This document shows, one piece after another, positions 1 to 64,000 of a stretch of 64,000 nucleotides of DNA (positions are counted from its first letter, which is position 1; the number at the start of each line of letters is the position of its first letter). The stretch comes from Acidimicrobiales bacterium (GTDB taxonomy: Bacteria; Actinomycetota; Acidimicrobiia; Acidimicrobiales; SZUA-35). The position numbers and the translations under genes were made by a program. A model generated the notes under the pieces. That model searched no databases and had not been told where the DNA came from. It saw nothing but the letters and a program-made list of their open reading frames with translations. Location of the stretch: NCBI GenBank assembly GCA_965216685.1, contig OZ244195.1, positions 87,780-151,779 of the forward strand, in the 5' to 3' direction.

Positions 1-753
1 CGCAACTACCAGCTGGTGGCCGACTACCTGGCCGAAGAGGTCGGGGTCGATGTGCGCTTCGAACCGGTGACCGAGTACGAGGCGGCGGTGACGGCGTTCC
101 GGGTCGGCGATCTCGATCTGGTGTGGTTCGGTGGTCTCACCGGTGTCCAGGCCCGGCTTCAGGTCGACGGAGCCGATGCCATCGTCCAACGGGACATCGA
201 CGAAACCTTCACCTCGGTGTTCGTGGCCGGGACCGACACCGACATCGAGCCGTTCGACGACGTGTCCGGTTTGAGCACCGTGGCCGGCCACACCCTCACC
301 TTCGGCTCCGAATCCAGCACCTCGGGTCGCCTGATGCCGCAGTCATTCATGAACGAGGCCGGGGTCGGTCTCGACGATCTGGACGGCGAACCGGGATTCA
401 GCGGCTCGCACGACGCCACCATCGAGTTGGTTGAGGCCGGCACCTTCGAGGTCGGGGCCCTCAACTCCCAGGTGTGGGATGCTCGGGTCGAGGCCGGCGA
501 GGTCGACCTCGACAAGGTCCAGGTCGTGTTCGAGACCCCGACCTACTACGACTATCACTGGGTGGTGCGACCGGAGTTGGGCGACGACTTGACCGCCCAG
601 GTGGTCGATGCCTTCACCTCCCTCGACCCGGACGACCCCGACGAAGCCGCCATCCTGGAGTTCTTCGGCGCCGGTTCGTTCATCGAGACCAGCAATGAGA
701 ACTACGCCAGCATCGAACAGGTCGGACGCGACATCGGAAGCATCGAGGGGTAA
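1..753 (+). CDS. phnD: Phosphonate/phosphite ABC transporter substrate-binding protein (PhnD family), 5' end cut by the window edge
   Basis: The reading frame is open from nt 1 (track ORF 16..753). It has PhnD-like motifs (DLVWFGGLTGVQA, GSESSTSGRLMP) and is followed by phnC and phnE. Confidence 0.8.
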   Translation, partial: RNYQLVADYLAEEVGVDVRFEPVTEYEAAVTAFRVGDLDLVWFGGLTGVQARLQVDGADAIVQRDIDETFTSVFVAGTDTDIEPFDDVSGLSTVAGHTLTFGSESSTSGRLMPQSFMNEAGVGLDDLDGEPGFSGSHDATIELVEAGTFEVGALNSQVWDARVEAGEVDLDKVQVVFETPTYYDYHWVVRPELGDDLTAQVVDAFTSLDPDDPDEAAILEFFGAGSFIETSNENYASIEQVGRDIGSIEG

Positions 754-783
754 CGGAGAGTCCAGGAGGGTCGACGAACAGCC

Positions 784-1593
784 ATGGATGGGTCCGTGCC
801 GGCCTCTGAAGCGGAGTCGACGGCCAGTGTCGACCTCGCCGCGGTCACCGTCCGCTACCCGGGGGCCGACCAGTTGGCGGTGGCCGACCTGTCGCTGCAG
901 GTTCGGCCCGGCGAACTGGTGGCTCTGGTCGGCCCGTCGGGCGCCGGCAAATCAACGGTGCTGTCACTGGCCGCCGGACTCACCCTTCCCACCTCGGGCC
1001 GGGTCGAGGTGCTGGGCGTCGACAGCGCCATCCTCGGACGGCGGGCCCATCGCCCGGCCCGCCGCCGGGTCGGCATCATCAGCCAGGACTTCGGCCTGGT
1101 AGGACCGTTGCGGGTGGCCAGCAACGTGGCCGCCGGGCGGGTCGGGCGCTGGTCGTGGCCCCGGGCCGCCCGCTCCCTGATCCGACCGGGTCCAGTGGAC
1201 GAGATCGTGGTCGCCCTGGACACGGTCGGCATCGCCGAGAAGCTGTGGGACCGAGCCGATCAACTCTCGGGAGGACAGCAGCAGCGTACGGCCATAGCCC
1301 GGGCACTGTTCCAGCAACCCGACCTGCTCCTGGCCGACGAACCGGTGAGTGCGCTCGACCCGTCCCGCTCCGATGCGGTCATGGCCGCGCTGGCCGCCAT
1401 GATCACAGCCGACGACGACCGGGCCATGATCGCCAGCATGCACAACGCCCCACTGGCCCTACGGCACTGCCACCGCATCGTTGCCCTCCGGGAAGGTCGA
1501 CTGCACTTCGATCTCCCAGCCGATCAGGTCGACGAGGATCGGCTGAGCGAGCTGTACCAGATCGGGCAGTCCGGCCGCCATCAGCCGGTGTGA
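784..1593 (+). CDS. phnC: Phosphonate ABC transporter ATP-binding protein
   Basis: 269-aa ORF with Walker A GPSGAGKST, ABC signature LSGGQQQR and Walker B LLLADEP. It sits between phnD and phnE. Confidence 0.85.
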   Translation: MDGSVPASEAESTASVDLAAVTVRYPGADQLAVADLSLQVRPGELVALVGPSGAGKSTVLSLAAGLTLPTSGRVEVLGVDSAILGRRAHRPARRRVGIISQDFGLVGPLRVASNVAAGRVGRWSWPRAARSLIRPGPVDEIVVALDTVGIAEKLWDRADQLSGGQQQRTAIARALFQQPDLLLADEPVSALDPSRSDAVMAALAAMITADDDRAMIASMHNAPLALRHCHRIVALREGRLHFDLPADQVDEDRLSELYQIGQSGRHQPV

Positions 1594-3263
1594 CCGCCAC
1601 CCTCGACCACCGCCCGATTGCCGTCGAGGCCAAGCCGGCGGACCGGATCCGGCGAGCCTGGGCCCTGGCCGTGGGCGCCCTGGTGGCCTGGTCGATCGTC
1701 AAGGCCGGCGTCGATCCGGGCCAACTGGTCAACGAACGGGGTTGGTCACAACTCGTTGCCTTCTTCTCGGCCATGCTCTCCCCCGATCTGAGCACCGCCA
1801 TGCTCGAACTCACCGTGCGAGAGTCGGCGGTGACGGTTGGCTACGCCCTGTTGGGCACGGCTTTGGCCGTGATCATCGGCGTGGCCTTCGGTCCACTCCT
1901 GACCGAACGGCTGTGGAGCCCACTGCACGGCCGGATGGGTCGGGGCCGTGTCGGCTGGGCTGTCGGTCGGGTCCTGCTGGTGGTTCCCCGGTCGATGCAC
2001 GAGGTGGTGTTCGGGCTCTTCCTGGTCAACATCTTGGGCCTCAACCCTCTGGTGGCGGTTCTGGCCATCGGTATTCCCTTCGGGGCGGTCACGGCCAAGG
2101 TCTTCGCCGAACTGCTCGACGAAGTTCCCCGTGACGCCGAACTGGCCATGCGGGCGGCGGGAGCGGGGCGGATCACCGCCTTGACCTTCGCCACCGTGCC
2201 CCAGGCCCTGACCGATCTGTTGTCCTACACCTTCTACCGCTTCGAGTGCAGCCTGCGCAGCGCCGCCGTGCTGGGCATCGTCGGAGCGGGCGGCCTGGGC
2301 TTCCAGCTCGCCTTGTCGTTCCAGTCGTTGCGCTACAACGAGATGTGGACGCTGCTGTGGGCCCTGATCCTGCTGTCGGGACTGGCCGATCGCTGGTCGT
2401 CGGCTGTTCGGCGGCGGCGCAACGCCATCGCCGCCGAGACCCACGTTCGTACAACGGCAGCCGACGGTCCGGATGGCGATCGACTGCTCCGGCTCAGCGC
2501 CGTCGCCCTGGCCGCTTCGTTGCCCATCGCCTACTGGCGGCTGGGGATCGACATCGGTTCGCTGTGGGACGACCGGGCCCGGCTGCTGATTGGAGAGCTT
2601 GTCTCCGATGGCTGGCCCCCGGAGATCGGCACCGGCGGTCTACGGGGCCTGATCGACGATTCGCTCGACACCATCGCCCTGGCCGTGCTGTCGCTGGCCA
2701 TGGCCTTTGTCGTCGCCTCTCCCCTGGCCTTCCTGGCCCAGCGGCCCAGCGGTCAGGCAAGCGGTCCGGGGGCCGTGGTTCGAAGCGTGGTCTCGGCCGC
2801 CATCCGGTTCGTTCTCCTCATCGGACGTTCCGTGCCGCCACCGGTGTGGGCCTTCGTGGTGGTGTTCGTGCTCTTCCCCGGGCTGTGGCCCGGGGCGGTG
2901 GCCCTGGCCGTCTACAACACCGGTGTTCTCGGTCGTCTCCAGGGTGAGGTGGTGGAGAACATGGACCAGCGGCCCGCTGACCAGCTGGCCGCCAGCGGAG
3001 CGACCGCACCGGTAGCCTGGACGGTGGCCACCGTTCCGGCCGTGGCCGGCCGGTTCGTGGCCCTCGGGTTGTACCGCTGGGAGGTGGCCATCCGGGAGAC
3101 GGTGATCGTGGGCGTGGTGGGGGCGGCCGGCCTTGGGCGCCGGCTTGATCAACAAACCGCAGCCTTCAACTACGACGGGATCGTGGCCACCGTGGTTGCC
3201 CTGTTCATGGTGACCGTGGCCGTCGACCTGGCCTCGGCCTCCATCCGCCGCTCCATCCGGTAG
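1590..3263 (+). CDS. phnE: Phosphonate ABC transporter permease, fused two-domain PhnE
   Basis: Track ORF 1155..3263 is trimmed to GTG 1590, which overlaps the phnC stop (GTGA). The protein is polytopic with two repeated permease halves. The 1155-1589 extension overlaps phnC and is Arg/Pro-rich junk. Confidence 0.8.
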   Translation: MTATLDHRPIAVEAKPADRIRRAWALAVGALVAWSIVKAGVDPGQLVNERGWSQLVAFFSAMLSPDLSTAMLELTVRESAVTVGYALLGTALAVIIGVAFGPLLTERLWSPLHGRMGRGRVGWAVGRVLLVVPRSMHEVVFGLFLVNILGLNPLVAVLAIGIPFGAVTAKVFAELLDEVPRDAELAMRAAGAGRITALTFATVPQALTDLLSYTFYRFECSLRSAAVLGIVGAGGLGFQLALSFQSLRYNEMWTLLWALILLSGLADRWSSAVRRRRNAIAAETHVRTTAADGPDGDRLLRLSAVALAASLPIAYWRLGIDIGSLWDDRARLLIGELVSDGWPPEIGTGGLRGLIDDSLDTIALAVLSLAMAFVVASPLAFLAQRPSGQASGPGAVVRSVVSAAIRFVLLIGRSVPPPVWAFVVVFVLFPGLWPGAVALAVYNTGVLGRLQGEVVENMDQRPADQLAASGATAPVAWTVATVPAVAGRFVALGLYRWEVAIRETVIVGVVGAAGLGRRLDQQTAAFNYDGIVATVVALFMVTVAVDLASASIRRSIR

Positions 3264-3271
3264 AGGGTTGA

Positions 3272-4327
3272 TCAGCGACCTTCGACCACGGCGACAAGCG
3301 CCGCCTGCTCGTTCGCCGGTTCGGTGATGGGAACCAGCTGGTTGGTCCGCCGCTGCAACTCGTCCAGCAGTGCCGGATCGGATTCGAGGGCCGTCAACAG
3401 CCGGGCCATGGCCTCGTCATCGCCCACCGGAACGAGGCCGGGGTGGTCGTCGCCCAACAGCCCGGTGTTGCCCTCGATACGGGTTCCGACGACCGGCAGG
3501 CCTATGGCGATGGCTTCGGTCACCACGTTGGCCCCACCCTCGGCCCGGGACGTGCAGGCCAGCAGGTGGCCTGATGCCAGCAGCTCCAGCGCGCTGATCC
3601 GGTGGAGTTCGCCGTGCCATCGGTACCGGGGGTTGACCCGCTGCTCCCCGTCGGCCGCCTCGGCCCAGGCCGGGTCGAGGGCTCGACCGGCGTGATGCAC
3701 GCTGACCCTGCTGTCCGGACTCATCCGGCGAGCGGCCCGGGCGGTCAGCAACGGGTCCTTGATGTCCCGCAGGTGGGCCAGCACCACCACCCGCAGCTCA
3801 CCGGCAGCCGGGCGCCGGGTGGGGCGGGGCCGGGCCACCGACTGGTGGATGACCGTCGTCTTGGCCCCCCAGCCCGGTCGAAACCGCTCCACCCGGGCCA
3901 GGGCCGCCCGCTGGAGCACGATCAGCCCGTCGGCCGCCTCGGTTGACGCCATGGCCGCGGCGTTGCCGGGCATGTCCTGGTAGAGGTCGGTGCCGCTCAA
4001 GCCGACGATCAGGCGGCGGTCGGGGTGGTGGCGACGCCACCAGCCCACCACCGGAGCCGAGCGACGGGCGTGGAGAGCAACCAGAACATCGGCTGACCGC
4101 AACCGGGTGGCGTGGTAGTCGCCGATCTCGTCGGACTGTTCGTCGATGGCGAGGAGGGCCACCTCGTGGTCGGCCGCCTGCAGCAGAGCGGCCCATCGGT
4201 TGGCGGTGACGTCGTTGCCCGAACCGGCTGTGGGCCGGATGGGGGCGGCGATGACCACCGAGCGGTTCCGGTTCACGGGTTGGATCGTGGGGTCACCGGG
4301 CGCAGGTTCGGAATCCGGCGTAGACAT
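3272..4327 (-). CDS. senB: GT-B fold glycosyltransferase, candidate selenosugar synthase SenB
   Basis: Track ORF 3272..4423 is trimmed to ATG 4327; GTG 4276 is an alternative start. It has a GT-B-like N-terminus (VVIAAPIRPTAGSGNDVTANRW) and a C-terminal EGGANVVTEAIAIGLPVV motif. It lies immediately downstream of, and overlaps, the EgtB-like gene, and selD is adjacent. Confidence 0.65.
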   Translation of the reverse strand: MSTPDSEPAPGDPTIQPVNRNRSVVIAAPIRPTAGSGNDVTANRWAALLQAADHEVALLAIDEQSDEIGDYHATRLRSADVLVALHARRSAPVVGWWRRHHPDRRLIVGLSGTDLYQDMPGNAAAMASTEAADGLIVLQRAALARVERFRPGWGAKTTVIHQSVARPRPTRRPAAGELRVVVLAHLRDIKDPLLTARAARRMSPDSRVSVHHAGRALDPAWAEAADGEQRVNPRYRWHGELHRISALELLASGHLLACTSRAEGGANVVTEAIAIGLPVVGTRIEGNTGLLGDDHPGLVPVGDDEAMARLLTALESDPALLDELQRRTNQLVPITEPANEQAALVAVVEGR

Positions 4328-5591
4328 CGCGCCGGTCGGGGGTGAAGTAGTTCCGGTAGGTCGAGCGGACGTAGCGGTGGCGGGTGGCCCACGAGCCACC
4401 CCGCAGGACCTTGCGGGTACCAAACCACGGTTCGGAGTTGTCGCGGTAGGCGTCCGGTTCGAAGTGGGGGTACGGGCCGAAGGTGGAACTGGTCCACTCC
4501 CACACGTTGCCGATCAGCTGACGGTGGCCCCAGGGGCCGTCACCGGCCCCGAAGGCCCCGACCGGAACGGTGTGACCGGTTCGAGCGTCGAGCGCCGCCT
4601 CCGACGGCTGGGGGTCGCGGCCGCCCCAGGGGAACCACGGCAGGCGTTCACCGGTCGGGGTGGTGGTGGCCGCCGCCTCCCATTCAGCCTCGGTGGGCAG
4701 CCGGCGACCGGCCCAAATGCAGTAGGCCTCGGCTTCCCACCAGTTGACGTGGATCATGGGATGGTCGTCGGTGTTGCTGATCGGCCCCCAGACCGAGCCG
4801 ATTCGCCGCTCCCAACCGTCGGCCCCTCGACGCCAGTAGGCTGGTTGGCCGGATTCGGATTCCCGTCGCCAGGCCAGACCGTCCGGTGACCACAGTCGGT
4901 CGTCGTCGTAGCCGCCGTCGTCGACGAACTCGGCGAATTGGCCGATGGTGACCGGGGTGACGGCCATGTCGAAGCGGTCGATCTCGACCGGGTGGGCCCA
5001 CTTCTCGTTGTCCATCACGAACGGTTGGCGACGGGACGCCCCCAACACCACCCGACCTCCGCCGACCGAGCGGTCGCCCGATATCGGTTCACCCATCACC
5101 GGCGCAGAGGCCGAACGGCCCGGGAGGCGGCCCCAGTCGAGAGTCTGCCGGGTGTAGGTCAGGGCCTCGCAGTGGGCGTCGTGGTGCATGACGGCGTAGG
5201 CCACGTAGTAGGCGGTGGAGTCGAGACCTCTATCATCGCCCAGCACCTCGACCAGACCGTCGGCCACCCGGCGCACGTAGTCGATGGTGGTGGCCGAATC
5301 GGGGTAGTCGATCTGCCAGCGGGTCTTGTGGGCCACCAGAGCCGAGTCGTACCGTTCGTCGACGTGGTCCAGCAGCGGTTGGCGGCCGTGCAACTGGCGG
5401 AGCACGAACCACTCGGCGAACCAGCCGACGTGGGCCAGCTCCCAGATCGGCGGGTTCACGATGGGAAGGTAGGGGCCCATCCAGCGGGGATCGTCGCGCT
5501 GGAAGTCGGCCACCGAACCGATCAGGTGATCTGTGGCGTCGCCCACCCAGTCGGCCAGATCATCGTGGTCAACCCAGGTGGACAATGACAT
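4293..5591 (-). CDS. senA: EgtB-like DinB + FGE-sulfatase domain C-S/C-Se bond-forming enzyme, candidate selenoneine synthase SenA
   Basis: 432-aa ORF starting at ATG 5591. The N-terminus is DinB-like (WELAHVGWFAEWF) and the C-terminus is an FGE-sulfatase domain (LRGGSWATRHRYVRSTYRNY). The context with selD and a glycosyltransferase favours SenA over EgtB. Confidence 0.7.
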   Translation of the reverse strand: MSLSTWVDHDDLADWVGDATDHLIGSVADFQRDDPRWMGPYLPIVNPPIWELAHVGWFAEWFVLRQLHGRQPLLDHVDERYDSALVAHKTRWQIDYPDSATTIDYVRRVADGLVEVLGDDRGLDSTAYYVAYAVMHHDAHCEALTYTRQTLDWGRLPGRSASAPVMGEPISGDRSVGGGRVVLGASRRQPFVMDNEKWAHPVEIDRFDMAVTPVTIGQFAEFVDDGGYDDDRLWSPDGLAWRRESESGQPAYWRRGADGWERRIGSVWGPISNTDDHPMIHVNWWEAEAYCIWAGRRLPTEAEWEAAATTTPTGERLPWFPWGGRDPQPSEAALDARTGHTVPVGAFGAGDGPWGHRQLIGNVWEWTSSTFGPYPHFEPDAYRDNSEPWFGTRKVLRGGSWATRHRYVRSTYRNYFTPDRRDVYAGFRTCAR

Positions 5592-5632
5592 GACAAAACC
5601 GTAGCAGTGGTCGTCTCGGTAGTCTGAAAGCT

Positions 5633-6673
5633 GTGACCAACGAACGGCCCAACCGCCTGACCCAATTCAGCCACGGCGCCGGTTGAGGCTGCAAGCTCGC
5701 TCCGGGCGAGCTGGCGCACGTGGTGCGCGATCTGCAGGCCGACACCCCTCCCGAGTTGCTGGTGGGAACCGCCACCGGCGATGACGCCGCGGTCTGGAAG
5801 CTGGACGACGACCGGGCCATCATCTCCACCGCCGACTTCATCACCCCGGTGGTCGACGACGCCCGCACCTGGGGCCGGGTGGCCGCCGCCAACAGCGTCT
5901 CCGACGTCTACGCCATGGGTGGTCGACCTCTGTTCGCCCTCAACCTGGTGGGCTGGAACACCGATGCCCTCCCCACCTCTTTGCTGGGCGAACTCCTGGC
6001 CGGCGGTCAAGACATCGCCCGGGCCGGGGGGTTCGCCATCGTCGGTGGCCACACCATCGATGACCCCGAGCCGAAGTACGGGATGTCGGTCACCGGTGAG
6101 GTTCACCCCGACCGGATCCTGACCAACGCCGGCCTGACCGCGGGCCAGGACCTGATCCTGACCAAGCCGTTGGGAGTGGGGGTCATCACCACGGCCATCA
6201 AGGCCGATACCGCTCCGGCCGAGGTGGCTGAGGCTGCCATTGCCTCGATGACGATGTTGAACGACGTGGCCTCCCGGGTGGCACTGACGGCCGGAGCCAC
6301 CGGTTGTACCGACGTGACCGGCTTCGGGTTGCTGGGTCACCTCGGTCGTATGGCCGTCGAGTCCGGGGTTCGGGTCACTGTTGAGTTCGAAGCCATTCCC
6401 ATGCTGCCCGGAGCCATTGATCTGGCCGCTCAGGGGATGATGCCCGGCGGCAGCCGACGCAACCTGGCCTGGGGGGGCGAACTGCTCGATCCCGGGTCCC
6501 ACGATGAACTCCACCAGTTGATGATCGCCGATGCCCAGACGTCGGGTGGGCTGGTGTTCGGCGTCGAGCCCGGCCAGACCGGGTCGGTGCTGTCCCAGCT
6601 GGCCGACAGCGGCCACCGGGCGGCCCACATCGGGTCGACGACGGCCGGCACCCCCGGCTTTCGTCTCACCTGA
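5633..6673 (+). CDS. selD: Selenide, water dikinase (selenophosphate synthetase SelD/SenC) with an in-frame UGA selenocysteine
   Basis: Track ORF 5720..6673 continues upstream in the same frame through TGA 5684-5686. From GTG 5633 it reads MTNERPNRLTQFSHGAG-U-GCKLAPGEL. This aligns with the E. coli SelD N-terminus (LTQYSHGAGCGCK), placing TGA at the catalytic Cys17 position. A GAAAG Shine-Dalgarno-like sequence sits 3 nt upstream of the GTG. The AIR-synthase-like body includes DDAAVW and GGHTIDD. Confidence 0.88.
5684..5686 (+). other. UGA selenocysteine recoding codon in selD
   Basis: ggt TGA ggc tgc aag lies in frame with both the upstream GTG 5633 and the downstream SelD body. Confidence 0.85.
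5687..5740 (+). promoter_or_regulatory. Candidate SECIS region (stem-loops directly 3' of the UGA)
   Basis: Hairpin 1 is AGCTCGC-TCCGG-GCGAGCT (5694-5712). Hairpin 2 is GCGCAC-GTG-GTGCGC (5714-5728). A possible closing helix pairs GGCTGCA (5687-5693) with TGCAGGCC (5733-5740) with one bulge. I did not compute a folding energy. Confidence 0.55.
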
Positions 6674-6991
6674 TCGGTCCTGGGGTGTCGGCCGTCCCGT
6701 CCGCCTTCCACCGGCCCGGCCAGGATGCGCTTTGGCGGCTCAGCGACCCCCCAGATGGGTCTGTGAACCGCCAAAGCGTCTTCTACCGGGTCGTCGAGCA
6801 GCCAAACTGTGGGGCAGGGATGTCACCCAACCACCATGGCGTCGCCCACCCGGGCAGGCACCATCCTACGGAGTCGTTCATCTCAGACCGGTCGACCACC
6901 ATTAGTAAAGGATGCGACTATTAGGCTATGGTGGTCGTCGGTCGAGAGTCGGCCGGTCGACAAGCGAGACAGCCCGCCGGAGGTAGCAGCC

Positions 6992-7435
6992 ATGCGACGA
7001 ATTCTGTACCGACTTGGAGTGGCCGTGGTCATCATGACCGTGCTGACGCTCCCCTCCCCCGTGTCGGCCGATGATGCCGGCCGCCCGCTGGCCGTCGATC
7101 TGTCGTCGGCCAACGAGGTGCCGCCGAGCGGCACGACAGGATCAGGCTCGGCTGATGTCACCCTCAACCAGGGTCAGGGCCGGGTTTGCATCGATCTGAC
7201 CGCCCAGGGCCTGGCTGGAACCGTACTGGCCGGCCACATCCATTCCGGGCCGGCCGGGGTCAACGGAGGCGTGGTGGTCAATCTCGGCGTGAACAGCGCC
7301 GACTTCCAGGCCTGCATCGACGGTGTCGACAAGGACCTGATCAAGGATCTTCGCCAGAATCCGCAGAACTACTACGTGAACATCCACACCTCGGCCGTTC
7401 CGTCAGGCGAGATCCGGGGCCAACTGTCGAAGTAG
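6992..7435 (+). CDS. Secreted CHRD domain-containing protein
   Basis: Track ORF 6809..7435 is trimmed to ATG 6992, which is preceded by GGAGG. It has a signal-like N-terminus (MRRILYRLGVAVVIMTVLTL). CHRD hallmarks are present (NEVPP, AGHIHSGPAGVNGGVV, YYVNIHT, GEIRGQL). Confidence 0.8.
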   Translation: MRRILYRLGVAVVIMTVLTLPSPVSADDAGRPLAVDLSSANEVPPSGTTGSGSADVTLNQGQGRVCIDLTAQGLAGTVLAGHIHSGPAGVNGGVVVNLGVNSADFQACIDGVDKDLIKDLRQNPQNYYVNIHTSAVPSGEIRGQLSK

Positions 7436-7475
7436 ACAACCGGGGAAACTTCACGCCCGAGTAGGGTGGCTCGAC

Positions 7476-8738
7476 ATGATTGAGCCGTCCGACCACTCTG
7501 TCGACACCGAATTCGACCTGGTGACCAAGGGAGGGCATCCCGACTTTCTCGACCTGCCGTGGGGTGAACCGCTGGAGCGCTGGGATCACCCCCGGCTGGT
7601 CAAGATGGCCCACGGCATCAGCCGCCACATCGTGCGCTTCGTCCGTTACGACGACCGGGTCTATGCCCTCAAGGAGACCGAGCCGGAGGTGGCCCGGTCG
7701 GAGTTCGACATTCTGCGCCGGATGCGTGACCACCATCTGCCCACGGTCGAAGCCATTGGGGTGGTGACCGGCCTCGGTCCCGACGGTCGGGCCATGCTGA
7801 TCACCCGCTACCTCGACTTCTCGCTCCCCTACTGGTACATCATCGGCCGCAACGAGTACGGGCTGGCCGACAACCTGATGAACGCCGGCGTCGTTCTCCT
7901 GGTCCGTCTCCATCTCGACGGCATCTTCTGGGGCGACTGCTCACTGTCCAACATCTTGTTCCGGCGTGACGCCGGAGCGATGATGGCCTACCTGGTCGAC
8001 GCCGAGACGTCGGATTGGCAGACCACGATCAGCGACGAACTCCGTCGTTACGATCTGCAGATCGCCCAGGAGAACATGGCGGGCGGCATCCTGGATCTGC
8101 AGGCCCAGGGCCGGGTGGACGAGGACGTCGATCCGTTCGCCATGGCCGACGAACTCCGTGCCCGTTACGACGAGCTGTGGGATGAACTGACTCACACCGA
8201 TGAGATTCCCTTCGCTGAACGGTGGCGAATCGATCGTCGGGTTCGACGCATCAACGATCTCGGCTTCGACGTCGAGGAACTCTCCATCAGCCGGGACGGC
8301 ACCAGGTTGACGGTGAAGCCGACACTCATCGAGGAAGGCCACCATTCCCGGGCCCTTCGCCAACGGACCGGTCTCGATGTCCAGGAGAATCAGGCCCGCC
8401 GGCTGCTGGCCGACATCGCCGGCTACCAGGCATGGCTCGAACTGCAGTCGACGAAACCGGTGCCGGCTGCGGTGGCGGCGGCCAAGTGGCTGGCTGACGT
8501 GTACGAGCCGGTGGTGGAGTCGGTGCCGGATGAGTTGGCCCAGCGGCTGGAACAACCGGAGATCTTTCACCAGGTCCTCGAGCACCGCTACTACCTGGCC
8601 GAGCGCCGAGGCCGGGAGGTCTCCAACCAGGAGGCCTTGACCGACTACCTCGAGTCGATCCTGGTCGAGCGCCCCACCGAACGCCAGCTCCTGGTTGGTG
8701 ACCCCCAAGTGCCGTCGCCCCCGGAAGATGTCGAGTAG
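7476..8738 (+). CDS. DUF4032 domain protein with an N-terminal lipopolysaccharide-kinase-like fold
   Basis: 420-aa ORF. The N-terminus (DLPWGEPLERW...GISRHIVRFVRYDDRVYALKET) is typical of the actinobacterial DUF4032 family. Confidence 0.7.
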   Translation: MIEPSDHSVDTEFDLVTKGGHPDFLDLPWGEPLERWDHPRLVKMAHGISRHIVRFVRYDDRVYALKETEPEVARSEFDILRRMRDHHLPTVEAIGVVTGLGPDGRAMLITRYLDFSLPYWYIIGRNEYGLADNLMNAGVVLLVRLHLDGIFWGDCSLSNILFRRDAGAMMAYLVDAETSDWQTTISDELRRYDLQIAQENMAGGILDLQAQGRVDEDVDPFAMADELRARYDELWDELTHTDEIPFAERWRIDRRVRRINDLGFDVEELSISRDGTRLTVKPTLIEEGHHSRALRQRTGLDVQENQARRLLADIAGYQAWLELQSTKPVPAAVAAAKWLADVYEPVVESVPDELAQRLEQPEIFHQVLEHRYYLAERRGREVSNQEALTDYLESILVERPTERQLLVGDPQVPSPPEDVE

Positions 8739-8822
8739 GAGACTCGTGCCTGGCCCGGAGTTCGCCGCCAGGCCAAGTCGTCCCGTACCATGGACCCGTT
8801 CAACCAAGGGGGAGGTTCCGAC

Positions 8823-10784
8823 ATGCTCAAGCGTGCCGTGGCGACGATTGCCGCAGCAACCATATTCGCCACTCTGCTCATTGCCGCACCCACCGCTGCC
8901 GTCGATCCGCCAAAGGGGGGTCCTGCGGTGATTAAGGTCGGCGCCGCTTCGCGCTCGGTATTACCAACGGTCGACGGCAGCCACGACTACCTCGACGGCC
9001 TCCAACCCGACCCCGATGATCCGTTCTCGCCCGGACTCGTGGTTCCCCAGTGGGACCAGGGTCGAGTGGCCGTGGGTAACGGGGCGTCGAATGCCCGCTG
9101 GGTACATGACGACATGCGCGTCTCGGCGGTGGCGTTCGAGGAACAACAGAGCAGAGACATCACGGTCATCGTGGCGGCCAACCTCTACATGATCTTCCGT
9201 GGTGACGGCGACGAGATCCGGGCGGCTGTGGCCGATCGCCTACCGGCAGCCGTCGTTGACCGGCTCGACATCGCCATCCACGCCGACCACAACCATCACG
9301 GCCCCGATACTGCGTTCGACGTCAACCACGAGTGGTACGACCTCATGGTGCAGCAGGCCGCCGAAGCCGTCGTCGAGGCCATCGAGGAGATGCGGCCCGC
9401 TCGTCTCGAGGTGGCGGAGACGAATCACTGGTTCGGGCTGCGTGACTCCCGCGATGCCCAGGTGCTCGATCCCACACTGGGTGTGTTACGAGCGACCGCC
9501 ACCAATGGCCAAACCATCGCCACCCTCACGTTCTGGGCCAACCACCCCGAAGTCACGTTGTTCTGGAGCCCGCCCACCGAGGCGATCACCGCCGACTGTG
9601 AGGTACTCGGCCTGGAGGGCGAGAATTGTTCGGCTCGGGACGCCTATTTCACCGCCGACTTCCCGGGGTGGACGAACCGGATCATCGCCGACGAACTCGG
9701 CGGTGAGGCCCTGTTCATCAACGGTGCCGTCGGCGATCTCATTACTCCCCTCGGAGCCAATGTGTGGGAGGTCGACGCAGCGGCACCGCTCGGTGACGGG
9801 CTGACCGTTCCCGACGAGGCATCACCGCCGATCGGCGCCTCGAACTTCACCGAACGAAACTTCCGTCGAACGTACCTTGTCGGGCGCGAGCTGGCCCACG
9901 CCGCCCTCGACGCCCTCGAGTCCGCTGAGCCCATTCTCCGACCGGAGATCGAGTACGAGACAACCGACGTCTACACCCGCATGTCGAACATCGGCTTCCG
10001 GTTTCTCCTGGTCGTGGGGGACGAAACGGGCCGTACCGCGCTGGGCCACAACCCGTTCGAGCTGTACACCTGCCCGGCGACCGGAGACAAGAACGACACC
10101 ACCTGCTCGGCCGACGGATTCGCCTCACAACCTGACCCGTTGCTCGGCACGGTTCGGGTCGGCGACCACGTCAAGACCCATGTGGCGTCGATGAAGGTCG
10201 GCCCGGTCGGCATGATGTGGCTTCCGGCCGAGGTCGGTCCCGAGACCACAATCGGCCTGCCGGCCGGCTATGACGACGATCCGGGCCGCTGGCACCTCGA
10301 CGACCCGGAACTGCATGCCTTCGGCCAGGAATACGTGACATCCGGTTACGTCAAGAATTTGATGGACGACGAGTACCGTTGGGTTGTCGGTCTCGGCAAC
10401 GACGAGCTGGGCTACTCGGTGCCGCTGTCGGACTTCCGGGTGTACTGCGTCGCCGACGCCCTGGTCGGCCCAGGTACGTGTCAAGCCCTGTACGAAGCCG
10501 GGGTGATCGAGTACCCCGACGCTGTCGCCGGCAGTACCTGCAAGGCGGTGACGGAAGACCCGTCACTGCTGGCCGCCTACGGGCAATTCGCCGAAGCGGT
10601 CGCGGCGTCGTGTGCCTACGGGCAGGCGTTCGACGAGTCACTCGACCACTACGAGGAAACGAACTCGGTGGGTTGGGATCTCGAAGCCGACATCTTCGCC
10701 GGGGTGGTCGAACTCACCGGCAACGACGACCCGTCCCGCATCAACCACGACTTCGAGGGCTACTGGATGGGCTACACCCCCTGA
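8823..10784 (+). CDS. Secreted hypothetical protein, possibly a metal-dependent hydrolase (function unknown)
   Basis: Track ORF 8790..10784 is trimmed to ATG 8823, downstream of GGGGGAGG. It has a signal peptide (MLKRAVATIAAATIFATLLIAAPTAA) and a His-rich motif (IAIHADHNHHGPD). Confidence 0.6.
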   Translation: MLKRAVATIAAATIFATLLIAAPTAAVDPPKGGPAVIKVGAASRSVLPTVDGSHDYLDGLQPDPDDPFSPGLVVPQWDQGRVAVGNGASNARWVHDDMRVSAVAFEEQQSRDITVIVAANLYMIFRGDGDEIRAAVADRLPAAVVDRLDIAIHADHNHHGPDTAFDVNHEWYDLMVQQAAEAVVEAIEEMRPARLEVAETNHWFGLRDSRDAQVLDPTLGVLRATATNGQTIATLTFWANHPEVTLFWSPPTEAITADCEVLGLEGENCSARDAYFTADFPGWTNRIIADELGGEALFINGAVGDLITPLGANVWEVDAAAPLGDGLTVPDEASPPIGASNFTERNFRRTYLVGRELAHAALDALESAEPILRPEIEYETTDVYTRMSNIGFRFLLVVGDETGRTALGHNPFELYTCPATGDKNDTTCSADGFASQPDPLLGTVRVGDHVKTHVASMKVGPVGMMWLPAEVGPETTIGLPAGYDDDPGRWHLDDPELHAFGQEYVTSGYVKNLMDDEYRWVVGLGNDELGYSVPLSDFRVYCVADALVGPGTCQALYEAGVIEYPDAVAGSTCKAVTEDPSLLAAYGQFAEAVAASCAYGQAFDESLDHYEETNSVGWDLEADIFAGVVELTGNDDPSRINHDFEGYWMGYTP

Positions 10785-10898
10785 TCGACGTGATCGATAC
10801 CGGCGTGAACTTGGCACCAGGTGTTGGCATACGCAAGAGGACCGACCGATATTGGACGCACTGAAACCTCGCTCAGCTGCTAGGGTTTAAGCGGTTCT

Positions 10899-10970
10899 TG
10901 CGGACGTAGTTCAACGGCTAGAACCTCAGCCTTCCAAGCTGATGATGTGGGTTCGATTCCCATCGTCCGC
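10899..10970 (+). tRNA. tRNA-Gly (anticodon UCC)
   Basis: Hand-folded cloverleaf: acceptor GCGGACG/CGTCCGC, D arm GTTC..GAAC, anticodon arm TCAGC-CTTCCAA-GCTGA, T arm GTGGG-TTCGATT-CCCAT. CCA is not encoded. Confidence 0.85.
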
Positions 10971-11280
10971 TCAATTTTGTCCGATCGACACCAGCCGTCT
11001 CGCCGGCGTGAGCCCGGATAGATCGACGAATCATGCGAAGTCGGCCACCCGAGCCTACGTTCTCGTCGACGCAGGTGGTGCCCTGTCGGTAGCAGGCCGT
11101 TGCCCGAGCCCGGTGCCATCGCCGCGGATCGCTACCCGGAGTTCGCGATCCTCCTCGCTGGCTTCGACCGCCACCCACCTGGAGGGTCCTTCGGCCCTGT
11201 TGGTTGGTCGCCGTCGGATCCACAATGGCACCATCAGCGCCCTCGGAGGGCGTGAAGAACACCACGAAAGCGAGCCGGCA

Positions 11281-12102
11281 ATGACCTTCACCCGGACGCA
11301 CCCAGACGCCGACGCAGAAGCGCCGCACCTCAAGCCGCTGCCGTTCCTGCCAGCACTCGCAGTCTTCCTGGCGATCGGCTTCTGGAATCGCGTGTGCATT
11401 TACCACATGACGCCATACCTCGAAGACCGCGGAATGCACCAGTTCAGTGCGTATCTGGCCGGCTTCATACTCGGACTTGCCCCACTTCTACCCGTCGCCC
11501 TCGTGATGCTCAGACAAGAAGGCAACGACATGGCGAGGGTCCGGCTATCAAACCGTCTCGGACTTCGGGGCTTCGGGTGGCGCATGTTCGTCCTGATGCT
11601 GTTCCTCACGTTCGTGGCGTTCGCCACAACGCTGCTGACCAGCCCGACTCAGTCCTGGATCACGGATCTGTCATCGTGGTTCCAGCCGGGCGACGTCTTC
11701 CACCCACTCCAGGATCCGACCACCTCGTTTGACTCCCTCATCGAGCCGTCGGTGGCCTGGATGGGTGCCGACGCAGCTGGCAGCTGGACCTGGGGGCTCG
11801 CAATCGTGGCGATGTTCCTCCTCAACATCGTGGGCGAGGAAGTGTTGTGGCGTGGTGTGATCTGGCCACGGCAACAACTCGTGCACGGTGAGCGCACCTG
11901 GCTCGTCCATGGCTTCATGTGGTACCTCTTCCACCTGCCGTTCTACCCGTGGTTTGTGATCTCCGGCCTGCCACAGGCCTTCATACTCTCGTATCTCTTC
12001 CAGAAGTCCAAGAACACCTGGCTGGTGCTCATCATGCACACCATCTTCAACTCGGTGTTCTACGTCATATTGCTGGGAATCGTTCTCGGATTCTTCAACT
12101 AG
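11281..12102 (+). CDS. CPBP family intramembrane glutamic endopeptidase (CAAX protease/Abi family)
   Basis: Track ORF 10942..12102 overlaps the tRNA, so it is trimmed to ATG 11281. The protein is polytopic with the motifs EEVLWRG, FHLP and MHTIFN. Confidence 0.7.
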   Translation: MTFTRTHPDADAEAPHLKPLPFLPALAVFLAIGFWNRVCIYHMTPYLEDRGMHQFSAYLAGFILGLAPLLPVALVMLRQEGNDMARVRLSNRLGLRGFGWRMFVLMLFLTFVAFATTLLTSPTQSWITDLSSWFQPGDVFHPLQDPTTSFDSLIEPSVAWMGADAAGSWTWGLAIVAMFLLNIVGEEVLWRGVIWPRQQLVHGERTWLVHGFMWYLFHLPFYPWFVISGLPQAFILSYLFQKSKNTWLVLIMHTIFNSVFYVILLGIVLGFFN

Positions 12103-12183
12103 CCACCCGTCAGCAGTGCTGCGCTCATCGATCGCACAGACATTGAGATTCATCAATGCGTGATGGAAGCAAAGGAGTAGGTA

Positions 12184-12972
12184 ATGAATACATACAGAAA
12201 AACTGCGATTGCGGTGGGCGTCTTGTTCATCGGCGCGATCGTGATGCTGTTTATCGGGGAGTCTATCTACAGAGATACTTTGGATAGCCCGGACTTTCTG
12301 GAAAACGCCCACCCGGACAGAGGTATGGTTGTCCTCGGAATACTGCTGGAGTATGCGGGTGCTCCGGCTGTGGTCGCCATTTCGCTGCTGCTGTTTCCCG
12401 TACTCAAGCAGCACAGTGAAGTCTTGGCCATGGGGTACGTTGGCTTCAGACTCATGGAGATGTCCATCTTGAGTGTTGCCTATGTCAGCAGACTTTCACT
12501 GATCAGTTTGAGCGAGGACTACTTGAGTACAGATGGTGCCGATGTTTCTTCCTATCAGGTACTGGGGAGATCAATAGAATCAGTAAATCAATGGGCTGGA
12601 ACCCAAGGAATGGTGTATATCATCATATTCGGTTTGGGGTCCTTGGTTTTGTATTCTGCCCTGTTCATGTCAGAACTGGTTCCTCGTTGGATATCTGCAT
12701 CGGGTCTGTTCGCTGCAGTGGTCTTGATGATCGGATCGATCCTCTGGGAGGTAGATGTTCTCGGAGATTTGTCTGGAGTCTGGTTGGAAGTGATCGTTGC
12801 TTCTCCTATTGCCATCGTTGAGGTAGCGCTCTCGATGTGGCTCATCATCAAGGGGTTCAATCAATCAGCATTGAATCCACCGTCATTCGACGGACATCAA
12901 CAACGTCCGATCGAGTGGCGGGACGAGATCGGTGACGGACGACCGGTTATTGGCAGCCGCAACGGAGGTTGA
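12184..12972 (+). CDS. DUF4386-like integral membrane protein
   Basis: 262-aa hydrophobic ORF in a visibly lower-GC stretch. It is a paralogue of 16076..16795, with a shared N-terminal KxAxxxGxLF pattern and a shared WL(I)(I/V)KGF C-terminal motif. Confidence 0.6.
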   Translation: MNTYRKTAIAVGVLFIGAIVMLFIGESIYRDTLDSPDFLENAHPDRGMVVLGILLEYAGAPAVVAISLLLFPVLKQHSEVLAMGYVGFRLMEMSILSVAYVSRLSLISLSEDYLSTDGADVSSYQVLGRSIESVNQWAGTQGMVYIIIFGLGSLVLYSALFMSELVPRWISASGLFAAVVLMIGSILWEVDVLGDLSGVWLEVIVASPIAIVEVALSMWLIIKGFNQSALNPPSFDGHQQRPIEWRDEIGDGRPVIGSRNGG

Positions 12973-13507
12973 TGCCGCGAGGCGATCCGGCGATGGTTTG
13001 CCCGCGGCGAACCAGCGCACCGGTACGTCCTGTTGCCGGCATGGTCGCTTACGGGTTCGCCGCCAGAGCCTCGTCGGCTGTGTCGCGCGGACGTGAGGGT
13101 CGCGCTCACAGCTGTCGCCAGCTTGGTTGTCGGCGTATTCACCCCAGCCACCGACCGCCTGACTTGAAGGCGATGCCTGATCGCCGTTGGTTCCAGTCGG
13201 TGGCCAACTCGGCGGCTGATCAGTTGGCCCACAATTCCGCCGAGGCCTTGATCACGAACGGCCCGGTGTTGAGGTAGGAGGAGGGAAGGAAGATGCTGGT
13301 GGCACCGGAGCAGAACGGCGCGCCGAATCGAGAGGCGCTCCTTTGACTTCAGAGCGCGGCCTCAAGTGGAACGGTCTGCTCGAGGAGAACGGTGGCGAAC
13401 GGGCCTTCGGGCGACTGTGGTGGTGGGATCGCCTCACCGACGTCATCGATGGCTTCATACCGGGGGGTATCGTCGACTGAGTGCTCCAGAAAAGGCGGCC
13501 TCGCAGT

Positions 13508-14095
13508 TCAGCTCCCTGCTGGGATCCTTCCCTGAGGTCGCCCTCGGATAATCCAGAGCAACAGCATCACGATCAGAAGAACGACGCCGATGGGCATCAA
13601 GCCGAACTTGATCCTGGTCAGCGCCGAGGCAGTGGTTGTCAGCCAGTCAATACGCGTGGGATACGACGAGTTGGCTATCACCAGGCTCAGGTTCTCGAGG
13701 ACATCGGCCACCCCGGAGATCAGGGGCGTCAGGCTGAGCCACTGCAAGGGGTGGTCCAGCGGCAGCAGACGCACCAGGAACCAGGCGCTGGTACTGGCAA
13801 ATGCCAGCGTGTAGCAGATCGGAAACAACATGTCCGGCATCAGATGGAGCATGAGGTAGGCGCGGCGGCCGTCAGTCCCGAGGGCCCCAAACAGGCGGTT
13901 GGCTTCGTCCGGTCCATAGGAGAAGCGCATGTCGAGAATGGGCAATCCTCCTGAGTGGTCCTCGATCGTTCGAGCGCTGAACGGCAGATCGGTGCCGTTC
14001 ATGATGAGCATGAGCACACCGGCGGCAGACAGCAGTCCCAGGATCACCGGCCAGCTCGCCCTGTTCTGTAGGCAGGCCACGAGTCTCCTGAGCAT
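13508..14095 (-). CDS. Hypothetical integral membrane protein
   Basis: Track ORF 13508..14251 is trimmed to ATG 14095 (MLRRLVACLQ...). It has several hydrophobic segments and lies 55 nt downstream of the oxidoreductase stop on the same strand. Confidence 0.5.
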   Translation of the reverse strand: MLRRLVACLQNRASWPVILGLLSAAGVLMLIMNGTDLPFSARTIEDHSGGLPILDMRFSYGPDEANRLFGALGTDGRRAYLMLHLMPDMLFPICYTLAFASTSAWFLVRLLPLDHPLQWLSLTPLISGVADVLENLSLVIANSSYPTRIDWLTTTASALTRIKFGLMPIGVVLLIVMLLLWIIRGRPQGRIPAGS

Positions 14096-14150
14096 CAGAG
14101 GCCGCCCAACAGGCCCGTTCCACCGACGACCAGGATCCGATTGACGACGG

Positions 14151-15689
14151 TCACGCCTGAGCCCAGGACCTCGCCACTTCGGTGAAGGCCGCCCTGCCCC
14201 CGCTGAGCGCCCCGGCGAACCCGCCGCCGGGGCTGCCCCAAGCGCCTGCAAGGTAGAGCCCTTTGACCGGCGTCTCGTTTGGGATTCTCGTCAAGTAGGC
14301 GTTGTCCATCGACTGTTCGAATCCGTAGATGGCGCCTTCCGTGTTGCCCGTGAATGCCCAATTGGTGAGAGGTGAGGCCGTCAACTTGGACTCGATCACG
14401 GACGAGAGGCCAGGAATGACCAGCTCCTCGGCCCGCCGGATCAGACTCTCGGCCCAGCGTTCCTTCTCCTCGTTGTAGGCCGCCCGGTCGCCGGCGACGT
14501 AGCCATCCTCGAACTGCCGCCAGGGTTCGAAGCCGCTCTGGCAGAAGAGCATCACGGTTGAGGTGCCAGGCTGCGAATATCCCTCGAAGGCATTGTCGTA
14601 GACGGTCACGGTGAACCCATTGTGTTCGACGTCCCCGCTCAGGCAGGCGGCGTATTCGGCCTCCGGCCCGGCGCCGGTGGTCACGTGCGTGCTGTATCCC
14701 TCGACCCTGCCCCCCAGTTCGGTGTCGAGACCGAGCCATACGATGAAGCTGGAGATGCTCGGCCGCTGGTTGGAGATGCGCTCGAGATACTCGGGCGGCA
14801 GGGTCCCGCCGGGAAGCATCTTGGTCAACGTTGTGATGGCACTGGCGTTGCTGACGACGGTGGTCGCCGGGAGAACGCTGCCGTCGGCCAGTCGGACACC
14901 AGTCACCGCTCGGTCGGTGATCAGTATCTCTTCCGCCCTCGATCCGTAGGAAATCTGCCCGCCGGAGGCCTCGACGACCTCGGCGAGCGCATCGCTGAGC
15001 GCCCGAGACCGGGGTTTGATGTAGAACGACCCGTTCTTGAGGTAGTTGCCGGCACTGCCGGCATACACGAACGCCGAGAGCTGCGACGGAGGGAGACCAA
15101 AGTAGCACCACAGACCACTCAGAGCCTCCGCCAGCGCCGGGTCGGTGACGTACTCGCCCAGAAGATCTGCGAGCGTCTTGTTCCGGATCTCCCACATCGT
15201 CGGGAACTCCACGGGAAACCGGCCGAGGTCGACGTGTCCCTTTGCGTGCAACCGACTGAATCGCTCGCCCTCGTCGGTGACGTCGACCATGTGGTGGACG
15301 AATCGGCGGATCCCGTCGGCTTCATCGGGGAAGCACTTGGCCAGCGTGTCAATGTAGGCGTCGGGATCTCGTTGAGGAACTGAGATGTCCAGATCAGGGG
15401 TCTTCAGGCGGTAAACCTCGGGGAGCTCGACCAATTCGATCTTGTCGAGCACACCGAGGTCGTCGAGGATCCAGGCCGCGATGTTGTTGTTGATGGACGT
15501 GCCGTGCAGGGATATCTCGAAATCGAACCGCCCGTCCTCTCGCACGAACGACCGGGCGTACCCACCCGGCTCGACGCCCTGTTCCACGATCGTGACAGGC
15601 ACACCGTGCTTGGCCAGAAACGCCGCGCAACTCAATCCTCCAAGACCCGCTCCAATGACCACAACCGGATGGTCCTGGTCGGTACTCAT
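14151..15689 (-). CDS. NAD(P)/FAD-dependent oxidoreductase, phytoene desaturase (CrtI)-like family
   Basis: 512-aa ORF with an N-terminal Rossmann motif (VVVIGAGLGGLSCAAFLAKHG...VEQ). Confidence 0.75.
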   Translation of the reverse strand: MSTDQDHPVVVIGAGLGGLSCAAFLAKHGVPVTIVEQGVEPGGYARSFVREDGRFDFEISLHGTSINNNIAAWILDDLGVLDKIELVELPEVYRLKTPDLDISVPQRDPDAYIDTLAKCFPDEADGIRRFVHHMVDVTDEGERFSRLHAKGHVDLGRFPVEFPTMWEIRNKTLADLLGEYVTDPALAEALSGLWCYFGLPPSQLSAFVYAGSAGNYLKNGSFYIKPRSRALSDALAEVVEASGGQISYGSRAEEILITDRAVTGVRLADGSVLPATTVVSNASAITTLTKMLPGGTLPPEYLERISNQRPSISSFIVWLGLDTELGGRVEGYSTHVTTGAGPEAEYAACLSGDVEHNGFTVTVYDNAFEGYSQPGTSTVMLFCQSGFEPWRQFEDGYVAGDRAAYNEEKERWAESLIRRAEELVIPGLSSVIESKLTASPLTNWAFTGNTEGAIYGFEQSMDNAYLTRIPNETPVKGLYLAGAWGSPGGGFAGALSGGRAAFTEVARSWAQA

Positions 15690-16075
15690 GACGCCACGCT
15701 CCTCAAATTGCCTCGCCGATCAGGTCGGCAACGACCCTCGATGGGCCGCTCATCAAGTATCCAACGCAGGGGGCTTGAGGAGGTAGGGGCCAAGGTCACG
15801 CCTCGGTGAGCACATTGTCAGTCATTGGATCCTCGAAGTTCTGCGCGGTCTCCTGGGGGAGCCGGCCGGCCTGTCGCGGCGGCGTCAAGTCCCTCGTCAC
15901 CGCCGGGGCATTCGTCGCCCGGCGACGAGGCATTGCGTAGTCGCCTGAGCTTTCGCTGCTTCACCTTCGACCTGGCCGGGCAGTCTGGGAAAGCCCGTGT
16001 GGTGACCTTGGCCTCTGTCTGCATAGACGCCTTTGTGGGACGATGAGAGCCTCGGTTGAGGCACGGAGGTCTGCC

Positions 16076-16795
16076 ATGAGGTACTTCCAGAAACCAGCGC
16101 AGCAGATCGGCTGGTTGTTCGTGGCGGCGACCGTTGCCGGTGTCCTGAGTGTCCTCGTGATGAGCCCGACTCTCGGCGACGACGATCTGCTCGCCGCGGT
16201 ACAGGAGAATCAAAGCTCGTTGCTGGTCGGTGAGATGCTCATCTTCGTCATGTTGGCGGCGATGGTCGGAACCGCCGTTCTACTCTGGCCGATACTCAGA
16301 GCTCGCAGCGAGACGATCGCCCTCGGGTATGTGCTGGCCAGGACGCTCGAGGTGGTGACGATCGCCATCGGGTTGGTGGCTGGTCTGTTGTTGGTGCCAC
16401 TGGCGTGGAGCACTGCCGACGGGGCCCAGCCGGCCGGCGCGGACGTGTTGGCCGAAACGCTGAAGCACGCAAGTGACTGGACCGGCTACCTCGGAGCCCA
16501 GATGGTCTTCAGCCTTTCAGCGTTGGTGCTGAACTGGGCGTTTCTCCGATACAGGCTTCTCCCCCGCTGGCTGTCGATATGGGGCCTGGTCGGAGTGCCT
16601 CTGATGTTCTTGTCGGGTTTCCTGGTGATGTTCGAGTCGCTCAACTCCAGCGCGTCGACCCTGAATCTGCTGGTCGTGCCGCTTGCCGTTCAGGAGATGG
16701 CGATGGCCGTCTGGTTGATCGTCAAGGGGTTCAGCGGTGTCATCGAACCCGAGTCGGAGTCAGTCGGTGGCCGGCCACTGAGAGCCGACCGCTAA
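16076..16795 (+). CDS. DUF4386-like integral membrane protein (second copy)
   Basis: Track ORF 16043..16795 is trimmed to ATG 16076, downstream of GGAGG. It is similar to 12184..12972. Confidence 0.6.
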   Translation: MRYFQKPAQQIGWLFVAATVAGVLSVLVMSPTLGDDDLLAAVQENQSSLLVGEMLIFVMLAAMVGTAVLLWPILRARSETIALGYVLARTLEVVTIAIGLVAGLLLVPLAWSTADGAQPAGADVLAETLKHASDWTGYLGAQMVFSLSALVLNWAFLRYRLLPRWLSIWGLVGVPLMFLSGFLVMFESLNSSASTLNLLVVPLAVQEMAMAVWLIVKGFSGVIEPESESVGGRPLRADR

Positions 16796-17080
16796 CTCAG
16801 CCTGGCCCCGAGGAACGATGCCTGAATCCACAGCCAAACCGAAAGTAGGCAGTGACGCGGGGGAGTTGGGAGGCGCCCGAATGGCGGCAACGATGGCCGA
16901 CATCGCCGACGGCGAGTCGATGCTACGAGCCGCGACAAGTCGGGGTGGACGTCCCTCTGTGGGCTTCATTCCCAATCTCCCCTTCGAGCTCGGTGCCGGG
17001 CTCTGGCTCTCTTTCGAGTTCACACGAAGTGAATCGGAGGACTTCACCCGACTCCTCGAGTGGCAGGAGGTTTGGGCGCC

Positions 17081-17818
17081 ATGAACGTGATCTGGGGCAT
17101 CGTCATCGTGATCTTGTCGCTACTGGCCTGGGGTGGCCAGACGCCGGCGTGGTTTGCTCCTTCCACTGCTGTGCGCTGGCAGTTGATGGAGGCCGAAGGC
17201 GATGTTGAGCCCACCTTCTGGGCCGACATCCGGGCCGAGGCATTCTGGGATGCCATGACCCTGTGGGTGATGGTGGCTGCCGGCGTGTTGTTGATCGTTG
17301 ATGCGGCGGCATGGCCTTACCTCGGTCTCGTCGGTGCAGGAATGTACCTCTACTTCGGTGGCCGTGGGATCAGCGCCCGCGTCTCTCGACTGGATACCCG
17401 GCCACCCGGCCGCAGCGGCTGGAACGTCTGGCGGGCCGTGATCGGGGTGGCCTACCTGGCGGCCGCTGGATTCAACGCCGTCTACACGTTGCCCCGCGCC
17501 GACCAACTCGACGGCTACGCCGACGGTGCCTGGTTCGGGTTCCTCAGCGACTTCATGCGTGACGTGTTCATGCCCAACGGAACAGTATTCATGACTGCCG
17601 TCATCATCTTCGAGGTTGGCGTGGGAGCCCTCGTGCTCCACCGAGACCGCTACGTCGACATCGGAGTGGCGGCATCGGTCCTCTGGGTCTTGGCCGTTCT
17701 GCCGTTCCTGGCCTGGCCCTACCTCATCACCAACCTCGTCCTCGTTCCGATCCAGGGAATCCTGCTCCTACGCCGCTACGAGCACCCACTCTGGCGACGA
17801 GTACGGGAGGAGGCGTGA
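17081..17818 (+). CDS. Hypothetical integral membrane protein
   Basis: Track ORF 17060..17818. ATG 17081, downstream of GGCAGGAGG, is preferred as the start. The protein has multiple transmembrane segments. Confidence 0.5.
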   Translation: MNVIWGIVIVILSLLAWGGQTPAWFAPSTAVRWQLMEAEGDVEPTFWADIRAEAFWDAMTLWVMVAAGVLLIVDAAAWPYLGLVGAGMYLYFGGRGISARVSRLDTRPPGRSGWNVWRAVIGVAYLAAAGFNAVYTLPRADQLDGYADGAWFGFLSDFMRDVFMPNGTVFMTAVIIFEVGVGALVLHRDRYVDIGVAASVLWVLAVLPFLAWPYLITNLVLVPIQGILLLRRYEHPLWRRVREEA

Positions 17819-17835
17819 CCGGCACCACCCTCGAA

Positions 17836-18228
17836 TCAGGGAGAACCCGTCGGATCCCGGGCCAGGAGGATGACCGTCGCCCTGGCCACCGGACGGTCAC
17901 CGGTCGAAATCCGACAGGAGGCGAAGACCATCGTCTTGGTGCTGCGATCGACGGTCACCTCGAGCCGGAGTCGGTCGTCCCGGCGGGCCGGGCCGAGATA
18001 GTCGGTGTTGGTGGTCACCGTGACCAACCGACGGCCGTCGTCGAGCAGGCGTTTGACTCCCTGTCCGGTGGCGATATCGATGAGGGCGGCCAGGTAGCCG
18101 CCGTGGGCCAGGCCCATGGTGTTGACACAGTCGTCCCGAACCACCGTCTCGAACACCGGTGAAGGATCCCAGGCGACCTCGATGGGTCCGATGAGTGACG
18201 AGAAAGGACTACGATCGAGATTCTCCAC
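17836..18228 (-). CDS. PaaI-family hotdog-fold thioesterase
   Basis: 130-aa ORF with the motif NTMGLAHGGYLAALIDIATG, typical of PaaI/YbgC-like thioesterases. Confidence 0.7.
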   Translation of the reverse strand: MENLDRSPFSSLIGPIEVAWDPSPVFETVVRDDCVNTMGLAHGGYLAALIDIATGQGVKRLLDDGRRLVTVTTNTDYLGPARRDDRLRLEVTVDRSTKTMVFASCRISTGDRPVARATVILLARDPTGSP

Positions 18229-18262
18229 CCGCCAATGGTGGCAGAGATCGGACTGTTAACCG

Positions 18263-18526
18263 ATGCTGTACATGGTCATCGAAACCTATCTGCACGGCCC
18301 CGAGCCGGTGTACCAACGGTTCACGGAACGGGGCCGCATGCTGCCCGACGGTCTCCAATACCTCCGGAGCTGGGTCACGGCCGACGGCATGGAGCGCTGC
18401 TACCAGCTGATGGAGACCGACGACCCGTCGCTGTTCGATGCCTGGACGAGCCAGTGGAGCGACCTCGTCGCCTTCGAGATCGAAGAGGTCATGGTGTCTC
18501 CAACGGCGGAAACCAATCCCGACTGA
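18263..18526 (+). CDS. DUF3303 family small protein
   Basis: 87-aa ORF. MLYMVIETY...LPDGLQYLRSWV fits DUF3303. Confidence 0.55.
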   Translation: MLYMVIETYLHGPEPVYQRFTERGRMLPDGLQYLRSWVTADGMERCYQLMETDDPSLFDAWTSQWSDLVAFEIEEVMVSPTAETNPD

Positions 18527-18546
18527 GGCCGGGGTCAGAGTCAGGG

Positions 18547-19287
18547 TCAGGGTTTCCAGGAACGGCCATCCAGCAGGTCGTCGAGCGATCTGACGGTGGC
18601 GGGGCCGGCACCGCCGCGGCCGCCGCCCATGGCCATCAGCAAGAGGGCGGTCCCGTAGGCGTCGGACAGGGCGTGGTGGGAACCCACCGTCGGGAGGCCA
18701 TAGCGGTCGAGTAGCGAGTACAAACGGACACTGTGGGCCGGCTCGGCGTGCAGGAGCCGGCGCGACCGGTCGACGTGCCACTGCATCGTGTCGATCAGCT
18801 GCCAGGGCCAGAATCCGACACCCCATCGATGACCGGTGACCTTGGCCAGGTAGCCCAGCTCGATCTGGGCGAAATGACAGACCAGGATCCGGCCGCACAG
18901 GTCGCCGATCAGGGCGTCGACCACCACCCCGGGGTCGTCTCCCCCACTGACCTCGGTGTCGGTCAAATGGTGAACCACCGCCGATTGACCGACTTCGACC
19001 GATGACGGGGGACGGATGAGGTGGTGGCGGGCCGAGCCGGCCTGCACCACGCCGTCGTCGACACACAGCCAACCCATCGACAGCAGATGACCGACCTCGG
19101 GGTCGACGGCAGTGGCCTCCACGTCGAGTACCAGGTAGGAGGCATCGGACCACGGCGCCGCCCGGTCGAAAACCACCGGGTTGCGGTAGTAGCGGGCCAG
19201 CGCCTCGCCGCCGCCCCCCGGCGCCGACCGGGCCGCCACGAACTCGGCCACCGCCCGGCGGCGGCCCCTATGGCGCATACCGACCAT
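18547..19287 (-). CDS. DEDD-type 3'-5' exonuclease (DnaQ/epsilon-like)
   Basis: 246-aa ORF with ExoI (LVLDVEAT) and later H..D motifs (HHALSDAYG). It lies 10 nt downstream of the DUF294 gene. Confidence 0.7.
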   Translation of the reverse strand: MVGMRHRGRRRAVAEFVAARSAPGGGGEALARYYRNPVVFDRAAPWSDASYLVLDVEATAVDPEVGHLLSMGWLCVDDGVVQAGSARHHLIRPPSSVEVGQSAVVHHLTDTEVSGGDDPGVVVDALIGDLCGRILVCHFAQIELGYLAKVTGHRWGVGFWPWQLIDTMQWHVDRSRRLLHAEPAHSVRLYSLLDRYGLPTVGSHHALSDAYGTALLLMAMGGGRGGAGPATVRSLDDLLDGRSWKP

Positions 19288-19297
19288 CTCGCCTTGT

Positions 19298-21157
19298 TCA
19301 GCCCATCGAACCGGTGTTGTACCGGCGTTTGAGGCCGTCCTGGTGGGCGCTGATGGCCAGGAACGCCCGTTTCAGATTGTCGCGTTCCAGCCGGCTCAGC
19401 TCGTTGGGGTCGAGGTAGTTGTCGGGATCGGCTCCTCGTTCGATCTGGCGGCGCTGGTGTTGCAGGCGGTAGTAGCCGACGTACTCCAGCGCCACCGACA
19501 GATCCAGGGCATCGTCGGGGGCCAGGGCCGGCGTCGGACCGAGAGCCCGCAGCCGGTCAAAGGTGTTGGTCACATCCAACTCCTCCGACAGGGCCAGCAC
19601 CCGAGCCAACTCGATGACCGGCGTGACCCCCCGTCCCTTGAGATCAAGTCGGTCACGGTGCTCACCGTCCTTCTCCACCACAAACCGGCGGAAGAACCCG
19701 ATCGGCGGTTTGAACTCGGTGCCGTTGGCCGCCAGCTGACCGAGGAAGAGCGGATGAGCTGCCGCCTGGGAAAGGCTCCACTGGCGGTATCGACGGGTCA
19801 AGGTGGCATCTCCGTGGAGGTGGCGGGAGTCGAAGAAGACCGCTGCGTTGAGCACCGCCTCCGGGGTGGGCGCCGTGACCCAAGCCGTCACGTACCCCTG
19901 CCAGGTCTCGAGGCTGACCGACCAACGGGGATTGGTGGCCATGATGTCGCCGGGGCACAGCCGCCAGCCGGCGGCGGCCAGGCCATCGCAGACGAAACGG
20001 GCCCACTCGGCAAAATACCGGGCCTCCCGCTCGTTGGGATCTCGGGCCAGGATCAGGGCGTTGTCCTGATCGGAGTAGGCGGTCTGCTCCATACGAGCCT
20101 GAGAGCCGAAACAGACGAAAGCATAGGCCATTGGCGGCGGCCCCAGCTTGGCGTCGGCCAGCTGGGCCAGACGGACCGAGGCGGCATCGGTGACCGAGGT
20201 GACCAGGCGGCCGACCGTTTCGGCCTTGGCGTCGGCGGCCATCAGCTGCTGCAGCATCCGAGGTACATGGGCCGCCGCGGCCACGATCTCCTCGACGTCG
20301 GCCGCCTTCGACATGTTGCCCACGACGAAGACGGGATCACTGGTCAGGGCCACGTGGAGGTCATTGATGGAGACCACCCCCAGAGGCCGATTGCCGACAT
20401 CGACGATGGGAAGATGATGAATGTTGTTTTCCGTCATCAGCAGCAGAGCGGCCTGACCCGGCGTCTCCGGACCAACGGTGACGAGATCACCGGTCATCAC
20501 CTCGGCCACCGCCGTCGACAGATTCCGGTGGGCGGCCACGATCCGACTTCTGATGTCCCGATCGGTGACGATTCCCGCCAACTGTCCTTGATTGGCCAGG
20601 ACCAGCACCGACGAGACGCCGTTCTCGGTCATGATCTGAGCCGCCCGATCAACCGGGGTGTCGATGGGAACGGCCACCGGTCCACGCTGGCACAACGAAC
20701 CACAGCTGATGGTCAACAGGCTTGGCCGTTCCATTGCCTGGTCGGACGCGGCCTCCATCGCCCGATCTTCGATGATGGCCATCAGCCGCCGATCGAAGTC
20801 GACCGACTGGGTGCGCAACCAGCCGATCGGTTCGGATCCGAATCGGCAAAAGACGCTGTCCTCGATCAGCTCGCAGCTACTCCGGGTCAGACGACCGGTC
20901 GCGGCCGAGACCACACCGAGGGTGTCCCGCTCGGCCGCTCGTCCCACCAGTTCACCGTGGCCGTTGTGGAGCTCGACTGCGCCCTTGATCAGCACGAAAA
21001 TGTCGCTGTTCTCCTGACCGTGATCCACCAGCCGACTTCCGCTTCGTTGGTATTCGACCGTGCAGCGGACGGCGGCCCAGCGCAACAGTTCGTCATCGAG
21101 TTCGGAGAACAATTCAGAGTTCCTCAGATGTTCGACCAGCTCGTCGATTTCGACCAT
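19298..21157 (-). CDS. Cyclic-nucleotide-binding + tandem CBS + DUF294 putative nucleotidyltransferase
   Basis: Track ORF 19298..21193 starts at a TTG. ATG 21157 is preferred. The N-terminal cNMP-binding-like region is followed by CBS pairs (VSSVLV..GIVTDRDI; IHHLPIV) and a DUF294-like C-terminus (FGSQARMEQTAYSDQDNALI). Confidence 0.7.
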   Translation of the reverse strand: MVEIDELVEHLRNSELFSELDDELLRWAAVRCTVEYQRSGSRLVDHGQENSDIFVLIKGAVELHNGHGELVGRAAERDTLGVVSAATGRLTRSSCELIEDSVFCRFGSEPIGWLRTQSVDFDRRLMAIIEDRAMEAASDQAMERPSLLTISCGSLCQRGPVAVPIDTPVDRAAQIMTENGVSSVLVLANQGQLAGIVTDRDIRSRIVAAHRNLSTAVAEVMTGDLVTVGPETPGQAALLLMTENNIHHLPIVDVGNRPLGVVSINDLHVALTSDPVFVVGNMSKAADVEEIVAAAAHVPRMLQQLMAADAKAETVGRLVTSVTDAASVRLAQLADAKLGPPPMAYAFVCFGSQARMEQTAYSDQDNALILARDPNEREARYFAEWARFVCDGLAAAGWRLCPGDIMATNPRWSVSLETWQGYVTAWVTAPTPEAVLNAAVFFDSRHLHGDATLTRRYRQWSLSQAAAHPLFLGQLAANGTEFKPPIGFFRRFVVEKDGEHRDRLDLKGRGVTPVIELARVLALSEELDVTNTFDRLRALGPTPALAPDDALDLSVALEYVGYYRLQHQRRQIERGADPDNYLDPNELSRLERDNLKRAFLAISAHQDGLKRRYNTGSMG

Positions 21158-21234
21158 GGCATCGAGTCCAGCACGTTCGGCTAACGGTGGCAACCACGGG
21201 GCGCTACGGTGAATCGCCGAGAAGACGAATAGTC

Positions 21235-21936
21235 ATGATTGGCACCACCCTCACCATCCTCAGCTGGAATCTGGCCCTGTTCGAACGTTCGGAGCAAGCG
21301 CCCACCTACTGGGGCCAGTCCGACGTCGAGGCCGCCGCCCGTCAGGACATCCTCGACCTCGCTCCCGACATCGTGGCCTACCAGGAACTGCCCGGGCTCG
21401 TGCCCTTCGTCGAGACCCACGACATGATTCGAGCCAACCCCCGCACCCACAGCGGCAACCTGGCCACGTTGGTGAGCCACGACCTGATGGCCACCAAGCC
21501 CAGCTTCTCGACGGTGGACAAGACGGCCGTGTTGACCACCTTCGACCAGCTCGGGCTCACAGTGGCCAACGTGCACCTCGCCCCGGGCAAGGGTTCAGCC
21601 GGACTGCGTCTCGACCAGCTGGCTGCGATACAGGAGGCCAACCCCTCACCCCGACTGGTGATCGTCGGTGACACCAACACCCGGGTCGAAGAGGAGACCG
21701 GCGTGGAGGACAAAGGACTGACCGCCCCCCGCCCGCCCGGTCCGACCTGGGACGGTCACCGCAACCGCTTTCGGGGCGACAGCGGCCGGTTCCGGGCCTA
21801 CTTCACCCGCGCCATGACCTCCGGACCGGTCACGATCACCGACCAACGGCTACTGGACGTTCCCCGCCGGATCGACGGGCAGGAGTTCCACCTCAGCGAC
21901 CACTTCGCCCTGATCGTCGAGATCACGATCTCCTGA
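21235..21936 (+). CDS. Endonuclease/exonuclease/phosphatase (EEP) family protein
   Basis: Track ORF 21187..21936 is trimmed to ATG 21235. The motifs LSWNL, VVAYQE, GDTN and SDHF are typical of the EEP family. Confidence 0.65.
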   Translation: MIGTTLTILSWNLALFERSEQAPTYWGQSDVEAAARQDILDLAPDIVAYQELPGLVPFVETHDMIRANPRTHSGNLATLVSHDLMATKPSFSTVDKTAVLTTFDQLGLTVANVHLAPGKGSAGLRLDQLAAIQEANPSPRLVIVGDTNTRVEEETGVEDKGLTAPRPPGPTWDGHRNRFRGDSGRFRAYFTRAMTSGPVTITDQRLLDVPRRIDGQEFHLSDHFALIVEITIS

Positions 21937-21941
21937 CGTGG

Positions 21942-23207
21942 TCAGTCGGGCCGGGGCCAGACCACGACTCGACGGCCGACGTAACCGACCCGAACCTCAT
22001 CGCCGGGACGGTACGACGAGTCGGTGGTGCGCACCAACAGGATGGCGCTGCCACTTTCAACCTGGTAGAGCACATCGTGACCGAAATACTCGGCCGACTG
22101 CACAACACCGACGACACTGCGGTCGGAGTCACCGCGTTCGGATTCACTGCGTTCGGATTCACTGCGTTCGGATTCACTACGGTCGGATCCGGGGCCGGCG
22201 ATCTCCAACTGCTCGGGGCGGATCAGCACATCGACCAGGGTTTGACCGGGGTCGGCAACACCGCCGGCCGCCCCACCATCGCCGGAGGAATCGACCACCA
22301 CGGCCTCGTGATCACCGAACGGGGTATTGACCAACCCGATATCGGTCCCGGTTGACGGCCCGGCGCTGAGGCGACCCGACACCAGATTGACCTCACCCAC
22401 GAAGTCGGCCACCCATCTATTGCGGGGACGATCGTAGAGCTCGGTGGACGGCCCGACCTGCACCAGGACCCCTTCTCGCATCAAAGCCACCCGATCGGCG
22501 AACACAAAAGCTTCATCCTGATCATGGGTCACCACGATGGTGGTGATCCCGATCTGTTGCAGGATGCCCTTGACATCGCGACGGATCTGATTTCGCATAC
22601 CGGCATCAAGAGCGGAGAACGGCTCGTCGAGGAGCAGGACGGCCGGGTTGGGGGCCAGGGCCCGAGCCAGCGCCACCCGCTGCCGTTGGCCCCCGGACAA
22701 CGAATCAGGCAGGCGATCAGCCAGCTCCGACAACTCGACCAGGGCCAACATCTCGGCGGTACGCCGCTGTGGGTCGGTGTGGCCCCGCAGCCCGAAGGCC
22801 ACGTTCTCGGCCACTGTGAGGTGAGGAAACAGGGCACCGTGCTGGAAAACCATGCCCACCCGCCGTCGATGGGGCTCGGCGTGCACTCCGGGACCATCGA
22901 CCAGCGTGTCGCCGATGCGGATCTCACCGGCCGTTGGTTGCTGCAGGCCGGCAATGGCTCGCAGCAGCGTTGTCTTACCGCAGCCCGAGGGGCCCAGCAG
23001 CGACAGCGTCTCCCCGGGAGAGACATCGATCGAGACGTCGTGAAGGACGTCGGTGTCGGGCCGGTAGCCAACGGTCAGCCTCTCGACCAGTACCCGGGCT
23101 CGCCGCCCAGCCGACGGGCCGGCGTCGCCACCGTCGAATTCGGTAGCGGTGTCAGCACTGGACGAGGTCTCAGGGCTGGCGCTGTCGGGTCGGCTGTCCA
23201 CCAGCAC
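21942..23207 (-). CDS. Fe(III)/polyamine-type ABC importer ATP-binding protein (FbpC/PotA-like)
   Basis: Walker A GPSGCGKTT, signature LSGGQRQR and Walker B LLLDEP are present, with a C-terminal TOBE-like domain that carries an SERSE repeat insert. Confidence 0.8.
   Translation of the reverse strand: MLVDSRPDSASPETSSSADTATEFDGGDAGPSAGRRARVLVERLTVGYRPDTDVLHDVSIDVSPGETLSLLGPSGCGKTTLLRAIAGLQQPTAGEIRIGDTLVDGPGVHAEPHRRRVGMVFQHGALFPHLTVAENVAFGLRGHTDPQRRTAEMLALVELSELADRLPDSLSGGQRQRVALARALAPNPAVLLLDEPFSALDAGMRNQIRRDVKGILQQIGITTIVVTHDQDEAFVFADRVALMREGVLVQVGPSTELYDRPRNRWVADFVGEVNLVSGRLSAGPSTGTDIGLVNTPFGDHEAVVVDSSGDGGAAGGVADPGQTLVDVLIRPEQLEIAGPGSDRSESERSESERSESERGDSDRSVVGVVQSAEYFGHDVLYQVESGSAILLVRTTDSSYRPGDEVRVGYVGRRVVVWPRPD
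22119..22193. repeat. 15-bp tandem repeat (gcgttcggattcact): 3 perfect copies plus 2 degenerate flanking copies
   Basis: Perfect copies lie at 22134-22148, 22149-22163 and 22164-22178. The repeat is in frame (5 codons) and encodes ..SESERSESERSESER.. on the minus strand inside the ABC ATPase. Confidence 0.85.
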
Positions 23208-23208
23208 G

Positions 23209-24840
23209 TCACCCTACCTCGAACAGGTGTCGATTGGGACGAAGCACCACCAGCCAGGTCAACGCCCCCGACACCAACAACAGAACGAGGGCGGCCACCG
23301 CCGTCTCGCCGTAGAAGCCTTCGGCGTAGCCCGACCAGATCCTGGTGGCCAAGGTGTCGAAGCCAATGGGCGCCAGCAGGAGGGTGGCCGGTAGCTCCTT
23401 GACCGTCGACAGCAGTACCAAGCCGGCGCCAGAGACCAGACCGGGACGCATCAGGGGTAGCTGGATCGACCACAGTCGCCGGGCCACCAGCGGCTCCAGC
23501 AGCCAGGCCGACTCCCGCAACTCGTTGGGAACGGCCCGCACCGCCGTTTCCGAAGCTCCCAGTGCCTGGGCCCCGAAGTGCACGATGTAGACGGCGATCA
23601 GGGCGGGGAAGCTCTGGTAGAGCCAGGAGAATCCGGGGGTGCGCAGCGTCCAGAACACCATGGACAGGGCCAGCACCACGCCGGGAAGGGCAAAGCCGGT
23701 GAGCACGGCGCCGCTGCAGATCGAACTGAGCCGGGACCGGCTCCGTATCGATAACACGGCAACCGGGATCATGGCCCCCACGGCCAGGGCGGCGGTCACC
23801 GAACCGGCCAGGGCGGTGTTGAGAATGGCTCCCGGTAGACGGCCCAGGTTGACCCGGTTGTCGAGCAGGCCACGGGTGGCCCAGACGGCCAGGCTGGCGA
23901 TGGGCACGATCAGGGCCAGGGTGGCCACCAACCACGCGCCCAGGGCCGACGGCCAGCGGGCCCGCCCCAGCCGCACGGTGGGCTCCAGCCGGATCTCGGC
24001 CTGGCTGTCGGGGCCCAGTGAAGGCCGAATGGTGCGCTCCAGGCCCACCACGACGACGGCCAGGATCATCAGCACGGCGGCGGCCATGAACGAGACGCCC
24101 CGGTCGGCCAGGAACGAGGAGAAGATGACCCGGGTCAGGGTGTCGAAGCGGAGCAGCTGGACCGCCCCGAATTCCGACAGTGAATAGAGGAACACCAGGA
24201 GGGTGCCGCTGAGGATGGCCGGCCGCAGCTGGCGGAGGGTCACGGCCAGGAAGGTCTCCCACGACGACCGACCCAGCAGCCGGGCCGACTCGTGCAACGC
24301 CGGTGACAGGGCCTGGGCCCGGGCCATGACCGGCAGCAGGACATAGGGGTAGGTGAAGAGGCTGAGGATGGCCCATGACGGCCAGAACCCCCCGATCCTG
24401 ACCGGTGCGTCGCTGCCTCGCAGCGGCTGCACGATGCCGTCGATCACCCAGTAGAGCACGCCGGAGGGGGCCAGAGCGGCCAGATAGGCCGCCGCCCCCA
24501 CGAACGACGGCAGGACGAGGGCCAGGGGCAGCACCACCCGCAGGATCCTGGCCGTGGGCACATCGGTCACGACCAGCAGCCAACCCAGCGCGGTGCCCAG
24601 GACGGCGGCGGTGGCCGACACGGTGACGGCCAGCAGCAGGCTGCGGGCCGTCGGGGCCAGGGACTCTGTCACCCCGTCCGGGGTCCACAGTTGACCGGCC
24701 CGGATACCGATGTAGAAGGCCGGCATGACAAAGGCCACGGCCACCGCCACCACGGCGATCTGCAGCGGCCGCTGATCGGCTGACAACCACCGATTGCCAA
24801 GGGGCCCCAGGCCCGAAGCCGGCCGATCAATCCAGGCCAT
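23209..24840 (-). CDS. Fe(III) ABC transporter permease, two-domain (FbpB-like)
   Basis: Track ORF 23209..24966 is trimmed to ATG 24840 to avoid overlapping the substrate-binding gene. The protein has about 12 transmembrane segments and duplicated permease halves. Confidence 0.75.
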   Translation of the reverse strand: MAWIDRPASGLGPLGNRWLSADQRPLQIAVVAVAVAFVMPAFYIGIRAGQLWTPDGVTESLAPTARSLLLAVTVSATAAVLGTALGWLLVVTDVPTARILRVVLPLALVLPSFVGAAAYLAALAPSGVLYWVIDGIVQPLRGSDAPVRIGGFWPSWAILSLFTYPYVLLPVMARAQALSPALHESARLLGRSSWETFLAVTLRQLRPAILSGTLLVFLYSLSEFGAVQLLRFDTLTRVIFSSFLADRGVSFMAAAVLMILAVVVVGLERTIRPSLGPDSQAEIRLEPTVRLGRARWPSALGAWLVATLALIVPIASLAVWATRGLLDNRVNLGRLPGAILNTALAGSVTAALAVGAMIPVAVLSIRSRSRLSSICSGAVLTGFALPGVVLALSMVFWTLRTPGFSWLYQSFPALIAVYIVHFGAQALGASETAVRAVPNELRESAWLLEPLVARRLWSIQLPLMRPGLVSGAGLVLLSTVKELPATLLLAPIGFDTLATRIWSGYAEGFYGETAVAALVLLLVSGALTWLVVLRPNRHLFEVG

Positions 24841-24874
24841 AGCGGTGCGGTGCGCTCCTTTCCCGGCCTGTCGT

Positions 24875-25936
24875 CTAGCCGTCGAATCCGGCTTGGCCGA
24901 TGAGATCGCGGGTGGCTGAGAGACCACCCTCAAGCTCCTCCAGATCCAAGCTGCCGACATCGGCAAAGGATGCTTCGGGAATCTCGGCGGCCGGGCTGAT
25001 CCCTTCGACCAGCGGATACTCGAATGTCTCGTCGGCGAAGTAGCGTTGGGCCGACTCCGACAGCATCCAGGTCAACAGTGCGTCGGCCGCCTCGGTGTTG
25101 TCCGAACTGGCCAAGCGGGCCGCCGCAGTGACGATCAGCAGGCTGCCCAGGTCGTCTTGGGCCAACTGGTGGTTGAGAGCCGGGTGATCGGGGTTCTCGT
25201 CGACGGCCCGGTAGTTGTAGTAGTGGTTGACCAGGCCGGCGTCGACTTCACCTCGGGCCACCGCCTCGACGATGGCGCTGTTCTTGGCATAGCTGACCGC
25301 TTCGTTGTCCACCAACCCCTCGAGCCAGGCCAGGGTGGCGTCGTCGCCGAGCTCGAATCGCATGGCGGTGACGAAGTCCTGGAAGGAGCCGTTGGCCGGA
25401 GCGACGCCGAGGCGGCCCTTCCAGGCCGGATCGGTCAGCTCGGTGATCGACTGGGGAAGCTCGTCGGCGCTGACCCGATCAGGGTGGTAGACCAGGACCC
25501 GCTGGCGTCCGCTGATGCCGACCCAGCGGCCGTCGTCATCCCGCACGGTGCTGGGTACGAGGTCGAGCACCTCGTCGGGAAGATCGGCCAGCAGTCCGGC
25601 CTGATCGAGGAAGCCCACCGCTCCCGGACTCTGCGAGAGGAAGATGTCGGCCGGCGAGGCGTCGCCCTCCTCGGCAATCAGGGCGGCCAGGGTGTCGGAC
25701 TCGTCATAGCGGACGTCGACCTCGATGCCGGTCTCGGCGGTGAAGTCCTCCAGCACGGCGGCCATGAGATCCTCGTTGCGCCCGGAGTAGACGGTCACCG
25801 TTCCATCGGCGCCTCCGCTTGTTGTGTCGTCTCCGGAGGAGTCTCCACAGGAGGTGGCCAGCAGGGAAACGGCCAACAGAGCGGCAACGGCGGTTGAGGT
25901 CGCTCGAAACTTCGGATTGAATCGTGTTCTGCTCAT
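24875..25936 (-). CDS. Fe(III) ABC transporter substrate-binding lipoprotein (FbpA/AfuA-like)
   Basis: 353-aa ORF with a lipobox (LLATSC) after the signal peptide. It is the first gene of a three-gene operon, divergent from ideR. Confidence 0.75.
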   Translation of the reverse strand: MSRTRFNPKFRATSTAVAALLAVSLLATSCGDSSGDDTTSGGADGTVTVYSGRNEDLMAAVLEDFTAETGIEVDVRYDESDTLAALIAEEGDASPADIFLSQSPGAVGFLDQAGLLADLPDEVLDLVPSTVRDDDGRWVGISGRQRVLVYHPDRVSADELPQSITELTDPAWKGRLGVAPANGSFQDFVTAMRFELGDDATLAWLEGLVDNEAVSYAKNSAIVEAVARGEVDAGLVNHYYNYRAVDENPDHPALNHQLAQDDLGSLLIVTAAARLASSDNTEAADALLTWMLSESAQRYFADETFEYPLVEGISPAAEIPEASFADVGSLDLEELEGGLSATRDLIGQAGFDG

Positions 25937-25969
25937 CGGGGAGCCAGTGTAACGAGTTGTCGACGTTTG

Positions 25970-25988
25970 TTAGGTTCACCTACCAACA
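25970..25988. promoter_or_regulatory. Candidate IdeR/DtxR operator (iron box)
   Basis: TTAGGTTCACCTACCAACA matches the consensus TTAGGTTAGGCTAACCTAA with a perfect left half-site and about 12/19 overall. It lies in the divergent region between the Fe ABC operon and ideR. Confidence 0.3.
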
Positions 25989-26063
25989 TATTACAGGTGA
26001 GACTTCTGTCATACATCAAGGACGCTCAGCACAGCCCATACAGCATCGGTTATAGTTAATGTC

Positions 26064-26741
26064 ATGACTGGGTACACCTCACCGGAACACCACCCGGCCT
26101 TCGAGGAGTACTGCGAAACCATCTTCGAACTGGCCGAAGACGGCCTCCAGGTCATCCAGGCCCGTATCGCCGAACGGCTCGAAGTTTCCCGGCCCGCGGT
26201 GTCGGAAATGATCCGTCGGCTGTCGGAAGAAGGACTGGTCACCACCAACGACGACGGCCTGATCGAGCTGACCGCCGATGGCCAGTCGCTGGCCCAGACC
26301 ATGGTTCGCCGCCACCGCCTGGCCGAACGGTTCCTGACCGACATCCTCGAACTGTCGTGGGCCGAGGCCCACCACGAGGCCGGCAAGTGGGAACACGTCA
26401 TCAGCCCCCAGGTCGAAGCGGCCATCGTCAAGAAGCTGGGCGACCCGACGACCTGCCCCCACGGCAACCCGATCCCCGGCTCCGACTACGTGGAACCGGA
26501 ACTGATTCCGATGGTCGAGGCCGATCGCGGCTCGGCCATGGTGATCACCAGGATCCCCGAGGAGTTGGAGTTCACCCCTGGCCTGCTCGAGTTCCTGGAA
26601 GACAACCAGGTGCTCCCGGGAACAACGGCCAAGGTGTTGGCCATCTCCCCCGATGGCACCACCACCCTGGAGGTCGACGACAAGGTGGTGGGCATCAGCG
26701 CCTTCACCGCCGAACGCATCATGGTGACCCAATCGAGCTGA
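26064..26741 (+). CDS. ideR: Iron-dependent transcriptional repressor (DtxR/IdeR family)
   Basis: 225-aa ORF with an N-terminal winged helix-turn-helix (IAERLEVSRPAVSEMIRRL), a metal-binding/dimerisation region and a C-terminal SH3/FeoA-like domain. Confidence 0.85.
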   Translation: MTGYTSPEHHPAFEEYCETIFELAEDGLQVIQARIAERLEVSRPAVSEMIRRLSEEGLVTTNDDGLIELTADGQSLAQTMVRRHRLAERFLTDILELSWAEAHHEAGKWEHVISPQVEAAIVKKLGDPTTCPHGNPIPGSDYVEPELIPMVEADRGSAMVITRIPEELEFTPGLLEFLEDNQVLPGTTAKVLAISPDGTTTLEVDDKVVGISAFTAERIMVTQSS

Positions 26742-26767
26742 CGATCCGAGTCGGTCAACCCGCCCGA

Positions 26768-27601
26768 TCAGCCGGCACGCACACAGCGGTTCACCAGCCG
26801 ACCGATACCTTCCACCTCGACCACCACCTCATCGCCGGCGGTCAGAAACTCCGGCGGCGTGCGGGCCACCCCCACTCCCCCGGGGGTCCCGGTGGAGATG
26901 ATGTCGCCGGGGTCCAGGGTCATGATCCGGCTCAGATCGGCCACGATCTCCGCCGGCCCGAAAACCAGATGATCGGTGGATGAGGCCTGTTTGACCTCGC
27001 CGTTGACCGTGGTCGACAGGCTGAGGCCGCGACCGTCGCCCAGCACGTCGGCCGTCACCAGACCGGGACCGACCGGCGTGGTCGACTCCCAGGTCTTGCC
27101 GGCCACGAACTGGGAGGTCCGGGTCTGCCAATCACGGACCGACACATCGTTGAGGGCGCAATAGCCGGCAATGGCGGCCAGTGCCTCGGCCCGATCGGCG
27201 TTGCGTACCGGGCGGCCGATCACCAGTGCCAACTCGCACTCCCAGTCGACCGAGGTCGACAGTTCGGTGGCCGGCAGGACGATGTCATCACCGGCCCCGA
27301 TGAGGGACCGATGGTACTTGGCGAAGTAGGTCGGATGGTCGGGCGGCTGCCGACCCATCTCGGCGATATGGTCGGCATAGTTCACGCCGACGCAGACGAT
27401 CTTGTCCGGGCGGGGAACCACCGGGGCCAGCTCGGCCTCGGCCCGGGCCACCACCTCTCCGCTATCGGCGGCGGCGGCCTCGACCAATCCGCCGTCGGCC
27501 AACAGCTCCTTGACCGATGGCCAGCGCAGCAGGACGATCTCCGTGCCCTCCACCCGCCCGGCTCTCGTCTTGCCGTCATGACGTACCGTCACCAGCTCCA
27601 T
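26768..27601 (-). CDS. Fumarylacetoacetate hydrolase (FAH) family protein
   Basis: 277-aa ORF. The C-terminal motif (GDIISTGTPGGVG) is typical of the FAH family. Confidence 0.8.
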   Translation of the reverse strand: MELVTVRHDGKTRAGRVEGTEIVLLRWPSVKELLADGGLVEAAAADSGEVVARAEAELAPVVPRPDKIVCVGVNYADHIAEMGRQPPDHPTYFAKYHRSLIGAGDDIVLPATELSTSVDWECELALVIGRPVRNADRAEALAAIAGYCALNDVSVRDWQTRTSQFVAGKTWESTTPVGPGLVTADVLGDGRGLSLSTTVNGEVKQASSTDHLVFGPAEIVADLSRIMTLDPGDIISTGTPGGVGVARTPPEFLTAGDEVVVEVEGIGRLVNRCVRAG

Positions 27602-27704
27602 GGGCCGTGATCATACCCAACCACTTTTCCCTCCGAGGCGATCTGAGTCATACTGGCCCAAATACGGCGACGGTCGCCGAGTCGATAGTGCGTGAGGTGA
27701 GCCG

Positions 27705-29003
27705 ATGGGCGACAAGATCGCTCGCAGTCTGGCCGAGAAGGGGCATCATTTCGTCCGGGCCGGGCACGAAACCCACCATTTGCAGCTGGGCCCGGGCCCT
27801 GAACTCGAATCGCAGTGGCAGGCCGCCGGTTTGAGCCTGCCCGATCTCGACGCCCTCCGCCAGTACCGGATCGAACGGGTGCGCTCCCAGCTGGAGGCCA
27901 TGGGCTACGACGGTGCCATTCTCATGGATCCGATGAACATCCGCTACGCCACCGACACCACCAACATGCAGGTGTGGGTCATGCACAACGCCTCCCGCTA
28001 CGCCTGGGTGGGGGTGGACGGATCGGTCATCGTGTGGGAGTTCTACGAGTGCGACTTCATGGCCGGCCACAACCGCAACGTGACCGAGATTCGGCCGGCC
28101 GTCGGTACCACCTTCTTCCTGGCCGGCCCCCGCTACGAGGAACAAGCTCGCCGCTGGACGACCGAGATGTTGGATGTGATCGCCACCCACTGCGGGCCAA
28201 GACCTCGCATCGCCATCGACCAGTGCCAGTATCTGTGCTACCGGTTCCTGGAGGAAGGCGGGGTGACCATCGGGTCGGGCCAGGAGGTCATGGAGCTGGC
28301 CCGGGCCATCAAGGGACCCGATGAGATTGCGGCCATGCGCTGCGCCATGCATGCCTGTGAGACGACTATGGGCGAGATGCGAGCAGCGCTGCAGCCGGGC
28401 ATGACCGAGCGTGAGCTGTGGGCCCTGCTCCACGAGGGCAACATCCGGCGGGCCGGCGAGTGGATCGAAACCCAGATTCTGGCCTCCGGACCGCGAACCA
28501 ACCCATGGATGCAGGAGGCATCGAGCCGGGTTATCGAAAACGGGGATCTGGTCGGCTACGACACCGACCTGGTGGGAGCCTACGGGATGATGGTCGACAT
28601 CTCCCGCACCTGGATCGCCGGCGACCGGCGACCGACGGCCACCCAGCTCACGACCTATCGTCTGGCCCGGGAACAGATCGATCGCAACTCCGAACTCCTG
28701 GCCCCCGGCCGTTCCTTCCGGGAGTTGACCGACAAGGCGTGGACGCCGCCGATCAACGACTACCGTCACTATTGCGTCTTGTTCCACGGCGTGGGCCAGT
28801 GCGACGAGTATCCCGACATCGTCTTCCCCGAGCACTGGGACGACATTGGCTTCGACGGGATTCTGGAGCCGGGCATGGTGCTGACGACCGAGGCGTACGT
28901 CGGCGACCGGGCCGGCCAGTCCGAAGGAGTCAAGCTGGAGGAGCAGTACCTCATAACCGAGACCGGGGCCGAGCAGCTCAGCCGGTTCCCGCTCGACCTG
29001 TAG
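27705..29003 (+). CDS. M24 family metallopeptidase/creatinase-like hydrolase
   Basis: 432-aa ORF with a creatinase-like N-terminal domain and a pita-bread C-terminal domain (motifs GYDTD, HGVGQ, EPGMVLT.E). Confidence 0.7.
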   Translation: MGDKIARSLAEKGHHFVRAGHETHHLQLGPGPELESQWQAAGLSLPDLDALRQYRIERVRSQLEAMGYDGAILMDPMNIRYATDTTNMQVWVMHNASRYAWVGVDGSVIVWEFYECDFMAGHNRNVTEIRPAVGTTFFLAGPRYEEQARRWTTEMLDVIATHCGPRPRIAIDQCQYLCYRFLEEGGVTIGSGQEVMELARAIKGPDEIAAMRCAMHACETTMGEMRAALQPGMTERELWALLHEGNIRRAGEWIETQILASGPRTNPWMQEASSRVIENGDLVGYDTDLVGAYGMMVDISRTWIAGDRRPTATQLTTYRLAREQIDRNSELLAPGRSFRELTDKAWTPPINDYRHYCVLFHGVGQCDEYPDIVFPEHWDDIGFDGILEPGMVLTTEAYVGDRAGQSEGVKLEEQYLITETGAEQLSRFPLDL

Positions 29004-29143
29004 GAGTAGCACCCTCCGACCCGCCCGCCCGCCAACTGTGCGGCAGAGGCCCCGGAAACGGGGCCCTGGGCGCACGGAACCTCAACTCGAATCGTCTCCC
29101 GCCGATCTGATCTGGACAGATCAAGCGTGGAAAGGATTCGGGC

Positions 29144-30106
29144 GTGAGATATCGGGCGGCCCAGGCCGTAGTCGCCTCCGGCCTGGTCGCGATCAGACTG
29201 CTACTGGGAGCCATGATCGTCGGCTCCCTTGTCGGCTTTGTCATCGGCTTTGCCACCCTCGCACCGGCCGCGGCCGAGGGCGAGGTCGTCATCGAGACCA
29301 TGGCCAACGGTGCCGAGGCCGACACCGCTCCCGGCCCCACCGTGGCCAGCGGCGAGACGGTCAGCCTCCGCTATGTCATCACCGTGGTGTCGAGCGAACC
29401 GCTGTGGGATTTCATCGTCGTCAACGAGAGTGGCGGGTCCAGACCCGACTGCGATGCCAATGGCGACGGACGACCGGACGGCACCAACGGCCATACCGGT
29501 CCCCTGTCGAAGGGCGACTCGTTCCTCTGCGTGGCCTCGGTTGTGGCCGGAGATCCCGGCGTGACGTTTTCCAGCGTCGGCCGGGTCAAAGCCTTCGACA
29601 ATGACCTGGCCGTGACCTTCACCCACGCCGACGCCGCCCACTACACCACAGCCGCCCGGCCCACATCTCAGCCTCCCACCACCCCTCCAACAACGGCAGC
29701 GCCGCCGACGACGCCGCCAACCACGGCCGCCCCGCCCACCACGGCGGCGCCGCTGACCTTGACCCCGACGTCGTCGGTGGCTCCGCCCTCGGACGCACCA
29801 TCATCCGAGGAGACATCAACATCGTCAACGGCATCGTCATCGTCGTCGTCGATTACCACCACGTCGCAGCCATCATCAACGTCGGTGACAGGATCGTCGA
29901 GCACCGATTCATCAGGGGCGACCACAAACCGGAGAGCCGAACCCATCGATGCCGTACCGACCGATGACCTGCCGTTCACCGACGACGACCCCCGACGGGG
30001 CCTGTCGTGGTGGTGGGTCCTGCTGGCCTTCGCCGCCGGGGGCTCGGTGGCCGCCATCGCCACCCACCGGTTGACGGACGAAAATGCGACAACCCCGGAT
30101 CATTGA
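29144..30106 (+). CDS. Pro/Thr/Ser-rich surface protein with N- and C-terminal hydrophobic anchors
   Basis: 320-aa ORF starting at a GTG. It contains PPTT(A)APPTT repeats, an S/T-rich tract and a C-terminal transmembrane segment (WWWVLLAFAAGGSVAAIA). Confidence 0.55.
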   Translation: MRYRAAQAVVASGLVAIRLLLGAMIVGSLVGFVIGFATLAPAAAEGEVVIETMANGAEADTAPGPTVASGETVSLRYVITVVSSEPLWDFIVVNESGGSRPDCDANGDGRPDGTNGHTGPLSKGDSFLCVASVVAGDPGVTFSSVGRVKAFDNDLAVTFTHADAAHYTTAARPTSQPPTTPPTTAAPPTTPPTTAAPPTTAAPLTLTPTSSVAPPSDAPSSEETSTSSTASSSSSSITTTSQPSSTSVTGSSSTDSSGATTNRRAEPIDAVPTDDLPFTDDDPRRGLSWWWVLLAFAAGGSVAAIATHRLTDENATTPDH

Positions 30107-30116
30107 TCCGGGGTTG
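30090..30116. terminator. Candidate bidirectional terminator hairpin between convergent genes
   Basis: CAACCCCGGATCA-T-TGATCCGGGGTTG has perfect 13-nt arms, followed by CGCATTTGG. It overlaps the stop codon of 29144..30106 and lies upstream of the stop of 30185..31180. Confidence 0.5.
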
Positions 30117-30184
30117 CGCATTTGGGCACCCTCTCCTGGGTTACGAGCAGGGTTGAACGGCCGGCCTGGGCCGGTCGGAAACGA

Positions 30185-31180
30185 CTAGCCCCAGCAGTGG
30201 CGACTGGCGTTCCACGGACGGGTACCGTCGCGCTGCCAGGTGATCAAGGCCGCCTCGTCCTGTTGGGCGTTGGTGGCATGATGGGCACGCGACACGCCGT
30301 AGCGAGCGGCATGGCCGTAGGCTTCCCAGCTCCCGGTTAGGAACTGGTAGGCCCCACGAGCCGACGACGACGGATTGGCGGCTTGATAGTTGCCGCCGGA
30401 CTCGCAACGACGGATCTCCAGCAGGATCGGGGGCACGAATACCCCGTGACCAGCATCGACGAATCCGTTCTCGGCTGCCGTCGTGGGGGCGGCCGTTGTC
30501 GGAGGCGCCGTGGTGGTCGTCTCCTCCACCGTTGTCGTCGTCTCCTCGACCGTGGATTCGGACACCTCGGTGGTTTCGGTCGAGCCGCTTGTCGTGGTGT
30601 CGTCAGCGGGAGCGGCAGACTGCTCCTCGTCCGACACCTCGACCTCGCCGGCCGTAGTCGTGGCTTCTGATTCGGTTGTCGGAGCCGCCGTTGTCGGGGC
30701 GGCCGTCGTGGTCGTTGCCTGCGTCGTCGGAGGTTGGGTGGTGGGCGCTTCGGTGGTCGGCGCCGCCGTGGTCGTGGTTCGACTACGGAACAGCACCAAC
30801 TCCGCCCGGGCCATCGTCTCCAGCTCCTGCAACGAGGACGACCAGCTATCCGACTCGTTCACCTCGAGTGAGCTGTCGGATACCTCGTATGTTGGTTCGG
30901 TGTATGTTGGCTCGGTGACGTCTTGCGATTCACCGTCGGTGTTTGGATCGATTGGCGCCTGGCCGGCAAAGACCTCAGCCGCCGGATCCCTTTCGGTTTG
31001 GGGAATGATCAGCAGGGCCGCTGCAACCACAGCGATGAGTGCCAACAAGCCGGCCCTACGCACCGTTTCCGGGCGAGGTGGTTTGCGCTGTTCCCACGTG
31101 TCTTGAATTCGTTCCTTTGCCTCTTCGAGCGCTTCTTGGACACGCGAAGAAGGAGGGGGGGAATACGAGTTTCCTACCAT
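30185..31180 (-). CDS. Membrane-anchored protein with a C-terminal Rpf-like transglycosylase domain
   Basis: 331-aa ORF with one transmembrane segment, T/P/E-rich linkers and a C-terminal CESGGNY...GAYQF...W motif. Confidence 0.65.
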   Translation of the reverse strand: MVGNSYSPPPSSRVQEALEEAKERIQDTWEQRKPPRPETVRRAGLLALIAVVAAALLIIPQTERDPAAEVFAGQAPIDPNTDGESQDVTEPTYTEPTYEVSDSSLEVNESDSWSSSLQELETMARAELVLFRSRTTTTAAPTTEAPTTQPPTTQATTTTAAPTTAAPTTESEATTTAGEVEVSDEEQSAAPADDTTTSGSTETTEVSESTVEETTTTVEETTTTAPPTTAAPTTAAENGFVDAGHGVFVPPILLEIRRCESGGNYQAANPSSSARGAYQFLTGSWEAYGHAARYGVSRAHHATNAQQDEAALITWQRDGTRPWNASRHCWG

Positions 31181-31431
31181 GTCGGTGTTGACTCCTTGCC
31201 CGACCCGCCGTCGGGACTAACAAACGATACGTTCGAACGCTCCTCAGTGATGAGCGCATTGCTTGTCTGCCAACCCCGGACACTAACCACGTTACGGACG
31301 CGTAACACACCTCAACGTGACCAGAGTCACGCCGCCGGAATTACAGAACTGTCATTCGACGTCCACGAGGCGACCCGTGAGCGGCGAAATCAAGGCCATT
31401 TCGCGTTAGCCAACACAAGATGTGCCACTAG

Positions 31432-32121
31432 TCACATTTCAGTCGATTTCGTCCCGTCAACCCCGTCCAAATCGTCCTCGATCGGCGATCCCGTTCCACC
31501 CGATGACACGCCGTCGCTCAGACGAGCAGCATGCCAGAGCCGGGATTTGGCCCGGGAAAGGCGGGACCGGACCGTGCCGATGGGCAGGTCGAGGAGCTCC
31601 GAAGCCGACTGATAGCTCAGTCCGCCGAGTACAACAAGATCCACCACCTCCCGCTCGTGAGCAGGCAGGGTTTCGATGGCGGCACCCACCCGCTCGATCG
31701 AGTCGAGGTCGACAACCCGCTCCGCCGGGTCGCACTCGTGGCGCCGTCCTGCGTCGTTGACCAGCAGGCGTTGGTGCAGTCGGTGGCGGCGGGAACCGCG
31801 GCGCCGCTGATGGTACGACACGTTCCGGGCGATGCCGTAGAGCCACCCCGACGCCGATCCGAGGGTGGCATCGTAGGAATGGCGGCGGCGAAAGCTGACC
31901 TCCCAGAGTTCGGCCAAGGCGTCGTCGACCTGCTCTGAGCCGACCCGATGGCGAAGATAGCTCCGGAGCCGGTCACCGTGGCGCTCGACCAGCAAGGCGA
32001 AGGCGTCACCCCGCTGTTGGGATATCTGCAACAGCGCGTCGTCATCCAGCACGCCCCAACGTGAGCGCGGCGGTACTGCGTGTGATGAGACCCCGGGCCT
32101 CGGGTGTTGGGCGTGGTCCAC
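31432..32121 (-). CDS. ECF-type RNA polymerase sigma-70 family factor
   Basis: Region 2 (FALLVERHGDRLRSYL) and region 4 helix-turn-helix (LSYQSASELLDLPIGTVRSRLSRAKSRL) are present. The exact start is uncertain. Confidence 0.8.
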   Translation of the reverse strand: MDHAQHPRPGVSSHAVPPRSRWGVLDDDALLQISQQRGDAFALLVERHGDRLRSYLRHRVGSEQVDDALAELWEVSFRRRHSYDATLGSASGWLYGIARNVSYHQRRRGSRRHRLHQRLLVNDAGRRHECDPAERVVDLDSIERVGAAIETLPAHEREVVDLVVLGGLSYQSASELLDLPIGTVRSRLSRAKSRLWHAARLSDGVSSGGTGSPIEDDLDGVDGTKSTEM

Positions 32122-32231
32122 CGTCTTGAGCCCGCAGACGGAAGATTAAACGAGATTTCTGGGAACTGACAGATGAGAAGAGGGAAGTAACCGGAAAGAC
32201 CTTGCACCACCACCGCAAAGGAGACCGGTAA

Positions 32232-33161
32232 ATGACCACCCATGACATCGACGCAACAGTGGCGTCAGCCCCGATCGTCGACCAACCCACGATCGGACCG
32301 GCCGAGCGCGACTATTTTCGGCGCAATGGCTTCCTGCGGATCAGGAAATTGTTCACCACGCAGGCCGTCGATGGCATCCGGGATCTGGCTGACCAACAGA
32401 TGGAGCTACAGCGAGGCGGCCAAACGGGCCCGATGTCGGGGGTGGCCTATCGCCTTCACCGTCAGCCTCACATGCAGCGCATCTTGCATGACACCGGCTT
32501 TCAGGAACTGCTCACCGATCTGGTCGGGGGCCATCTGGTCCCCACCGAATCACAGGCGTTTGAATTGAGCAAAGGCAATGCCGGAATCCCCTGGCACTAT
32601 GGCTATATCAGCTTCGGCTACATCCGGGCCCGCGACCTCGGCTACACCCTGTGGATTCCCCTTAGCTCGATCGACGCCGAGAACGAAGGCGGCGGCATGG
32701 CCTACGTTCCCGAGTGCCTCGTCTCGGCCCGCCACGCCTTCGACATGGGATCACTGCTGGCCCCCGACCTCGACAGCGGAACCGATACCGAAACCCTCAT
32801 CGAGGCCATGGGTCAGGTCCAAGACGCCATGGAGCCGCTGTTCGAGCGGTACAAGGTCGAGGACAGCTTCGACGTCGGCGACGCCTTCCTGTTCAACAAG
32901 TACGTCTGGCATCGCAGCTCACCGCTGCGAATCGACGACCCGGACCGCCCACCCCGCCTGGGGATCGCAATGCGGTTCGTCGAGGAGGACGCCCGGGTCG
33001 ACCGGCAACGGTGGCGGGCCGAGTTCGACTTCGGTGGAGGTATAGGCACCGGCCACCGCAAGCCGGTCATGGCCGGCACCGAGGATCGATTCACCCGAGT
33101 AGCCGATGTCGATCACGGCGGTCTGGTGCGCTCCTCGGGCGACTGCCCGCTGGTCTTCTGA
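32232..33161 (+). CDS. Phytanoyl-CoA dioxygenase (PhyH) family Fe(II)/2-oxoglutarate oxygenase
   Basis: 309-aa ORF starting at an ATG preceded by AAGGAG. The N-terminal pattern (YFRRNGFLRIRKLF) is PhyH-like. Confidence 0.6.
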   Translation: MTTHDIDATVASAPIVDQPTIGPAERDYFRRNGFLRIRKLFTTQAVDGIRDLADQQMELQRGGQTGPMSGVAYRLHRQPHMQRILHDTGFQELLTDLVGGHLVPTESQAFELSKGNAGIPWHYGYISFGYIRARDLGYTLWIPLSSIDAENEGGGMAYVPECLVSARHAFDMGSLLAPDLDSGTDTETLIEAMGQVQDAMEPLFERYKVEDSFDVGDAFLFNKYVWHRSSPLRIDDPDRPPRLGIAMRFVEEDARVDRQRWRAEFDFGGGIGTGHRKPVMAGTEDRFTRVADVDHGGLVRSSGDCPLVF

Positions 33162-33175
33162 GACGGGGTTCAAAC

Positions 33176-34882
33176 ATGACTGATCACCGTGATGTTGACG
33201 CGGTCGTGGTCGGCGCCGGCTTCGGTGGCCTCTACGCCGCACTGAAACTCAAATCCAGCGGGTTCGAGGTCGCCGGCATCGAGCGAGGCGACGACGTGGG
33301 CGGCACCTGGTACTGGAACCGGTACCCGGGCGCCCGCTGCGACATCGAGAGCCTGGAGTACTCCTACCAGTTCAGTGACGAGCTGCAACAGAGCTGGAGT
33401 TGGTCGGAACGCTATGCCGGTCAACCCGAGATCCTGGCCTACGCCCGCCATGTGGCCGACCGGTTCGATCTCCGTTCCCTGTTCTCGTTCTCCACCTCGG
33501 TGGTGGGAGCGGGCTTCGACGAGACGACCTACCGATGGCAGGTGCAAACGACGTCGGCCGACGGACCCGGCCTGATCGTGGCCCGGTACCTGGTGCTGGC
33601 CACCGGTGGGGTGTCACGACCCTACACTCCCGACTTCAGCGGCCTCGATCGGTTCGAGGGCATCACCGTGCACACCGGCGCCTGGCCCCACGACGGGGTG
33701 GATGTCGGTGGCCGGCGGGTAGCCATCATCGGTACCGGCGGTTCGGGTGTCCAGGCGCTGCCCATATTGGCCGATCAGGCCGACCACGTGGCCGTTCTGC
33801 AGCGGACCCCGACCTATGTCATCCCGGCCCGGAACCGAGGGGCCGACCCCGACGTCGAAAAGGTGATCAAGGGCGACTACGTCGCCTTCCGGCAACAGAA
33901 CGCCGATCTCGAATTCGGGTTCGGCGCCTTCTTCGATCAGGGCAATGTCTCCGCCCTGGCCGTCAGCGGTGAAGAAAGGGAACGTCGCTACCGGCAGCGG
34001 TGGGAGGACGGCGGCTACAGCTTCCTCTACACCTTCGGCGACCTTGGCACCAACGTCGACGCCGCCGAGACAGCCGCCGCCTTCGTCCGTCAGGAGATCC
34101 GTCGCACCGTCAGCGACCCGGCGGTGGCCGAAGCCCTGTGCCCCAGCCATGTCTTCGGCTGCCGGCGCATCGTCATCGGGACCGACTACTACCAATCGTT
34201 CAACCGCCCGAACGTTTCCCTGGTCGACGTGGCCGCTGACCCCATCGTCGAGTTCACACCATCTGGTATCCGAACCGGGCGATCCCACGTCGACGCCGAC
34301 GTGGTGGTCTTCGCCACCGGCTTCGAGGATCAGGCCGCCTCCATCCGTCACCTGGCGTTGGAGGGACTCGGCGGGCGGCGGCTGGCCGACGCCTGGGGCG
34401 ACCGTCCCGTCACCTTCCTCGGCCTCTGCACCGCGGGATTTCCCAACATGTTCTTCATCAATGGACCGGGCAGTCCTTCGATCACCACCAACATGATCGC
34501 CAACATCGAGCACACCGTCGACTGGATCGTGGACTGTCTCAACCACAGCGTCGAGGCCGGCTGCACCCGGATCGACGTTGATCCGGTCGCTCAGGCCGGC
34601 TGGACGGCCGGTGTCGACGGCCGGGCCGACGGCCGGCTCCTGCACGCCTGTACCTCCCGCTATGTCGGCGAGACCAGCGGCGGCCAGACCTATGTCTTTC
34701 CCTACCTCGGCGTACCCGACTACCGACGGCGCCTGGCCGCCATGGCCGAGCAAGACTATCCCGGCCTGGTTTTCAGCCGGCCCGGCGACCGTCAGACAAC
34801 AGCCGACGCCCTCCCGGCCATGGCGGCCACAGCCGCCGGCCCGTCCACCAACTCCACCCACCGAACCGATCAACCCATTTGA
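33176..34882 (+). CDS. Baeyer-Villiger-type flavin monooxygenase
   Basis: Track ORF 32714..34882 is trimmed to ATG 33176. It has the FAD motif VVVGAGFGGL, the BVMO-like GGTWYWNRYPGARCD motif and a second Rossmann motif (VAIIGTGGSGVQ). Confidence 0.8.
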   Translation: MTDHRDVDAVVVGAGFGGLYAALKLKSSGFEVAGIERGDDVGGTWYWNRYPGARCDIESLEYSYQFSDELQQSWSWSERYAGQPEILAYARHVADRFDLRSLFSFSTSVVGAGFDETTYRWQVQTTSADGPGLIVARYLVLATGGVSRPYTPDFSGLDRFEGITVHTGAWPHDGVDVGGRRVAIIGTGGSGVQALPILADQADHVAVLQRTPTYVIPARNRGADPDVEKVIKGDYVAFRQQNADLEFGFGAFFDQGNVSALAVSGEERERRYRQRWEDGGYSFLYTFGDLGTNVDAAETAAAFVRQEIRRTVSDPAVAEALCPSHVFGCRRIVIGTDYYQSFNRPNVSLVDVAADPIVEFTPSGIRTGRSHVDADVVVFATGFEDQAASIRHLALEGLGGRRLADAWGDRPVTFLGLCTAGFPNMFFINGPGSPSITTNMIANIEHTVDWIVDCLNHSVEAGCTRIDVDPVAQAGWTAGVDGRADGRLLHACTSRYVGETSGGQTYVFPYLGVPDYRRRLAAMAEQDYPGLVFSRPGDRQTTADALPAMAATAAGPSTNSTHRTDQPI

Positions 34883-34896
34883 GGAGCCCCTGACCA

Positions 34897-35874
34897 ATGC
34901 GCTATGTACTACTGCTGCTCGCCGTGCTCGCCACGTCGGGATCCGCCTACTTCGTCCGCGAGGCCGAACTCCATCCGATCCTGTTGGCGTCCTACCGGCA
35001 GCTGATCGCCGCCGCCGTGCTGTCTCCGGTGTTCTTCGCCCTGCTGCGCAAGCACCGTGAGATCTCACCGGCCAAACTCTTTCGGGCGGTCATACCACCG
35101 GCGGCGCTGCTGTCGGCCGAGCTGAGCATCTGGAACGTGGCCGCCCGAACCACCGAGATGGCCAACGCCTCGCTTCTCATCAACCTCATGCCGCTGGCCA
35201 TGCCCTTCGTGCTGTTCGCCATGTATCGGGAACGCATCAACTCCCGGGAGATGAAGGCCACCTTCATCGCCATCCTCGGTCTCCTGCTGCTGGTGTCGGC
35301 CGACATTGCCTCGTCCAACTTCCTGGGCGACGGTCTGGCTCTGACGGCCATGGTGATGTTGACCATCTACCTCACGATGGCCCGACGGTTCTCCGACGTA
35401 CCGTCGATCTGGCTCTACGTGGTCCCGATGTACACAGTGGGTGGCCTGGGATCGGGCCTGGTGGGCGTGGCCGTGGCCGACGACTACGTGCCGTCGGGCA
35501 TGTCGGAGTGGTGGCCGGTGCTGGGCCTGGCCCTACTCTCCACCGTCATCGGGCATTCGCTGCTCAACCGGTCGATGCAGGTGATGCGGGGCCAGACGGT
35601 GGCCCTGGTCAACATGTTGCATCCGGTGTTCGCCGGCATCATCGGGTTCCTGGCCTTCGAGGAGGAACCGACCCTGATGTTCTACGGCGCCGCCGCTCTG
35701 CTCATGCTGGCGGCGGTGATTGTGATCACCGGACCGGGCAAGGCGGTACTGGAGGGCCTACCTCAGGTCGACGTGCGACGCGACGGCTGGCGAACGCCTG
35801 TCCCCCAGCCCGCCGCCACTGCGGACGGCGGCGGCCGCGACCTGGCCGCAGCACCGCCGAGGGCCGGCACCTAG
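34897..35874 (+). CDS. DMT superfamily (EamA-like) transporter
   Basis: 325-aa ORF with about 10 transmembrane segments, starting at an ATG preceded by GAGGAG. Confidence 0.7.
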   Translation: MRYVLLLLAVLATSGSAYFVREAELHPILLASYRQLIAAAVLSPVFFALLRKHREISPAKLFRAVIPPAALLSAELSIWNVAARTTEMANASLLINLMPLAMPFVLFAMYRERINSREMKATFIAILGLLLLVSADIASSNFLGDGLALTAMVMLTIYLTMARRFSDVPSIWLYVVPMYTVGGLGSGLVGVAVADDYVPSGMSEWWPVLGLALLSTVIGHSLLNRSMQVMRGQTVALVNMLHPVFAGIIGFLAFEEEPTLMFYGAAALLMLAAVIVITGPGKAVLEGLPQVDVRRDGWRTPVPQPAATADGGGRDLAAAPPRAGT

Positions 35875-35912
35875 CACCTGGAGTCTGGGTCAAGCGGATC
35901 AAGCTGAACTCG

Positions 35913-35986
35913 CACCCCCGACAGGAGTCGAACCTGCGACCTAGTCATTAGAAGTGACTTGCTCTGTCCAGCTGAGCTACGGGGGC
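35913..35986 (-). tRNA. tRNA-Arg (anticodon UCU)
   Basis: The reverse complement folds as GCCCCCG-TA-GCTC..GAGC-A-AGTCA-CTTCTAA-TGACT-AGGTC-GCAGG-TTCGACT-CCTGT-CGGGGGT-G. The 1:72 pair is G:U in my fold. Confidence 0.8.
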
Positions 35987-36131
35987 AGAACAAGCCTAGC
36001 GCCTCGGCAACGACCACGACCGCCTGATTTTCGGCCCGCAGTCGGCGGTCCGGGAGGTGTTGAAGTTCGAAAAACCCATCGCCGATCGGCCGAAATCGAG
36101 CTAGCATTGCAGGGCTTCACCATGAAGACGT

Positions 36132-36209
36132 GGTGGCCGTAGCTCAGTTGGTTAGAGCGCCAGGTTGTGATCCTGGATGTCGGGGGTTCGAATCCCCTCG
36201 GTCACCCCA
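36132..36209 (+). tRNA. tRNA-His (anticodon GUG) with encoded G-1 and CCA
   Basis: The fold is G(-1)-GTGGCCG-TA-GCTC..GAGC-G-CCAGG-TTGTGAT-CCTGG-ATGTC-GGGGG-TTCGAAT-CCCCT-CGGTCAC-C-CCA. Confidence 0.85.
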
Positions 36210-36259
36210 TGCGAATCGATCTGAGAGGGCCAACCCCTGCCGGATCATCGCAGCAGCAA

Positions 36260-36332
36260 GCGCCTCTAGCTCAATTGGCAGAGCATCGGACTCTTAATCC
36301 GCAGGTTCTGGGTTCAAGTCCCAGGGGGCGTA
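36260..36332 (+). tRNA. tRNA-Lys (anticodon CUU)
   Basis: The fold is GCGCCTC-TA-GCTC..GAGC-A-TCGGA-CTCTTAA-TCCGC-AGGTT-CTGGG-TTCAAGT-CCCAG-GGGGCGT-A. The 1:72 pair is G:U in my fold. Confidence 0.8.
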
Positions 36333-36417
36333 CGTGTGAGTTTGCTCGTTCTGGGGTTCTGGGGGGTCGCAATCGACCCCCCAGAACCCCAGATCGGCGT
36401 TGTGGACGGGCCCGGGC

Positions 36418-39400
36418 TCAGTCGTCCGGGGTGTAATTGGTGATCGACAGGACCTTGGTCTCGCCGTCGAAGCTGAATTCCACTCCCTGACCGTCGGCCA
36501 CCGAGAACCCGATGTTGGGTCCGTCGGGAACGCCGCCTTCGCCCCAGTTGACGTCCCACGACAGATCCTGGGCCACCTTGGCTTCATAGTCGCCGGCGGG
36601 AATGAGCCTGGTGCGGAAGGTCCAGATCCCGTCACCGTCGCGGTCCTGGAGCCATGATCGCATGCAGTCGGGCTGCCAGTCGCCGGGGCAGCCCAGCTCC
36701 GACTGGAAGTTGCCGGGCACCGTGAACAGGTTCGGCGTCTCGACCGAGTTGGTCACCCAGTTGGTGGCATGGCTGTACCAGAACGTGATCGGATCACCGT
36801 CGGCTTCGAGGGTGATGTTGGGACCGTCCCGAACCCCGGCGGCGCCGTAGTTCTCGTCCCACGACCCGTTGATCGCCACTTTGTAGGCGTAGCTGCCGGC
36901 CGGGATGGCGAAGGTGGCCGACCACACCAGGTCCTCGTCATCGAGTACGAGGTCGATGTTCTGACAGGGCGGATCCCATTCGTTCTCGCATCCCAGCTGG
37001 TCCTGGAAGGTCCCGGGGGTGGTCACCCGATCGGGCTGGACGACGACGCCGTCGCTGCCCCCTCCCCCGCCGGGAACGGCCGGGGCCACAACCGTGGCGT
37101 GCGCCTGGGCCACGGCCAGCCGTCCGGCGTGATCATGGGCGATCATGCGGTACTCCACCAGCGATCCCAACTCCATGGCCGAAACGTCGTGGAACACTCG
37201 GAACGGGGCGTTGTCGTCGGTGCCCAGCAGTTGCCACTCGCCGGTGCCGACCGGTCGCCAGGCGAAGGTCACCTGGGTGAAGGTGTCGGCCTCGACATCG
37301 GCCGCGATCTCAGCTCGTCCGGCCACTGCGCCGGCCGCCACCGGACCGGCCGCCGTCACCGTCGGGCCGTCCGCTCCTCGAACGATGGGGCGGCGAACCC
37401 GCCACACCGTGGCCGACAGGGCGGGAACCTCGATAGAGAACTCACCGTTCCTACCCACCTGGGGGGTACGACCCCGGGTGTTGACATCGGCCGAGGACCA
37501 CAACAGCTCAACCGGGGCGTTGGCCGACCAGGTCGACACCACCGCGCTGTGATCGGCGGTGTCGTTGTTGAGGGCCACGATGTACTCGTGGCCGTCGTCG
37601 GGGGCGATACGGCTGAAGGCGTAGACACCTGCGGTCTCATCGGCGTGACGGTGTATCTGGGCGCCGTCGGCCAGCGTCGGATGGCGCTCCACCAAGTCGG
37701 ACAATTCGGCGATGCGCTGATACAGCGGGTGACCGGTGTCGAAGTTGGCCTCGGCCGTGGTGGCGTCGGTGCCCAGCAGGTCATAGCTGTTGTAGAGGGC
37801 GGTCTGGGACGGGAACATGTCCTCCCGGGCCCGCTGATCACCGATACCTCCGGGCACGTCGGGTGGAGCGTTGAAACCCTGCTCGTCGCCGTAGTACACC
37901 ACAGGCTGACCCCGGGTCAGGAACATCAGGGCATGAGCCAGTTCATCGCGGGCCAAGGCCTCGGACTCGCTGATCCCGTCGGCCACCAGGAACGAACCGA
38001 TGCGGCCCATGTCGTGGTTGCCCAGGAACGTGGGCAGGGAGTAGACGTTGGAGTCGGCGTCGGTGTAGTAGTCGTCGGCGGCGAAGAAGCCTTGGAGCCG
38101 GTTGGCCTCCCCGCCCCGGGCAAACCGGGCGGCGCTGCCCTGGAAGCCGAAGTCGGCGGCGGCCTGCAGCGTCCCCTCGGTGGTGTAGCGGGACACGAAG
38201 GCCGGGTTGCCGTCGAACACCTCGCCGAACATGAAGAAGTCGTCGTTGCCGATGGAGTCGGCGTAGGCCAACAAGCCGGCCGAGAACTGCTGCCAGAACT
38301 CGATGTTGACGTGCTTGACCGTGTCGATGCGGAAGCCGTCGATACCAACGTCGCCCACCCAGGTGGTGTAGATGTCGATCATGCCTTCCACCACCCGAGG
38401 ATGCTCGGTCCACAGATCATCGAGGGCGGAGAACGGGCCGGAGGGGAAATCGCCGTAGGTGTCGGATTCCCCGGAGAACGTCGATGTGCCCCGGTTGTGG
38501 TAGTAGATCGGATCGTTCAGCCACGACGGGATCTTGAGGTCGGCCTCGTCGGCCGGCACGATCGGCGGGTAGGGGAAGCTGTCGAGGTCGACCTCGGGGA
38601 AGGAGTCACCACCGGCGTAATCGGCGTCGTCGAATGGTTCACCGTCAGCGGTGAGGTAGGGGGCGTCCTCCTTGGGCACGTAACGCAGTTCACCCTCCGG
38701 CGAGTAGGCCGACCGGTCGTAGGTGATGACGTCGGCCGTGTGGTTGGTGATGATGTCGAAGAACACCTTGATGCCGCGGTCATGGGCGGCGTCGACCAGG
38801 GCTCGCATATCGTCGTTACTGCCCAGATGAGGGTCGATCGAGGTGTAGTCGGTGATCCAGTAGCCGTGGTAGCCGGCGGCCCGACTGTCGCCCACTCCCT
38901 GCACCGGCTTGTTCTTGAACGACGGGGTCAACCAGATGGCGGTGGTGCCCAATCCCTCGATGTAGTCCAGCTGGTCGATCAGGCCCTGCAGGTCACCACC
39001 GTGGAAATAGGCGGTGTCGGTGGGGTCGTAGCCATGGACGTAGCGGGCCTCGGATTCGGGGGTGCCGTCGGGCACGACGAAGCCGCCGGTGTCGTTCGAC
39101 GGGTCGCCGTTGGCGAACCGATCGGCCATCACGAAGTAGAAGCGCTCCCGGGTTAGGTCCTCCCGCAGGCTGTCGGCGGCCAGCGCCTCATCGCCGGCGT
39201 TGACCGGCTCGGGGGCGGCGGCCGGGGCCACGGTCACCAGGTGGCTGTCGTGGTCGTAGGTGAACACCAGGGTGGCGTCGCCGGCCAGGATCAGCGGAAT
39301 GTTGTCGGGCCCGCCATCGAGCCCGTAGCTCTCGTCCCACGAGCCGTTCATCCGGACCTTGTACTCGTAGCTGCCGGCGGGAACATCGGCGGTCAAGGTC

Positions 39401-39627
39401 CAGAGCCCATCGGGTCCCGGAGTCATGTCGGTCAGCATGCACTCGACGTCCCACTCGGTGGCGCAGCCCAGCTCGTCCATCAGCGATCCCATGACGGTCA
39501 CCCGATCCGGAGTCTCGGTGTGATCGCCGGCAGCCGGAAGCGCGGCCAGAGGAACGAGCATGGAGATGGCGGCCAATGCCACGAGCCAACGCTTGCGGAC
39601 AGGGCGGGGCGGGCGGAGGATCGTCAC
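36418..39627 (-). CDS. Secreted GH13 alpha-amylase-family glycoside hydrolase with three Cys-pair carbohydrate-binding-like modules
   Basis: Track ORF 36418..39978 is trimmed to GTG 39627, downstream of GAAAGG, which gives the signal peptide MTILRPPRPVRKRWLVALAAISMLVPLAALPAAG. GH13 regions are present (DRFANGD, GYHGYW, DIITNHT, GFRIDTVKH, FGEV, FLGNHD). Confidence 0.85.
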   Translation of the reverse strand: MTILRPPRPVRKRWLVALAAISMLVPLAALPAAGDHTETPDRVTVMGSLMDELGCATEWDVECMLTDMTPGPDGLWTLTADVPAGSYEYKVRMNGSWDESYGLDGGPDNIPLILAGDATLVFTYDHDSHLVTVAPAAAPEPVNAGDEALAADSLREDLTRERFYFVMADRFANGDPSNDTGGFVVPDGTPESEARYVHGYDPTDTAYFHGGDLQGLIDQLDYIEGLGTTAIWLTPSFKNKPVQGVGDSRAAGYHGYWITDYTSIDPHLGSNDDMRALVDAAHDRGIKVFFDIITNHTADVITYDRSAYSPEGELRYVPKEDAPYLTADGEPFDDADYAGGDSFPEVDLDSFPYPPIVPADEADLKIPSWLNDPIYYHNRGTSTFSGESDTYGDFPSGPFSALDDLWTEHPRVVEGMIDIYTTWVGDVGIDGFRIDTVKHVNIEFWQQFSAGLLAYADSIGNDDFFMFGEVFDGNPAFVSRYTTEGTLQAAADFGFQGSAARFARGGEANRLQGFFAADDYYTDADSNVYSLPTFLGNHDMGRIGSFLVADGISESEALARDELAHALMFLTRGQPVVYYGDEQGFNAPPDVPGGIGDQRAREDMFPSQTALYNSYDLLGTDATTAEANFDTGHPLYQRIAELSDLVERHPTLADGAQIHRHADETAGVYAFSRIAPDDGHEYIVALNNDTADHSAVVSTWSANAPVELLWSSADVNTRGRTPQVGRNGEFSIEVPALSATVWRVRRPIVRGADGPTVTAAGPVAAGAVAGRAEIAADVEADTFTQVTFAWRPVGTGEWQLLGTDDNAPFRVFHDVSAMELGSLVEYRMIAHDHAGRLAVAQAHATVVAPAVPGGGGGSDGVVVQPDRVTTPGTFQDQLGCENEWDPPCQNIDLVLDDEDLVWSATFAIPAGSYAYKVAINGSWDENYGAAGVRDGPNITLEADGDPITFWYSHATNWVTNSVETPNLFTVPGNFQSELGCPGDWQPDCMRSWLQDRDGDGIWTFRTRLIPAGDYEAKVAQDLSWDVNWGEGGVPDGPNIGFSVADGQGVEFSFDGETKVLSITNYTPDD

Positions 39628-39733
39628 AGGATCAACCTTTCGAGGTGGTGGTTCGAACCATACATGGTTCAAGGCCCGCCCAGCGCCGCCAGTGATTCTA
39701 AGCCTGGTCTCGGGGTGAAGCAAGAAGCAGCGG

Positions 39734-42286
39734 CTACAACCGGGGATCGACCGGCTCACTCTCCAGGGCCAACACCGCGAAGACGCACTCATGGACCCGG
39801 AACAGGTGCTCCCGGGCCACGAACCGGTCGAGCGCCTCGATGCCCAGTGCGAACTCCCGTCGGGCCAGGGAACGTTTGTGGCGAAGCGAACGGCGCCGAA
39901 GCCGTTCCAGGTTCTCAGGGGCCAGATATTCAGGGCCGTAGATGATCCGCAGGTACTCCCGTCCCCGGCATTTGACACCGGGCAGGACCAGGCCCTTCTC
40001 CCCCACCACGATCGGCTCGGCCGGCTTCACCACCATCCCTTCGCCACCGGCCGAGGTCATCTCAACCCACCATTCGGTGGCCGCTTCCACCTCGTCGTCG
40101 ACGGAGAGATCGACGAAGCGCCGATCGGTGGCCCGCAACACCTTGGGGTTGGCGTCGACCATGGCGTCGATGACGCCGAGGTGCCAGCGGTGGGGACGGC
40201 GGGCCAACACCTCGCCTTCGGCGGCCAGAATCTGGAAGGGGGCGATCTCCACCCCGTCGGCTCCCTCGACGTCCCAGCAGTAGCGACGATAGGCGTCGAT
40301 GTAGGAGCTGACGCTTTCGTGCCGATCCGACGTTCTCGTGGCCACAGCCTCGAGGTCCTCCCCTCCCACCCCCCGGCCCATGGCCGCCGCCAGTGCCGAC
40401 CGGGCGGCCGACAACATGGCCGACCCGGCGGCCCCGGTGGCGGCGTACTGGCGCTCGAGCAGCTCCCGGGCCTTGGCCGACCAGGGCAGGATCTCAGCGT
40501 CGACCACCAACCAGTCGGTAGCCAACTGCTCCCACAAGCCGGTGGTCTCGGCCGCCGACCGCAGGCTGTCGAGCAGCGATGCCGTCACCGGCCCGTCGGG
40601 GTCGAAGAACGGGCGTCCGGTGCGGGTCACGATCACCCCGGCCGACTCATTGCTGATACCGAACCGGGCCTGGGCGGCATCGGCGTCCCGGGCCAACACG
40701 AAAACCGCCCGCGACCCCATGTGTTTCTCCTGGCACACCACATTGGCCACGTTGGACCGGCGGAACTCACTGAAAGCCTCGTCCGGGTGTTCCAGGTAGT
40801 CCGGCCGGCTGCTGGTGGCCACCGGGGCCATCGTCGGGGGCAGATGAACCAACCACCGGGGATCGGTGGCGAAGCGGCTCATCACCTCCAGAGCGGCGCT
40901 GGAGCGTTCGGCCCCGATGGTCAACGCCCCGGCCAGGCCGGTCTCCACCCGCTGACGGCCCAGCACATCGCCCACGTCAAGCAGCAGCGGTGGCCGTCCC
41001 GAGGGCCGCTCATCGGCCAACGGACGGATCGGCTCGTAGTACTCACGCTCGGCCGGAATCGACACCAGCTCCCTCTCCGGCCACCGCAGGGCGGTCAACG
41101 AACCGCCGAACACCGCCCCGGTGTCGAGGCAGATGGTGTTGTTCACCCAGTCGGCCGACGGTACCGGGGTGTGGCCGTAGACCACGGTGGCCTTGCCCCG
41201 GTACTCATCGGCCCACGGATAACGAACCGGCAGGCCGAACTCGTCGGTCTCGCCGTCGGTGTCGCCGTACATGGCCAGGCTGCGAACCCGGCCGGAGGTC
41301 CGACCGTGATACCGCTCGGGCAGGCCGGCGTGGGCCACCACCAGCCGGCCGTCGTCGAGAACGTAGTGACTGATCAGTCCATCGATGAACTCGGCCACCT
41401 TGGTTCGGTAGTCGCCAGGGCGGGCATCGATCTGGGCCAGCGACTCGGCCAGCCCGTGGCTGACCTTGACCTTGCGGCCGGCCAGCGCCCGGCCCAGCTT
41501 GTTCTCGTGGTTGCCGACGATGCACAACGCAGTGCCGGCCTCGACCATGGCCATGGCCACGTCCAGAACCTCGGGCGTACCGGGGCCACGGTCGACCAGG
41601 TCGCCGAGAAAGATGACGCGACGGCCGTCGGGATGGCTGATGGGCTCGGCGGCCACGTCGTATCCCAGCCCGGTCAGCAACGCCACCAGCTCGACGTTGC
41701 AGCCGTGGACGTCGCCGATGATGTCGAAGGGACCGTGGTCGTCCCGCCGGTCGTTCCACAGTCTGGTTCGCTCAATCCGGGCGGTGTCGAGTTGGGCTTC
41801 GGTGTCGAAGCGGACAACCCGGCGAATGCGTTCCCGGCTCATCCCTCGCATGCTGCGGCGGAGGTTACGGTGCTGGCGGCGTATGGCGTGGTCGGGGGTC
41901 CGCCGGTCGGCTCGGGTGGCGTTACGTTCCAGGCAGACCGACAGCGGCAGGTCGAAAACGATGGCGGTGAGCAGCACGTCCCACTTGCGGGCCAGGGCGA
42001 CGATCGGTTTACGGTCCTCGGGCTTGATGTTGGTGGCGTCGACCACGGTGAGGCGGCCCACTTGGAGCCGCTTGTCGACGATGTCGTGGAGCAGGGCGAA
42101 GGCGGCGGCGGTCACCGACTGATCGGTTTCGTCGTCGCCCACCAGGGCTCGGCAGCGGTCGCTGGACACGACTTCGGTGTCGGAGAAGTGACGGTGGGCG
42201 AAGGTCGACTTTCCCGAACCGGAGGCCCCGCACAGCATGACCAGGCCCAGTTCTGGTAGTTCGATGGTGGCGTTGAGCTCGGTCAT
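39734..42286 (-). CDS. pnkP: Polynucleotide kinase-phosphatase (kinase + metallophosphoesterase + ligase-like adenylyltransferase)
   Basis: Track ORF 39734..42436 is trimmed to ATG 42286 (MTELNATIELPELG), which overlaps the hen1 stop (ATGA). It has a P-loop (GASGSGKST), phosphoesterase motifs (GDVHGC, GDLVDRG, GNHE) and a ligase-like KHMGS motif. Confidence 0.85.
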   Translation of the reverse strand: MTELNATIELPELGLVMLCGASGSGKSTFAHRHFSDTEVVSSDRCRALVGDDETDQSVTAAAFALLHDIVDKRLQVGRLTVVDATNIKPEDRKPIVALARKWDVLLTAIVFDLPLSVCLERNATRADRRTPDHAIRRQHRNLRRSMRGMSRERIRRVVRFDTEAQLDTARIERTRLWNDRRDDHGPFDIIGDVHGCNVELVALLTGLGYDVAAEPISHPDGRRVIFLGDLVDRGPGTPEVLDVAMAMVEAGTALCIVGNHENKLGRALAGRKVKVSHGLAESLAQIDARPGDYRTKVAEFIDGLISHYVLDDGRLVVAHAGLPERYHGRTSGRVRSLAMYGDTDGETDEFGLPVRYPWADEYRGKATVVYGHTPVPSADWVNNTICLDTGAVFGGSLTALRWPERELVSIPAEREYYEPIRPLADERPSGRPPLLLDVGDVLGRQRVETGLAGALTIGAERSSAALEVMSRFATDPRWLVHLPPTMAPVATSSRPDYLEHPDEAFSEFRRSNVANVVCQEKHMGSRAVFVLARDADAAQARFGISNESAGVIVTRTGRPFFDPDGPVTASLLDSLRSAAETTGLWEQLATDWLVVDAEILPWSAKARELLERQYAATGAAGSAMLSAARSALAAAMGRGVGGEDLEAVATRTSDRHESVSSYIDAYRRYCWDVEGADGVEIAPFQILAAEGEVLARRPHRWHLGVIDAMVDANPKVLRATDRRFVDLSVDDEVEAATEWWVEMTSAGGEGMVVKPAEPIVVGEKGLVLPGVKCRGREYLRIIYGPEYLAPENLERLRRRSLRHKRSLARREFALGIEALDRFVAREHLFRVHECVFAVLALESEPVDPRL

Positions 42287-43689
42287 GGCGCCCCCTCGAT
42301 GCCCCGCCGGAAGACGGCCATCTGGGTTGGGGTTCCGGTGGCGGGATCGTCGGGTCCGATGCCGTCGAAGCGAACAGAGTAGCCGTACTCCTGGCCGACG
42401 GATTCGGCCCATGACCGGAACTCGGCCCGGGTCCACTCGAAGCGGTGGTCACGATGGCGCAGCCGGTTCGGGTCGAGGCCGTCGAAGTTCACGTTGTACT
42501 CCCGGTTGGGGGTGGTCATGATGACGGTCGTCGGGCCGGCGTGACCGAAGAGGACCCGGGCGAACACGTCGAGGCGTTCGCCGTCGATGTGTTCGACCAC
42601 TTCGACCACACAGGCCACGTCGAATCCGGTGAGACGGTCATCGGTGTAGGTGAGCGCCCCCTGGAGAAGCTCGATCCGCTCCCGCCGCCGTTGCGACATC
42701 TGGTCGAGCCGTAACCGACGCTCGGCTCGTTCCAACGCTCCGATGGACACGTCGACGCCGACCAGGTGGGCCACCGAGGGCTCGGCCAGTAGTCGCTGGA
42801 GCAGGCGTCCCTCACCGCATCCCAGGTCGAGCACCCGGCCGCCACCGGCCGCCGCCACCTCGGTGGTGACCGCTTGCAGGCGTTGTTCGTTGAGGCTGAG
42901 CGGCTTCTCGACTTCGGCCTCGGCCCGGTCGTTGGCCTCATCGGCGGCGTCCGAGTCGTCATCCTCCTCGGCCAAGCGGGCCAGGGCCTGACGGGCCAGG
43001 CCGCCGTACCGCAGGTAACGACGGGCGATCAGCTCGTTCTCGGGGTGATCACCCAGCCAGGCCGCCCCCCGCCGTAGCAGCTTGTCGACCTCGGCCGATC
43101 CAATCCAGTAGTGTTTCCGGTCATCCAGCACCGGGAGTAGGACAAAGAGGTGCTCAAGGGCCCGTTGCACCGTCAGACGAGCCCGCAAGGTCAGCTGGAG
43201 GTAGCGGCTGTCGCCCCAGTCGGGGAACTGGGGATCGAGCGGCAGCGGCACCGCCGAGATCTCATAACCCAGCGGCTTGAACAGCCGGTGCAGAACATCT
43301 TGACCGCCCCTGACAGGAACGACCGGTAGTTCGATCTCCAGGTCGAGCGGGGTGGCCACCAACTCGGGTCGGGGTTCACATTTGCCGGCCAGGGCCGAGC
43401 CGTACACCTGGCGCAGGGCGCCACTGAGGATCGACGAGGCGGCGTAGGGCCGGTCGTTCACATAGGGTTCCAGGTTGTGGGCCGGGGCCCCTTTGCGACG
43501 GCGGCTGAGGGCCACCGGGTCGATCTCCACCAGCAGGGTGGCGGTGCAACGGTCGGGCGTGGCCTCGGGATAGAACACGTGGGCCGTGCCGTGACCGACG
43601 CTGACGGTCCGCACCCGATCCGGGTGTTTGTGCAGCAGGTAGCCCAGGTCGGTGGCGTCGGGGGTGGTCGAGGTGATGGACAGCAGCAT
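42283..43689 (-). CDS. hen1: 3'-terminal RNA ribose 2'-O-methyltransferase Hen1
   Basis: 468-aa ORF with a Hen1-type N-terminal domain (MLLSITSTTPDATDLGYLLHKHPDR) and a C-terminal SAM methyltransferase motif (VLDLGCGEGRLL). Confidence 0.85.
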   Translation of the reverse strand: MLLSITSTTPDATDLGYLLHKHPDRVRTVSVGHGTAHVFYPEATPDRCTATLLVEIDPVALSRRRKGAPAHNLEPYVNDRPYAASSILSGALRQVYGSALAGKCEPRPELVATPLDLEIELPVVPVRGGQDVLHRLFKPLGYEISAVPLPLDPQFPDWGDSRYLQLTLRARLTVQRALEHLFVLLPVLDDRKHYWIGSAEVDKLLRRGAAWLGDHPENELIARRYLRYGGLARQALARLAEEDDDSDAADEANDRAEAEVEKPLSLNEQRLQAVTTEVAAAGGGRVLDLGCGEGRLLQRLLAEPSVAHLVGVDVSIGALERAERRLRLDQMSQRRRERIELLQGALTYTDDRLTGFDVACVVEVVEHIDGERLDVFARVLFGHAGPTTVIMTTPNREYNVNFDGLDPNRLRHRDHRFEWTRAEFRSWAESVGQEYGYSVRFDGIGPDDPATGTPTQMAVFRRGIEGAP

Positions 43690-43730
43690 GAGCTATCCAT
43701 TCAACCCCATCGCGGCCCTCCACTTCGGAG

Positions 43731-43775
43731 AATTGCAGTAGAAAACGAGGTTCGCCCTCGTTTTCTACTGCAATT
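43731..43775 (-). terminator. Perfect 20-bp inverted repeat (candidate terminator of the Fe-ADH gene, or an operator upstream of hen1)
   Basis: AATTGCAGTAGAAAACGAGG-ttcgc-CCTCGTTTTCTACTGCAATT. It is AT-rich relative to its surroundings and lies between the ADH stop (43795) and the hen1 start (43689). Confidence 0.5.
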
Positions 43776-43794
43776 TTGTCACGGGGCCGGTGGG

Positions 43795-45102
43795 CTACCA
43801 GTAGCTGAGGGCGCCCCGGTAGAGAGCGGTCAGCTCTTCTTCGTGGATTTCGATGGGCGCGTTGTCGAGCAGGCGGCGCTGCTTGATCGAGCCGGCCACC
43901 AGATCGTCGATGTCGTCCTCCCTATAACCAACGCCGGTCAACCCGTTGGGCATATCGGTCGTCCTCATCAGGTCGATGATGCGGTCGGCCAGTACGTCAC
44001 CGGCCTCGCTCGGGCCGACGTCGGAGGTATCGGCCCCCAGGAACCCTGCTCCGTCACGATGGCGATCGGGGTCGTGGGCCGCCGTTCTCCGGAACACCGA
44101 GGGGGAATTGACGATGACCGACATGCCGTGTGGCACGATGGGAGCTTCGGCCGGATACCCGTCGGGCTGGAAGTCCCGGCACAGCCCGGACACCGAATAC
44201 GACATGCCGTGAGGGGCGTGGCAGCCGGCGTTGCCGAAGGCGATACCGGCCAGGGTGGCGGCCCACATCAGCTTATGGCGGGCTTCGATGTCGCCGGCAT
44301 CGGCCACCCCTCGCTCCAGGTATACACCCAGGAGACGTAGCGCTTCCCGACAACCCAGGTCACTCCACGGGTTGGCTCCCTGGCTGGATGGCCGTAACGA
44401 CGGTGCGGCCGGGGCCGGGCGCCGGGTGTACTGGCGAGCGGTGTAGGACTCAAGGGCGTGGCTGAGCACATCGAAGCCGCTGGCCGCCACCACGTTGGCC
44501 GGCAACGTCAACGTGCAGTCGGGGTCGATGAGAGCCCTGGTCGGCCGCAACATCTTGGAGGCGATGCCCGTCTTGGCCTTCATGTCCAACAGATCGAACA
44601 CGGCGATCCCGGTGCACTCAGATCCGGTCCCCGAGGTGGTGGGGCAGGCGATATGGGGTTTGAGCGGCCCCGGAACCGGTTGGCCCTGGCCGATGGGGGC
44701 GTTGACGTAGGCCAGGAAGTCGGCCGGGTGGGTGGAGTACAGGTTGGCCGCCTTGGTGGTGTCGATCACCGACCCGCCGCCAACCGAGATGAAGCCGTCG
44801 ACCTTGGCGTCAACGGCGAAGACGGTGGCGGCCAGGAACGACTCGTCGGTCGGCTCGACCCGAACCGAGTCGTAGAGGGCGACGTCGACCCCGGCCTGGG
44901 CCAACGAATCCAGGACCGTGGCCACGTGGGCGGTGGAGGCCAACCCGGCGTCGGTCATCACCGCCACCCGGGCCAGGCCCATGCTCTTGGCCAGGTCTCC
45001 GGCCTCGGCCAGACACCCCGGGCCGAAGGTGACGCTTGAAGCATCGATGCTGAAGGCGGTGTCGGCGCCGTCCAGCCCCAACTCGTAATGCTGACAGTGC
45101 AT
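43795..45102 (-). CDS. Iron-containing alcohol dehydrogenase, hydroxyacid-oxoacid transhydrogenase-like
   Basis: Track ORF 43795..45222 is trimmed to ATG 45102 ([10 protein letters not shown]...). The Fe-ADH family pattern is present ([11 protein letters not shown] and His-rich metal-site motifs). Confidence 0.75.
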
Positions 45103-45200
45103 TGAACACTCCTCGTCGTGGACCTGGCGTCTCAACAATAATCCGGCCAATCTGGGTACCGGAAATGGACCGACCGCAGACGCAACACCGAGGAGCCCAG

Positions 45201-48098
45201 ATGTCCGGTGGCCAGCCGACACCCGACCGACCGAAGCTGGTCCGCCGCGACAAGGCCACCCGGGTGGTGTACGCCACCGACAACTCCGTCTACCAACGGC
45301 TGCCGGAGGCGGTGGCCGTCCCGGCCACCGTCGCCGAGTTGGCCGACCTCCTGGCCGAGAATCACGCCGCCACCGACCGACTACCGGTCGTGGCCCGGGG
45401 TGGGGGTACGGGAACCAACGGCCAAAGCCTGAGCGACGGTCTCATCGTGGACACCAAACGGCGGCTGTGCCGGATCATCGAGGTCGATGCAACCAACCGC
45501 ATCGCCGTGGTCGAGCCGGGGGTGGTGGCCGACGAACTCAACCGCCGGCTGGCCGACGACGGCCTGTTCTGGGCCCCTCATGCCTCAACCGTCAGTCGGG
45601 CCACCGTCGGCGGCATGATCGCCACCGACGCCGCGGGGAAAGGGTCGATGGTCTACGGTCGCACCAACCGCCACGTGCAATCGGTCGAGCTGCTTCTGGC
45701 CGACGGCTCCCTGTTCCGGGCCGAACCAGTGACCGTAGCCGAAGCCGGGCGCCGGGCCGGCGCCGGTGGACCGGTTGGGCGTATCTGGGAACAACTCCTG
45801 ACTCTCGACCGCTCGGCCATCGACCGGTTCACCCTGCCGGAACTGGCCCGCGGCTTCACCGGATACGGCATCGACCGGCTTCACCAGGACGGCATGATCA
45901 ATCCGGTCCCACTGATCGTCGGGTCGGAAGGAACGTTGGGCATTGTCGTAACGGCCACCTTGACCCTGCAGCCCCTGCCCGCCGACAAGCGGCTGATCGT
46001 CGCCTTCTACTCCAGCTTCGACGACGCTCTGGCCGATGCGGTGGAGTTGCGCCGTACCGGGCCGACCGCCATCGAGACCTTCGACGAACTGACGCTGCAG
46101 GCCGGCCAGGCGTCCCCGGCCTGGGCGGCGTTGGCCGACATTGTCCCCGCCGCGGCACAAGCGGTGCTCCTGATCGAGTTCTCCCGGGTCGACCATCGCC
46201 CCCCGACCGGTTCGAGCTCCGTCGAGCCACTCGATCTGGAGGCCACCACCGAGATGCTGGCCGGCTTGGGCCGCTGCCGGTCATGGTCCGTCATCGACGA
46301 CGGCGAGCAGCAGCGGGCGGCCTGGAAGATCCGGGCCGATGCCGTTGGTCTACTGGCCAAGGTGGAGGTCGGCGGGCCGCAACTGTCGGCCCGGCCCACC
46401 GCTTTCGTCGAGGACTGTGCCGTTCCAGTGGCGGCCATGCGGGACTTCATCGCCGAGTTCCGAGCCATCCTCGACGGTCACGGGCTGACCTATGCCATGT
46501 TCGGGCACGCCGACGTGGGCTGTGTCCACGTCCGTCCGGCACTCGACACCACCGATCCCGCTCACGAGCGAATGCTGGTCGAGGTGTCGGACCAGGTGGT
46601 GGAAGCGGTGGGCCGACACGGTGGTCTGCTGTGGGGCGAGCACGGTCGGGGACTGCGGAGCGCGGCCGTCGACCAGTTCCTCCACCCCGACGTCGTGGCG
46701 GTCATGCGACGGATCAAGACGGCCTTCGACCCCGACGACCTGTTCAACCCGGGCAAGCTCTACCGCCCCGACCACAGTTCAGAACCGCTGCTGACCGTCG
46801 ACGATGTCGCCCTACGAGGCCACTACAACCGATCGGTCCCGGTGGAGGTGCGCCGCCGCTACCACCACGCCTTTGCCTGCAACGGGAATGGCCTGTGTCA
46901 TCACCATCACGAGCAGGAGGTGATGTGCCCGTCGTATCAGGCGACGCGGGATCCGGCGTTGTCGCCCAAGGGTCGGGCCGACCTGATGCGACACTGGCTG
47001 TGGTCGACGGCGAGTGGGCGGACCCACGACGGGCGATTCGAGGACGACCTGGCCGACAATCTCGGCCAGTGCTTGTCCTGTTCGGCCTGCACCGGTCGCT
47101 GCCCGGTCGAGGTCGACATACCCGAACTCAAGTCCCGCTTCCTCGAACGTTACTACTCAGACCGTCGTCGACCCGTCGCCCACTACCTACTCTCCCATTT
47201 TGAACAGGCGGCCACGGTGGCCTCCAGGGTCGCCCCGCTGGCCAACCTGGGGCTCACGGCGATGGCCCGAGCGCTGGGGTTGGTTGATCTGCCGCCCATC
47301 CCGGCCCAGTCACGCCCCGGTCTACGTAGCTTGGCCGAAGCCGAGCGTGATGGTTGTGGCGCCCCGCTCGACCTGGTCGTCGTGCCCGACGTGTTCAGCG
47401 CCGTCCTGGAGCCGGAGGTGCTGGCCGCGACCGGTGCCGTGCTGGCGGCACTCGGCTACCAGACAGCCCTGGCCGATCTGGTCCCGTCGGGCAAGTTCGA
47501 CCACGTCAAGGGCCGCCGTCCGGCCTTCACGCGGGCTGCCCGGAGACAGGCCGATCTCATCGAGCGGGTGCGGGCGACCGGAGCCAAGGCCGTGGTCCTC
47601 GAGCCGGCCACATCGCTCCTCCACCACCATGAATACCGCCTCATCGATCCCGGCTATCCGTCCGAGGCCGTTGTCGGTCTGGCCACCGTGGTGGCCGACC
47701 GTCGCCACCGCCTACCCCGGGCCAACCGGCATGGTCACGGTCGGGCCGGGTCGGTCCGGCTTCTCGGTCATTGCGCCGAGCAGGCCATCGGCCCCGGCTG
47801 GCTGCTCGAATGGACCGGGGCCTTAGCGGCGGCGGGATTCGACGTCGACGCCGGGCCGGTGGGCTGTTGTGGCATGGCCGGTATCTTCGGCCACGAGAAG
47901 GATAACCAGGAACTGTCGAAAGCGGTGTGGAACGCCGCCTGGGCCGGGGAGATCGAGGCGGCCCGCTCGGGCCCGGCTCCGGTGACGGTGGCGGCCACCG
48001 GGTACTCCTGTCGCTCCCAATCGGCTCGGCTGGCCGGTGTCAGGCCGGTCCACCCCATCGTCCTATTGGCCCAAACGCTGGGCCGGCCGTCGTCCTGA
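45201..48098 (+). CDS. FAD-binding + 4Fe-4S + CCG-domain oxidoreductase (YdiJ/D-2-hydroxyacid dehydrogenase-like)
   Basis: Track ORF 45102..48098 is trimmed to ATG 45201, downstream of AGGAG. It has an FAD_binding_4-like N-terminus ([14 protein letters not shown]), an Fe-S motif ([12 protein letters not shown]) and a C-terminal Cys-rich domain (CCGMAG). Confidence 0.8.
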
Positions 48099-48216
48099 CG
48101 GGCGGCGTTTGACGATCGATAGACAAGAATGTACCGTTATTCGGTCATTGTTCGTTAGACGGCCTAACGGGGTAACAGGGGAAAGGCGGCCGCCAAACCA
48201 TCAGCGAACGTGGCAC

Positions 48217-48235
48217 CGGCCGGAAGTTCCGGCCG
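48217..48235. promoter_or_regulatory. Palindrome upstream of the TRAP operon (candidate operator or leader hairpin)
   Basis: CGGCCGGAA-G-TTCCGGCCG lies 46 nt upstream of GTG 48281. A possible promoter, TTGACG (48109-48114)-N17-TACCGT (48132-48137), lies further upstream. Confidence 0.25.
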
Positions 48236-48280
48236 ATACAACCGTCGGGAGCAAGAAGGACGGCGGGGAAGGGGAACAAC

Positions 48281-49561
48281 GTGACCACCAAAGATCCGTA
48301 CGGCAGGGCGCGACGCGCCGGATTGATGCTGCGGCTGCTGATCAGCCTTCTGGCACTGGCCTTGGCCTCCGCCGCTTGTACCAGTGACGCCATCGGCGGC
48401 GACGATTCGGCCACCGGCGACGACGAGGCCGACGAACAAGCCGGCTCCGACTCCGACGAATCGACCGATGATGACGAGTCGGCCGACGACGCCGAAACGG
48501 TCGAACTCACCCAGGGCGACACCATCGAGTTCACGGTTCAGACCGGCGTGCCGGCCACATCGGTCTACCACGCCGTGATCGAACAGTGGGGCGAGCGTGT
48601 CAACACGATGTCGGGCGGCCGGCTGGTGGCCACAGTCGTACCGTCCGGCGGTGTGGTCGGCGCCCTGGAGATCCTTGATGCCGTCAACGACGAAACCGTG
48701 CCGGTCGGATTTGCCTGGTCCAACTACTGGAACGGCAAGAATGCCGCAGCCGCCCTGTTCTCCAATCCCCCGGTCGGTTCGACCGGGATGGATCAGAACA
48801 CGTCGTTGGCCTGGATGTATGACGGCGGCGGGCTCGAGCTCTACAACCGTCTCTACCAGGAGGAGATCGGGGTGAACGTCATGCCCATGCCGGTGTGCCC
48901 CATGGGTCCGGACCCCTTCGGCTGGTTCTCGGAGAAGATCACCAGCTTGGACGACCTGCAGGGCATCAAGTTCCGCTCCCCTCCCGGCCTGCCCGGCGAC
49001 TCGTTCAACAAGGTTGGCATGGAGGCCATAGCCATGCCCGGCTCGGAGATCATTCCGGCCGCCAACAGCGGCCTCATCGAAGGAGCCGAATGGATCTCAC
49101 CAGCCGACGACACCGCCCTCGGCTTCCAGGACGTCTGGAACGACTACTACCTGCAGGGTCTCCACCAATCCACCGACATCGGTGAGATGCTGTTCAACGT
49201 CGACTGGTTCGAGGGACTGCCGGCTGATCTCCAGGAGATCATCCGGGTGGCGTCCCAGGCCGCCATCGTCGACTGTGAAAACCTGTCGATCACGGTCAAC
49301 GCCGAAGCGGTGGCTTCACTCCAGGACCAGGGAGTCAACATCTGGAACACGCCTCCCGAGTTCTACGACGCCTTCGCCGACGCCTGGAACGAAGTGGCGG
49401 AAGAGCTCGAGCAGAGCGATCCGTTCTTCGCCGAGGTTAGAGCCTCCCAGCAGGCCTACGCCGAAAAGGTCATGCCCTACCGCCTCACCATCACCGAGCT
49501 GTACCAGACCATCGGCGAGACCTACTACCCGGAGAAGGTGGGCCAGGACCCCGGTGAGTGA
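48281..49561 (+). CDS. TRAP transporter substrate-binding lipoprotein (DctP-type)
   Basis: 426-aa ORF starting at a GTG. It has a lipobox (LASAAC) followed by an acidic low-complexity linker, and small and large TRAP permease genes follow. Confidence 0.75.
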   Translation: MTTKDPYGRARRAGLMLRLLISLLALALASAACTSDAIGGDDSATGDDEADEQAGSDSDESTDDDESADDAETVELTQGDTIEFTVQTGVPATSVYHAVIEQWGERVNTMSGGRLVATVVPSGGVVGALEILDAVNDETVPVGFAWSNYWNGKNAAAALFSNPPVGSTGMDQNTSLAWMYDGGGLELYNRLYQEEIGVNVMPMPVCPMGPDPFGWFSEKITSLDDLQGIKFRSPPGLPGDSFNKVGMEAIAMPGSEIIPAANSGLIEGAEWISPADDTALGFQDVWNDYYLQGLHQSTDIGEMLFNVDWFEGLPADLQEIIRVASQAAIVDCENLSITVNAEAVASLQDQGVNIWNTPPEFYDAFADAWNEVAEELEQSDPFFAEVRASQQAYAEKVMPYRLTITELYQTIGETYYPEKVGQDPGE

Positions 49562-50147
49562 TCTCGAGTCGCAGATCGCCGCCGACTACGGCGTAGAGGT
49601 CGACGTCAAAGGCACTGAAATCGACGAACCGTGGAATACCGACCGGGGCGGCGTTGATGCCATCAACGCCGTCTCGGAAGGGACGGGACGAGTAGTGGCT
49701 TGGCTCGGTCTGGGTTTGATGCTGGTGCTGGCGGCCGACGTGTTCGCCCGGGAACTGTTCAGCGACTCAATCTCCTGGGCCAACGACATGGCCTACTTCC
49801 TGTATTCGATCCACTTCATCATCGGGGCTGCCTTCACGCTGAAACGGAGTGGCCACATTCGCACCGATTTCGTGTACCGGAACTGGTCGGCCCGGCGACA
49901 AGCATGGACCGATGCCGTCGTCTACGGGCTGCTGTTCATTCCGGCGCTATTGGTGGCCCTGTGGATCGCCACCGACAAGGCGCTGGATTCGTTCCGCATC
50001 CGGGAAAAGGTGATCACCAGCACATCGGGCCTGCCGCTGTGGGTGCTCAAAGTGGCGTTGGCCGTCGGACTTCTCCTTTGGCTTCTGCAGTCGATCTCGG
50101 AGCTGGTCAAATCAATACGGACCGCCCGGTCAGGAGAATGGCAATGA
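49554..50147 (+). CDS. TRAP transporter small permease (DctQ-like)
   Basis: The frame of track ORF 49182..50147 is trimmed to GTG 49554, which overlaps the end of the substrate-binding gene. The protein has four transmembrane segments. Confidence 0.7.
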   Translation: MSDLESQIAADYGVEVDVKGTEIDEPWNTDRGGVDAINAVSEGTGRVVAWLGLGLMLVLAADVFARELFSDSISWANDMAYFLYSIHFIIGAAFTLKRSGHIRTDFVYRNWSARRQAWTDAVVYGLLFIPALLVALWIATDKALDSFRIREKVITSTSGLPLWVLKVALAVGLLLWLLQSISELVKSIRTARSGEWQ

Positions 50148-51490
50148 TGCTGGCCCTGCTGGCCCAAATCGACATCGGGATCGGCACCGAATGGATCGGC
50201 ATCATCATGCTGGCCTTCCTGTTCGGCGCCATTATCGTCGGGTTCCCCATTGCCCAGACGCTACTGGTGATCAGTTTCGGCTTCGGTTTCGTCGGTTTCG
50301 GTACGACCGCCTTCAATCTATTCACCAACAAGACCTACGAGGTCATGACCGACGTGACGTTGGCCGCCGTTCCCCTGTTCCTGCTGATGGGTTACGTGTT
50401 GGAACAGGCCGGCCTGATGGACCGGTTGTTCCGGGCGTTGCAGCTGGCGTTGGCCAATCTCAAAGGATCGCTGTATCTGGCCGTGATCGCCGCCGCCACG
50501 GTGTTCGCCGCAGCCACCGGCATCGTCGGGGCGTCGGTGACCCTGATCGGGCTGATGGCCATCCCCTCGATGACCCGCAGCGGCTACGACACCAAGCTGT
50601 CGGCCGGTGCCATAACCGCGGGAGGAACGCTCGGCATCTTGATTCCCCCCAGCATCATGTTGGTGGTCATGGCTCCCGTCGTTGGCGTCAAGGTCCTGGA
50701 ACTGTTCGCCGCCGCCATTGTTCCCGGCCTGCTGCTCAGCGGCCTCTACACCGGCTACGCCCTGCTACGGACCCGCCGCAACCCCGAGCTGGGACCGCCC
50801 CTGGCCGAAGAAGACCGGGCGGAGAACCGGAGCGAGATCGTTCGCGAGATCCTGGTCGGCATCATTCCGCCCATGGTGCTGATCACGGCAACTCTGGGGT
50901 CGATCCTGTGGGGTTGGGCCACCCCGACCGAGGCGTCGGCCATGGGCGCCCTCGGGGCCATGGTACTGGCCATGCTCAGCGGCCGGTTCGGGGTCAAGAA
51001 GCTGGAACGGGCGCTGATCGCCACCTTGGAAACGGGCTCGATGATCATGATCCTGGTGGTGGCGTCCAACTTCTTCGGCGCTGTGTTTTCCCGGTTGGGT
51101 AGCGCCAACTTCGTGGCCGACGCCCTGGTGTCACTCGACCTGCCGCCGCTGATCATGTTGGTGCTGATACTGATCTTCATCTTCGTGCTCGGGTGGCCGC
51201 TGGAATGGGTACCGATCGTGTTGATCTTCGTTCCTATCCTGCTGCCGGTGGTGGTGGAGCTGCAGATCAATCTGGTCTGGTTCAGCATCCTGGTCGCTGT
51301 GACCTTGCAGACAGCATGGCTCTCCCCGCCGGTGGCCTTGTCGGCCTACTTCCTGAAGGGTGTGGCCCCCCACTGGGACCTGAAGGACATCTATGCCGGC
51401 ATGTTCCAGTTCATGGGTCTGCAGCTCCTGGGACTGGCCATCGTCATTGCCGCACCGGCCACCGCGTTGTGGCTGCCGACAGTGTTGTGA
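50144..51490 (+). CDS. TRAP transporter large permease (DctM-like)
   Basis: The frame of track ORF 49700..51490 is trimmed to ATG 50144, which forms an ATGA overlap with the dctQ stop. AGGAG lies 7 nt upstream. The protein is polytopic and about 448 aa. Confidence 0.8.
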   Translation: MMLALLAQIDIGIGTEWIGIIMLAFLFGAIIVGFPIAQTLLVISFGFGFVGFGTTAFNLFTNKTYEVMTDVTLAAVPLFLLMGYVLEQAGLMDRLFRALQLALANLKGSLYLAVIAAATVFAAATGIVGASVTLIGLMAIPSMTRSGYDTKLSAGAITAGGTLGILIPPSIMLVVMAPVVGVKVLELFAAAIVPGLLLSGLYTGYALLRTRRNPELGPPLAEEDRAENRSEIVREILVGIIPPMVLITATLGSILWGWATPTEASAMGALGAMVLAMLSGRFGVKKLERALIATLETGSMIMILVVASNFFGAVFSRLGSANFVADALVSLDLPPLIMLVLILIFIFVLGWPLEWVPIVLIFVPILLPVVVELQINLVWFSILVAVTLQTAWLSPPVALSAYFLKGVAPHWDLKDIYAGMFQFMGLQLLGLAIVIAAPATALWLPTVL

Positions 51491-51516
51491 CCTCACGACC
51501 CTGGAACTGCAGGCTC

Positions 51517-52431
51517 TCAGTCTGGGGCGGTTCGGGGGTCGTAGCCGGCATCGAGGTCGGCCCACCACTGTCGGGCCGGCTGGCGAAGCGCAGACCGCAA
51601 GTCACCAAATCGTTGGGCCGCGGCCGGCCCCGGCCAGTCGGCCGGTAGGAGCTCGGCCGGTAGGTCGGGATCGAGAAAGGGGAACGTGCGCCAGCGGTGC
51701 ACCAGGGCGGCCAGTTCGGTGGCCGCCGCCGCGCCGTCGAGCCGGCTGATGGCCTGGTGTTCCAAGGCGGCGGTGGCAGCCAGGAACTGGTGGTAGCGCT
51801 CGGTCAGGGCGGGAAGATCCCAGGCTGTGGCCACCAGATCGGGGCCGGAGCCCAACGCCCCCAGCTCGGCCCGGAAGGAGCTGGCGCTGACTCCCAGCCG
51901 ATCGAGCAGCTCGGTCACCGCCGGCTCCTGTTCGAGCCACGGCGAGATCCACAGCCCCTGGCCCAGCGAGCCCATGCCGGCCCAGTTGAGCCCAAGTCCC
52001 ATCCGGTAGCGAACGTTGCGCTCGCTTTCGGGCACGGTGGCCTGCACCACCAGCCAGCGCCCGTCCCACGGCCGTGGCCGCCGGCCGAATCCATAGATTC
52101 GTTCCGCCCCCTCGGTCAACAACTCGGCGAACGAGTCGGTCAACAGCCACCGGGTGCGGCGCCCAACCCGATCCCGCTTCAGCCATTGCTGCTTCTCCAT
52201 ACGGGCCAATGCCTGGCGGGTGGCTTTGCTTTGCACACCCAGCAGCTCCAGCTGGGCGATGACCGTTTGCGTCCAGACATGGCCGCCGGAGGGAAGCACG
52301 TACTCGCCCATCACCGTCATCAACAAACCCCGGCTGGAGTCAGCCGTGGCCGATCGGTCCCGGTTGGCGCCCAGTACCGGAGCCAGCGCAGCAGGCGTGG
52401 AACGTGCTACAGATCGCCGACGATCAGCCAT
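51517..52431 (-). CDS. paaX: PaaX family transcriptional regulator
   Basis: 304-aa ORF. LLMTVMGEYVLPSGGHVWT...LGVQSKATRQALARM is typical of the PaaX N-terminus. Confidence 0.75.
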   Translation of the reverse strand: MADRRRSVARSTPAALAPVLGANRDRSATADSSRGLLMTVMGEYVLPSGGHVWTQTVIAQLELLGVQSKATRQALARMEKQQWLKRDRVGRRTRWLLTDSFAELLTEGAERIYGFGRRPRPWDGRWLVVQATVPESERNVRYRMGLGLNWAGMGSLGQGLWISPWLEQEPAVTELLDRLGVSASSFRAELGALGSGPDLVATAWDLPALTERYHQFLAATAALEHQAISRLDGAAAATELAALVHRWRTFPFLDPDLPAELLPADWPGPAAAQRFGDLRSALRQPARQWWADLDAGYDPRTAPD

Positions 52432-52495
52432 TGATGCATCGTACTCGCTCCCCTGCCAACAAAGGTTGGCCTTCCGCCAGACATGCTACATGATC

Positions 52496-52523
52496 TTGAC
52501 GTCCATCGAGTGAACTGTAGAAT
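52496..52523 (+). promoter_or_regulatory. Candidate sigma-70-type promoter for boxCB
   Basis: TTGACG (52496-52501)-N16-TAGAAT (52518-52523) lies about 33 nt upstream of the proposed boxC GTG start. Confidence 0.45.
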
Positions 52524-52555
52524 CTTTGCAGAGCCCATCAAGCCCGGGAGCCCCC

Positions 52556-54259
52556 GTGAGTGCCGACATCATCGACTTCAGAACGTCGCCCGATCAGTAC
52601 CGCCACTGGACCATCACCGTCGACGGAGCGGTGGCCACCCTGATCATGGCCGTCGATCCGGAGTCCGGACTCCGCCACGACTACGAACTCAAGACCAACT
52701 CCTATGACCTCGGCGTCGACATCGAGCTCCACGACGCGGTGCAACGGCTCCGGTTCGAGCACCCCAACGTCAAAGCGGTGGTGGTCACCGGCGGTCTCGA
52801 CAAAATCTTCTGTGCCGGGGCCAACATCCAGATGCTGGCCGGCTCCAGCCACGAGCACAAGGTCAACTTCTGCAAGTTCACCAACGAGACCCGCAACGGC
52901 ATCGAGGAGGCCACCCGACACTCGGGGCAGACCTGGATCGCCGCCGTCAACGGCACCGCAGCCGGCGGCGGCTATGAACTGGCGCTGGCCTGCGACGAGA
53001 TCCTGCTGATCGACGACAAAGCGTCGGCCGTCTCACTGCCCGAGATCCCCCTCCTGGCGGTGTTGCCCGGAACCGGAGGTTTGACCCGGGTGGTCGACAA
53101 ACGCCACGTCCGCCGCGACCTGGCCGACGCCTTCGCCACCCGGACCGAAGGGGTACGGGGCGAAACAGCGGTGGTCTGGGGCCTGGTCGACCACCTGGCC
53201 CCGGCCAGCGGTTGGGACGAACTCATCGCCCAGCGAGCGGCGGTCCGGGCCGCCGAGTCAGACCGGCCCGACGACGCCACCGGCATCGAACTGACGCCGC
53301 TGTCCCGCACCATCGAGGGCGACAACATCAGCTACTCGACCGTTGCCGCCGTCATCGACCGGGCCAACGGGGCCGCCACCATCACCGTCACCGGGCCCAC
53401 CGGTGGCGAGCCGGCGGTCACCGACGAGATGGTGGCCGCCGGATCACGGGCCTGGCTCCTGCGATCGGTGCGGGAACTCGACGACCTCATCCTTCATCTG
53501 CGCCTCAACGAATCCGAGATCGGAACCTGGATCTTCCGGACCGAGGGCCGCCTGGATAACGTGGCCCAAGCCGAGCAGATCCTGGCCGACCATCCCGATC
53601 ATTGGCTGGTGCGGGAGATCCGCTTGTTCTGGTCTCGCACCCTGAAGCGGATCGACGTGTCGTCCCGTTCCCTCTTCACCCTGATCGAGCCCGGCAGCTG
53701 CTACGCCGGGACACTGGCCGAACTGGTGCTGGCCGCCGACCGCAGCTTCATGCTCGACGGCACCTGGGAGGACCTGCGGGACCGGGGCCAGACCCCGCCC
53801 GAACCGGCCACGATCCGATTGACGGCGGCCAACGGCAACGCCGACGACCCCCACGGCGGTGGCTGGTACCCGATGGCCAACGGCCTGTCCCGGCTGCAGA
53901 CCCGGTTCTGGGGCCGCCCCGATGTCCTGGCCCGGGCCCTTCAGGCGGCGGGCAAGGAACTGGCGGCGGCCGACGCCCTCGACGTCGAGCTGATCACCTT
54001 CGCCCCCGACGACCTCGACTGGTCCGACGAGATTCGGCTCACCATCGAGGAACGCAACAGCTTCTCCCCCGACGCTCTGACCGGTATGGAGGCCAACTAC
54101 CGTTTCGTCGGACCTGAGACCATGGAAACCAAGATCTTCGCCCGGCTGACGGCCTGGCAGAACTGGATCTTCCAGCGACCCAACGCCGTTGGACCCAACG
54201 GCGCCCTACGCCGCTTCGGCAGCGGCTCCCGACCCGACTACGACCCCCGAAGGGTGTAA
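52556..54259 (+). CDS. boxC: 2,3-epoxybenzoyl-CoA dihydrolase (benzoyl-CoA-dihydrodiol lyase) BoxC
   Basis: Track ORF 52526..54259 starts at a TTG inside the promoter, so it is trimmed to GVG-equivalent GTG 52556, downstream of GGGAG. The protein has a crotonase fold with a BoxC-type N-terminus (DFRTSPDQYRHWTI). Confidence 0.8.
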   Translation: MSADIIDFRTSPDQYRHWTITVDGAVATLIMAVDPESGLRHDYELKTNSYDLGVDIELHDAVQRLRFEHPNVKAVVVTGGLDKIFCAGANIQMLAGSSHEHKVNFCKFTNETRNGIEEATRHSGQTWIAAVNGTAAGGGYELALACDEILLIDDKASAVSLPEIPLLAVLPGTGGLTRVVDKRHVRRDLADAFATRTEGVRGETAVVWGLVDHLAPASGWDELIAQRAAVRAAESDRPDDATGIELTPLSRTIEGDNISYSTVAAVIDRANGAATITVTGPTGGEPAVTDEMVAAGSRAWLLRSVRELDDLILHLRLNESEIGTWIFRTEGRLDNVAQAEQILADHPDHWLVREIRLFWSRTLKRIDVSSRSLFTLIEPGSCYAGTLAELVLAADRSFMLDGTWEDLRDRGQTPPEPATIRLTAANGNADDPHGGGWYPMANGLSRLQTRFWGRPDVLARALQAAGKELAAADALDVELITFAPDDLDWSDEIRLTIEERNSFSPDALTGMEANYRFVGPETMETKIFARLTAWQNWIFQRPNAVGPNGALRRFGSGSRPDYDPRRV

Positions 54260-54263
54260 CACC

Positions 54264-55691
54264 ATGGCAACCGTGGACATCGATGCCAAGATCCCCAACA
54301 ACGTCGACCTGGCCGGTGATCGTCGGCTGCAACGGGCGCTGGAGCAATGGCAGCCCAAGTTCATCCGTTGGTGGGAGGAACTGGGCCCGGCGGCGTTCAA
54401 GACCAACCCGGTGTACCTGCGAACGGCGGTCGACGTCGGCCGGGAGGGCTGGGCCCACTTCGATCATGTCGAGATGCCCGACTACCGCTGGGGCGTTTTC
54501 CTGGCCGAGCCGGAACCGGACCGCAAGATCGCCTTCGGCGAGCACAAGGGCCAGGACGTGTGGCAGGAGGTGCCGGGAGAGTACCGCTCCGACCTGCGGC
54601 GACTGATCGTGGTCCAGGGCGACACCGAGCCGGCGTCGGTCGAGCAGCAGCGTCATCTGTCCCTGACCGCACCGTCGCTCTATGACATGCGCAACCTGTT
54701 CCAGGTCAACGTGGAGGAGGGCCGCCATCTGTGGGCCATGGTCTACCTGCTCCAGCGGTATTTCGGCCGTGACGGCCGGGACGAGGCCGACGAGATGCTG
54801 GAGCGCCACTCCGGTGATCCCGACAACCCTCGGATCCTCGGTGCCTTCAACGAGGAAACGCCCGACTGGCTGTCGTTCTTCATGTTCACGTACTTCACCG
54901 ACCGCGACGGCAAGTATCAGCTGGCCTCGTTGCGGGAGTCGGCCTTCGACCCGCTGTCCCGGACCTGCGACTTCATGCTCAAAGAGGAGGCCCATCACAT
55001 GTTCGTGGGGGCCACCGGCGTGGGCCGGGTGGTGGAGCGAACCATCGAGCTGATGCGCGAGCACGACACCGACGACGTGCACGACCACGGCGGCATCAAC
55101 CTCGACCTGTTGCAGAAGTACGTCAACTTCCACTACTCGGTGTCGCTGGACCTGTTCGGGGCCGAGACCTCGACCAACGCCGCCAACTACTTCGCCGCCG
55201 GGCTCAAGGGGCGGTTCCAGGAGGAGCGACGAAACGATGACCATGTGCTGAAATCCTCGACTCGGCTGGTGCCCGATGTGGCCGGCGACGGCCCGGAGCA
55301 GCGGATCGAACAGAAGGAAGTGGCCGAGCTGTCGGCCCTCAACGAAACCCTGCGGGAGGACTACACCGAGGACTGCCAGAAGGGCATCGACCGCTGGAAC
55401 CGAACGTTGTCCAAGGCCGGTGTCGACTTCGAGATCAAACTGCCCCACGTCGGCTTCCACCGCGACGTCGGAACCTTCCGCAACCATCACGTCTCACCCG
55501 GCGGCGCCCTGGTCAGCGACGACGATTGGGCGGCTTCAGCGGCCGACTGGCTGCCCACCGACGAGGAACGGGCCCACGTCAAGTCGCTAATGGTCGGGGT
55601 GACCGAACCGGGCCGGATGGCCGGCTGGGTTGCTCCCCCATCGACCGGCATTCACCAGAAACCGGTTGATTTCGAGTACGTCAAGCTGTAG
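54264..55691 (+). CDS. boxB: Benzoyl-CoA 2,3-epoxidase diiron oxygenase subunit BoxB
   Basis: The frame of track ORF 54189..55691 is trimmed to ATG 54264 (MATVDIDAKIPNNVDL). A diiron motif is present (MLKEEAHHMFVG). Confidence 0.85.
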   Translation: MATVDIDAKIPNNVDLAGDRRLQRALEQWQPKFIRWWEELGPAAFKTNPVYLRTAVDVGREGWAHFDHVEMPDYRWGVFLAEPEPDRKIAFGEHKGQDVWQEVPGEYRSDLRRLIVVQGDTEPASVEQQRHLSLTAPSLYDMRNLFQVNVEEGRHLWAMVYLLQRYFGRDGRDEADEMLERHSGDPDNPRILGAFNEETPDWLSFFMFTYFTDRDGKYQLASLRESAFDPLSRTCDFMLKEEAHHMFVGATGVGRVVERTIELMREHDTDDVHDHGGINLDLLQKYVNFHYSVSLDLFGAETSTNAANYFAAGLKGRFQEERRNDDHVLKSSTRLVPDVAGDGPEQRIEQKEVAELSALNETLREDYTEDCQKGIDRWNRTLSKAGVDFEIKLPHVGFHRDVGTFRNHHVSPGGALVSDDDWAASAADWLPTDEERAHVKSLMVGVTEPGRMAGWVAPPSTGIHQKPVDFEYVKL

Positions 55692-56736
55692 TCGGCCCCG
55701 ATTCCAGCGGGCCCAGGCCGAAGAAGCGGGCGGCGTTGGCCCCGGCCAGCTTGGCCTTGGCCTCGGCCGACAGGTTGACCGACCCGGCAATCAGCTCGCC
55801 GGGCTCCAATTCGCCCAGGGGGAAGGGGTAGTCGGAGCCCAACATGACCCGGTCGTCCCCCATCAACCCGACCAGGAAGCCCAGCGTCGAGTCGTCGAAC
55901 ACGGCCGAGTCAACGCTGAAACGGTCTACGTAGGTCGATGGCGGATGGGGACAGTCGGCCCGCACGATGTCGCGCCGATGCCAGGCGTTGTCGACCCGGC
56001 CCAGCTGTTGGGCGAAGTTGCCGCCGCCGTGGGTGAAACAGATCCGGAGGTGGCGAGGCAGCCGTTCGAACGCTCCCGACAGGATGAGCGAAAGGATGGC
56101 CAGGTGGGTTTCGGCCGGCATGCCCACCAGCCACTTCAGCATGTACTTCACCATGCGCTCGCCGGCCATCATGTCCCAGGGGTGGACCAGCACGGCCATG
56201 TCGACATCAGCGCAGTAGTGGAGGAAGCGGAGCAGCTCGGGATCGTCGAGATTGCGGCCGTTCACGTGGTTGCCGATGTGGACCCCGACATGACCGCACT
56301 CCTTGGCCCGCTCGATCTCGGTGCAGGCGGCGTCGACATCCTGCAGCGGTACCTGGCACAGGCTACGGAGTCGTACCGGATCGGTCTCGGCCATCTCCGC
56401 CGCCTGGTCGTTGACCCACGCCGCCCACCGCTGGGCATCTCGGGGTTCGGCGGCATAGGCGAACAGCATCGGGGTGGCCGACATCACCTGGACGCTCACC
56501 CCGTGGGCATCCATTTCGTCCAGCCGGGCCGCCGGGTCCCACAGCGGGGCCTGCACCGGACGGTACTCGTCGTCGCCCACCATCATGTGACCGGTGCCGT
56601 CGCCGTTGTCCCGAAGCCACGGTGTGGCCTCCCCCAGCCCAAGGACGGCCGCCTCCTGACGCGACATCAGTGGATAGAAATGAGCGTGCATGTCGACCCG
56701 GGGTGGTTTGGCCGGCACCGGGGCCACGTCAGCCAT
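55681..56736 (-). CDS. Amidohydrolase-2 family decarboxylase (ACMSD-like)
   Basis: 351-aa ORF with an N-terminal metal motif (VDMHAHFYP). It is the last gene of the minus-strand lower-pathway operon, and its 3' end overlaps the boxB 3' end by 11 nt. Confidence 0.7.
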   Translation of the reverse strand: MADVAPVPAKPPRVDMHAHFYPLMSRQEAAVLGLGEATPWLRDNGDGTGHMMVGDDEYRPVQAPLWDPAARLDEMDAHGVSVQVMSATPMLFAYAAEPRDAQRWAAWVNDQAAEMAETDPVRLRSLCQVPLQDVDAACTEIERAKECGHVGVHIGNHVNGRNLDDPELLRFLHYCADVDMAVLVHPWDMMAGERMVKYMLKWLVGMPAETHLAILSLILSGAFERLPRHLRICFTHGGGNFAQQLGRVDNAWHRRDIVRADCPHPPSTYVDRFSVDSAVFDDSTLGFLVGLMGDDRVMLGSDYPFPLGELEPGELIAGSVNLSAEAKAKLAGANAARFFGLGPLESGPTTA

Positions 56737-57194
56737 CAGCCTTCACCCCGTGGCGCCATGGGTCCGACTGCAGTGGCCTTGATCTCGATCAGTAGATGGG
56801 GGTGGGGCAGCTGGTGCACGGCCACCGTGGTTCGAGCCGGCGCGATTCCGTCGGTGAAGAACGAGGCCCAAGCCCGGTTGTAGCCACCGAAGTCGTTCAT
56901 GGAGACGAGAAAGCAGGTGGCCTCGACCAGGTGACTGCGATCGAGGCCGGTTGTGGCCAGTACCCGTTCGATGTTTTCCAGTACCGCCGTGGTCTGCACC
57001 TCGATGTCGAGATCGGTGGTGCCCATGGCGTCGACCGAGGCTCCGGCGATGGTGTTGTCGGGCCGCCGGGCGCTGGTGCCGGACACATAGACGGTTTCAC
57101 CCACCCGCCGCAGATGGGGGAAGGCACCCCGGGGGGTTACCAGGGTGACGTCATCAAGGTCGTTGACGGCGTCAGCCGGCTCGGAGTCGGACAT
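56736..57194 (-). CDS. RidA/YjgF family protein (candidate 2-aminomuconate deaminase)
   Basis: Track ORF 56736..57230 starts at a TTG. ATG 57194 is preferred, although TTG 57230 would give a TTGA overlap with the upstream gene. The body is RidA-like (VYVSG...IEIK). Confidence 0.65.
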   Translation of the reverse strand: MSDSEPADAVNDLDDVTLVTPRGAFPHLRRVGETVYVSGTSARRPDNTIAGASVDAMGTTDLDIEVQTTAVLENIERVLATTGLDRSHLVEATCFLVSMNDFGGYNRAWASFFTDGIAPARTTVAVHQLPHPHLLIEIKATAVGPMAPRGEG

Positions 57195-57226
57195 GGCAGC
57201 CAGTGTGGTGGCCCGCTCCTGCCTGG

Positions 57227-58084
57227 TCAACTGTTGGCCCTAAGCCGGTCGGCGATCGTGACCGACACATCGCCCAGCCCGTCGAATCGGGCCAGCAGTC
57301 GACAGTCCAGTGGTGCCACCGGCGCCCCGGCGCAGCTCCCGGTGATGATCCAGGTACCGGCAGCCACCGTGCGGCCCCGGGCCGCCAGATGTTGCAGCGC
57401 CCAATGAAATGATCGCCAGGGGTCTCCCAACACATTTGCCCCCACACCTTGGGCCAACCGCTGTTCGGATCCGTCGACGGGATCAACGGCAGCCAAGGTC
57501 ACGGTGGTGGCCGCCAGGTGACCGGGATCGAAGTTGTCGCCCAGTTCGATGGCGCGACCGATGACGGCAGCGGTGGCCATGGAGTTGTCGGCCACCACGC
57601 TGGGACCGGCGATGCCCAGCTGGTCGTGAAAGCGGCCGTCGACCAACTCCAGGGCAGGAGCCACGGCATCAGCCATGGCCATGGCCTCGGCCGATGACGG
57701 GAACGATCGGGTGGGAGCAATGTCGGCGGCCAACCGCATGGCAAACTCGCATTCGATCAACGGTTGGTGGTGGAAGGAGTCGGCGGCCAGAACAGCACCG
57801 GCGGCGTGCACCGATTCAGCGGCCAGGCATCCACCGATGGGCTCATCCAGGTTCATGATCCGCTGGGTCTCGGCCGTGGTGCAACCGATCTTGATCAGGC
57901 CGATGTCGCGGCCGTCAAGAGCGAGGAGGCGGTCTTGGATGCGATATCCGTCGGCGAACGATTGGGGGGTGACGGCCGGGGGCAGGGCGGCGATCGTGGT
58001 GCCCGTGCGGCGGGCCTCCAGCAACAGGCGGGCGGCATCATCCCATCGCTGTTCGTCGCCGATGGTCGGTGCGCCTCCGCTCAT
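57227..58084 (-). CDS. 2-keto-4-pentenoate hydratase/4-oxalocrotonate decarboxylase family protein
   Basis: 285-aa ORF of the FAH-fold MhpD/XylI-XylJ-like family. Its ATG 58084 overlaps the upstream stop (ATGA). Confidence 0.7.
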   Translation of the reverse strand: MSGGAPTIGDEQRWDDAARLLLEARRTGTTIAALPPAVTPQSFADGYRIQDRLLALDGRDIGLIKIGCTTAETQRIMNLDEPIGGCLAAESVHAAGAVLAADSFHHQPLIECEFAMRLAADIAPTRSFPSSAEAMAMADAVAPALELVDGRFHDQLGIAGPSVVADNSMATAAVIGRAIELGDNFDPGHLAATTVTLAAVDPVDGSEQRLAQGVGANVLGDPWRSFHWALQHLAARGRTVAAGTWIITGSCAGAPVAPLDCRLLARFDGLGDVSVTIADRLRANS

Positions 58085-58878
58085 GCTGTCTCGATCACCT
58101 CGAATCCCACCTCAGCCAGTCGCACACCGGCTCCAACAGCTTTCAGATGGTAACGGTCGCCCTTGGCCAGGTCGAATGGTGGGGCCAGTCCACCGGTGAA
58201 GACGATGTCGCCGGCGGCCAGGCCCGATCCCTCCTCCTGCAGCGAGCGAACCAACCAGGCCACGGCCTCGGCCGGGGAGCCCATGGCTGCGGTGGCCGAA
58301 CCTGCTCGGGTTTCGCCCTGGTGACCGAACTCGATACCAACCTCGGCCGGATCACCGACGGGCGGGGCGAAGGCGCCAACAACCACGGCCTGGGATGACG
58401 AGTTGTCGGCGGTGTTGTCCAACCACGTGAAGGTGAAATCGGGATAGCGGGGGTGAACGATCTCGTGGCCCAGCGCCCAACCCGAACAGGCCTCCAGCAC
58501 GGCGCCTCGGTCGACATCGGACCCGGTCAGCTCCCGGCCGCTACGGTACACCAGCTCCGGCTCGACCTTGGGGTGGCGAAGCTGCGAGATGTCGACGTCG
58601 GAGCCGACCAGCTGGTAATCCCACAGCGTCCCCCAATTGGGTCGGTCGATGCCCAGAGCCTCCCGCATCACCGCCGACGTCCAGCCCAGTTTGTAGCCGA
58701 TCAAGCGGTGGCCGTCGTCCCGGCGTAGGCGGTCGACGGCTCGGGCCACCGCTCGGGCGTCGACCCAGGAGAAACGGGGAAAGCGTTGGGAGAACAGTTC
58801 GACGGCGCCGCCCCCCTGCTCGGCCCGCCACAGTGCAGCGGCCGCCTCCTCGACCTGATGGGCGCTGAGGATTGTCAC
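58081..58878 (-). CDS. 2-keto-4-pentenoate hydratase/4-oxalocrotonate decarboxylase family protein (paralogue)
   Basis: Track ORF 58081..58959 is trimmed to GTG 58878, which overlaps the HAD gene stop (GTGA). It belongs to the same family as 57227..58084. Confidence 0.65.
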   Translation of the reverse strand: MTILSAHQVEEAAAALWRAEQGGGAVELFSQRFPRFSWVDARAVARAVDRLRRDDGHRLIGYKLGWTSAVMREALGIDRPNWGTLWDYQLVGSDVDISQLRHPKVEPELVYRSGRELTGSDVDRGAVLEACSGWALGHEIVHPRYPDFTFTWLDNTADNSSSQAVVVGAFAPPVGDPAEVGIEFGHQGETRAGSATAAMGSPAEAVAWLVRSLQEEGSGLAAGDIVFTGGLAPPFDLAKGDRYHLKAVGAGVRLAEVGFEVIETA

Positions 58879-59567
58879 GGCTCGGTCCAGTCGACAGTCA
58901 GGCCGAGGCGGTCGGCCACGTCCTGCCATGCCCGCTGGGCGTTGGCCACGTCGAACCATTGAGCCTGCATGCCGAAGTCCCGGGCACCGTTCACGTTGAG
59001 CGGTTGGTCGTCGACGAACAGTACTCGATCGGAGGCGGCCCCGATGATCTCCACCGCCCGTTGGTAGGCCCGGGGATCAGGTTTGAGGATGTCGGTGTCG
59101 GAGCAGTCGACCAGATGGTCGAGCAGATCGAAGAAGCCGATTTTGGTGTGCCAGTGCCGACCGTGGAAGGCCCGCAGGTCGTTGGTCAGGGCCGAGACGC
59201 CGAAGCCGGCGGCGTGGGCGGCCCGGGCCATTGCCGCCGCTCCTGGTCGTATCAGGTCATCGCCCGGCGGGCTGTAGACGGCGGTCATGTACTCCCACAA
59301 CGGGAGTTCACGTCCGATCATGGTGCCGATCTCGGCTGATCGCCGGTGCCAGTAGTCCCGTTCGGTCAGCCCGTCGCCCGCCACCATGCGCTGCCAGAGG
59401 TCATCGGTCGCCGGGTCGAGGGGACCTTTCCAACCGAGGGTGCCGGGGGCAAGGCCGAACGCCGCCTCGGCCCGGTGGTGGAGCTCGACCGGGTTGAGTA
59501 CGCAGACACCGCCCAGATCGAGCAGCAGCACGTCAACGTCTCGGGCCTCCGGCCCGGGAAAGGTCAA
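58875..59567 (-). CDS. HAD superfamily hydrolase
   Basis: 230-aa ORF with motif I (LLLDLGGV) near the N-terminus and FVDD near the C-terminus. Its TTG 59567 start overlaps the IclR stop (TTGA). Confidence 0.6.
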   Translation of the reverse strand: MTFPGPEARDVDVLLLDLGGVCVLNPVELHHRAEAAFGLAPGTLGWKGPLDPATDDLWQRMVAGDGLTERDYWHRRSAEIGTMIGRELPLWEYMTAVYSPPGDDLIRPGAAAMARAAHAAGFGVSALTNDLRAFHGRHWHTKIGFFDLLDHLVDCSDTDILKPDPRAYQRAVEIIGAASDRVLFVDDQPLNVNGARDFGMQAQWFDVANAQRAWQDVADRLGLTVDWTEP

Positions 59568-60337
59568 GACTCGCCACCGCCCCGAAAACCCAGGCGGTGG
59601 GAGATCAATCCAGCGGCCCGCTGGACGGCTTGGGCGATCTGGTTCCGCAGCGGGTCCATTCGCTCGGCCGGTCCGGCCACGCTGATGGCGGCGATGGTGA
59701 CACTGCTTCCATCTCGGATGGGGGCGGCCACCGAAACGACGCCGACCTCCGATTCATGCCGGTTCTCGGCGTAGCCCTGACGGCGGATCTTGTCGAGCTC
59801 CTGTTTGAACTTGCGGGTCGAGGTGATGGTGTAGGCGGTACGTTTGGTCAGCTCGAGTCGGGCCAGGATGCGATCCCGCTGGTCGGGGGCGAGATTGGCC
59901 AACAGGGCCTTGCCGGTCCCGGTGCAGTGCACTTCGTTGCGGCGCCCGACGTCGGTGAACAGTCGCAGCGTGTTGGGGCTGTCCAGACGCTCGATGTAGA
60001 CGACGTGGAGGCCGTCGAGCACCCCGACCTGCACGGTCTCGCCGGTCCGGTTGCGCAGCTCGGTCATGGGCAACAACACCGCCTCGTGCAGGTCTCGCTG
60101 GGTGGGCACGGCGGCGGCCAGGTCGTACATGGCCAGCCCCAGGCGATAGCGGCCCGACTCCGGATCCTGCTCCAGCATGCCTTCGTCGGTCAGTGTGGCC
60201 AGAATGCGGTGGACCGATGACTTGGAGATCCCGAGTTCGCGGGAAAGCTCGCTGACCCCCCACGTCGTGCGGGTCGACGTGAACGACTTGATCAACCGCA
60301 CGGCGTTGGTAACCGAGGTGAGCCGATTACCGGACAT
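59564..60337 (-). CDS. IclR family transcriptional regulator
   Basis: Only the 3' third of track ORF 59564..61717 is real. It starts at ATG 60337 (MSGNRLTSVTNAVRLI) or ATG 60382. It has a winged helix-turn-helix (ELSRELGISKSSVHRIL) and an IclR effector domain. Confidence 0.8.
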   Translation of the reverse strand: MSGNRLTSVTNAVRLIKSFTSTRTTWGVSELSRELGISKSSVHRILATLTDEGMLEQDPESGRYRLGLAMYDLAAAVPTQRDLHEAVLLPMTELRNRTGETVQVGVLDGLHVVYIERLDSPNTLRLFTDVGRRNEVHCTGTGKALLANLAPDQRDRILARLELTKRTAYTITSTRKFKQELDKIRRQGYAENRHESEVGVVSVAAPIRDGSSVTIAAISVAGPAERMDPLRNQIAQAVQRAAGLISHRLGFRGGGES

Positions 60338-60430
60338 GGCCGTCAACTGTAGTTGATGGCGATGGGCCAGCTGTTCCTTCATGCGGAATAGTTTCCCACC
60401 TAGCGAAACAGTTGTTGTAGCGTCGGTCAC

Positions 60431-61339
60431 ATGGGGATTCTCCGCCTGAGCCACGTCGACATCACCTGTCCCGACCTGGAACTGGCGGCCGCCTACTACA
60501 CCCAGGTCATGGGGCTCGACATCAGCGAGCGGACCGACGACCGGATCTTCTTCAAATGCTGGGACGAGCGCGACCACCACTGCCTGGCCGTCCGCCACGA
60601 CACCCGAGTCGGCATCGACCGGTTCGCCTTCAAGGTGGAGCAAGCCGATGATCTGGCCCACTTCGAGTCCCGGATCGAGGCAGCCGGTCACCCGGTACAG
60701 CGCATCGCCAAGGGTGAAGAGGTCGGACAGGGGGAGTCGATCCGCTTCGAACTCACGTCGGGTCATGAGATGGAGCTGGTGGCCGAGGTCGAGAAAGTCG
60801 GCGGCCGCCTCCCCCTGATCAACCCTCCGCCCATGGTCGACGGCCTGGTCGGCATCGCCCCACCCCGGATCGACCACCTGCTGGTTCACGCCGAGGAGGT
60901 GGCGGCGGTGGCCCGCTTCTTCCGGGAGGTACTGGACTTCCGGCTGACCGAGCAACTGCTTGATGGCGGGGGCCACCAGGTCATCGCCTTTCTGGAACGG
61001 TCGGCCAAACCTCATGACATCGCGTTCGTGCAGGGTCCCAACGGTGCGCTCCACCATTTCTCGTTCTGGCTCGACGACTGGGATCATGTTCGCCGGGCGG
61101 CCGACATCCTGGCCTATCACGGGGTCAGCATCGACATCGGCCCCACCCGTCACGGCCTGACCAGAGGCAACACCATCTACTTCTTCGACCCGATGGGGAC
61201 TCGCAACGAGGTCTTCACCGGGGGCTACCGACCCGATCCCGACTTCCCCACCATCACCTGGACCGAGGAGGAGGCGGGGCGGGCCGTCTTCTACTACGAA
61301 GGTGTCATCAATGAACGATTCGCCACGGTTCATACATGA
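60431..61339 (+). CDS. Extradiol ring-cleavage dioxygenase (catechol 2,3-dioxygenase family), copy 1
   Basis: 302-aa two-VOC-domain protein (MGILRLSHVDI...; HDIAF; HHFSFW; YFFDPMGTRNEVF). Confidence 0.85.
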   Translation: MGILRLSHVDITCPDLELAAAYYTQVMGLDISERTDDRIFFKCWDERDHHCLAVRHDTRVGIDRFAFKVEQADDLAHFESRIEAAGHPVQRIAKGEEVGQGESIRFELTSGHEMELVAEVEKVGGRLPLINPPPMVDGLVGIAPPRIDHLLVHAEEVAAVARFFREVLDFRLTEQLLDGGGHQVIAFLERSAKPHDIAFVQGPNGALHHFSFWLDDWDHVRRAADILAYHGVSIDIGPTRHGLTRGNTIYFFDPMGTRNEVFTGGYRPDPDFPTITWTEEEAGRAVFYYEGVINERFATVHT

Positions 61340-61740
61340 GAACGATGGACCCCAGGGAAACCAACCCAAACAACAGGAGTTTCGGCCCAGCCGAAACTCG
61401 AGGTGGCGGGCTCCGTCCCGCCACACCCATACATGAGAACGATGGACCCCAGGGAAACCAACCCAAACAACAGGAGTTTCGGCCCAGCCGAAACTCGAGG
61501 TGGCGGGCTCCGTCCCGCCACACCCATACATGAGAACGATGGACCCCAGGGAAACCAACCCAAACAACAGGAGTTTCGGCCCAGCCGAAACTCGAGGTGG
61601 CGGGCTCCGTCCCGCCACACCCATACATGAGAGTGATGGACCCCAGGGAAACCAACCCAAACAACAGGAGTTTCGGCCCAGCCGAAACTCGAGGTGGCGG
61701 GCTCCGTCCCGCCACACCCATACATGAGAACGATTGACCC
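61331..61740. repeat. 97-bp tandem repeat array: 4 complete copies plus 1 truncated copy
   Basis: Copies start at 61331, 61428, 61525, 61622 and 61719. The unit is CATACATGAGAACGATGGACCCCAGGGAAACCAACCCAAACAACAGGAGTTTCGGCCCAGCCGAAACTCGAGGTGGCGGGCTCCGTCCCGCCACACC. Each unit carries two perfect hairpins. Confidence 0.95.
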
Positions 61741-61752
61741 GATGGAGGACGC

Positions 61753-62670
61753 GTGACTGACGGTATTCTTCGCTTGTCCCACGCTGACGTGCGGGTTCCC
61801 GACCTGGAGCTGGCGCTGGCCTACTACGTCGAGGTCGTCGGTCTGGTGGAGACCGGGCGCAACGCCGACAAGGCCTACCTCAAGGGCTGGGACGAACACC
61901 AGCACCACTCGCTGATGCTCAGCGCCGCCCCCACCTACGGCCTCAACGGGCTGGCCTTCAAGGTCATGGAGCCGTCGGAACTCGACCGACTGGCGGCTCG
62001 GGTCGAAGCGGCCGGAATCGCCACCACCCGGCACCGCCCCGGTGAGCTCGATCCGGCATCGGGTGACATCGTGCGATTCACCGCTCCCAGCGGGCACATC
62101 GTCGACCTCGAATGCGGTCAGGGCCAGGTGGGCAACGGCCTCTCGCTGATCAATCCCCCTCCCCGGCCCGACAACCTGGTGGGCATGCACCCGCCCCGCA
62201 TCGACCATATCTTCCTGCTGTGCGAGGATGTCGACGGCGTCACCCGGTTCTTCTCCGATGTACTGGAGTTCCGGCTGACCGAGCAGATCCTGGCCGACGA
62301 CGGCCATCAACTCACCAGCTTCCTGGAACGTACCCACACTCCCCACGACATCGCCTTTCTCACCGGCCCCAACGGCGGTTTCCATCACCTGGCCTACTGG
62401 GTCGACGAGTGGAACGACCTGAAACACGCGGCCGACACCTGCGCCCACCACGGGGTGGAGATCGATGCCGGGCCGACCCGCCACGGGGCCACCCGGGGTT
62501 GCGGCCTGTACTTCTTCGACCCGGCCGGCAACCGCAACGAGGTCTACACCGGCGGATACTGGTTCGACCCCGACGACGAACCCACGACCTGGACCGAGTC
62601 GGAGATGGGGCGGGCCATCTTCTGTTATCGGGGCCAGGTCGACCAACGGTTCATGACGGTGCACTCCTGA
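61753..62670 (+). CDS. Extradiol ring-cleavage dioxygenase (catechol 2,3-dioxygenase family), copy 2
   Basis: 305-aa paralogue of 60431..61339 (MTDGILRLSHADV...; HDIAF; HHLAYW; YFFDPAGNRNEVY), starting at a GTG preceded by GGAGGA. Confidence 0.85.
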   Translation: MTDGILRLSHADVRVPDLELALAYYVEVVGLVETGRNADKAYLKGWDEHQHHSLMLSAAPTYGLNGLAFKVMEPSELDRLAARVEAAGIATTRHRPGELDPASGDIVRFTAPSGHIVDLECGQGQVGNGLSLINPPPRPDNLVGMHPPRIDHIFLLCEDVDGVTRFFSDVLEFRLTEQILADDGHQLTSFLERTHTPHDIAFLTGPNGGFHHLAYWVDEWNDLKHAADTCAHHGVEIDAGPTRHGATRGCGLYFFDPAGNRNEVYTGGYWFDPDDEPTTWTESEMGRAIFCYRGQVDQRFMTVHS

Positions 62671-62671
62671 C

Positions 62672-63901
62672 ATGACACGACCGGACACCGACCACGACCC
62701 TGACGGCAACGGGGGGCACAACGGCCGGGTGGCGGCGCCCACCGACGGGGCGGTACCGACCACCGATCGCTACGAGGCGCCCCTCTACCTGGCCCGGTAC
62801 CGGGAGCGGCAACGGTCGGCGGTCGTCGACCAACAGACAGACGGCCACGAGCAGGTCCCGGCCGGCGACAACGGGACGGCGGACGACCGACCTCCGCCCG
62901 GGGCCGACGGCGACGGCTCACCCCTCTACCTCAAGAGGTTCCGACAGCGATCCGGCGATCGGCGGCCCGTCGACCCCGACACACCCCTGTGGCAGCGGGC
63001 TGATCTCAGCGTTCAGCAGGCCTTGACCGAGGACAACCGCAACAAGGAGATATCGGCCCCACCGGAGGCTCAGCGGCAGCTGGCCAACGACGTCTACCTG
63101 ATCCGCCACGGCGAGACCCAGGGCTATTCCACCGATTCCGGCCTGACTCCTCAGGGGGCCTGGCAGTCCCACAGCTACGGCCGTACCCTGGCCCGCCGGG
63201 TGCGCTCGGGGGAAACCGTGGTGTTTCGCCACGCCCCCACCAACCGGGCCCAGGAAACGGCTCATCACATCCGCCGCGGCCTGGCCGACGGCCTGGAGCA
63301 GTACGAGAAGGACATCACCATCGTCGATCCGGAACCGATGAACGAGTTCCGCAATTTCCAGTTCGTCTCACCCGACGGCCTGAAGGACGTGACCGCCGCC
63401 TTCCGGGAGTACCACTCGCTGCTGGAACAGTTCGAACGCTCAGCCCGCAGCGACCGCCCGCTGTGGCTGGTGGAGATGGACCGCTTCTGGCGGACCCAAC
63501 AGGGCGGCGGTGACCCCATCCAACACTGGTTGACCACACCTCTGCTCCATTTCGAACCACCGTCCATGTGTGTGCGCCGGTTCTGGGCCGGCATCAACAG
63601 CCTGTCCAACCAGTTCCCCGGAGCCCGGCTGGCGGTGTCCACCCACTCCGGTTGCATCCGAGCGGTGGCCGTGTCGGCGCTGGGCTACGATCCGGGCGAG
63701 CCGTACAACACCGAGCATGTACGTATCAAGCTGTTCGCTCAGCAGGGGCCGGGGGGCTGGGATGCCACGGTGGCCTACCGCAACCGGGTGCAGGAGATCA
63801 AGGTGCCCCGGATCGACCAGCTCCCGCAGTGGGCGGTGCATGACGAGTGGTCTGGATTCGACGACCCGTCGGCCCTGACCCGACCGGAGGTCAAACGATG
63901 A
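62672..63901 (+). CDS. Histidine phosphatase (phosphoglycerate mutase-like) family protein with a disordered N-terminal extension
   Basis: 409-aa ORF. The RHG catalytic motif (VYLIRHGETQGYS) is at about residue 140, and the N-terminus is low-complexity. The start is uncertain. Confidence 0.6.
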   Translation: MTRPDTDHDPDGNGGHNGRVAAPTDGAVPTTDRYEAPLYLARYRERQRSAVVDQQTDGHEQVPAGDNGTADDRPPPGADGDGSPLYLKRFRQRSGDRRPVDPDTPLWQRADLSVQQALTEDNRNKEISAPPEAQRQLANDVYLIRHGETQGYSTDSGLTPQGAWQSHSYGRTLARRVRSGETVVFRHAPTNRAQETAHHIRRGLADGLEQYEKDITIVDPEPMNEFRNFQFVSPDGLKDVTAAFREYHSLLEQFERSARSDRPLWLVEMDRFWRTQQGGGDPIQHWLTTPLLHFEPPSMCVRRFWAGINSLSNQFPGARLAVSTHSGCIRAVAVSALGYDPGEPYNTEHVRIKLFAQQGPGGWDATVAYRNRVQEIKVPRIDQLPQWAVHDEWSGFDDPSALTRPEVKR

Positions 63902-64000
63902 ATCCCTGTCGACGGCCCGGATTTCGGCCAGGGCCGGGCCAGACCGTGTTTGGAGATCATGATGTGCGAGGCCTGTCCGGTCATCGATTGGGCCAAGGAA

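Follow-up and report, generated by a model that had tools for sequence, protein, structure and literature searches.

A probable selenoneine cluster with a predicted selenocysteine-containing SelD and a putative selenate importer in an Acidimicrobiales bacterium

The sen cluster of Variovorax paradoxus DSM 30034 encodes SenA, SenB and SenC, whose pathway has been reconstituted in vitro and for which structures have been solved (8k5i, 8fbx/8jjn). The totals given in the Kayrouz papers are 827 sen clusters and 1,514 SenA sequences, and most sen clusters take hercynine from an unlinked egt locus (2022 preprint, 10.1101/2022.04.13.486033). Amycolatopsis palatopharyngis is a reported selenoneine producer. 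In the ovoselenol (ovs) cluster of Halomonas utahensis (OvsA, 8u41/8u42), the same selenosugar cassette, senB and selD, accompanies a SenA-related iron enzyme, with no nearby egtD. Type I EgtB of Mycolicibacterium thermoresistibile (4x8b) is an ergothioneine sulfoxide synthase. Among the selenoprotein families of bacteria, SelD ranks second in how widely it occurs (PMC1794560).

The window analysed here is a 64-kb stretch of DNA from an Acidimicrobiales bacterium. Positions 1-6673 very probably form a six-gene unit for selenium assimilation and selenoneine synthesis, with the following predicted features:

1-753, plus strand: PhnD-type ABC importer, substrate-binding protein (3' part of the gene, truncated where the window begins)
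784-1593, plus strand: ATPase of the same importer; best NCBIfam match PhnC-type, below cut-off
1590-3263, plus strand: fused double PhnE-type permease, GTG start (NCBIfam TIGR01097)
3272-4327, minus strand: senB, selenosugar synthase, a GT-B Se-glycosyltransferase (NCBIfam TIGR04348)
4293-5591, minus strand: senA, selenoxide (selenoneine) synthase, a non-heme-iron enzyme containing a DinB and an FGE-sulfatase domain (NF041186)
5592-5632, no strand: 41-bp spacer separating the divergent starts of senA and selD, read from the sequence
5633-6673, plus strand: selD/senC, selenophosphate synthetase, 346 aa with Sec at residue 18 (TIGR00476)
5684-5686, plus strand: UGA selenocysteine codon of selD, at the catalytic Cys/Sec position
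5694-5728, plus strand: two hairpins after the selD UGA, from folding; the second fits bacterial SECIS rules

Families were assigned with NCBIfam models and the curated cut-offs of NCBI. SenB, SenA and SelD all score above these cut-offs, with E-values of 4.6e-92, 2.1e-132 and 1.3e-112, respectively, which places the matches far beyond chance. An earlier sequence-only reading had proposed the positions and family identities of these three genes, and both agree with the ORF coordinates and the profile search. The sequence also bears out the divergent 41-bp spacer and the tail-to-tail gap of 8 bp that separates the stop codons of the permease gene (3263) and senB (3272). The overlap of senA and senB described in that reading depends on the senB start: it amounts to 35 nt if translation begins at ATG 4327, giving 351 aa, and becomes a 16-nt gap with the equally plausible in-frame GTG 4276. 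The senA product has 432 aa, and the GTG start of selD aligns with the ATG starts of relatives. A consensus scan of the senA-selD spacer revealed no sigma-70-like site. The six-gene block is shared with three related loci (L001, L016 and L083), and a further one (L081) keeps the gene order, with senB and the binding-protein gene called short or split.

Compared with V. paradoxus, the locus contains the same three enzymes, senA adjoins senB, and egtD lies outside the cluster. In V. paradoxus, however, selD overlaps senAB, whereas here it is divergent from them, and the window cluster carries a putative selenate importer tail-to-tail. In A. palatopharyngis (L082), senB likewise directly follows senA, but DXP synthase and polyprenyl synthase genes lie between selD and senAB, and no PhnD-type transporter is called in the 10-kb flanks.

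SenB scores 308.4 bits against TIGR04348 (cut-off 300) and matches the PDB SenB entries 8fbx, 8jjn and 8k5u with E = 3e-47 or better than 4e-43. Comparison with published data (PMC10891094) indicates that N20, T23, H58, T85, D86, R155, K158, E231 and E239 are conserved. Every residue shown to be critical in SenB is thus kept, including K158 and the N20/T23/E231 triad, in line with the V. paradoxus enzyme. The differences are T83S, V157I and EGGAHV to EGGANV.

SenA reaches 442.2 bits with NF041186 (cut-off 420) and carries the composite motif NEH-HR-HaH-Y-N-N-Y-F-R. The protein retains the iron triad H54, H136 and H140 as well as the catalytic Tyr382, and Arg87 and Asp416 of EgtB are replaced by His88 and Phe416, the SenA-type substitutions in the selenosugar pocket. 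Asn414 and Tyr415 correspond to the hercynine contacts, versus Gln-Ala in OvsA. All of these features, the Asn-aromatic hercynine pocket included, are shared with V. paradoxus SenA, from which the window protein differs in overall identity (about 41%), in a segment of about 40 residues absent there, and at motif position 13, which is Tyr (Tyr366) in V. paradoxus and in the published strict motif but Asn here. Asn-13 is common to most of the closest homologues, including A. palatopharyngis SenA, an actinobacterial SenA type with the same Asn-Tyr-Phe motif and 50% identity. In a neighbor-joining tree, the window protein and its Acidimicrobiia homologues from L001 and L016 form one clade (100% bootstrap) within the SenA/OvsA group, outside the EgtB-I clade (95% support). 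Public homologues are at most 84% identical; several at 79% identity or less, Acidimicrobiales proteins among them, already carry the SenA name in NCBI. The cluster for selenoneine, a selenium antioxidant, is a further case of an already known cluster type.

The neighboring transporter, previously labeled phnDCE, keeps its tail-to-tail position, but the phosphonate label and the status of unrelated neighbor do not stand. The binding protein matches TIGR04553, "putative selenate ABC transporter substrate-binding protein", with 312 bits (cut-off 250), versus only 105 bits for true PhnD (TIGR03431, cut-off 261). The ATPase gene has AGGAGG upstream of ATG 784, matches a PhnC-type model with 209 bits (cut-off 266), and is syntenic in L001, L016, L017 and L018. 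The permease gene begins at a GTG that shares bases with the stop codon of the ATPase gene (GTGA). Its product scores 316.5 bits with TIGR01097 over two stretches, and the homologues annotated in L081 and L083 have 570-573 aa. Binding-protein homologues adjoining sen genes show 80-84% identity in L001 and L016 and 40-49% in L017, L018 and L013. Because this linkage recurs in members of three phyla (Acidimicrobiia, Dehalococcoidia and Latescibacterota), the transporter is assigned to the predicted cluster, with the selenate specificity of the family remaining putative; transporter linkage to sen clusters had already been noted (10.1101/2022.04.13.486033).

SelD scores 376 bits with TIGR00476 (cut-off 125) when Cys is modeled at an in-frame TGA at 5684-5686, where the translation reads ...SHGAG*GCKLAPGE... 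This TGA was absent from the sequence-only reading. The codon is covered by contigs of four runs without a single differing letter. Eight further selD genes linked to sen genes (L001, L016, L081, L083, L010, L017, L013 and L003) also have TGA at this codon, so that the TGA type spans four phyla with nine genes; TGC is found there in two proteobacterial genes (L023 and L027) and in Amycolatopsis (L082), whose SelD proteins therefore carry Cys, in contrast to the Sec codon of the window. The 11 codons upstream of the TGA show 32 synonymous versus 7 non-synonymous differences, indicating purifying selection. Downstream, hairpin 1 is AGCUCGC-UCCGG-GCGAGCU (5694-5712) and hairpin 2 is GCGCAC-GUG-GUGCGC (5714-5728). 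Hairpin 2 lies 33 nt past the UGA, with a 6-bp stem, a GUG loop and -8.1 kcal/mol, within the bacterial SECIS rules for loop, stem, spacing and energy (limit -7.5 kcal/mol; PMC13188914). The loop, stem and spacing rules hold after the UGA in seven of seven TGA-type genes tested, although the L003 hairpin, at -7.4 kcal/mol, narrowly misses the energy limit. Structure past the TGA is more stable than in synonymous-codon shuffles (combined p = 5e-4), versus p = 0.60 and 0.75 in Cys-type controls. Rfam SECIS families gave no match, and RNAalifold found no common hairpin register across phyla. On these sequence features, SelD is a predicted selenoprotein. As in known Sec-containing bacterial SelD (PMC1794560, PMC13188914), the UGA occupies the catalytic position in the N-terminal Gly-rich loop (GAG-U-GCK) and is followed by a stem-loop in the coding sequence; unlike them, the window gene forms part of a sen cluster for a small molecule that also includes a putative selenium importer, a combination for which no discussion was found in the literature searched.

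The earlier statement that no EgtD is encoded in the window was upheld by Pfam, NCBIfam and tblastn. EgtD (PF10017), SelA, SelB and SelU were not detected in the 64 kb (Pfam for 43 ORFs, NCBIfam for the remaining cluster-flanking ORFs), and when three EgtD proteins were compared with all six frames of the window by tblastn, the lowest E-value was 7.5. The lack of selA, selB or a 2-selenouridine synthase gene (selU) beside selD thus extends across the whole 64 kb, and ARAGORN found no tRNA-Sec in the window. The examined flanks of four Acidimicrobiia relatives contain no egtD. Elsewhere, egtD adjoins seven of the SenA-type loci, and on a Dehalococcoidia chromosome (L017), selD (TGA type), senA, senB, the transporter and egtD occur together.

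The missing egtD, in the window and in the Acidimicrobiia flanks, is also what an iron enzyme with another acceptor would leave behind. Such an enzyme could use histidine or partly methylated histidine to form a different selenoimidazole, or selenosugars could be the end product. Asn instead of Tyr at position 13 fits this, as the site belongs to the specificity switch M401Y/Q430N/A431F of OvsA. Yet the trimethylammonium-contact positions Asn414 and Tyr415 are of the hercynine type, the Asn-13 motif also occurs in SenA of the selenoneine-making A. palatopharyngis, and an unlinked egt locus is usual for sen clusters, which leaves a non-hercynine acceptor unlikely. Less likely still is an ovs cluster, in which the enzyme would be an OvsA selenylating C5 of free histidine. 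OvsA tops the solved-structure matches (8ux5, 263.9 bits; 8u41, 259.1 bits; SenA, 229.9 bits) and the window lacks egtD, but the higher rank is attributed to the deletion of about 40 residues in V. paradoxus SenA, and the OvsA-YNF mutant, which mimics SenA, outscores wild-type OvsA. The SenA motif already disfavors this assignment: M401, Q430 and A431 of the OvsA histidine pocket are Asn, Asn and Tyr here. Moreover, identity is 41% to SenA versus 37.5% to OvsA, the N-pi-methyltransferase OvsM of H. utahensis has no counterpart in the window, where Hen1 is the sole methyltransferase domain (Pfam), and reports of OvsA come almost exclusively from aquatic gammaproteobacteria, a different taxon.

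An ordinary ergothioneine EgtB beside an unrelated glycosyltransferase, with selD serving selenocysteine or selenouridine only, is hardly credible. The protein shares the DinB and FGE fold, iron triad and catalytic Tyr with M. thermoresistibile EgtB, as well as hercynine as predicted acceptor, and some databases label its homologues EgtB; however, its 288.9 bits with the EgtB model fall below the cut-off of 360. The window protein is 34% identical to the M. thermoresistibile enzyme, has His/Phe in place of the thiol-binding Arg87/Asp416 pair and Asn-Glu in place of Ser-Asp near the first iron ligand, and falls in a separate clade, while the glycosyltransferase scores above the equivalog cut-off for SenB and retains K158. 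Cut-offs, residues and tree thus refute this alternative as far as sequence can. A true stop at the selD TGA, leaving a pseudogene or a 317-aa truncated protein from GTG 5720 and a cluster that is inactive or needs another SelD, is most improbable. Gene callers do give homologues of 316-317 aa, and tRNA-Sec, selA and selB are missing from the window. The truncated protein, however, would lack the Gly-rich loop carrying the catalytic Sec/Cys and Lys, and the exact placement of TGA at the catalytic residue in nine genes, the TGC counterparts, the upstream purifying selection, the SECIS-type hairpins and the wide occurrence of selenoprotein SelD all oppose it. The selenoneine-cluster explanation as a whole is held with high confidence on profile cut-offs, active-site residues, tree and synteny in relatives, in agreement with the sen-type cluster originally proposed.

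In the proposed pathway, the PhnD-type importer would take up a selenium oxyanion, as its family name and conserved sen linkage suggest. Reduction to selenide by thiols of the cell would follow as the second step. By homology, SelD/SenC with ATP would then yield selenophosphate, and SenB, with its critical residues conserved, would transfer it onto a UDP-sugar and hydrolyze the Se-P bond to give a 1-seleno-sugar. SenA, dependent on O2 and Fe(II), would join the selenosugar to C2 of hercynine, and the selenoxide would collapse to selenoneine; this step is suggested by homology together with a selenosugar pocket of the SenA type and an Asn-aromatic pocket of the hercynine type. Hercynine would come from a presumed EgtD encoded outside the window.

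The UGA at 5684-5686 would be decoded as selenocysteine with the aid of the SECIS-like hairpin. Local selenophosphate had been read as serving small molecules rather than only Sec-tRNA; the sen cluster is supported, but the contrast is weakened, as selD itself is predicted to encode Sec, and the organism must therefore also decode selenocysteine. The window selD may thus serve both selenoneine and selenocysteine. Because SelD would itself be a selenoprotein, the pathway may contain a built-in selenium gate: full-length SelD, and hence selenoneine synthesis, would need the selA/selB/selC machinery and selenium.

The three genes of the predicted selenoneine cluster lie in surroundings of about 65-71% G+C, and each matches the equivalog model of its family:

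3272-4327, minus strand: senB, glycosyltransferase of 351 aa (SenB equivalog TIGR04348)
4293-5591, minus strand: senA, DinB + FGE-sulfatase protein of 432 aa (SenA equivalog NF041186)
5633-6673, plus strand: selD/senC, AIR-synthase-fold protein (SelD equivalog TIGR00476)

The sequence-only reading had placed at these coordinates a senB-senA pair divergent from selD/senC, and it is correct, with family cut-offs, residues, tree, and synteny in agreement. The spacing it described also holds: the start codons of senA and selD stand 41 bp apart in divergent orientation, and 8 bp separate the stop of the neighboring permease gene from that of senB, tail-to-tail. With ATG 4327 as the senB start, the overlap with senA is 35 nt; a GTG in the same frame at 4276 matches the N-terminus of crystallised SenB better and would leave a 16-nt gap instead. 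Overlapping or abutting, senA is clustered with senB and selD, and the block recurs in relatives. A scan of 3100-7000 for sigma-70 promoters and terminators returned nothing useful.

Directly downstream of selD, a secreted CHRD-domain protein (PF07452, E = 4e-27) is encoded at 6809-7435 on the plus strand. This gene and the next two ORFs were rejected as cluster members because they have no counterpart beside the sen genes of two Acidimicrobiia relatives (L001 and L016), and the CHRD-domain protein is probably unrelated to the cluster. The sen context of Amycolatopsis palatopharyngis (locus L082) is quite unlike that of the window, with DXP synthase and polyprenyl synthase genes between senA-senB and selD (8837-16406), a UbiA prenyltransferase and a squalene-hopene-cyclase-like gene as flanks, and an HTH-rhodanese gene adjoining selD.

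The assignment of the glycosyltransferase to the SenB type is borne out by profile search, with 308.4 bits against NCBIfam TIGR04348 over model positions 1-309 of 310, a narrow pass of the cut-off of 300. Its PDB matches are SenB structures only (8fbx, 8jjn, 8jjq, and 8k5u; all at E = 4e-43 or better). Aligned to 8jjn, the window protein keeps residues K158, N20, T23, E231, E239, R155, H58, T85, and D86; mutagenesis of Variovorax paradoxus SenB found K158 to be catalytic, N20/T23/E231 to be sugar-selecting, and the others to be important (PMC10891094). Elsewhere the window protein carries only conservative changes, namely T83S, V157I, and EGGAHV to EGGANV.

The DinB + FGE-sulfatase enzyme is likewise of the SenA type, scoring 442.2 bits against NF041186 (cut-off 420; model positions 5-382 of 382). 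Its iron triad H54, H136, and H140 and catalytic Y382 align with H51/H134/H138/Y377 of the ergothioneine sulfoxide synthase EgtB and with the equivalents in SenA and in the ovoselenol selenoxide synthase OvsA. His88 and Phe416 occupy the positions of the EgtB thiol-binding pair Arg87/Asp416, whose replacement by His and Phe/Tyr is the SenA signature (10.1101/2022.04.13.486033). Asn414-Tyr415 ('TYRNYFTPDRR') stand at hercynine-contact positions and are of the SenA N395/F396 type, as opposed to Gln-Ala in OvsA. A 17-position composite motif has been defined for each subfamily (PMC11030361); that of the window protein reads NEH-HR-HaH-Y-N-N-Y-F-R, in which Asn-Glu-His and His-Arg are SenA/OvsA-like, whereas EgtB-I has Ser-Asp-His and Arg-Arg. 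On this basis, the predicted activity is the joining of hercynine to a selenosugar through a C2-Se bond.

Two related enzymes were weighed against this assignment. EgtB type I shares the aligned iron triad and tyrosine, but the window protein reaches only 288.9 bits against the EgtB model TIGR03440 (cut-off 360), carries His and Phe at the thiol-binding pair, and falls outside the EgtB-I clade. In a neighbor-joining tree (Kimura distance, 100 bootstraps, 55 sequences including three reference structures), it groups with two Acidimicrobiia MAG proteins (L001 and L016) at 100% support, and this clade sits within the SenA/OvsA group and separate from that of EgtB-I (95% support). Internal support within the SenA group is weak, so conclusions from the tree are limited to a position outside EgtB-I, inside SenA/OvsA, and in a clade with L001 and L016.

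OvsA was raised as a candidate by the solved structures, since it is the best match at 263.9 and 259.1 bits, ahead of V. paradoxus SenA (229.9) and EgtB (209.7). The V. paradoxus SenA score is lowered by a deletion, as alignments show that it lacks about 40 residues present in the window protein, OvsA, and EgtB; identity over aligned columns is 41% to SenA, 37.5% to OvsA, and 34% to EgtB. The choice between histidine and hercynine is decided by M401, Q430, and A431 in OvsA versus Y366, N395, and F396 in SenA (PMC11030361), and in place of the OvsA pocket Met/Gln/Ala (motif ...HYMQAYR) the window protein has Asn/Asn/Tyr. The OvsA reading was rejected in view of the motif, the identity values, and the deletion in V. 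paradoxus SenA. No OvsM N-pi-methyltransferase was found in the 64-kb window, where the sole methyltransferase domain detected is that of Hen1.

The SenA assignment departs from the published classifier at a single residue. The strict SenA motif, xNEH--HRHxHYYN(F/Y)(F/Y)R, spans 17 positions (Kayrouz et al. 2024, PMC11030361), and every specified position checked agrees save position 13, which is Asn385 in the window protein, Tyr366 in V. paradoxus SenA, and Met401 in OvsA. Asn occupies this position in 113 of 121 aligned sequences, the 121 being the window protein plus the 120 database homologues closest to it. Cultured actinomycetes, among them Haloechinothrix and Actinopolymorpha, have it too, as does the SenA of A. 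palatopharyngis (P0144, 50% identical, 'DAYHENSEQFF ... RNYF'); selenoneine production was first demonstrated in this organism and one other (10.1101/2022.04.13.486033). Since Asn-13 is common to the closest homologues and to this producer, the strict motif is too narrow to decide membership. Asn-13 is read here, from alignment, as the normal actinobacterial SenA form; the strict motif would class it as 'Other', so SenA counts built on that rule would be underestimates.

Two further motif variants were observed among the relatives. A Solibacteraceae MAG (L025) carries two tandem SenA-like genes (3865-5040 and 5135-6313) with the motif EEH-YR-HMH-Y-Y-..-N-F-F-R, unlike any published class, in that Glu takes the place of Asn and Tyr that of the His which replaces EgtB Arg87; neither senB nor selD turned up in this locus by tblastn, and the pair may represent an uncharacterised subfamily of these iron enzymes. 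In two Latescibacterota MAGs (L013 and L018), motif position 16 of the SenA-like proteins is Gln rather than the Phe/Tyr of SenA or the Asp416 of EgtB, and the genes are still linked to senB and a PhnD-type transporter.

The importer genes at 1-3263 were labeled 'phnDCE' in the sequence-only reading; the tail-to-tail arrangement and 8-bp gap stand, but these genes form part of the cluster. Although the window start truncates the binding-protein gene, its partial product (encoded at 1-753) reaches 312 bits against TIGR04553 (family 'putative selenate ABC transporter substrate-binding protein', of 'hypothetical equivalog' status; cut-off 250), and only 105 bits against the true PhnD model (cut-off 261). 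The transporter lies tail-to-tail with senB, as in the window, in three Acidimicrobiia loci (L001, L016, and L081) and on a Dehalococcoidia chromosome (L017); it adjoins selD in the Acidimicrobiia locus L083 and either senA-senB or selD in L018 and L013, both of Latescibacterota. Earlier work had already recorded a putative selenate transporter close to many sen clusters (10.1101/2022.04.13.486033). Family scores and synteny thus place these genes in the sen cluster as a putative selenate importer.

The selD/SenC homologue is also upheld, with 376.1 bits against TIGR00476 (cut-off 125), but the sequence-only reading overlooked that this gene is predicted to encode selenocysteine (Sec). Its frame contains a TGA at 5684-5686 (...SHGAG*GCKLAPGE..., loop 'HGAG-U-GCK'), at the catalytic Cys/Sec position of the N-terminal Gly-rich loop, with the catalytic Lys after it. 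In the homologues, gene callers place the selD start beyond this TGA, giving proteins of 316-317 aa in which the active-site loop would be lost. Eight further sen-linked selD genes carry TGA at this position: four from Acidimicrobiia (an Ilumatobacter genome among them), two from Dehalococcoidia, and one each from Latescibacterota and Thermoanaerobaculia. TGC stands there in two proteobacterial genes and in that of Amycolatopsis. Contigs from four public metagenome runs, representing two samples, span the TGA without differing letters, and it is not a sequencing error.

Several lines of evidence show that the TGA is read through, with Sec as the predicted residue. Across five Acidimicrobiia genes, pairwise comparison of the 11 codons upstream of the TGA gives 32 synonymous against 7 non-synonymous changes, and all of the latter fall in the stretch's first codon; such purifying selection indicates translation in the same frame. 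Published rules for the bacterial SECIS element require an apical loop of 3-9 nt with G within the first two positions, a stem of at least 4 bp, a position 16-37 nt after the UGA, and an energy of -7.5 kcal/mol or lower (PMC13188914). The candidate SECIS at 5714-5728, GCGCAC-GUG-GUGCGC, fits these rules in silico with a spacing of 33 nt, a 6-bp stem, and -8.1 kcal/mol. In all seven TGA-type genes tested, a hairpin passes the loop, stem, and spacing rules, and in six the energy limit of -7.5 kcal/mol as well, with L003 reaching -7.4. The 51 nt from the UGA are more stable than synonymous-codon shuffles in 7/7 genes (p 0.02-0.15 each; combined p 5e-4, the seven genes representing only about four independent lineages), and two Cys-type controls gave p = 0.60 and 0.75. 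With Rfam, gathering thresholds gave no hits other than tRNAs, a search of 5600-5800 at E up to 10 gave nothing but noise, and no SECIS family matched. RNAalifold found no shared structure in the seven post-UGA regions because the hairpins lie in different registers across phyla.

Contigs from each of the four metagenome runs break at 5666-5699, the 34 nt encoding TQFSHGAG-U-GCKL, and several further contigs, carrying 2-7 differences, begin or end at the same place, which suggests that several co-occurring relatives share an ultra-conserved Sec-SelD N-terminus.

Only one bacterial selenoprotein family is more widespread than SelD (PMC1794560), so Sec-SelD as a phenomenon is already known; a literature search found no discussion of it in sen clusters. 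tRNA-Sec, selA, and selB are absent from the 64-kb window; no tRNA-Sec was found in ten related loci searched, and selA and selB were likewise not found in related loci. The earlier proposal that selenophosphate serves small-molecule synthesis locally, rather than only Sec-tRNA, is weakened, since selD itself is predicted to be Sec-encoding. The organism would accordingly also have to possess selA, selB, and tRNA-Sec, and the window selD may supply selenoprotein as well as selenoneine synthesis.

As previously stated from sequence, the window holds no EgtD-like histidine methyltransferase: about 50 ORFs scanned with Pfam and NCBIfam models gave none, nor did a six-frame tblastn that used three verified EgtD sequences (best E = 7.5), and egtD was not found in the flanks of the Acidimicrobiia relatives' loci. 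At seven other loci egtD adjoins SenA-type genes, and the Dehalococcoidia chromosome L017 carries selD(TGA), senA, senB, the transporter, and egtD together. Most sen clusters draw hercynine from an unlinked egt locus (10.1101/2022.04.13.486033).

Several other features were observed elsewhere in the window. Just past a tRNA-Gly(TCC) gene (10900-10972), G+C drops from about 0.65 to 0.51-0.56 over 10900-13500, and two DUF4386 paralogues (12184-12972 and 15941-16795) flank an amine-oxidase-type flavoprotein in and around this patch, which may be an inserted island. At 21945-26741, an ABC importer made up of a binding protein, a fused permease, and a TOBE-domain ATPase lies beside a divergently oriented DtxR/IdeR-type iron-dependent repressor that carries a FeoA domain; this is probably a metal-uptake locus. 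The minus strand encodes a secreted alpha-amylase/pullulanase-like protein of 1,202 aa with three X25 domains (36421-40026) and a bacterial Pnkp/Hen1 RNA-repair pair (39737-43692), in which a Pnkp ORF of about 900 aa with kinase, phosphoesterase, and PNKP-ligase domains (PF16542, E = 1e-169) adjoins Hen1 (469 aa; methyltransferase domain PF12623, E = 2e-106). At 48176-55688, genes for a PaaX-type regulator, an enoyl-CoA hydratase, and a PaaA/C-like protein come after those of a TRAP transporter (DctP, fused DctQM).

Judged by homology and conserved residues, the most likely function of the cluster is a five-stage selenoneine pathway, in which a selenium oxyanion would be taken up and reduced to selenide, Sec-containing SelD would make selenophosphate, SenB would form the selenosugar, and SenA would couple it oxidatively (C-Se) to hercynine, yielding selenoneine. 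An exact-match lookup of the window SenA returned no record. With 827 sen clusters and 1,514 SenA sequences reported in the Kayrouz papers (10.1101/2022.04.13.486033; PMC11030361), and public homologues up to 84% identical, of which those named 'selenoneine synthase SenA' reach 79% and belong to Actinomycetota, Acidimicrobiales, and Ilumatobacter records, the window cluster is real and rightly read but of a kind already known, and known selenoneine chemistry is unchanged by it.

With this cluster the selenoneine pathway reaches an uncultured Acidimicrobiia-type lineage, and the complete unit of importer, selenophosphate synthetase, selenosugar synthase, and selenoneine synthase is seen more clearly. 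Because gene callers stop at the Sec codon, automated surveys can miss or mis-size SenC in these phyla. The points worth keeping are the Sec-SelD linkage and the narrowness of the published SenA motif. We tentatively propose, as a reading that falls a little short of probable, that in Acidimicrobiia, Dehalococcoidia, Latescibacterota, and Thermoanaerobaculia the sen-cluster SelD is a selenoprotein with its own SECIS, tying the pathway to Sec decoding and turning it on translationally only with selenium, that selenoneine is possibly a main reason why these mostly aerobic lineages keep Sec decoding, and, as a lesser point, that the strict motif leaves out the actinobacterial Asn-13 SenA. As SelD would itself depend on Sec in order to be made, selenium supply should gate the pathway, and if the link is true, it would place a testable selenium-dependent translational gate on selenoneine production.

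Follow-up and report, generated by a model that had tools for sequence, protein, structure and literature searches.

A probable selenocysteine-type selenophosphate synthetase gene beside the selenoneine biosynthesis genes of an Acidimicrobiales bacterium

The window analysed, a 64-kb stretch of genomic DNA of an Acidimicrobiales bacterium, contains the gene selD (senC), encoding selenophosphate synthetase, next to genes of selenoneine biosynthesis. Comparative evidence supports its assignment to the Sec-type SelD, in which UGA occupies the catalytic Cys/Sec position and is directly followed by a SECIS element. The best explanation as a whole, by which SelD would be translated from GTG 5633 with selenocysteine (Sec) as residue 18 by means of a two-hairpin signal and would feed selenoneine synthesis, has in our estimation a probability of about 0.9. 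The case is well supported but ordinary, since Sec-containing SelD has long been known and represents a textbook family.

Composition of the selenoneine cluster

The following features were found upstream of selD:
1..3263, forward strand: ABC importer of three parts, putative selenate transporter
16-753, forward strand: ABC substrate-binding protein, cut off by the window start
784-1593, forward strand: ABC ATPase, PhnC-like
about 1590 to 3263, forward strand: ABC double permease
3272..4327, reverse strand: senB, selenosugar synthase (TIGR04348)
4293..5591, reverse strand: senA, selenoneine synthase (EgtB-like), divergent from selD
5592..5632: spacer of 41 nt between the divergent start codons of senA and selD

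SenA is recognized by the model NF041186 with 442.2 bits (cut-off 420) and scores 288.9 bits with the EgtB model, below the cut-off of 360; its Pfam domains are DinB_2 and FGE-sulfatase. SenB matches TIGR04348 with 307.9 bits (cut-off 300); the longest ORF opens at TTG 4423, and the match begins at its residue 56. The start of senB is uncertain, ATG 4327 or GTG 4276. The substrate-binding protein of the ABC importer scores 308.5 bits with TIGR04553 (cut-off 250), a putative selenate ABC transporter subunit, and the double permease scores 317 bits with PhnE. TIGR04553 is a hypothetical equivalog, so selenate as the substrate of the importer is only putative. The designation of the region as a selenometabolite cluster, made in the initial annotation from the sequence, thus holds, the NCBIfam cut-offs being exceeded by SenA, by SenB and by the putative selenate ABC transporter. 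No EgtD-type domain was found among the part of the window ORFs that was scanned. A scan of positions 5300-6900 for sigma-70 promoters and intrinsic terminators revealed none; candidate TANNNT boxes were noted by eye for the spacer between senA and selD.

Reading frame of selD and the in-frame TGA codon

The gene and the parts of its 5' region that bear on decoding are as follows:
5633..6673, forward strand: selD/senC, selenophosphate synthetase, 346 codons, predicted Sec at codon 18
5654..5683, forward strand: ten codons RLTQFSHGAG under protein-level purifying selection
5684..5686, forward strand: in-frame TGA, predicted Sec codon, aligned with Cys17 of Escherichia coli SelD, loop SHGAG-U-GCK
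5694..5712, forward strand: hairpin 1, stem of 8 pairs, one of them U-G, with loop CCG, spanning the codons KLAPGEL
5714..5728, forward strand: hairpin 2, 6 pairs, loop GUG

The ORF list contains selD only as 5720..6673. The initial annotation had proposed that this entry is truncated and that the lost segment carries a TGA at the catalytic Cys/Sec position of the glycine-rich loop of SelD, and both proposals agree with the data. Translation from 5573 onward shows the frame to be open from GTG 5633, where the earliest start codon following the upstream stop is located, and the single interruption between 5633 and 6673 is TGA 5684-5686. The N-terminus read through this codon is VTNERPNRLTQFSHGAG*GCKLAPGEL, the asterisk marking the TGA. 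With C placed at codon 18, the protein scores 376.1 bits with TIGR00476 (cut-off 125) and 365 bits with NF002098 (cut-off 299), contains the Pfam domains AIRS (PF00586) and AIRS_C (PF02769), and aligns with E. coli SelD (3u0o) across residues 4-337 with an E-value of 7.5e-81. The loop SHGAG-U-GCK of the window aligns column for column with SHGAGCGCK of the E. coli enzyme, whereby TGA falls on Cys17 and Lys20 is kept. Both Cys17 and Lys20 are essential in E. coli SelD.

Of the 79 related loci with the loop motif, 71 keep TGA at codon 18 and the other eight have TGC or TGT; the relatives span Acidimicrobiales, Gemmatimonadales and Anaeromyxobacter. Contigs of four independent metagenome runs differ from the window by no letter over 5500-5900, which excludes an assembly error as the source of the TGA. 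TGA also terminates 21 of the 30 other confident ORFs of the window, including senA and senB, and selD itself ends in TGA; it is therefore not a reassigned codon. A crude scan of the window for in-frame TGA codons revealed no other selenoprotein gene and only three weak candidates, two of which (63899 and 26770) are stops ending ORFs of the coding-signal list.

Across 72 genes, Leu, Thr, Ser, His and both Gly of the segment 5654-5683 are invariant amino acids. Three to six synonymous codons are used at five of these six positions, and His uses its only two. The ten codons before the UGA thus vary mostly at synonymous sites, which indicates that they are translated and that the start of translation is located upstream of the UGA.

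Hairpins downstream of the UGA

The two stem-loops had been noted beforehand at 5694-5712 and 5714-5728 as compatible with a bacterial SECIS (bSECIS), together with a possible closing helix, 5687-5693 with 5733-5740. Both stem-loops were found at these positions and are conserved with compensatory changes in the alignment of 72 TGA-bearing homologues, whereas the closing helix, present in the minimum-energy fold of the window, is unsupported, since only 55.7% of its cells pair across the homologues; it also lies outside the RNAalifold consensus and was rejected.

Hairpin 1 has an energy of -12.6 kcal/mol (z -3.6); 91.7% of its cells pair (71 distinct sequences), and changes on both sides were found in five of its eight pairs. 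Its compensatory series run, for example, from GCC-CCC-GGC through GGC-CCC-GCC to CGC-CCG-GCG, and from CTC..GAG to ATC..GAT. For hairpin 2 (-9.7 kcal/mol, z -2.4), 94.8% of the cells pair and both-side changes occur in three of six pairs: the third base of the Ala codon, a synonymous position (GCG/GCC/GCT), changes together with the opening base of the Arg/Gly/Ser codon (CGC/GGC/AGC), and homologues have either CAC..GTG or CAG..CTG. Two extra pairs extend hairpin 2 in relatives, at the columns corresponding to 5712/5730 and 5713/5729; hairpin 2 of the window is without them, having G.G at 5713/5729. RNAalifold recovers both hairpins independently and extends the stem of hairpin 2.

The tested structure pairs in 80.6% of cells, compared with 29-45% when the partners are slid. 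Its covariation score is 0.187, compared with at most 0.072 for slid partners and 0.093 for shuffled alignments, and was reached by none of 500 shuffles. Part of this covariation involves amino-acid changes, so that protein-level and RNA-level constraint are not fully separable in it. The 62-nt stretch as a whole is GC-rich and, taken from the window alone, gives z -1.47, with 14 of 200 shuffles folding as well; accordingly, it is conservation and covariation across the 72 homologues, and not the fold of the window alone, that place the structure above chance. Cys-type homologues are without both hairpins, forming on average 4.6 of the eight pairs of hairpin 1. A search against Rfam, at the gathering threshold and with E-values up to 10 around the site, revealed no SECIS family, only tRNAs and chance matches.

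The published bSECIS consensus (PMC13188914) comprises an apical loop of 3-9 nt with an upper stem of 4-16 bp, G within the first two positions of the loop (G or U mostly comes next), a distance of 16-37 nt from UGA to the apical loop, and a minimum free energy no higher than -7.5 kcal/mol; some bSECIS elements do not conform to this model. Hairpin 2 agrees with the consensus in all four respects, its energy included: the loop is of 3 nt, the stem of 6 bp (8 bp in relatives), the loop reads GUN in 72 of 72 sequences, and 33 nt (5687-5719) separate it from the UGA. Hairpin 1 agrees in loop and stem size (3 nt, 8 bp) and in energy; its loop reads CCN in 72 of 72 sequences, without the G, and begins 15 nt after the UGA, just outside the range. 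The earlier statement on bSECIS compatibility therefore stands for hairpin 2 and fails for hairpin 1, in loop G and spacing. Judged by these criteria, hairpin 2 is most likely the SelB-binding element.

Selenocysteine machinery and gene linkage in relatives

No tRNA-Sec, selA or selB was found in the 64-kb window. The initial annotation had placed the complete system elsewhere in the genome, and data on relatives suggest that the source genome would indeed encode selA, selB and selC. The relative L015 carries an operon selD(TGA)-selA-selB, the SelD of which is 76% identical; selA-selB operons were also found in further relatives detected with the L015 SelA, several of them named Ilumatobacter or Ilumatobacteraceae by their source, such operons being common in Ilumatobacteraceae, and tRNA-Sec is present in two Acidimicrobiia loci (L058, L059). 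No tRNA-Sec was found in L015 or near selA-selB in L081-L083. Three long contigs with selA-selB operons, obtained via SelA homologues, did not match any contig carrying Sec-type selD in record name and length. When the metagenome runs holding the window (about 10 million contigs) were compared with selD-selA-selB of a relative, only short conserved pieces belonging to several organisms, and not assignable to the genome of the window, were obtained. RNA runs were looked for and none was found.

The gene selD is located beside senA, senB and the transporter genes in eight genomes of several subclades; linkage to senA and senB was seen in seven related loci. Two gene orders are represented, that of the window and that of L031 and L033 (selD, ABC genes, senB, senA). 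This ABC importer adjoins the Sec-type selD in L001, L003, L004, L005, L018, L019, L021, L031 and L033. For most Sec-type selD loci of the clade, no sen gene lies within 10 kb, and a neighbour-joining tree, calculated without support values, shows sen-linked and unlinked selD genes intermixed.

Alternative explanations

If the UGA were a true stop, the product would begin at GTG 5720 or the gene would be a pseudogene, in either case a SelD without the glycine-rich catalytic loop. We regard this as extremely improbable: the mechanically predicted ORF does begin at 5720 and the Sec machinery is absent from the window, but TGA is kept at the exact codon in 71 related loci of three phyla, the ten codons before it vary at synonymous sites while being strongly selected at the protein level, and the upstream segment holds the loop SHGAG-x-x-C-K aligned with Cys17 and Lys20 of E. 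coli. Hardly better are the chances of a UGA decoded as something other than Sec, either as a reassigned codon or by near-cognate read-through inserting Cys or Trp. In favour of it, other species have an active SelD with Cys in this place, judging by the homologues with TGC or TGT; against this stand the use of TGA as a terminator in the window (21 of 30 confident ORFs, and the stops of selD, senA and senB), the covarying structure right after the UGA, missing in Cys-type genes, and the close relative with selA and selB beside a TGA-type selD.

Two further alternatives accept Sec at codon 18. One holds that the Sec-type selD is a housekeeping gene of the Sec pathway only, that its adjacency to the sen genes is incidental and that a separate Cys-type SenC is encoded elsewhere. 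The patchy linkage, with most Sec-type selD loci of the clade being without sen genes within 10 kb, and the interleaving in the tree are in line with this, as is the extent of the evidence, which covers the 64-kb window of the genome. We nevertheless consider it unlikely, given that selD, senA, senB and the transporter occur together in eight genomes in two gene orders, that the sen cluster is defined by just such a three-gene linkage (bioRxiv 10.1101/2022.04.13.486033), and that the window contains no second selD. The other concerns the signal: hairpin 1, and not hairpin 2, could be the SelB-binding SECIS, or both could form one composite element. It is a possibility of some weight, although not the one we favour, as hairpin 1 surpasses hairpin 2 in stability (-12.6 kcal/mol, z -3.6), equals it in conservation with five covarying pairs, and sits where E. 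coli-type SECIS elements begin; some bSECIS elements, besides, deviate from the consensus (PMC13188914). The distance from the UGA to its loop, however, is 15 nt, short of the range of 16-37 nt, and its 5' arm, 7 nt after the UGA, would probably be inside the ribosome at decoding.

Proposed mechanism and significance

According to the preferred reading, with Sec18 and hairpin 2 as the likely SelB site, translation would start at GTG 5633 and the catalytic residue 18 would be Sec, encoded by UGA 5684-5686. SelB-GTP carrying Sec-tRNA(Sec), bound to an element within the next ~45 nt, would deliver Sec in competition with RF2. The recoding element would consist of the two adjacent hairpins, SelB presumably binding hairpin 2 (5714-5728, GUG). 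Since hairpin 1 begins 7 nt after the UGA, the ribosome would have to open it at decoding; it is probably melted once the UGA reaches the A site. The 3' arm of hairpin 1, when freed, could in relatives add two pairs to hairpin 2.

Selenophosphate made by SelD would be supplied to SenB for selenosugar formation and to SenA for selenoneine formation, with the putative selenate importer encoded alongside. Because an orthologue is located in the selD-selA-selB operon of a relative, this SelD is probably the general SelD of the cell, which would also serve Sec synthesis beside that of selenoneine. As SelD would be needed for its own Sec, its synthesis, and therefore selenoneine output, would hang on a prior supply of selenium. 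The positive feedback of selenium on SelD suggested in the initial annotation is thus reasonable, but it is a standard inference for every Sec-type SelD and is not new here.

More tentatively, a single Sec-type SelD may serve both Sec and selenoneine synthesis in this Acidimicrobiales lineage under translational gating by selenium, and the two-hairpin element may be a distinct class of bSECIS that is confined to this SelD clade. Actinomycetota, Gemmatimonadota and Myxococcota all share the conserved element; in the model of such a class, the ribosome would open hairpin 1, and the freed bases would lengthen the SelB-binding hairpin 2.

Two uses of selenium that are usually treated apart would thereby be joined, as the enzyme feeding selenoneine synthesis would itself require the Sec machinery and selenium first. 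A steep dependence of selenoneine output on selenium supply is predicted for these abundant environmental actinobacteria, and heterologous expression of such clusters is expected to fail unless the UGA is replaced with a codon for Cys or the host is given a SelB/SECIS pair that is compatible. With compensatory changes in both hairpins, the alignment of 72 natural variants represents a ready data set on SelB recognition in this group. In annotation, the start of selD should be set at 5633 and codon 18 marked as a Sec exception; otherwise, ORF finders drop the catalytic loop of SelD and may mark the enzyme as truncated, and this holds as well for no fewer than 71 related loci in metagenome-assembled genomes.

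Comparison with known systems

Sec-type SelD/SPS2 are represented by SelD of Haemophilus influenzae, SelD of Methanococcus and mammalian SEPHS2. The gene of the window is similar to them in family, in the position of Sec in the N-terminal loop, in Cys/Sec polymorphism, in the structure directly after the UGA and in the logic of self-dependence; it differs in its physical location inside a sen cluster with a putative selenate importer and in having two adjacent, separately covarying hairpins instead of one stem-loop. Sec-containing SelD is the second most widespread selenoprotein family of prokaryotes, with the motif UxxK (PMC13188914), which U-G-C-K of the window fits, and Sec-type SelD has been reported in Actinomarina of the class Acidimicrobiia (bioRxiv 10.64898/2026.04.03.716425).

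The sen cluster was defined by the linkage senA-senB-senC (Kayrouz et al.; bioRxiv 10.1101/2022.04.13.486033). The cluster of the window resembles that of Variovorax paradoxus and other bacteria in the location of SenA and SenB genes next to a selD homologue, and a subset of the described clusters includes, as here, a putative selenate transporter. SenC of V. paradoxus, presumably of the Cys type, could be over-produced in E. coli like any ordinary protein. Whereas selD overlaps senB in that cluster type, here it is divergent from senA-senB, and it shares an orthologous group with the selD genes linked to selA-selB. The literature that was searched contained no discussion of a Sec-type SenC.

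Compared with the bSECIS model (bSECISearch; PMC13188914), hairpin 2 is alike in the GU start of the loop, the stem of 6-8 bp, the 33-nt spacing and the energy, whereas the extra conserved hairpin between the UGA and the SECIS-like hairpin is absent from the model and distinguishes the element described here.

Gene selD and its reading frame

The window, with a G+C content of 65.7%, contains a gene of selenophosphate synthetase, selD, beside sen genes and an ABC importer:

1-3263, + strand: ABC importer; binding protein TIGR04553, 308.5 bits (cut-off 250)
3272-~4327, - strand: SenB; TIGR04348, 308 bits (cut-off 300)
4293-5591, - strand: SenA; NF041186, 442 bits (cut-off 420)
5720-6673, + strand: selD as listed mechanically in the ORF list

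The initial annotation had extended the frame of selD back to GTG 5633 through a single TGA, and translation begun at 5573 bore this out: GTG 5633 is the first start codon past the upstream stop, and the only interruption is TGA 5684-5686, giving the peptide VTNERPNRLTQFSHGAG*GCKLAPGEL. The 346-residue protein, scored with Cys put at the TGA position, matched the SelD equivalog TIGR00476 with 376 bits (cut-off 125) and NF002098 with 365 bits (cut-off 299), and was aligned to E. coli SelD (PDB 3u0o; residues 4-337, E 7.5e-81). TGA corresponds to Cys17, with the G-C-K after it on Gly18-Cys19-Lys20, in agreement with the proposed catalytic Cys/Sec position of the loop. A product begun at 5720 is predicted to be without the whole catalytic loop.

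The runs containing the window sequence are metagenomes; contigs of four independent runs show zero differing letters at 5500-5900, and the TGA is therefore real. Reassignment of the codon is ruled out, since TGA is the normal stop in 21 of the 30 confident ORFs of the window, including selD, senA and senB. Across the homologues, the encoded amino acid never varies at six of the ten codons 5' of the TGA, and these are written with six synonymous codons for Leu, five for Ser, four for Thr, four and three for the two Gly, and both codons for His; the segment is therefore translated in the selD frame, which excludes both a pseudogene and translation beginning at 5720 as in the ORF list.

Comparative analysis of the TGA codon

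A scan of GTDB with the read-through protein as query, one genome per species, yielded 80 loci, the nearest SelD relatives belonging to Acidimicrobiales/Ilumatobacteraceae MAGs (identity up to 85%). The loop motif was locatable in 79 loci, with no match in L079. Exactly this codon is TGA in 71 of the 79 (Sec-type) and TGC or TGT in 8 (Cys-type). Genes of TGA-bearing selD were found in Acidimicrobiales, other Actinomycetota, Gemmatimonadales and Anaeromyxobacter.

Of the 72 Sec-type genes (window 5681-5687 and the same columns in 71 loci), 55 have GGT as the codon before UGA, despite the preference of these genomes for G or C in the third position, and 70 have G as the base after UGA; such a context may affect recoding versus termination. 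In the four metagenome runs, contig depth climbs from 14-44 to 95-471 at 5666-5700, where the assembler's contigs break, and contigs that differ further upstream merge in at 5653-5657. A stretch of ~30 nt around the Sec codon is therefore identical in several organisms present in the same samples.

RNA element downstream of the TGA

The 62 nt after UGA in the window sequence alone (-30.2 kcal/mol, z -1.47) are not unusual for their composition, while the two hairpins folded singly reached -12.6 kcal/mol (z -3.6) for hairpin 1 and -9.7 kcal/mol (z -2.4) for hairpin 2. When 72 TGA-type genes were aligned without gaps and three helices were scored together, 80.6% of cells paired, versus 29-45% after the partners had been shifted by 1-3 columns; the covariation score was 0.187, versus at most 0.072 shifted and 0.093 shuffled, and was reached by 0 of 500 shuffles. 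This alignment is regarded as the decisive evidence for the predicted RNA element.

Table. Pairing of the proposed helices in 72 TGA-type selD genes
Helix; cells paired; pairs with both-side changes
Hairpin 1 (5694-5712); 91.7%; 5 of 8
Hairpin 2 (5714-5728); 94.8%; 3 of 6
Closing helix (5687-5693 with 5733-5740); 55.7%; 2 of 7

Both hairpins, recovered independently in the RNAalifold consensus, stand as proposed; the closing helix is missing from this consensus and was rejected. RNAalifold adds two pairs to hairpin 2 (columns 29/47 and 30/46; 13 double changes), the window having G.G at columns 30/46. In hairpin 1, GCC-CCC-GGC (Ala-Pro-Gly) is replaced by GGC-CCC-GCC (Gly-Pro-Ala) or CGC-CCG-GCG (Arg-Pro-Ala), and a synonymous change in the third base of Ala (GCG, GCC, GCT) in hairpin 2 is matched by the first base four codons on (CGC, GGC, AGC). 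Other compensatory exchanges in the element are CTC..GAG to ATC..GAT and CAC..GTG versus CAG..CTG. All 64 Sec-type genes with Leu at the Leu codon of hairpin 1 write it as CTC, versus CTG in 4 of 8 Cys-type genes; the eight Cys-type homologues form on average only 4.6 of 8 pairs of hairpin 1 and 3.5 of 7 of hairpin 2. No family matching the element was found in Rfam.

The bSECIS model requires a loop of 3-9 nt on a stem of 4-16 bp, a G at loop position 1 or 2 with G or U as the usual next base, a UGA-to-loop spacing of 16-37 nt and an MFE of at most -7.5 kcal/mol (PMC13188914). Hairpin 2 fits this model on all four counts (6-8 bp, spacing 33 nt, -9.7 kcal/mol; loop GUN in 72 of 72 sequences), and hairpin 1 departs from it on two (loop CCN in 72 of 72; spacing 15 nt), so SelB probably binds hairpin 2. 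Hairpin 1 seems to be a conserved accessory element: its 5' arm begins 7 nt after UGA, so a ribosome at UGA would open it at decoding, and in relatives its released 3' arm might lengthen hairpin 2.

The sen cluster and neighbouring genes

The model matches identify the cluster as the sen cluster of Kayrouz et al. (bioRxiv 10.1101/2022.04.13.486033), with selD as the predicted SenC; the SenA ORF scores under the cut-off of the EgtB model. The binding-protein model is labelled 'putative selenate ABC transporter substrate-binding protein'. Sec-type selD, senA, senB and the transporter occur together in L001, L003, L004, L018, L021, L031 and L033, arranged in either of two orders. The transporter adjoins Sec-type selD without sen genes in L005 (6626-9814) and L019 (6643-9885), so its association seems to be with selD itself. 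According to the review PMC13188914, a specific transporter with high affinity for selenium is yet to be identified in prokaryotes.

In a neighbour-joining tree of the 80 SelD sequences, without support values, sen-linked selD is interleaved with unlinked ones and with that of L015; taken at face value, this suggests one orthologous selD, probably a housekeeping gene, lying beside sen genes in some genomes.

The senA ATG (5591, - strand) and selD GTG (5633) are separated by 41 nt (5592-5632), with a TANNNT box 6-7 nt 5' of each start (TAGTCT 5620-5625, +; TACGGT 5603-5598, -), which would fit two leaderless divergent transcripts. No match to the sigma-70 consensus was found in this interval. 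Directly 3' of selD (6809-8738, + strand), genes of a CHRD-domain protein and a DUF4032/Kdo-kinase-like protein are present, with no NCBIfam match; they adjoin selD nowhere among the 80 related loci, and a connection with the cluster is therefore improbable.

Genes of selenocysteine incorporation

In the 64-kb window, tRNA-Sec was not found, nor were selA and selB (tblastn, Acidimicrobiia SelA and SelB queries). In L015, a TGA-type selD (SelD 76% identical) heads a selD-selA-selB operon, and the acidimicrobiial loci L058 and L059 contain tRNA-Sec, selD, selB and selA together. Because relatives carry these genes, their absence from the window's genome appears very unlikely. The closest homologues of L015 SelA number hundreds (~77-80% identity), several source-named Ilumatobacter or Ilumatobacteraceae, and the three long MAG contigs examined carry selA-selB operons.

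L059 (731-5093) and L058 (2851-4601) are compact loci with tRNA-Sec directly 5' of selD and with selB and selA converging on it from the opposite strand; the Sec machinery is retained although SelD is Cys-type. In the MAG loci L081, L082 and L083 (6001-9017), selA overlaps selB by 4 nt, and the pair is followed on the opposite strand by NfeD-family membrane protein genes; small MT0933-like antitoxin-family genes precede them in L082 and L083. No tRNA-Sec was found within 6 kb of selA-selB in the three.

Other genes of the window

A bacterial RNA repair pair is encoded at 39734-43692 (- strand): Pnkp, a kinase-phosphatase-ligase (PNKP_ligase, 565 bits), then Hen1 (Hen1_L and methyltransferase domain). 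tRNA-Gly(tcc) is located at 10900-10972, 4 kb 3' of selD, and an Arg(tct)-His-Lys(ctt) group at 35912-36333. Similar tRNA groups (Arg-His-Arg-Lys-Leu) are found within a few kb of selD in loci of Anaeromyxobacter and of some actinobacteria (L063, L065, L067, L075), which may be a coincidence.

Comparison with known systems

The case for a Sec-type SelD is very well supported, and the finding helps the annotation and heterologous expression of such clusters; the two-hairpin recoding element is modestly interesting. No discussion of a Sec-type SenC was found in the literature searched. Neither the sen cluster nor the model of the putative selenate transporter is new, and the positive feedback through selenium is the usual argument for any Sec-type SelD. 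SelD counts among the experimentally verified selenoproteins, with the motif UxxK, and among prokaryotic selenoprotein families it is described as the second most widespread (PMC13188914). The Cys/Sec polymorphism of selD was originally described in 1996, as referenced in bioRxiv 10.64898/2026.04.03.716425, where the Sec form is reported in Actinomarina, a member of the same class, Acidimicrobiia, as the window organism.

Follow-up and report, generated by a model that had tools for sequence, protein, structure and literature searches.

The closest described counterparts of the locus reported here are the MIRU/VNTR elements of mycobacteria, by which tuberculosis strains are typed. According to PMC3184786 and PMC12548453, these elements share with our locus and its family a unit of 40-100 bp that occurs both dispersed and in short tandem arrays, a location in intergenic spacers within operons of Actinomycetota, internal GC-rich inverted repeats with short direct repeats at the borders, and orthologous sites that are empty in some genomes and filled in others. 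They also have small ORFs that overlap the flanking stop and start codons at a spacing of -4, which is again a feature of our locus. In MIRUs this coupling of an internal ORF to the downstream gene at -4 spacing is thought to keep the cost of insertion to a minimum, as set out in PMC12548453 (citing Supply et al. 1997) and PMC3184786.

Two further groups of small repeats show partial likeness. The REP/BIME elements of Gammaproteobacteria are extragenic GC-rich hairpins that often lie just 3' of genes and form tandem clusters. A stabilising effect on the mRNA upstream of them has been reported, and their mobilisation, in the form of single-stranded hairpins, is attributed to HUH (RAYT) enzymes. 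The BOX, RUP and SPRITE elements of pneumococci, and likewise the Correia and ERIC elements, are small non-coding modular repeats that are transcribed with neighbouring genes; the internal modules of BOX are tandemly repeated and SPRITE is biased towards the 3' ends of genes. Effects on mRNA stability and expression have been reported for REP/BIME and BOX elements (PMC3184786).

We describe a tandem array within a 64-kb stretch of DNA (64,000 nucleotides, hereafter the window) from an Acidimicrobiales bacterium. The array is real, has been amplified locally and is probably unstable, and it belongs to a MIRU-like family of repeats in Acidimicrobiales that had not been described before. With a probability of about 0.8, we interpret it as a local, recent and probably still unstable VNTR amplification of one copy of a ~100-nt non-coding repeat that is dispersed in uncultured Acidimicrobiales. 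Likened by organisation and not by sequence homology, its closest analogue is the mycobacterial MIRU/VNTR: a 97-nt unit is present in 4.2 head-to-tail copies in the spacer between two co-oriented genes, and internal ORFs overlap the stop and start codons that flank it. Strict membership of the MIRU family is not claimed because the host belongs to Acidimicrobiales. Indeed, the host class is Acidimicrobiia and not Mycobacterium, the bridging ORF is confined to this one locus instead of being family-wide, and about a third of the copies in the Acidimicrobiales family are not co-oriented with their neighbours. The border repeats are 6-24 nt long and often include CTAG, whereas those of MIRUs are a tetranucleotide.

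The differences from the other two groups are larger. Unlike REP/BIME, the unit is ~100 nt long and combines two hairpins that differ from each other with an unstructured 5' stretch of 45 nt. REP elements are characterised by an imperfect palindrome of 20-40 nt whose 5' foot bears a conserved GT[AG]G; this signature is absent from the feet of the hairpins, with (C)AGG found before hairpin 1, CGAGG or CGAAG before hairpin 2, and no GTAG or GTGG at either. Unlike BOX, RUP, SPRITE, Correia and ERIC elements, the repeat has no terminal inverted repeats, no target-site duplication of fixed length and no terminator-type U-tract on the + strand, and both its sequence and its host are unrelated to theirs. 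We found no published description of this family. The locus takes the MIRU-type phenomenon, a small hairpin repeat inserted at a gene junction, amplified into a VNTR and bridged by coupling ORFs, outside Mycobacterium and into a class of Actinomycetota that is uncultured and abundant in the environment.

The tandem array and the genes that it joins

Tandem Repeats Finder places the array at 61331..61740 on the + strand of the 64-kb window (period 97, 4.2 copies, 98% matches), and its score of 799 is by far the highest among the tandem arrays there. Full units start at 61331, 61428, 61525 and 61622. Comparison of the copies indicates that units 1-3 are identical and that the sole difference of unit 4 is a change of AC to GT at 61633..61634. 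A partial fifth copy covers 22 nt (61719-61740) and has one mismatch, T in place of G at 61735; after it come GATGGAGGACGC and then the GTG start of the downstream gene at 61753. The units abut directly, with no unique spacer sequence between them as there would be in a CRISPR array. A first-pass annotation made from this DNA alone had reported the array at exactly this position, with three identical copies, the GT variant and a short fifth copy of about 20 nt, and had set CRISPR aside; all of this agrees with our analysis. It was also right that each unit opens with the end of the upstream gene: every unit starts with the 9 nt CATACATGA, read as CAT ACA TGA, the final two sense codons and stop of that gene, whose last 9 nt double as the first 9 nt of unit 1. 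Since the units contain the gene's own codons, they are products of local duplication and not of repeated insertion. The Rfam covariance search that the annotation had recommended gave no match to the array at E values up to 10, and a search of a plasmid collection with the 97-nt unit also gave no match. The lone Rfam signal at a permissive threshold was a sub-threshold Actino-pnp hit inside the downstream gene.

The genes on either side of the array both lie on the + strand and encode catechol-2,3-dioxygenase-like proteins with Pfam Glyoxalase and Diox-like_N domains. The upstream gene, diox1 (60431..61339), encodes 302 aa and the downstream gene, diox2 (61753..62670), encodes 305 aa; the two proteins are 52% identical. 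The name catechol 2,3-dioxygenase is the one given by the source for homologues of both, and it is homologues that were used for all comparisons, as the exact diox1 and diox2 sequences had no record in public assemblies. Divergent from the dioxygenase operon is a gene for an IclR-family regulator (59564..60337, - strand; Pfam HTH_IclR and IclR_C) that is syntenic in all relatives. Beyond the regulator lie FAA-hydrolase-family and HAD-hydrolase genes, also on the - strand, and a histidine-phosphatase gene comes after diox2.

The first-pass annotation had argued that the unit does not look protein-coding, on the grounds that 97 is not a multiple of 3 and the reading frame rotates from copy to copy. 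This holds in that no conserved protein is encoded, but it overlooks a chain of overlapping stop and start codons. Copies 1-3 hold a single stop codon over all three + strand frames, so that long ORFs do traverse the array; the GT change in copy 4 creates a second TGA. Bridging ORF A (61336..61533, + strand, 65 codons) begins with an ATG that overlaps the TGA of diox1 (61337-39) and ends with a TGA (61531-33) that overlaps the next ATG. Bridging ORF B (61530..61727, + strand, 65 codons) has an ATGA overlap at both ends and stops at the TGA at 61725-27. A third and shorter frame, ORF C (61724..61756, + strand, 10 codons, MRTIDPMEDA), ends with a TGA that overlaps the GTG start of diox2 at 61753 as GTGA, just downstream of the GGAGGA Shine-Dalgarno sequence of that gene (61744-61749, + strand). 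A chain of ATGA, ATGA, ATGA and GTGA thus connects diox1 to diox2 through the array. Similar arrangements are present in the two closest relatives, L001 and L004, each of which has a single copy at this junction. For example, L001 contains a 40-codon ORF with ATGA overlaps at both ends, and in L004 an ORF traverses the element and finishes with an ATGA overlap at the diox2 start.

The reading frames through the element differ among the window, L001 and L004, and a Pfam search with the 65-aa bridging ORF gave no match. A conserved peptide encoded by the bridging ORF is therefore rejected, and the long ORFs through such arrays should not be annotated as genes. Also rejected is the relay as a trait of the whole family. 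The element core has 0-1 + strand stops in the copies at the dioxygenase locus versus 1-5 in the other 16 copies, and at L022 and L025, where the element likewise lies between co-oriented genes, there are stops inside it and no bridge. Furthermore, chance alone would bring one frame in three to an end at an ATGA-type start, and the three loci that are filled are orthologous, so the chain is weak evidence for selection on the ORFs.

The relay is nevertheless most likely how the array is tolerated, to judge from the arrangement of codons. The array would be co-transcribed with the dioxygenase operon, and the succession of small ORFs would let ribosomes traverse it, melt its hairpins and reach the diox2 start, as has been proposed for mycobacterial MIRUs. 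Since 97 is 1 modulo 3, an even number of copies would bring the relay exactly onto the diox2 start with the GTGA overlap, whereas with an odd number it would stop 15 nt short of that start, at the TGA of GATTGA. In the speculative scheme given below, the parity of the copy number would constitute a switch for expression of the downstream dioxygenase.

A dispersed family with conserved hairpins

When species-representative genomes were searched with a degenerate pattern built on the first hairpin of the unit, 25 loci matched, and about 21 of these are in Acidimicrobiales/Acidimicrobiia MAGs. The closest relative, CBDCGK01, whose diox2 is 89.5% identical to that of the window, has at least 7 family loci. 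A profile made from 21 copies, in each of which about 110 nt are matched, detects further copies in the loci fetched and no second copy in the 64-kb window; dispersal is seen in the genomes of relatives. In the metagenome of the sample itself, at least 15 distinct unitigs match the core of the family and 14 of these continue into unrelated flanks, at depths typical of the relative and of rarer community members. (The metagenome scan yielded few new copies because most of its matches duplicated MAG contigs.) Based on these similarity searches, the unit is a member of a dispersed ~100-nt element family of uncultured Acidimicrobiales/Acidimicrobiia. On the question of dispersed or local copies that the first-pass annotation had posed, this speaks for dispersal in the genomes of relatives, and it favours one of the options listed there, a REP/MITE-like element amplified in situ, with units that carry locus-specific gene-end sequence.

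The first ~45 nt of the element are weakly conserved and read approximately CTAG-nn-CCTTGGGG...GTGAAC...CAAGTTCAGG; next come hairpin 1, GA and a second hairpin of one of two types. Type A, as found in the window, is GGCGACGGG-CTCCGT-CCCGTCGC, and type B is GGCGC-TCC-GCGCC-GAAGCCG. We considered whether the left 45 nt are purely target-derived and rejected this, since they can be aligned between unrelated loci. Tandem amplification is recurrent in the family, given that two further short arrays occur in the genome of the closest relative: L009 (period 100, 2.6 copies, 99% matches) and L019 (period 103, 2.2 copies, 99% matches). The units of both are specific to their locus and include gene ends.

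In unit 1 of the window, hairpin 1 occupies 61377..61399 on the + strand, with a 10-bp stem, GAGTTTCGGC/GCCGAAACTC, around the loop CCA; it is the conserved module of the dispersed family. It recurs on the + strand at 61474-61496, 61571-61593 and 61668-61690. Hairpin 2, of type A, occupies 61403..61424 on the + strand and has an 8-bp stem, GTGGCGGG/CCCGCCAC, around the loop CTCCGT, with repeats at 61500-61521, 61597-61618 and 61694-61715 on the same strand. A pattern scan that permitted up to 3 mismatches (chance expectation 0.01-0.02 matches) located both hairpins in each of the four complete units, and the rest of the 64-kb window had no match. The two stem-loops per unit of the first-pass annotation are therefore present throughout, although the stem of hairpin 1 is 10 bp long and not 8 bp.

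Folding of a single unit as + strand RNA gives -36.5 kcal/mol (z = -4.0), and the whole array gives -190.5 kcal/mol (z = -6.65). The fold of the unit on the - strand is less exceptional (z = -1.7). Comparison among 11 type-A copies supports the same structure, as every stem cell in both hairpins (100%) is a standard pair, pairing drops to 27-50% in slid controls, and the covariation score of the hairpins was reached by 0 of 500 shuffles. The stems of hairpin 1 were fixed by the search pattern and carry no covariation information; hairpin 2 lies outside that pattern, which leaves its pairs unbiased by ascertainment. Substitutions in hairpin 2 are compensatory. One position is A-U in 6 copies, C-G in 3 and G-C in 2, and another is C-G in 10 and U-A in 1. 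Additionally, there are two one-sided changes, one per hairpin, that form G.U on the + strand and would be A.C on the - strand. The second hairpins of type B also have compensated pairs (L009 and L026). By the evidence of compensated pairs and of G.U pairs found only on the + strand, it is a single-stranded + strand structure, RNA or DNA, that is under selection. Single-strand mobilisation of the RAYT type, as for REP/BIME, would fit this strand-specific G.U/G.T evidence.

These same observations give some weight to a rather unlikely alternative, in which the array acts as a cis-regulatory or structured-RNA device favoured by selection (a stabiliser, processing site, attenuator or sRNA array) that sets the ratio of diox1 to diox2, with copy number as its knob. 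Such a device would account for the strong + strand folding of unit and array, for the compensatory changes and strand-confined G.U pairs, and for the reported influence of REP/BIME and BOX elements on mRNA noted above. It would also fit gene context, in that the element lies just 3' of a co-oriented gene, with the stop codon of that gene inside the left repeat, in 9 of the 13 copies that have a callable upstream gene. The remaining copies, however, are antisense to their neighbours or between divergent genes, Rfam has no match for the unit, and six relatives run the same operon with a junction of -4 to +14 nt from which the element is absent. Nor does either hairpin precede a U-tract on the + strand, where no site has the signature of an intrinsic terminator. 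Moreover, conservation of the hairpins is accounted for equally well by propagation of the element itself. The dedicated sRNA or riboregulator array that the first-pass annotation had raised as a possibility is thus unsupported, both by Rfam and by a family that occurs in both orientations to neighbouring genes.

We continue to favour amplification of a dispersed repeat, with hairpins that may be kept because propagation of the element or some role at the RNA level needs a single-stranded + strand structure. In the operon the hairpins may also protect the upstream mRNA or damp downstream expression. Four terminator-like sites do occur on the - strand of the array; the T-rich tail CTGTTGTTTG accounts for them, and they are not reached by any gene on the - strand. 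These sites were dismissed as peculiar to the flank of this subfamily and without gene context.

Insertion at the junction and the borders of the element

The order IclR, diox1, diox2, histidine phosphatase is kept in all relatives examined. The junction between the dioxygenase genes is filled in the three closest loci: the window (413-nt spacer, 4.2 copies), L001 (diox2 89.5% identical to that of the window; 115-nt spacer, one copy) and L004 (87.6%; 99-nt spacer, one copy). It is empty in six more distant relatives, with diox2 identities of 80.7-85.6% and a spacing of -4 to +14 nt. These are L048 (85.6%, +14 nt), L002 (84.6%, +14 nt), L054 (82.6%, -1), L055 (82.6%, +10 nt), L050 (81.0%, -4 overlap) and L003 (80.7%, +11 nt). 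In L048 the empty site reads CACACCTAGGAA, exactly as does the right junction of the element in L001, and the insertion target therefore had CTAG at the diox1 stop. Comparison of filled and empty junctions shows that the element entered a pair of tightly coupled genes in an ancestor shared by the window organism and its two closest known relatives, and the pattern fits a single insertion. Junctions with no element, with one copy and with about 2-4 copies together form a natural series in which to test how an operon keeps functioning after a structured insertion.

At this locus the element is flanked by direct repeats that contain the end of diox1, and the borders of the array in the window are identical at 21 of 22 positions. 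The border repeats exist in two forms, CAYACCTAG... and CAYACATGA..., whose distribution differs among the window, L001 and L004; this suggests that the borders of the element have recombined with each other more than once. Unequal recombination or replication slippage between such direct repeats would generate 97-nt units that each carry the diox1 stop region.

In the family at large, significant direct repeats begin 44-51 nt before hairpin 1 and recur immediately after hairpin 2. Their positions are fixed, their length varies from 6 to 24 nt, and they often contain CTAG, which is present at both ends of many copies (L008, L014, L016, L021, L022, L024, L025 and L026). This feature of the borders, together with the CTAG at the diox1 stop in the empty site of L048 and the insertion implied by empty and filled junctions, is what a classical MITE would lead one to expect. 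In that explanation the element is mobilised by a transposase (e.g. IS630-like, with CTAG as target and TA duplicated) and the array was built up by the element inserting again and again at its own target site. We consider this improbable. When the left end was locally aligned with the right end in reverse complement, P exceeded 0.05 for 16 of the 17 copies, and palindromic CTAG is the sole terminal feature shared. Since the element has neither terminal inverted repeats nor a target-site duplication of fixed length, it lacks two defining features of MITEs, and a simple fixed duplication as the source of the border repeat was likewise rejected because its length varies. Repeated insertion also cannot yield units that hold coding sequence of the upstream gene, as do those of the window and of L019, and no autonomous partner was seen.

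Local amplification after a single insertion thus remains the preferred reading, and the association with CTAG and stop codons, together with the variable border repeats, bears on how the family is mobilised. We can offer a speculative scheme that is doubtful as a whole. The family may be a small mobile element of an undescribed kind that homes to CTAG/stop-codon sites as a single-stranded hairpin intermediate, by a process that is HUH/rolling-circle-like or retro-like and not cut-and-paste. A variable repeat of 6-24 nt left at insertion, derived either from the element's own 5' end or from the target, would seed tandem amplification, and the element would survive inside operons by means of the translation relay, with its parity switch for diox2.

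Copy number in sequencing runs

Four public runs from one sample (X1-X4) hold the array as short-read-style unitigs; a further three (X5-X7) contain small gene fragments only, and the repeat was not found in them. In X2, X3 and X4 the region consists of exactly four unitigs, one for each flank, one of 113 nt for the unit cycle and one of 44 nt for the junction between units. The depth of the unit cycle is 39.1 in X2 (flanks 11 and 9.5), 25.3 in X3 (flanks 8.3 and 5.9) and 113.5 in X4 (flanks 30.9 and 32.7), which amounts to a unit dose of 3.6-3.8x the flank and a junction dose of about 2x, expressed as mean depths of unitigs. These raised depths of unit and junction show that the multi-copy state is real, is present in the raw data and is not an artefact of assembly, which had been a stated worry of the first-pass annotation. 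An artefact in which assembly collapsed or inflated the repeat is accordingly very improbable, as is a repeat that codes for protein: near-identical repeats are a classic source of misassembly and long ORFs do traverse the array, but junction k-mers are present, three independent runs agree on the doses, an exact unitig confirms the GT variant, the source contig is 5.39 Mb long, the contig name of the relative suggests a long-read assembly, and the differing frames and the lack of a Pfam match described above speak against coding.

Copy number varies between strains in MIRUs, and the present array may vary in a comparable way, with a unit dose of about 3.6-3.8 in X2-X4 as against about 1.8 in X1. 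The flank depth in X1 is 42-43 and the unit body reaches a dose of just 1.8x, a value that coverage bias in this run could distort. The exact unitig over the GT junction (61603-61664) is present in X1 at a depth of 24.4, or 0.57x, and the internal AC junction at 0.63x. No GT-variant k-mers were found in X2, X3 or X4, and a presence and absence of this kind between runs is not explicable by depth bias. The array appears to be polymorphic, with both mean copy number and the GT unit varying between runs. This supports the recent, unstable expansion that the first-pass annotation had also entertained, as the copies are near-identical and runs from a single sample disagree both in unit dose and in the variants that they contain. 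Arrays of this type could consequently serve as strain-resolving markers in metagenomes.

Modular architecture of the element and wider occurrence of its hairpin 1 palindrome

Two copies of the repeat family whose second hairpin is of type B have an additional small hairpin separating it from hairpin 1 (caactcggagagttg at L011 and tttcgccgaaggcgaga at L024), and the element is therefore modular. An identical right flank, CTAGCCTTGAATGGTTC, follows two elements that reside in different metagenome-assembled genomes (L009:2130-2160 and L026:1100-1130). This common flank could mean that the two sites are orthologous, or it could be where a further degenerate copy of the element starts.

The palindrome of hairpin 1, (C)GAGTTTCGGC...GCCGAAACTCG(A), is also found outside of the repeat family, at loci L006:254-285, L023, L038, L040, L029:13657-13753, L035 and L045:805-896, with one of the non-family occurrences located in a Burkholderiales metagenome-assembled genome. 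The second hairpins that partner these palindromes are very unlike those of the family, and in L045 and L029 the palindrome is present as two modules spaced ~63 nt apart. Hairpin 1 may be a module shared more widely than the family, or its appearance elsewhere may reflect convergence.

Signals on the minus strand and at the dioxygenase genes

On the minus strand, each of the four array units contains a terminator-like site, formed by hairpin 1 and the CTGTTGTTTG that follows it (61377-61399 and the equivalent positions), with 4 such sites observed versus 1.3 expected. The T-rich tail that follows hairpin 1 on this strand is particular to the subfamily to which the array belongs, and no minus-strand gene runs into the terminator-like hairpin 1 sites of the array.

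Within the coding region of the downstream dioxygenase gene, diox2, there is a sub-threshold minus-strand match to the Rfam Actino-pnp RNA at 61992-62038. With 22 bits (E = 0.18), where the gathering score is 47.7, this match probably arose by chance. Additionally, a public sequencing run labelled as another organism (X6) yielded a lone 175-nt contig, with a depth of 74.7, which is an exact match to the 5' end of diox2 (61747-61921) and to nothing else in the region; an amplicon and contamination are both possible sources of this contig. In a relative represented by a contig of 2x coverage (L002:2200-2670), the called upstream dioxygenase, diox1, is just 156 amino acids long, and a further 102-amino-acid ORF lies on the minus strand upstream of it. 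The gene is probably not truly truncated, and the short call more likely stems from a frameshift or an error in sequencing.

Other tandem repeats in the window

A smaller second tandem repeat is present at 22115-22188, where a 15-nt unit, CACTGCGTTCGGATT, occurs in 4.9 copies (89% matches, score 113). As its period is divisible by 3, this repeat may encode a pentapeptide repeat. Short periodic repeats with periods of 6, 12, 15, 18, 21 and 30 are also clustered at 29675-29966 and 30508-30917; every one of these periods is divisible by 3, which suggests a low-complexity repeat protein.
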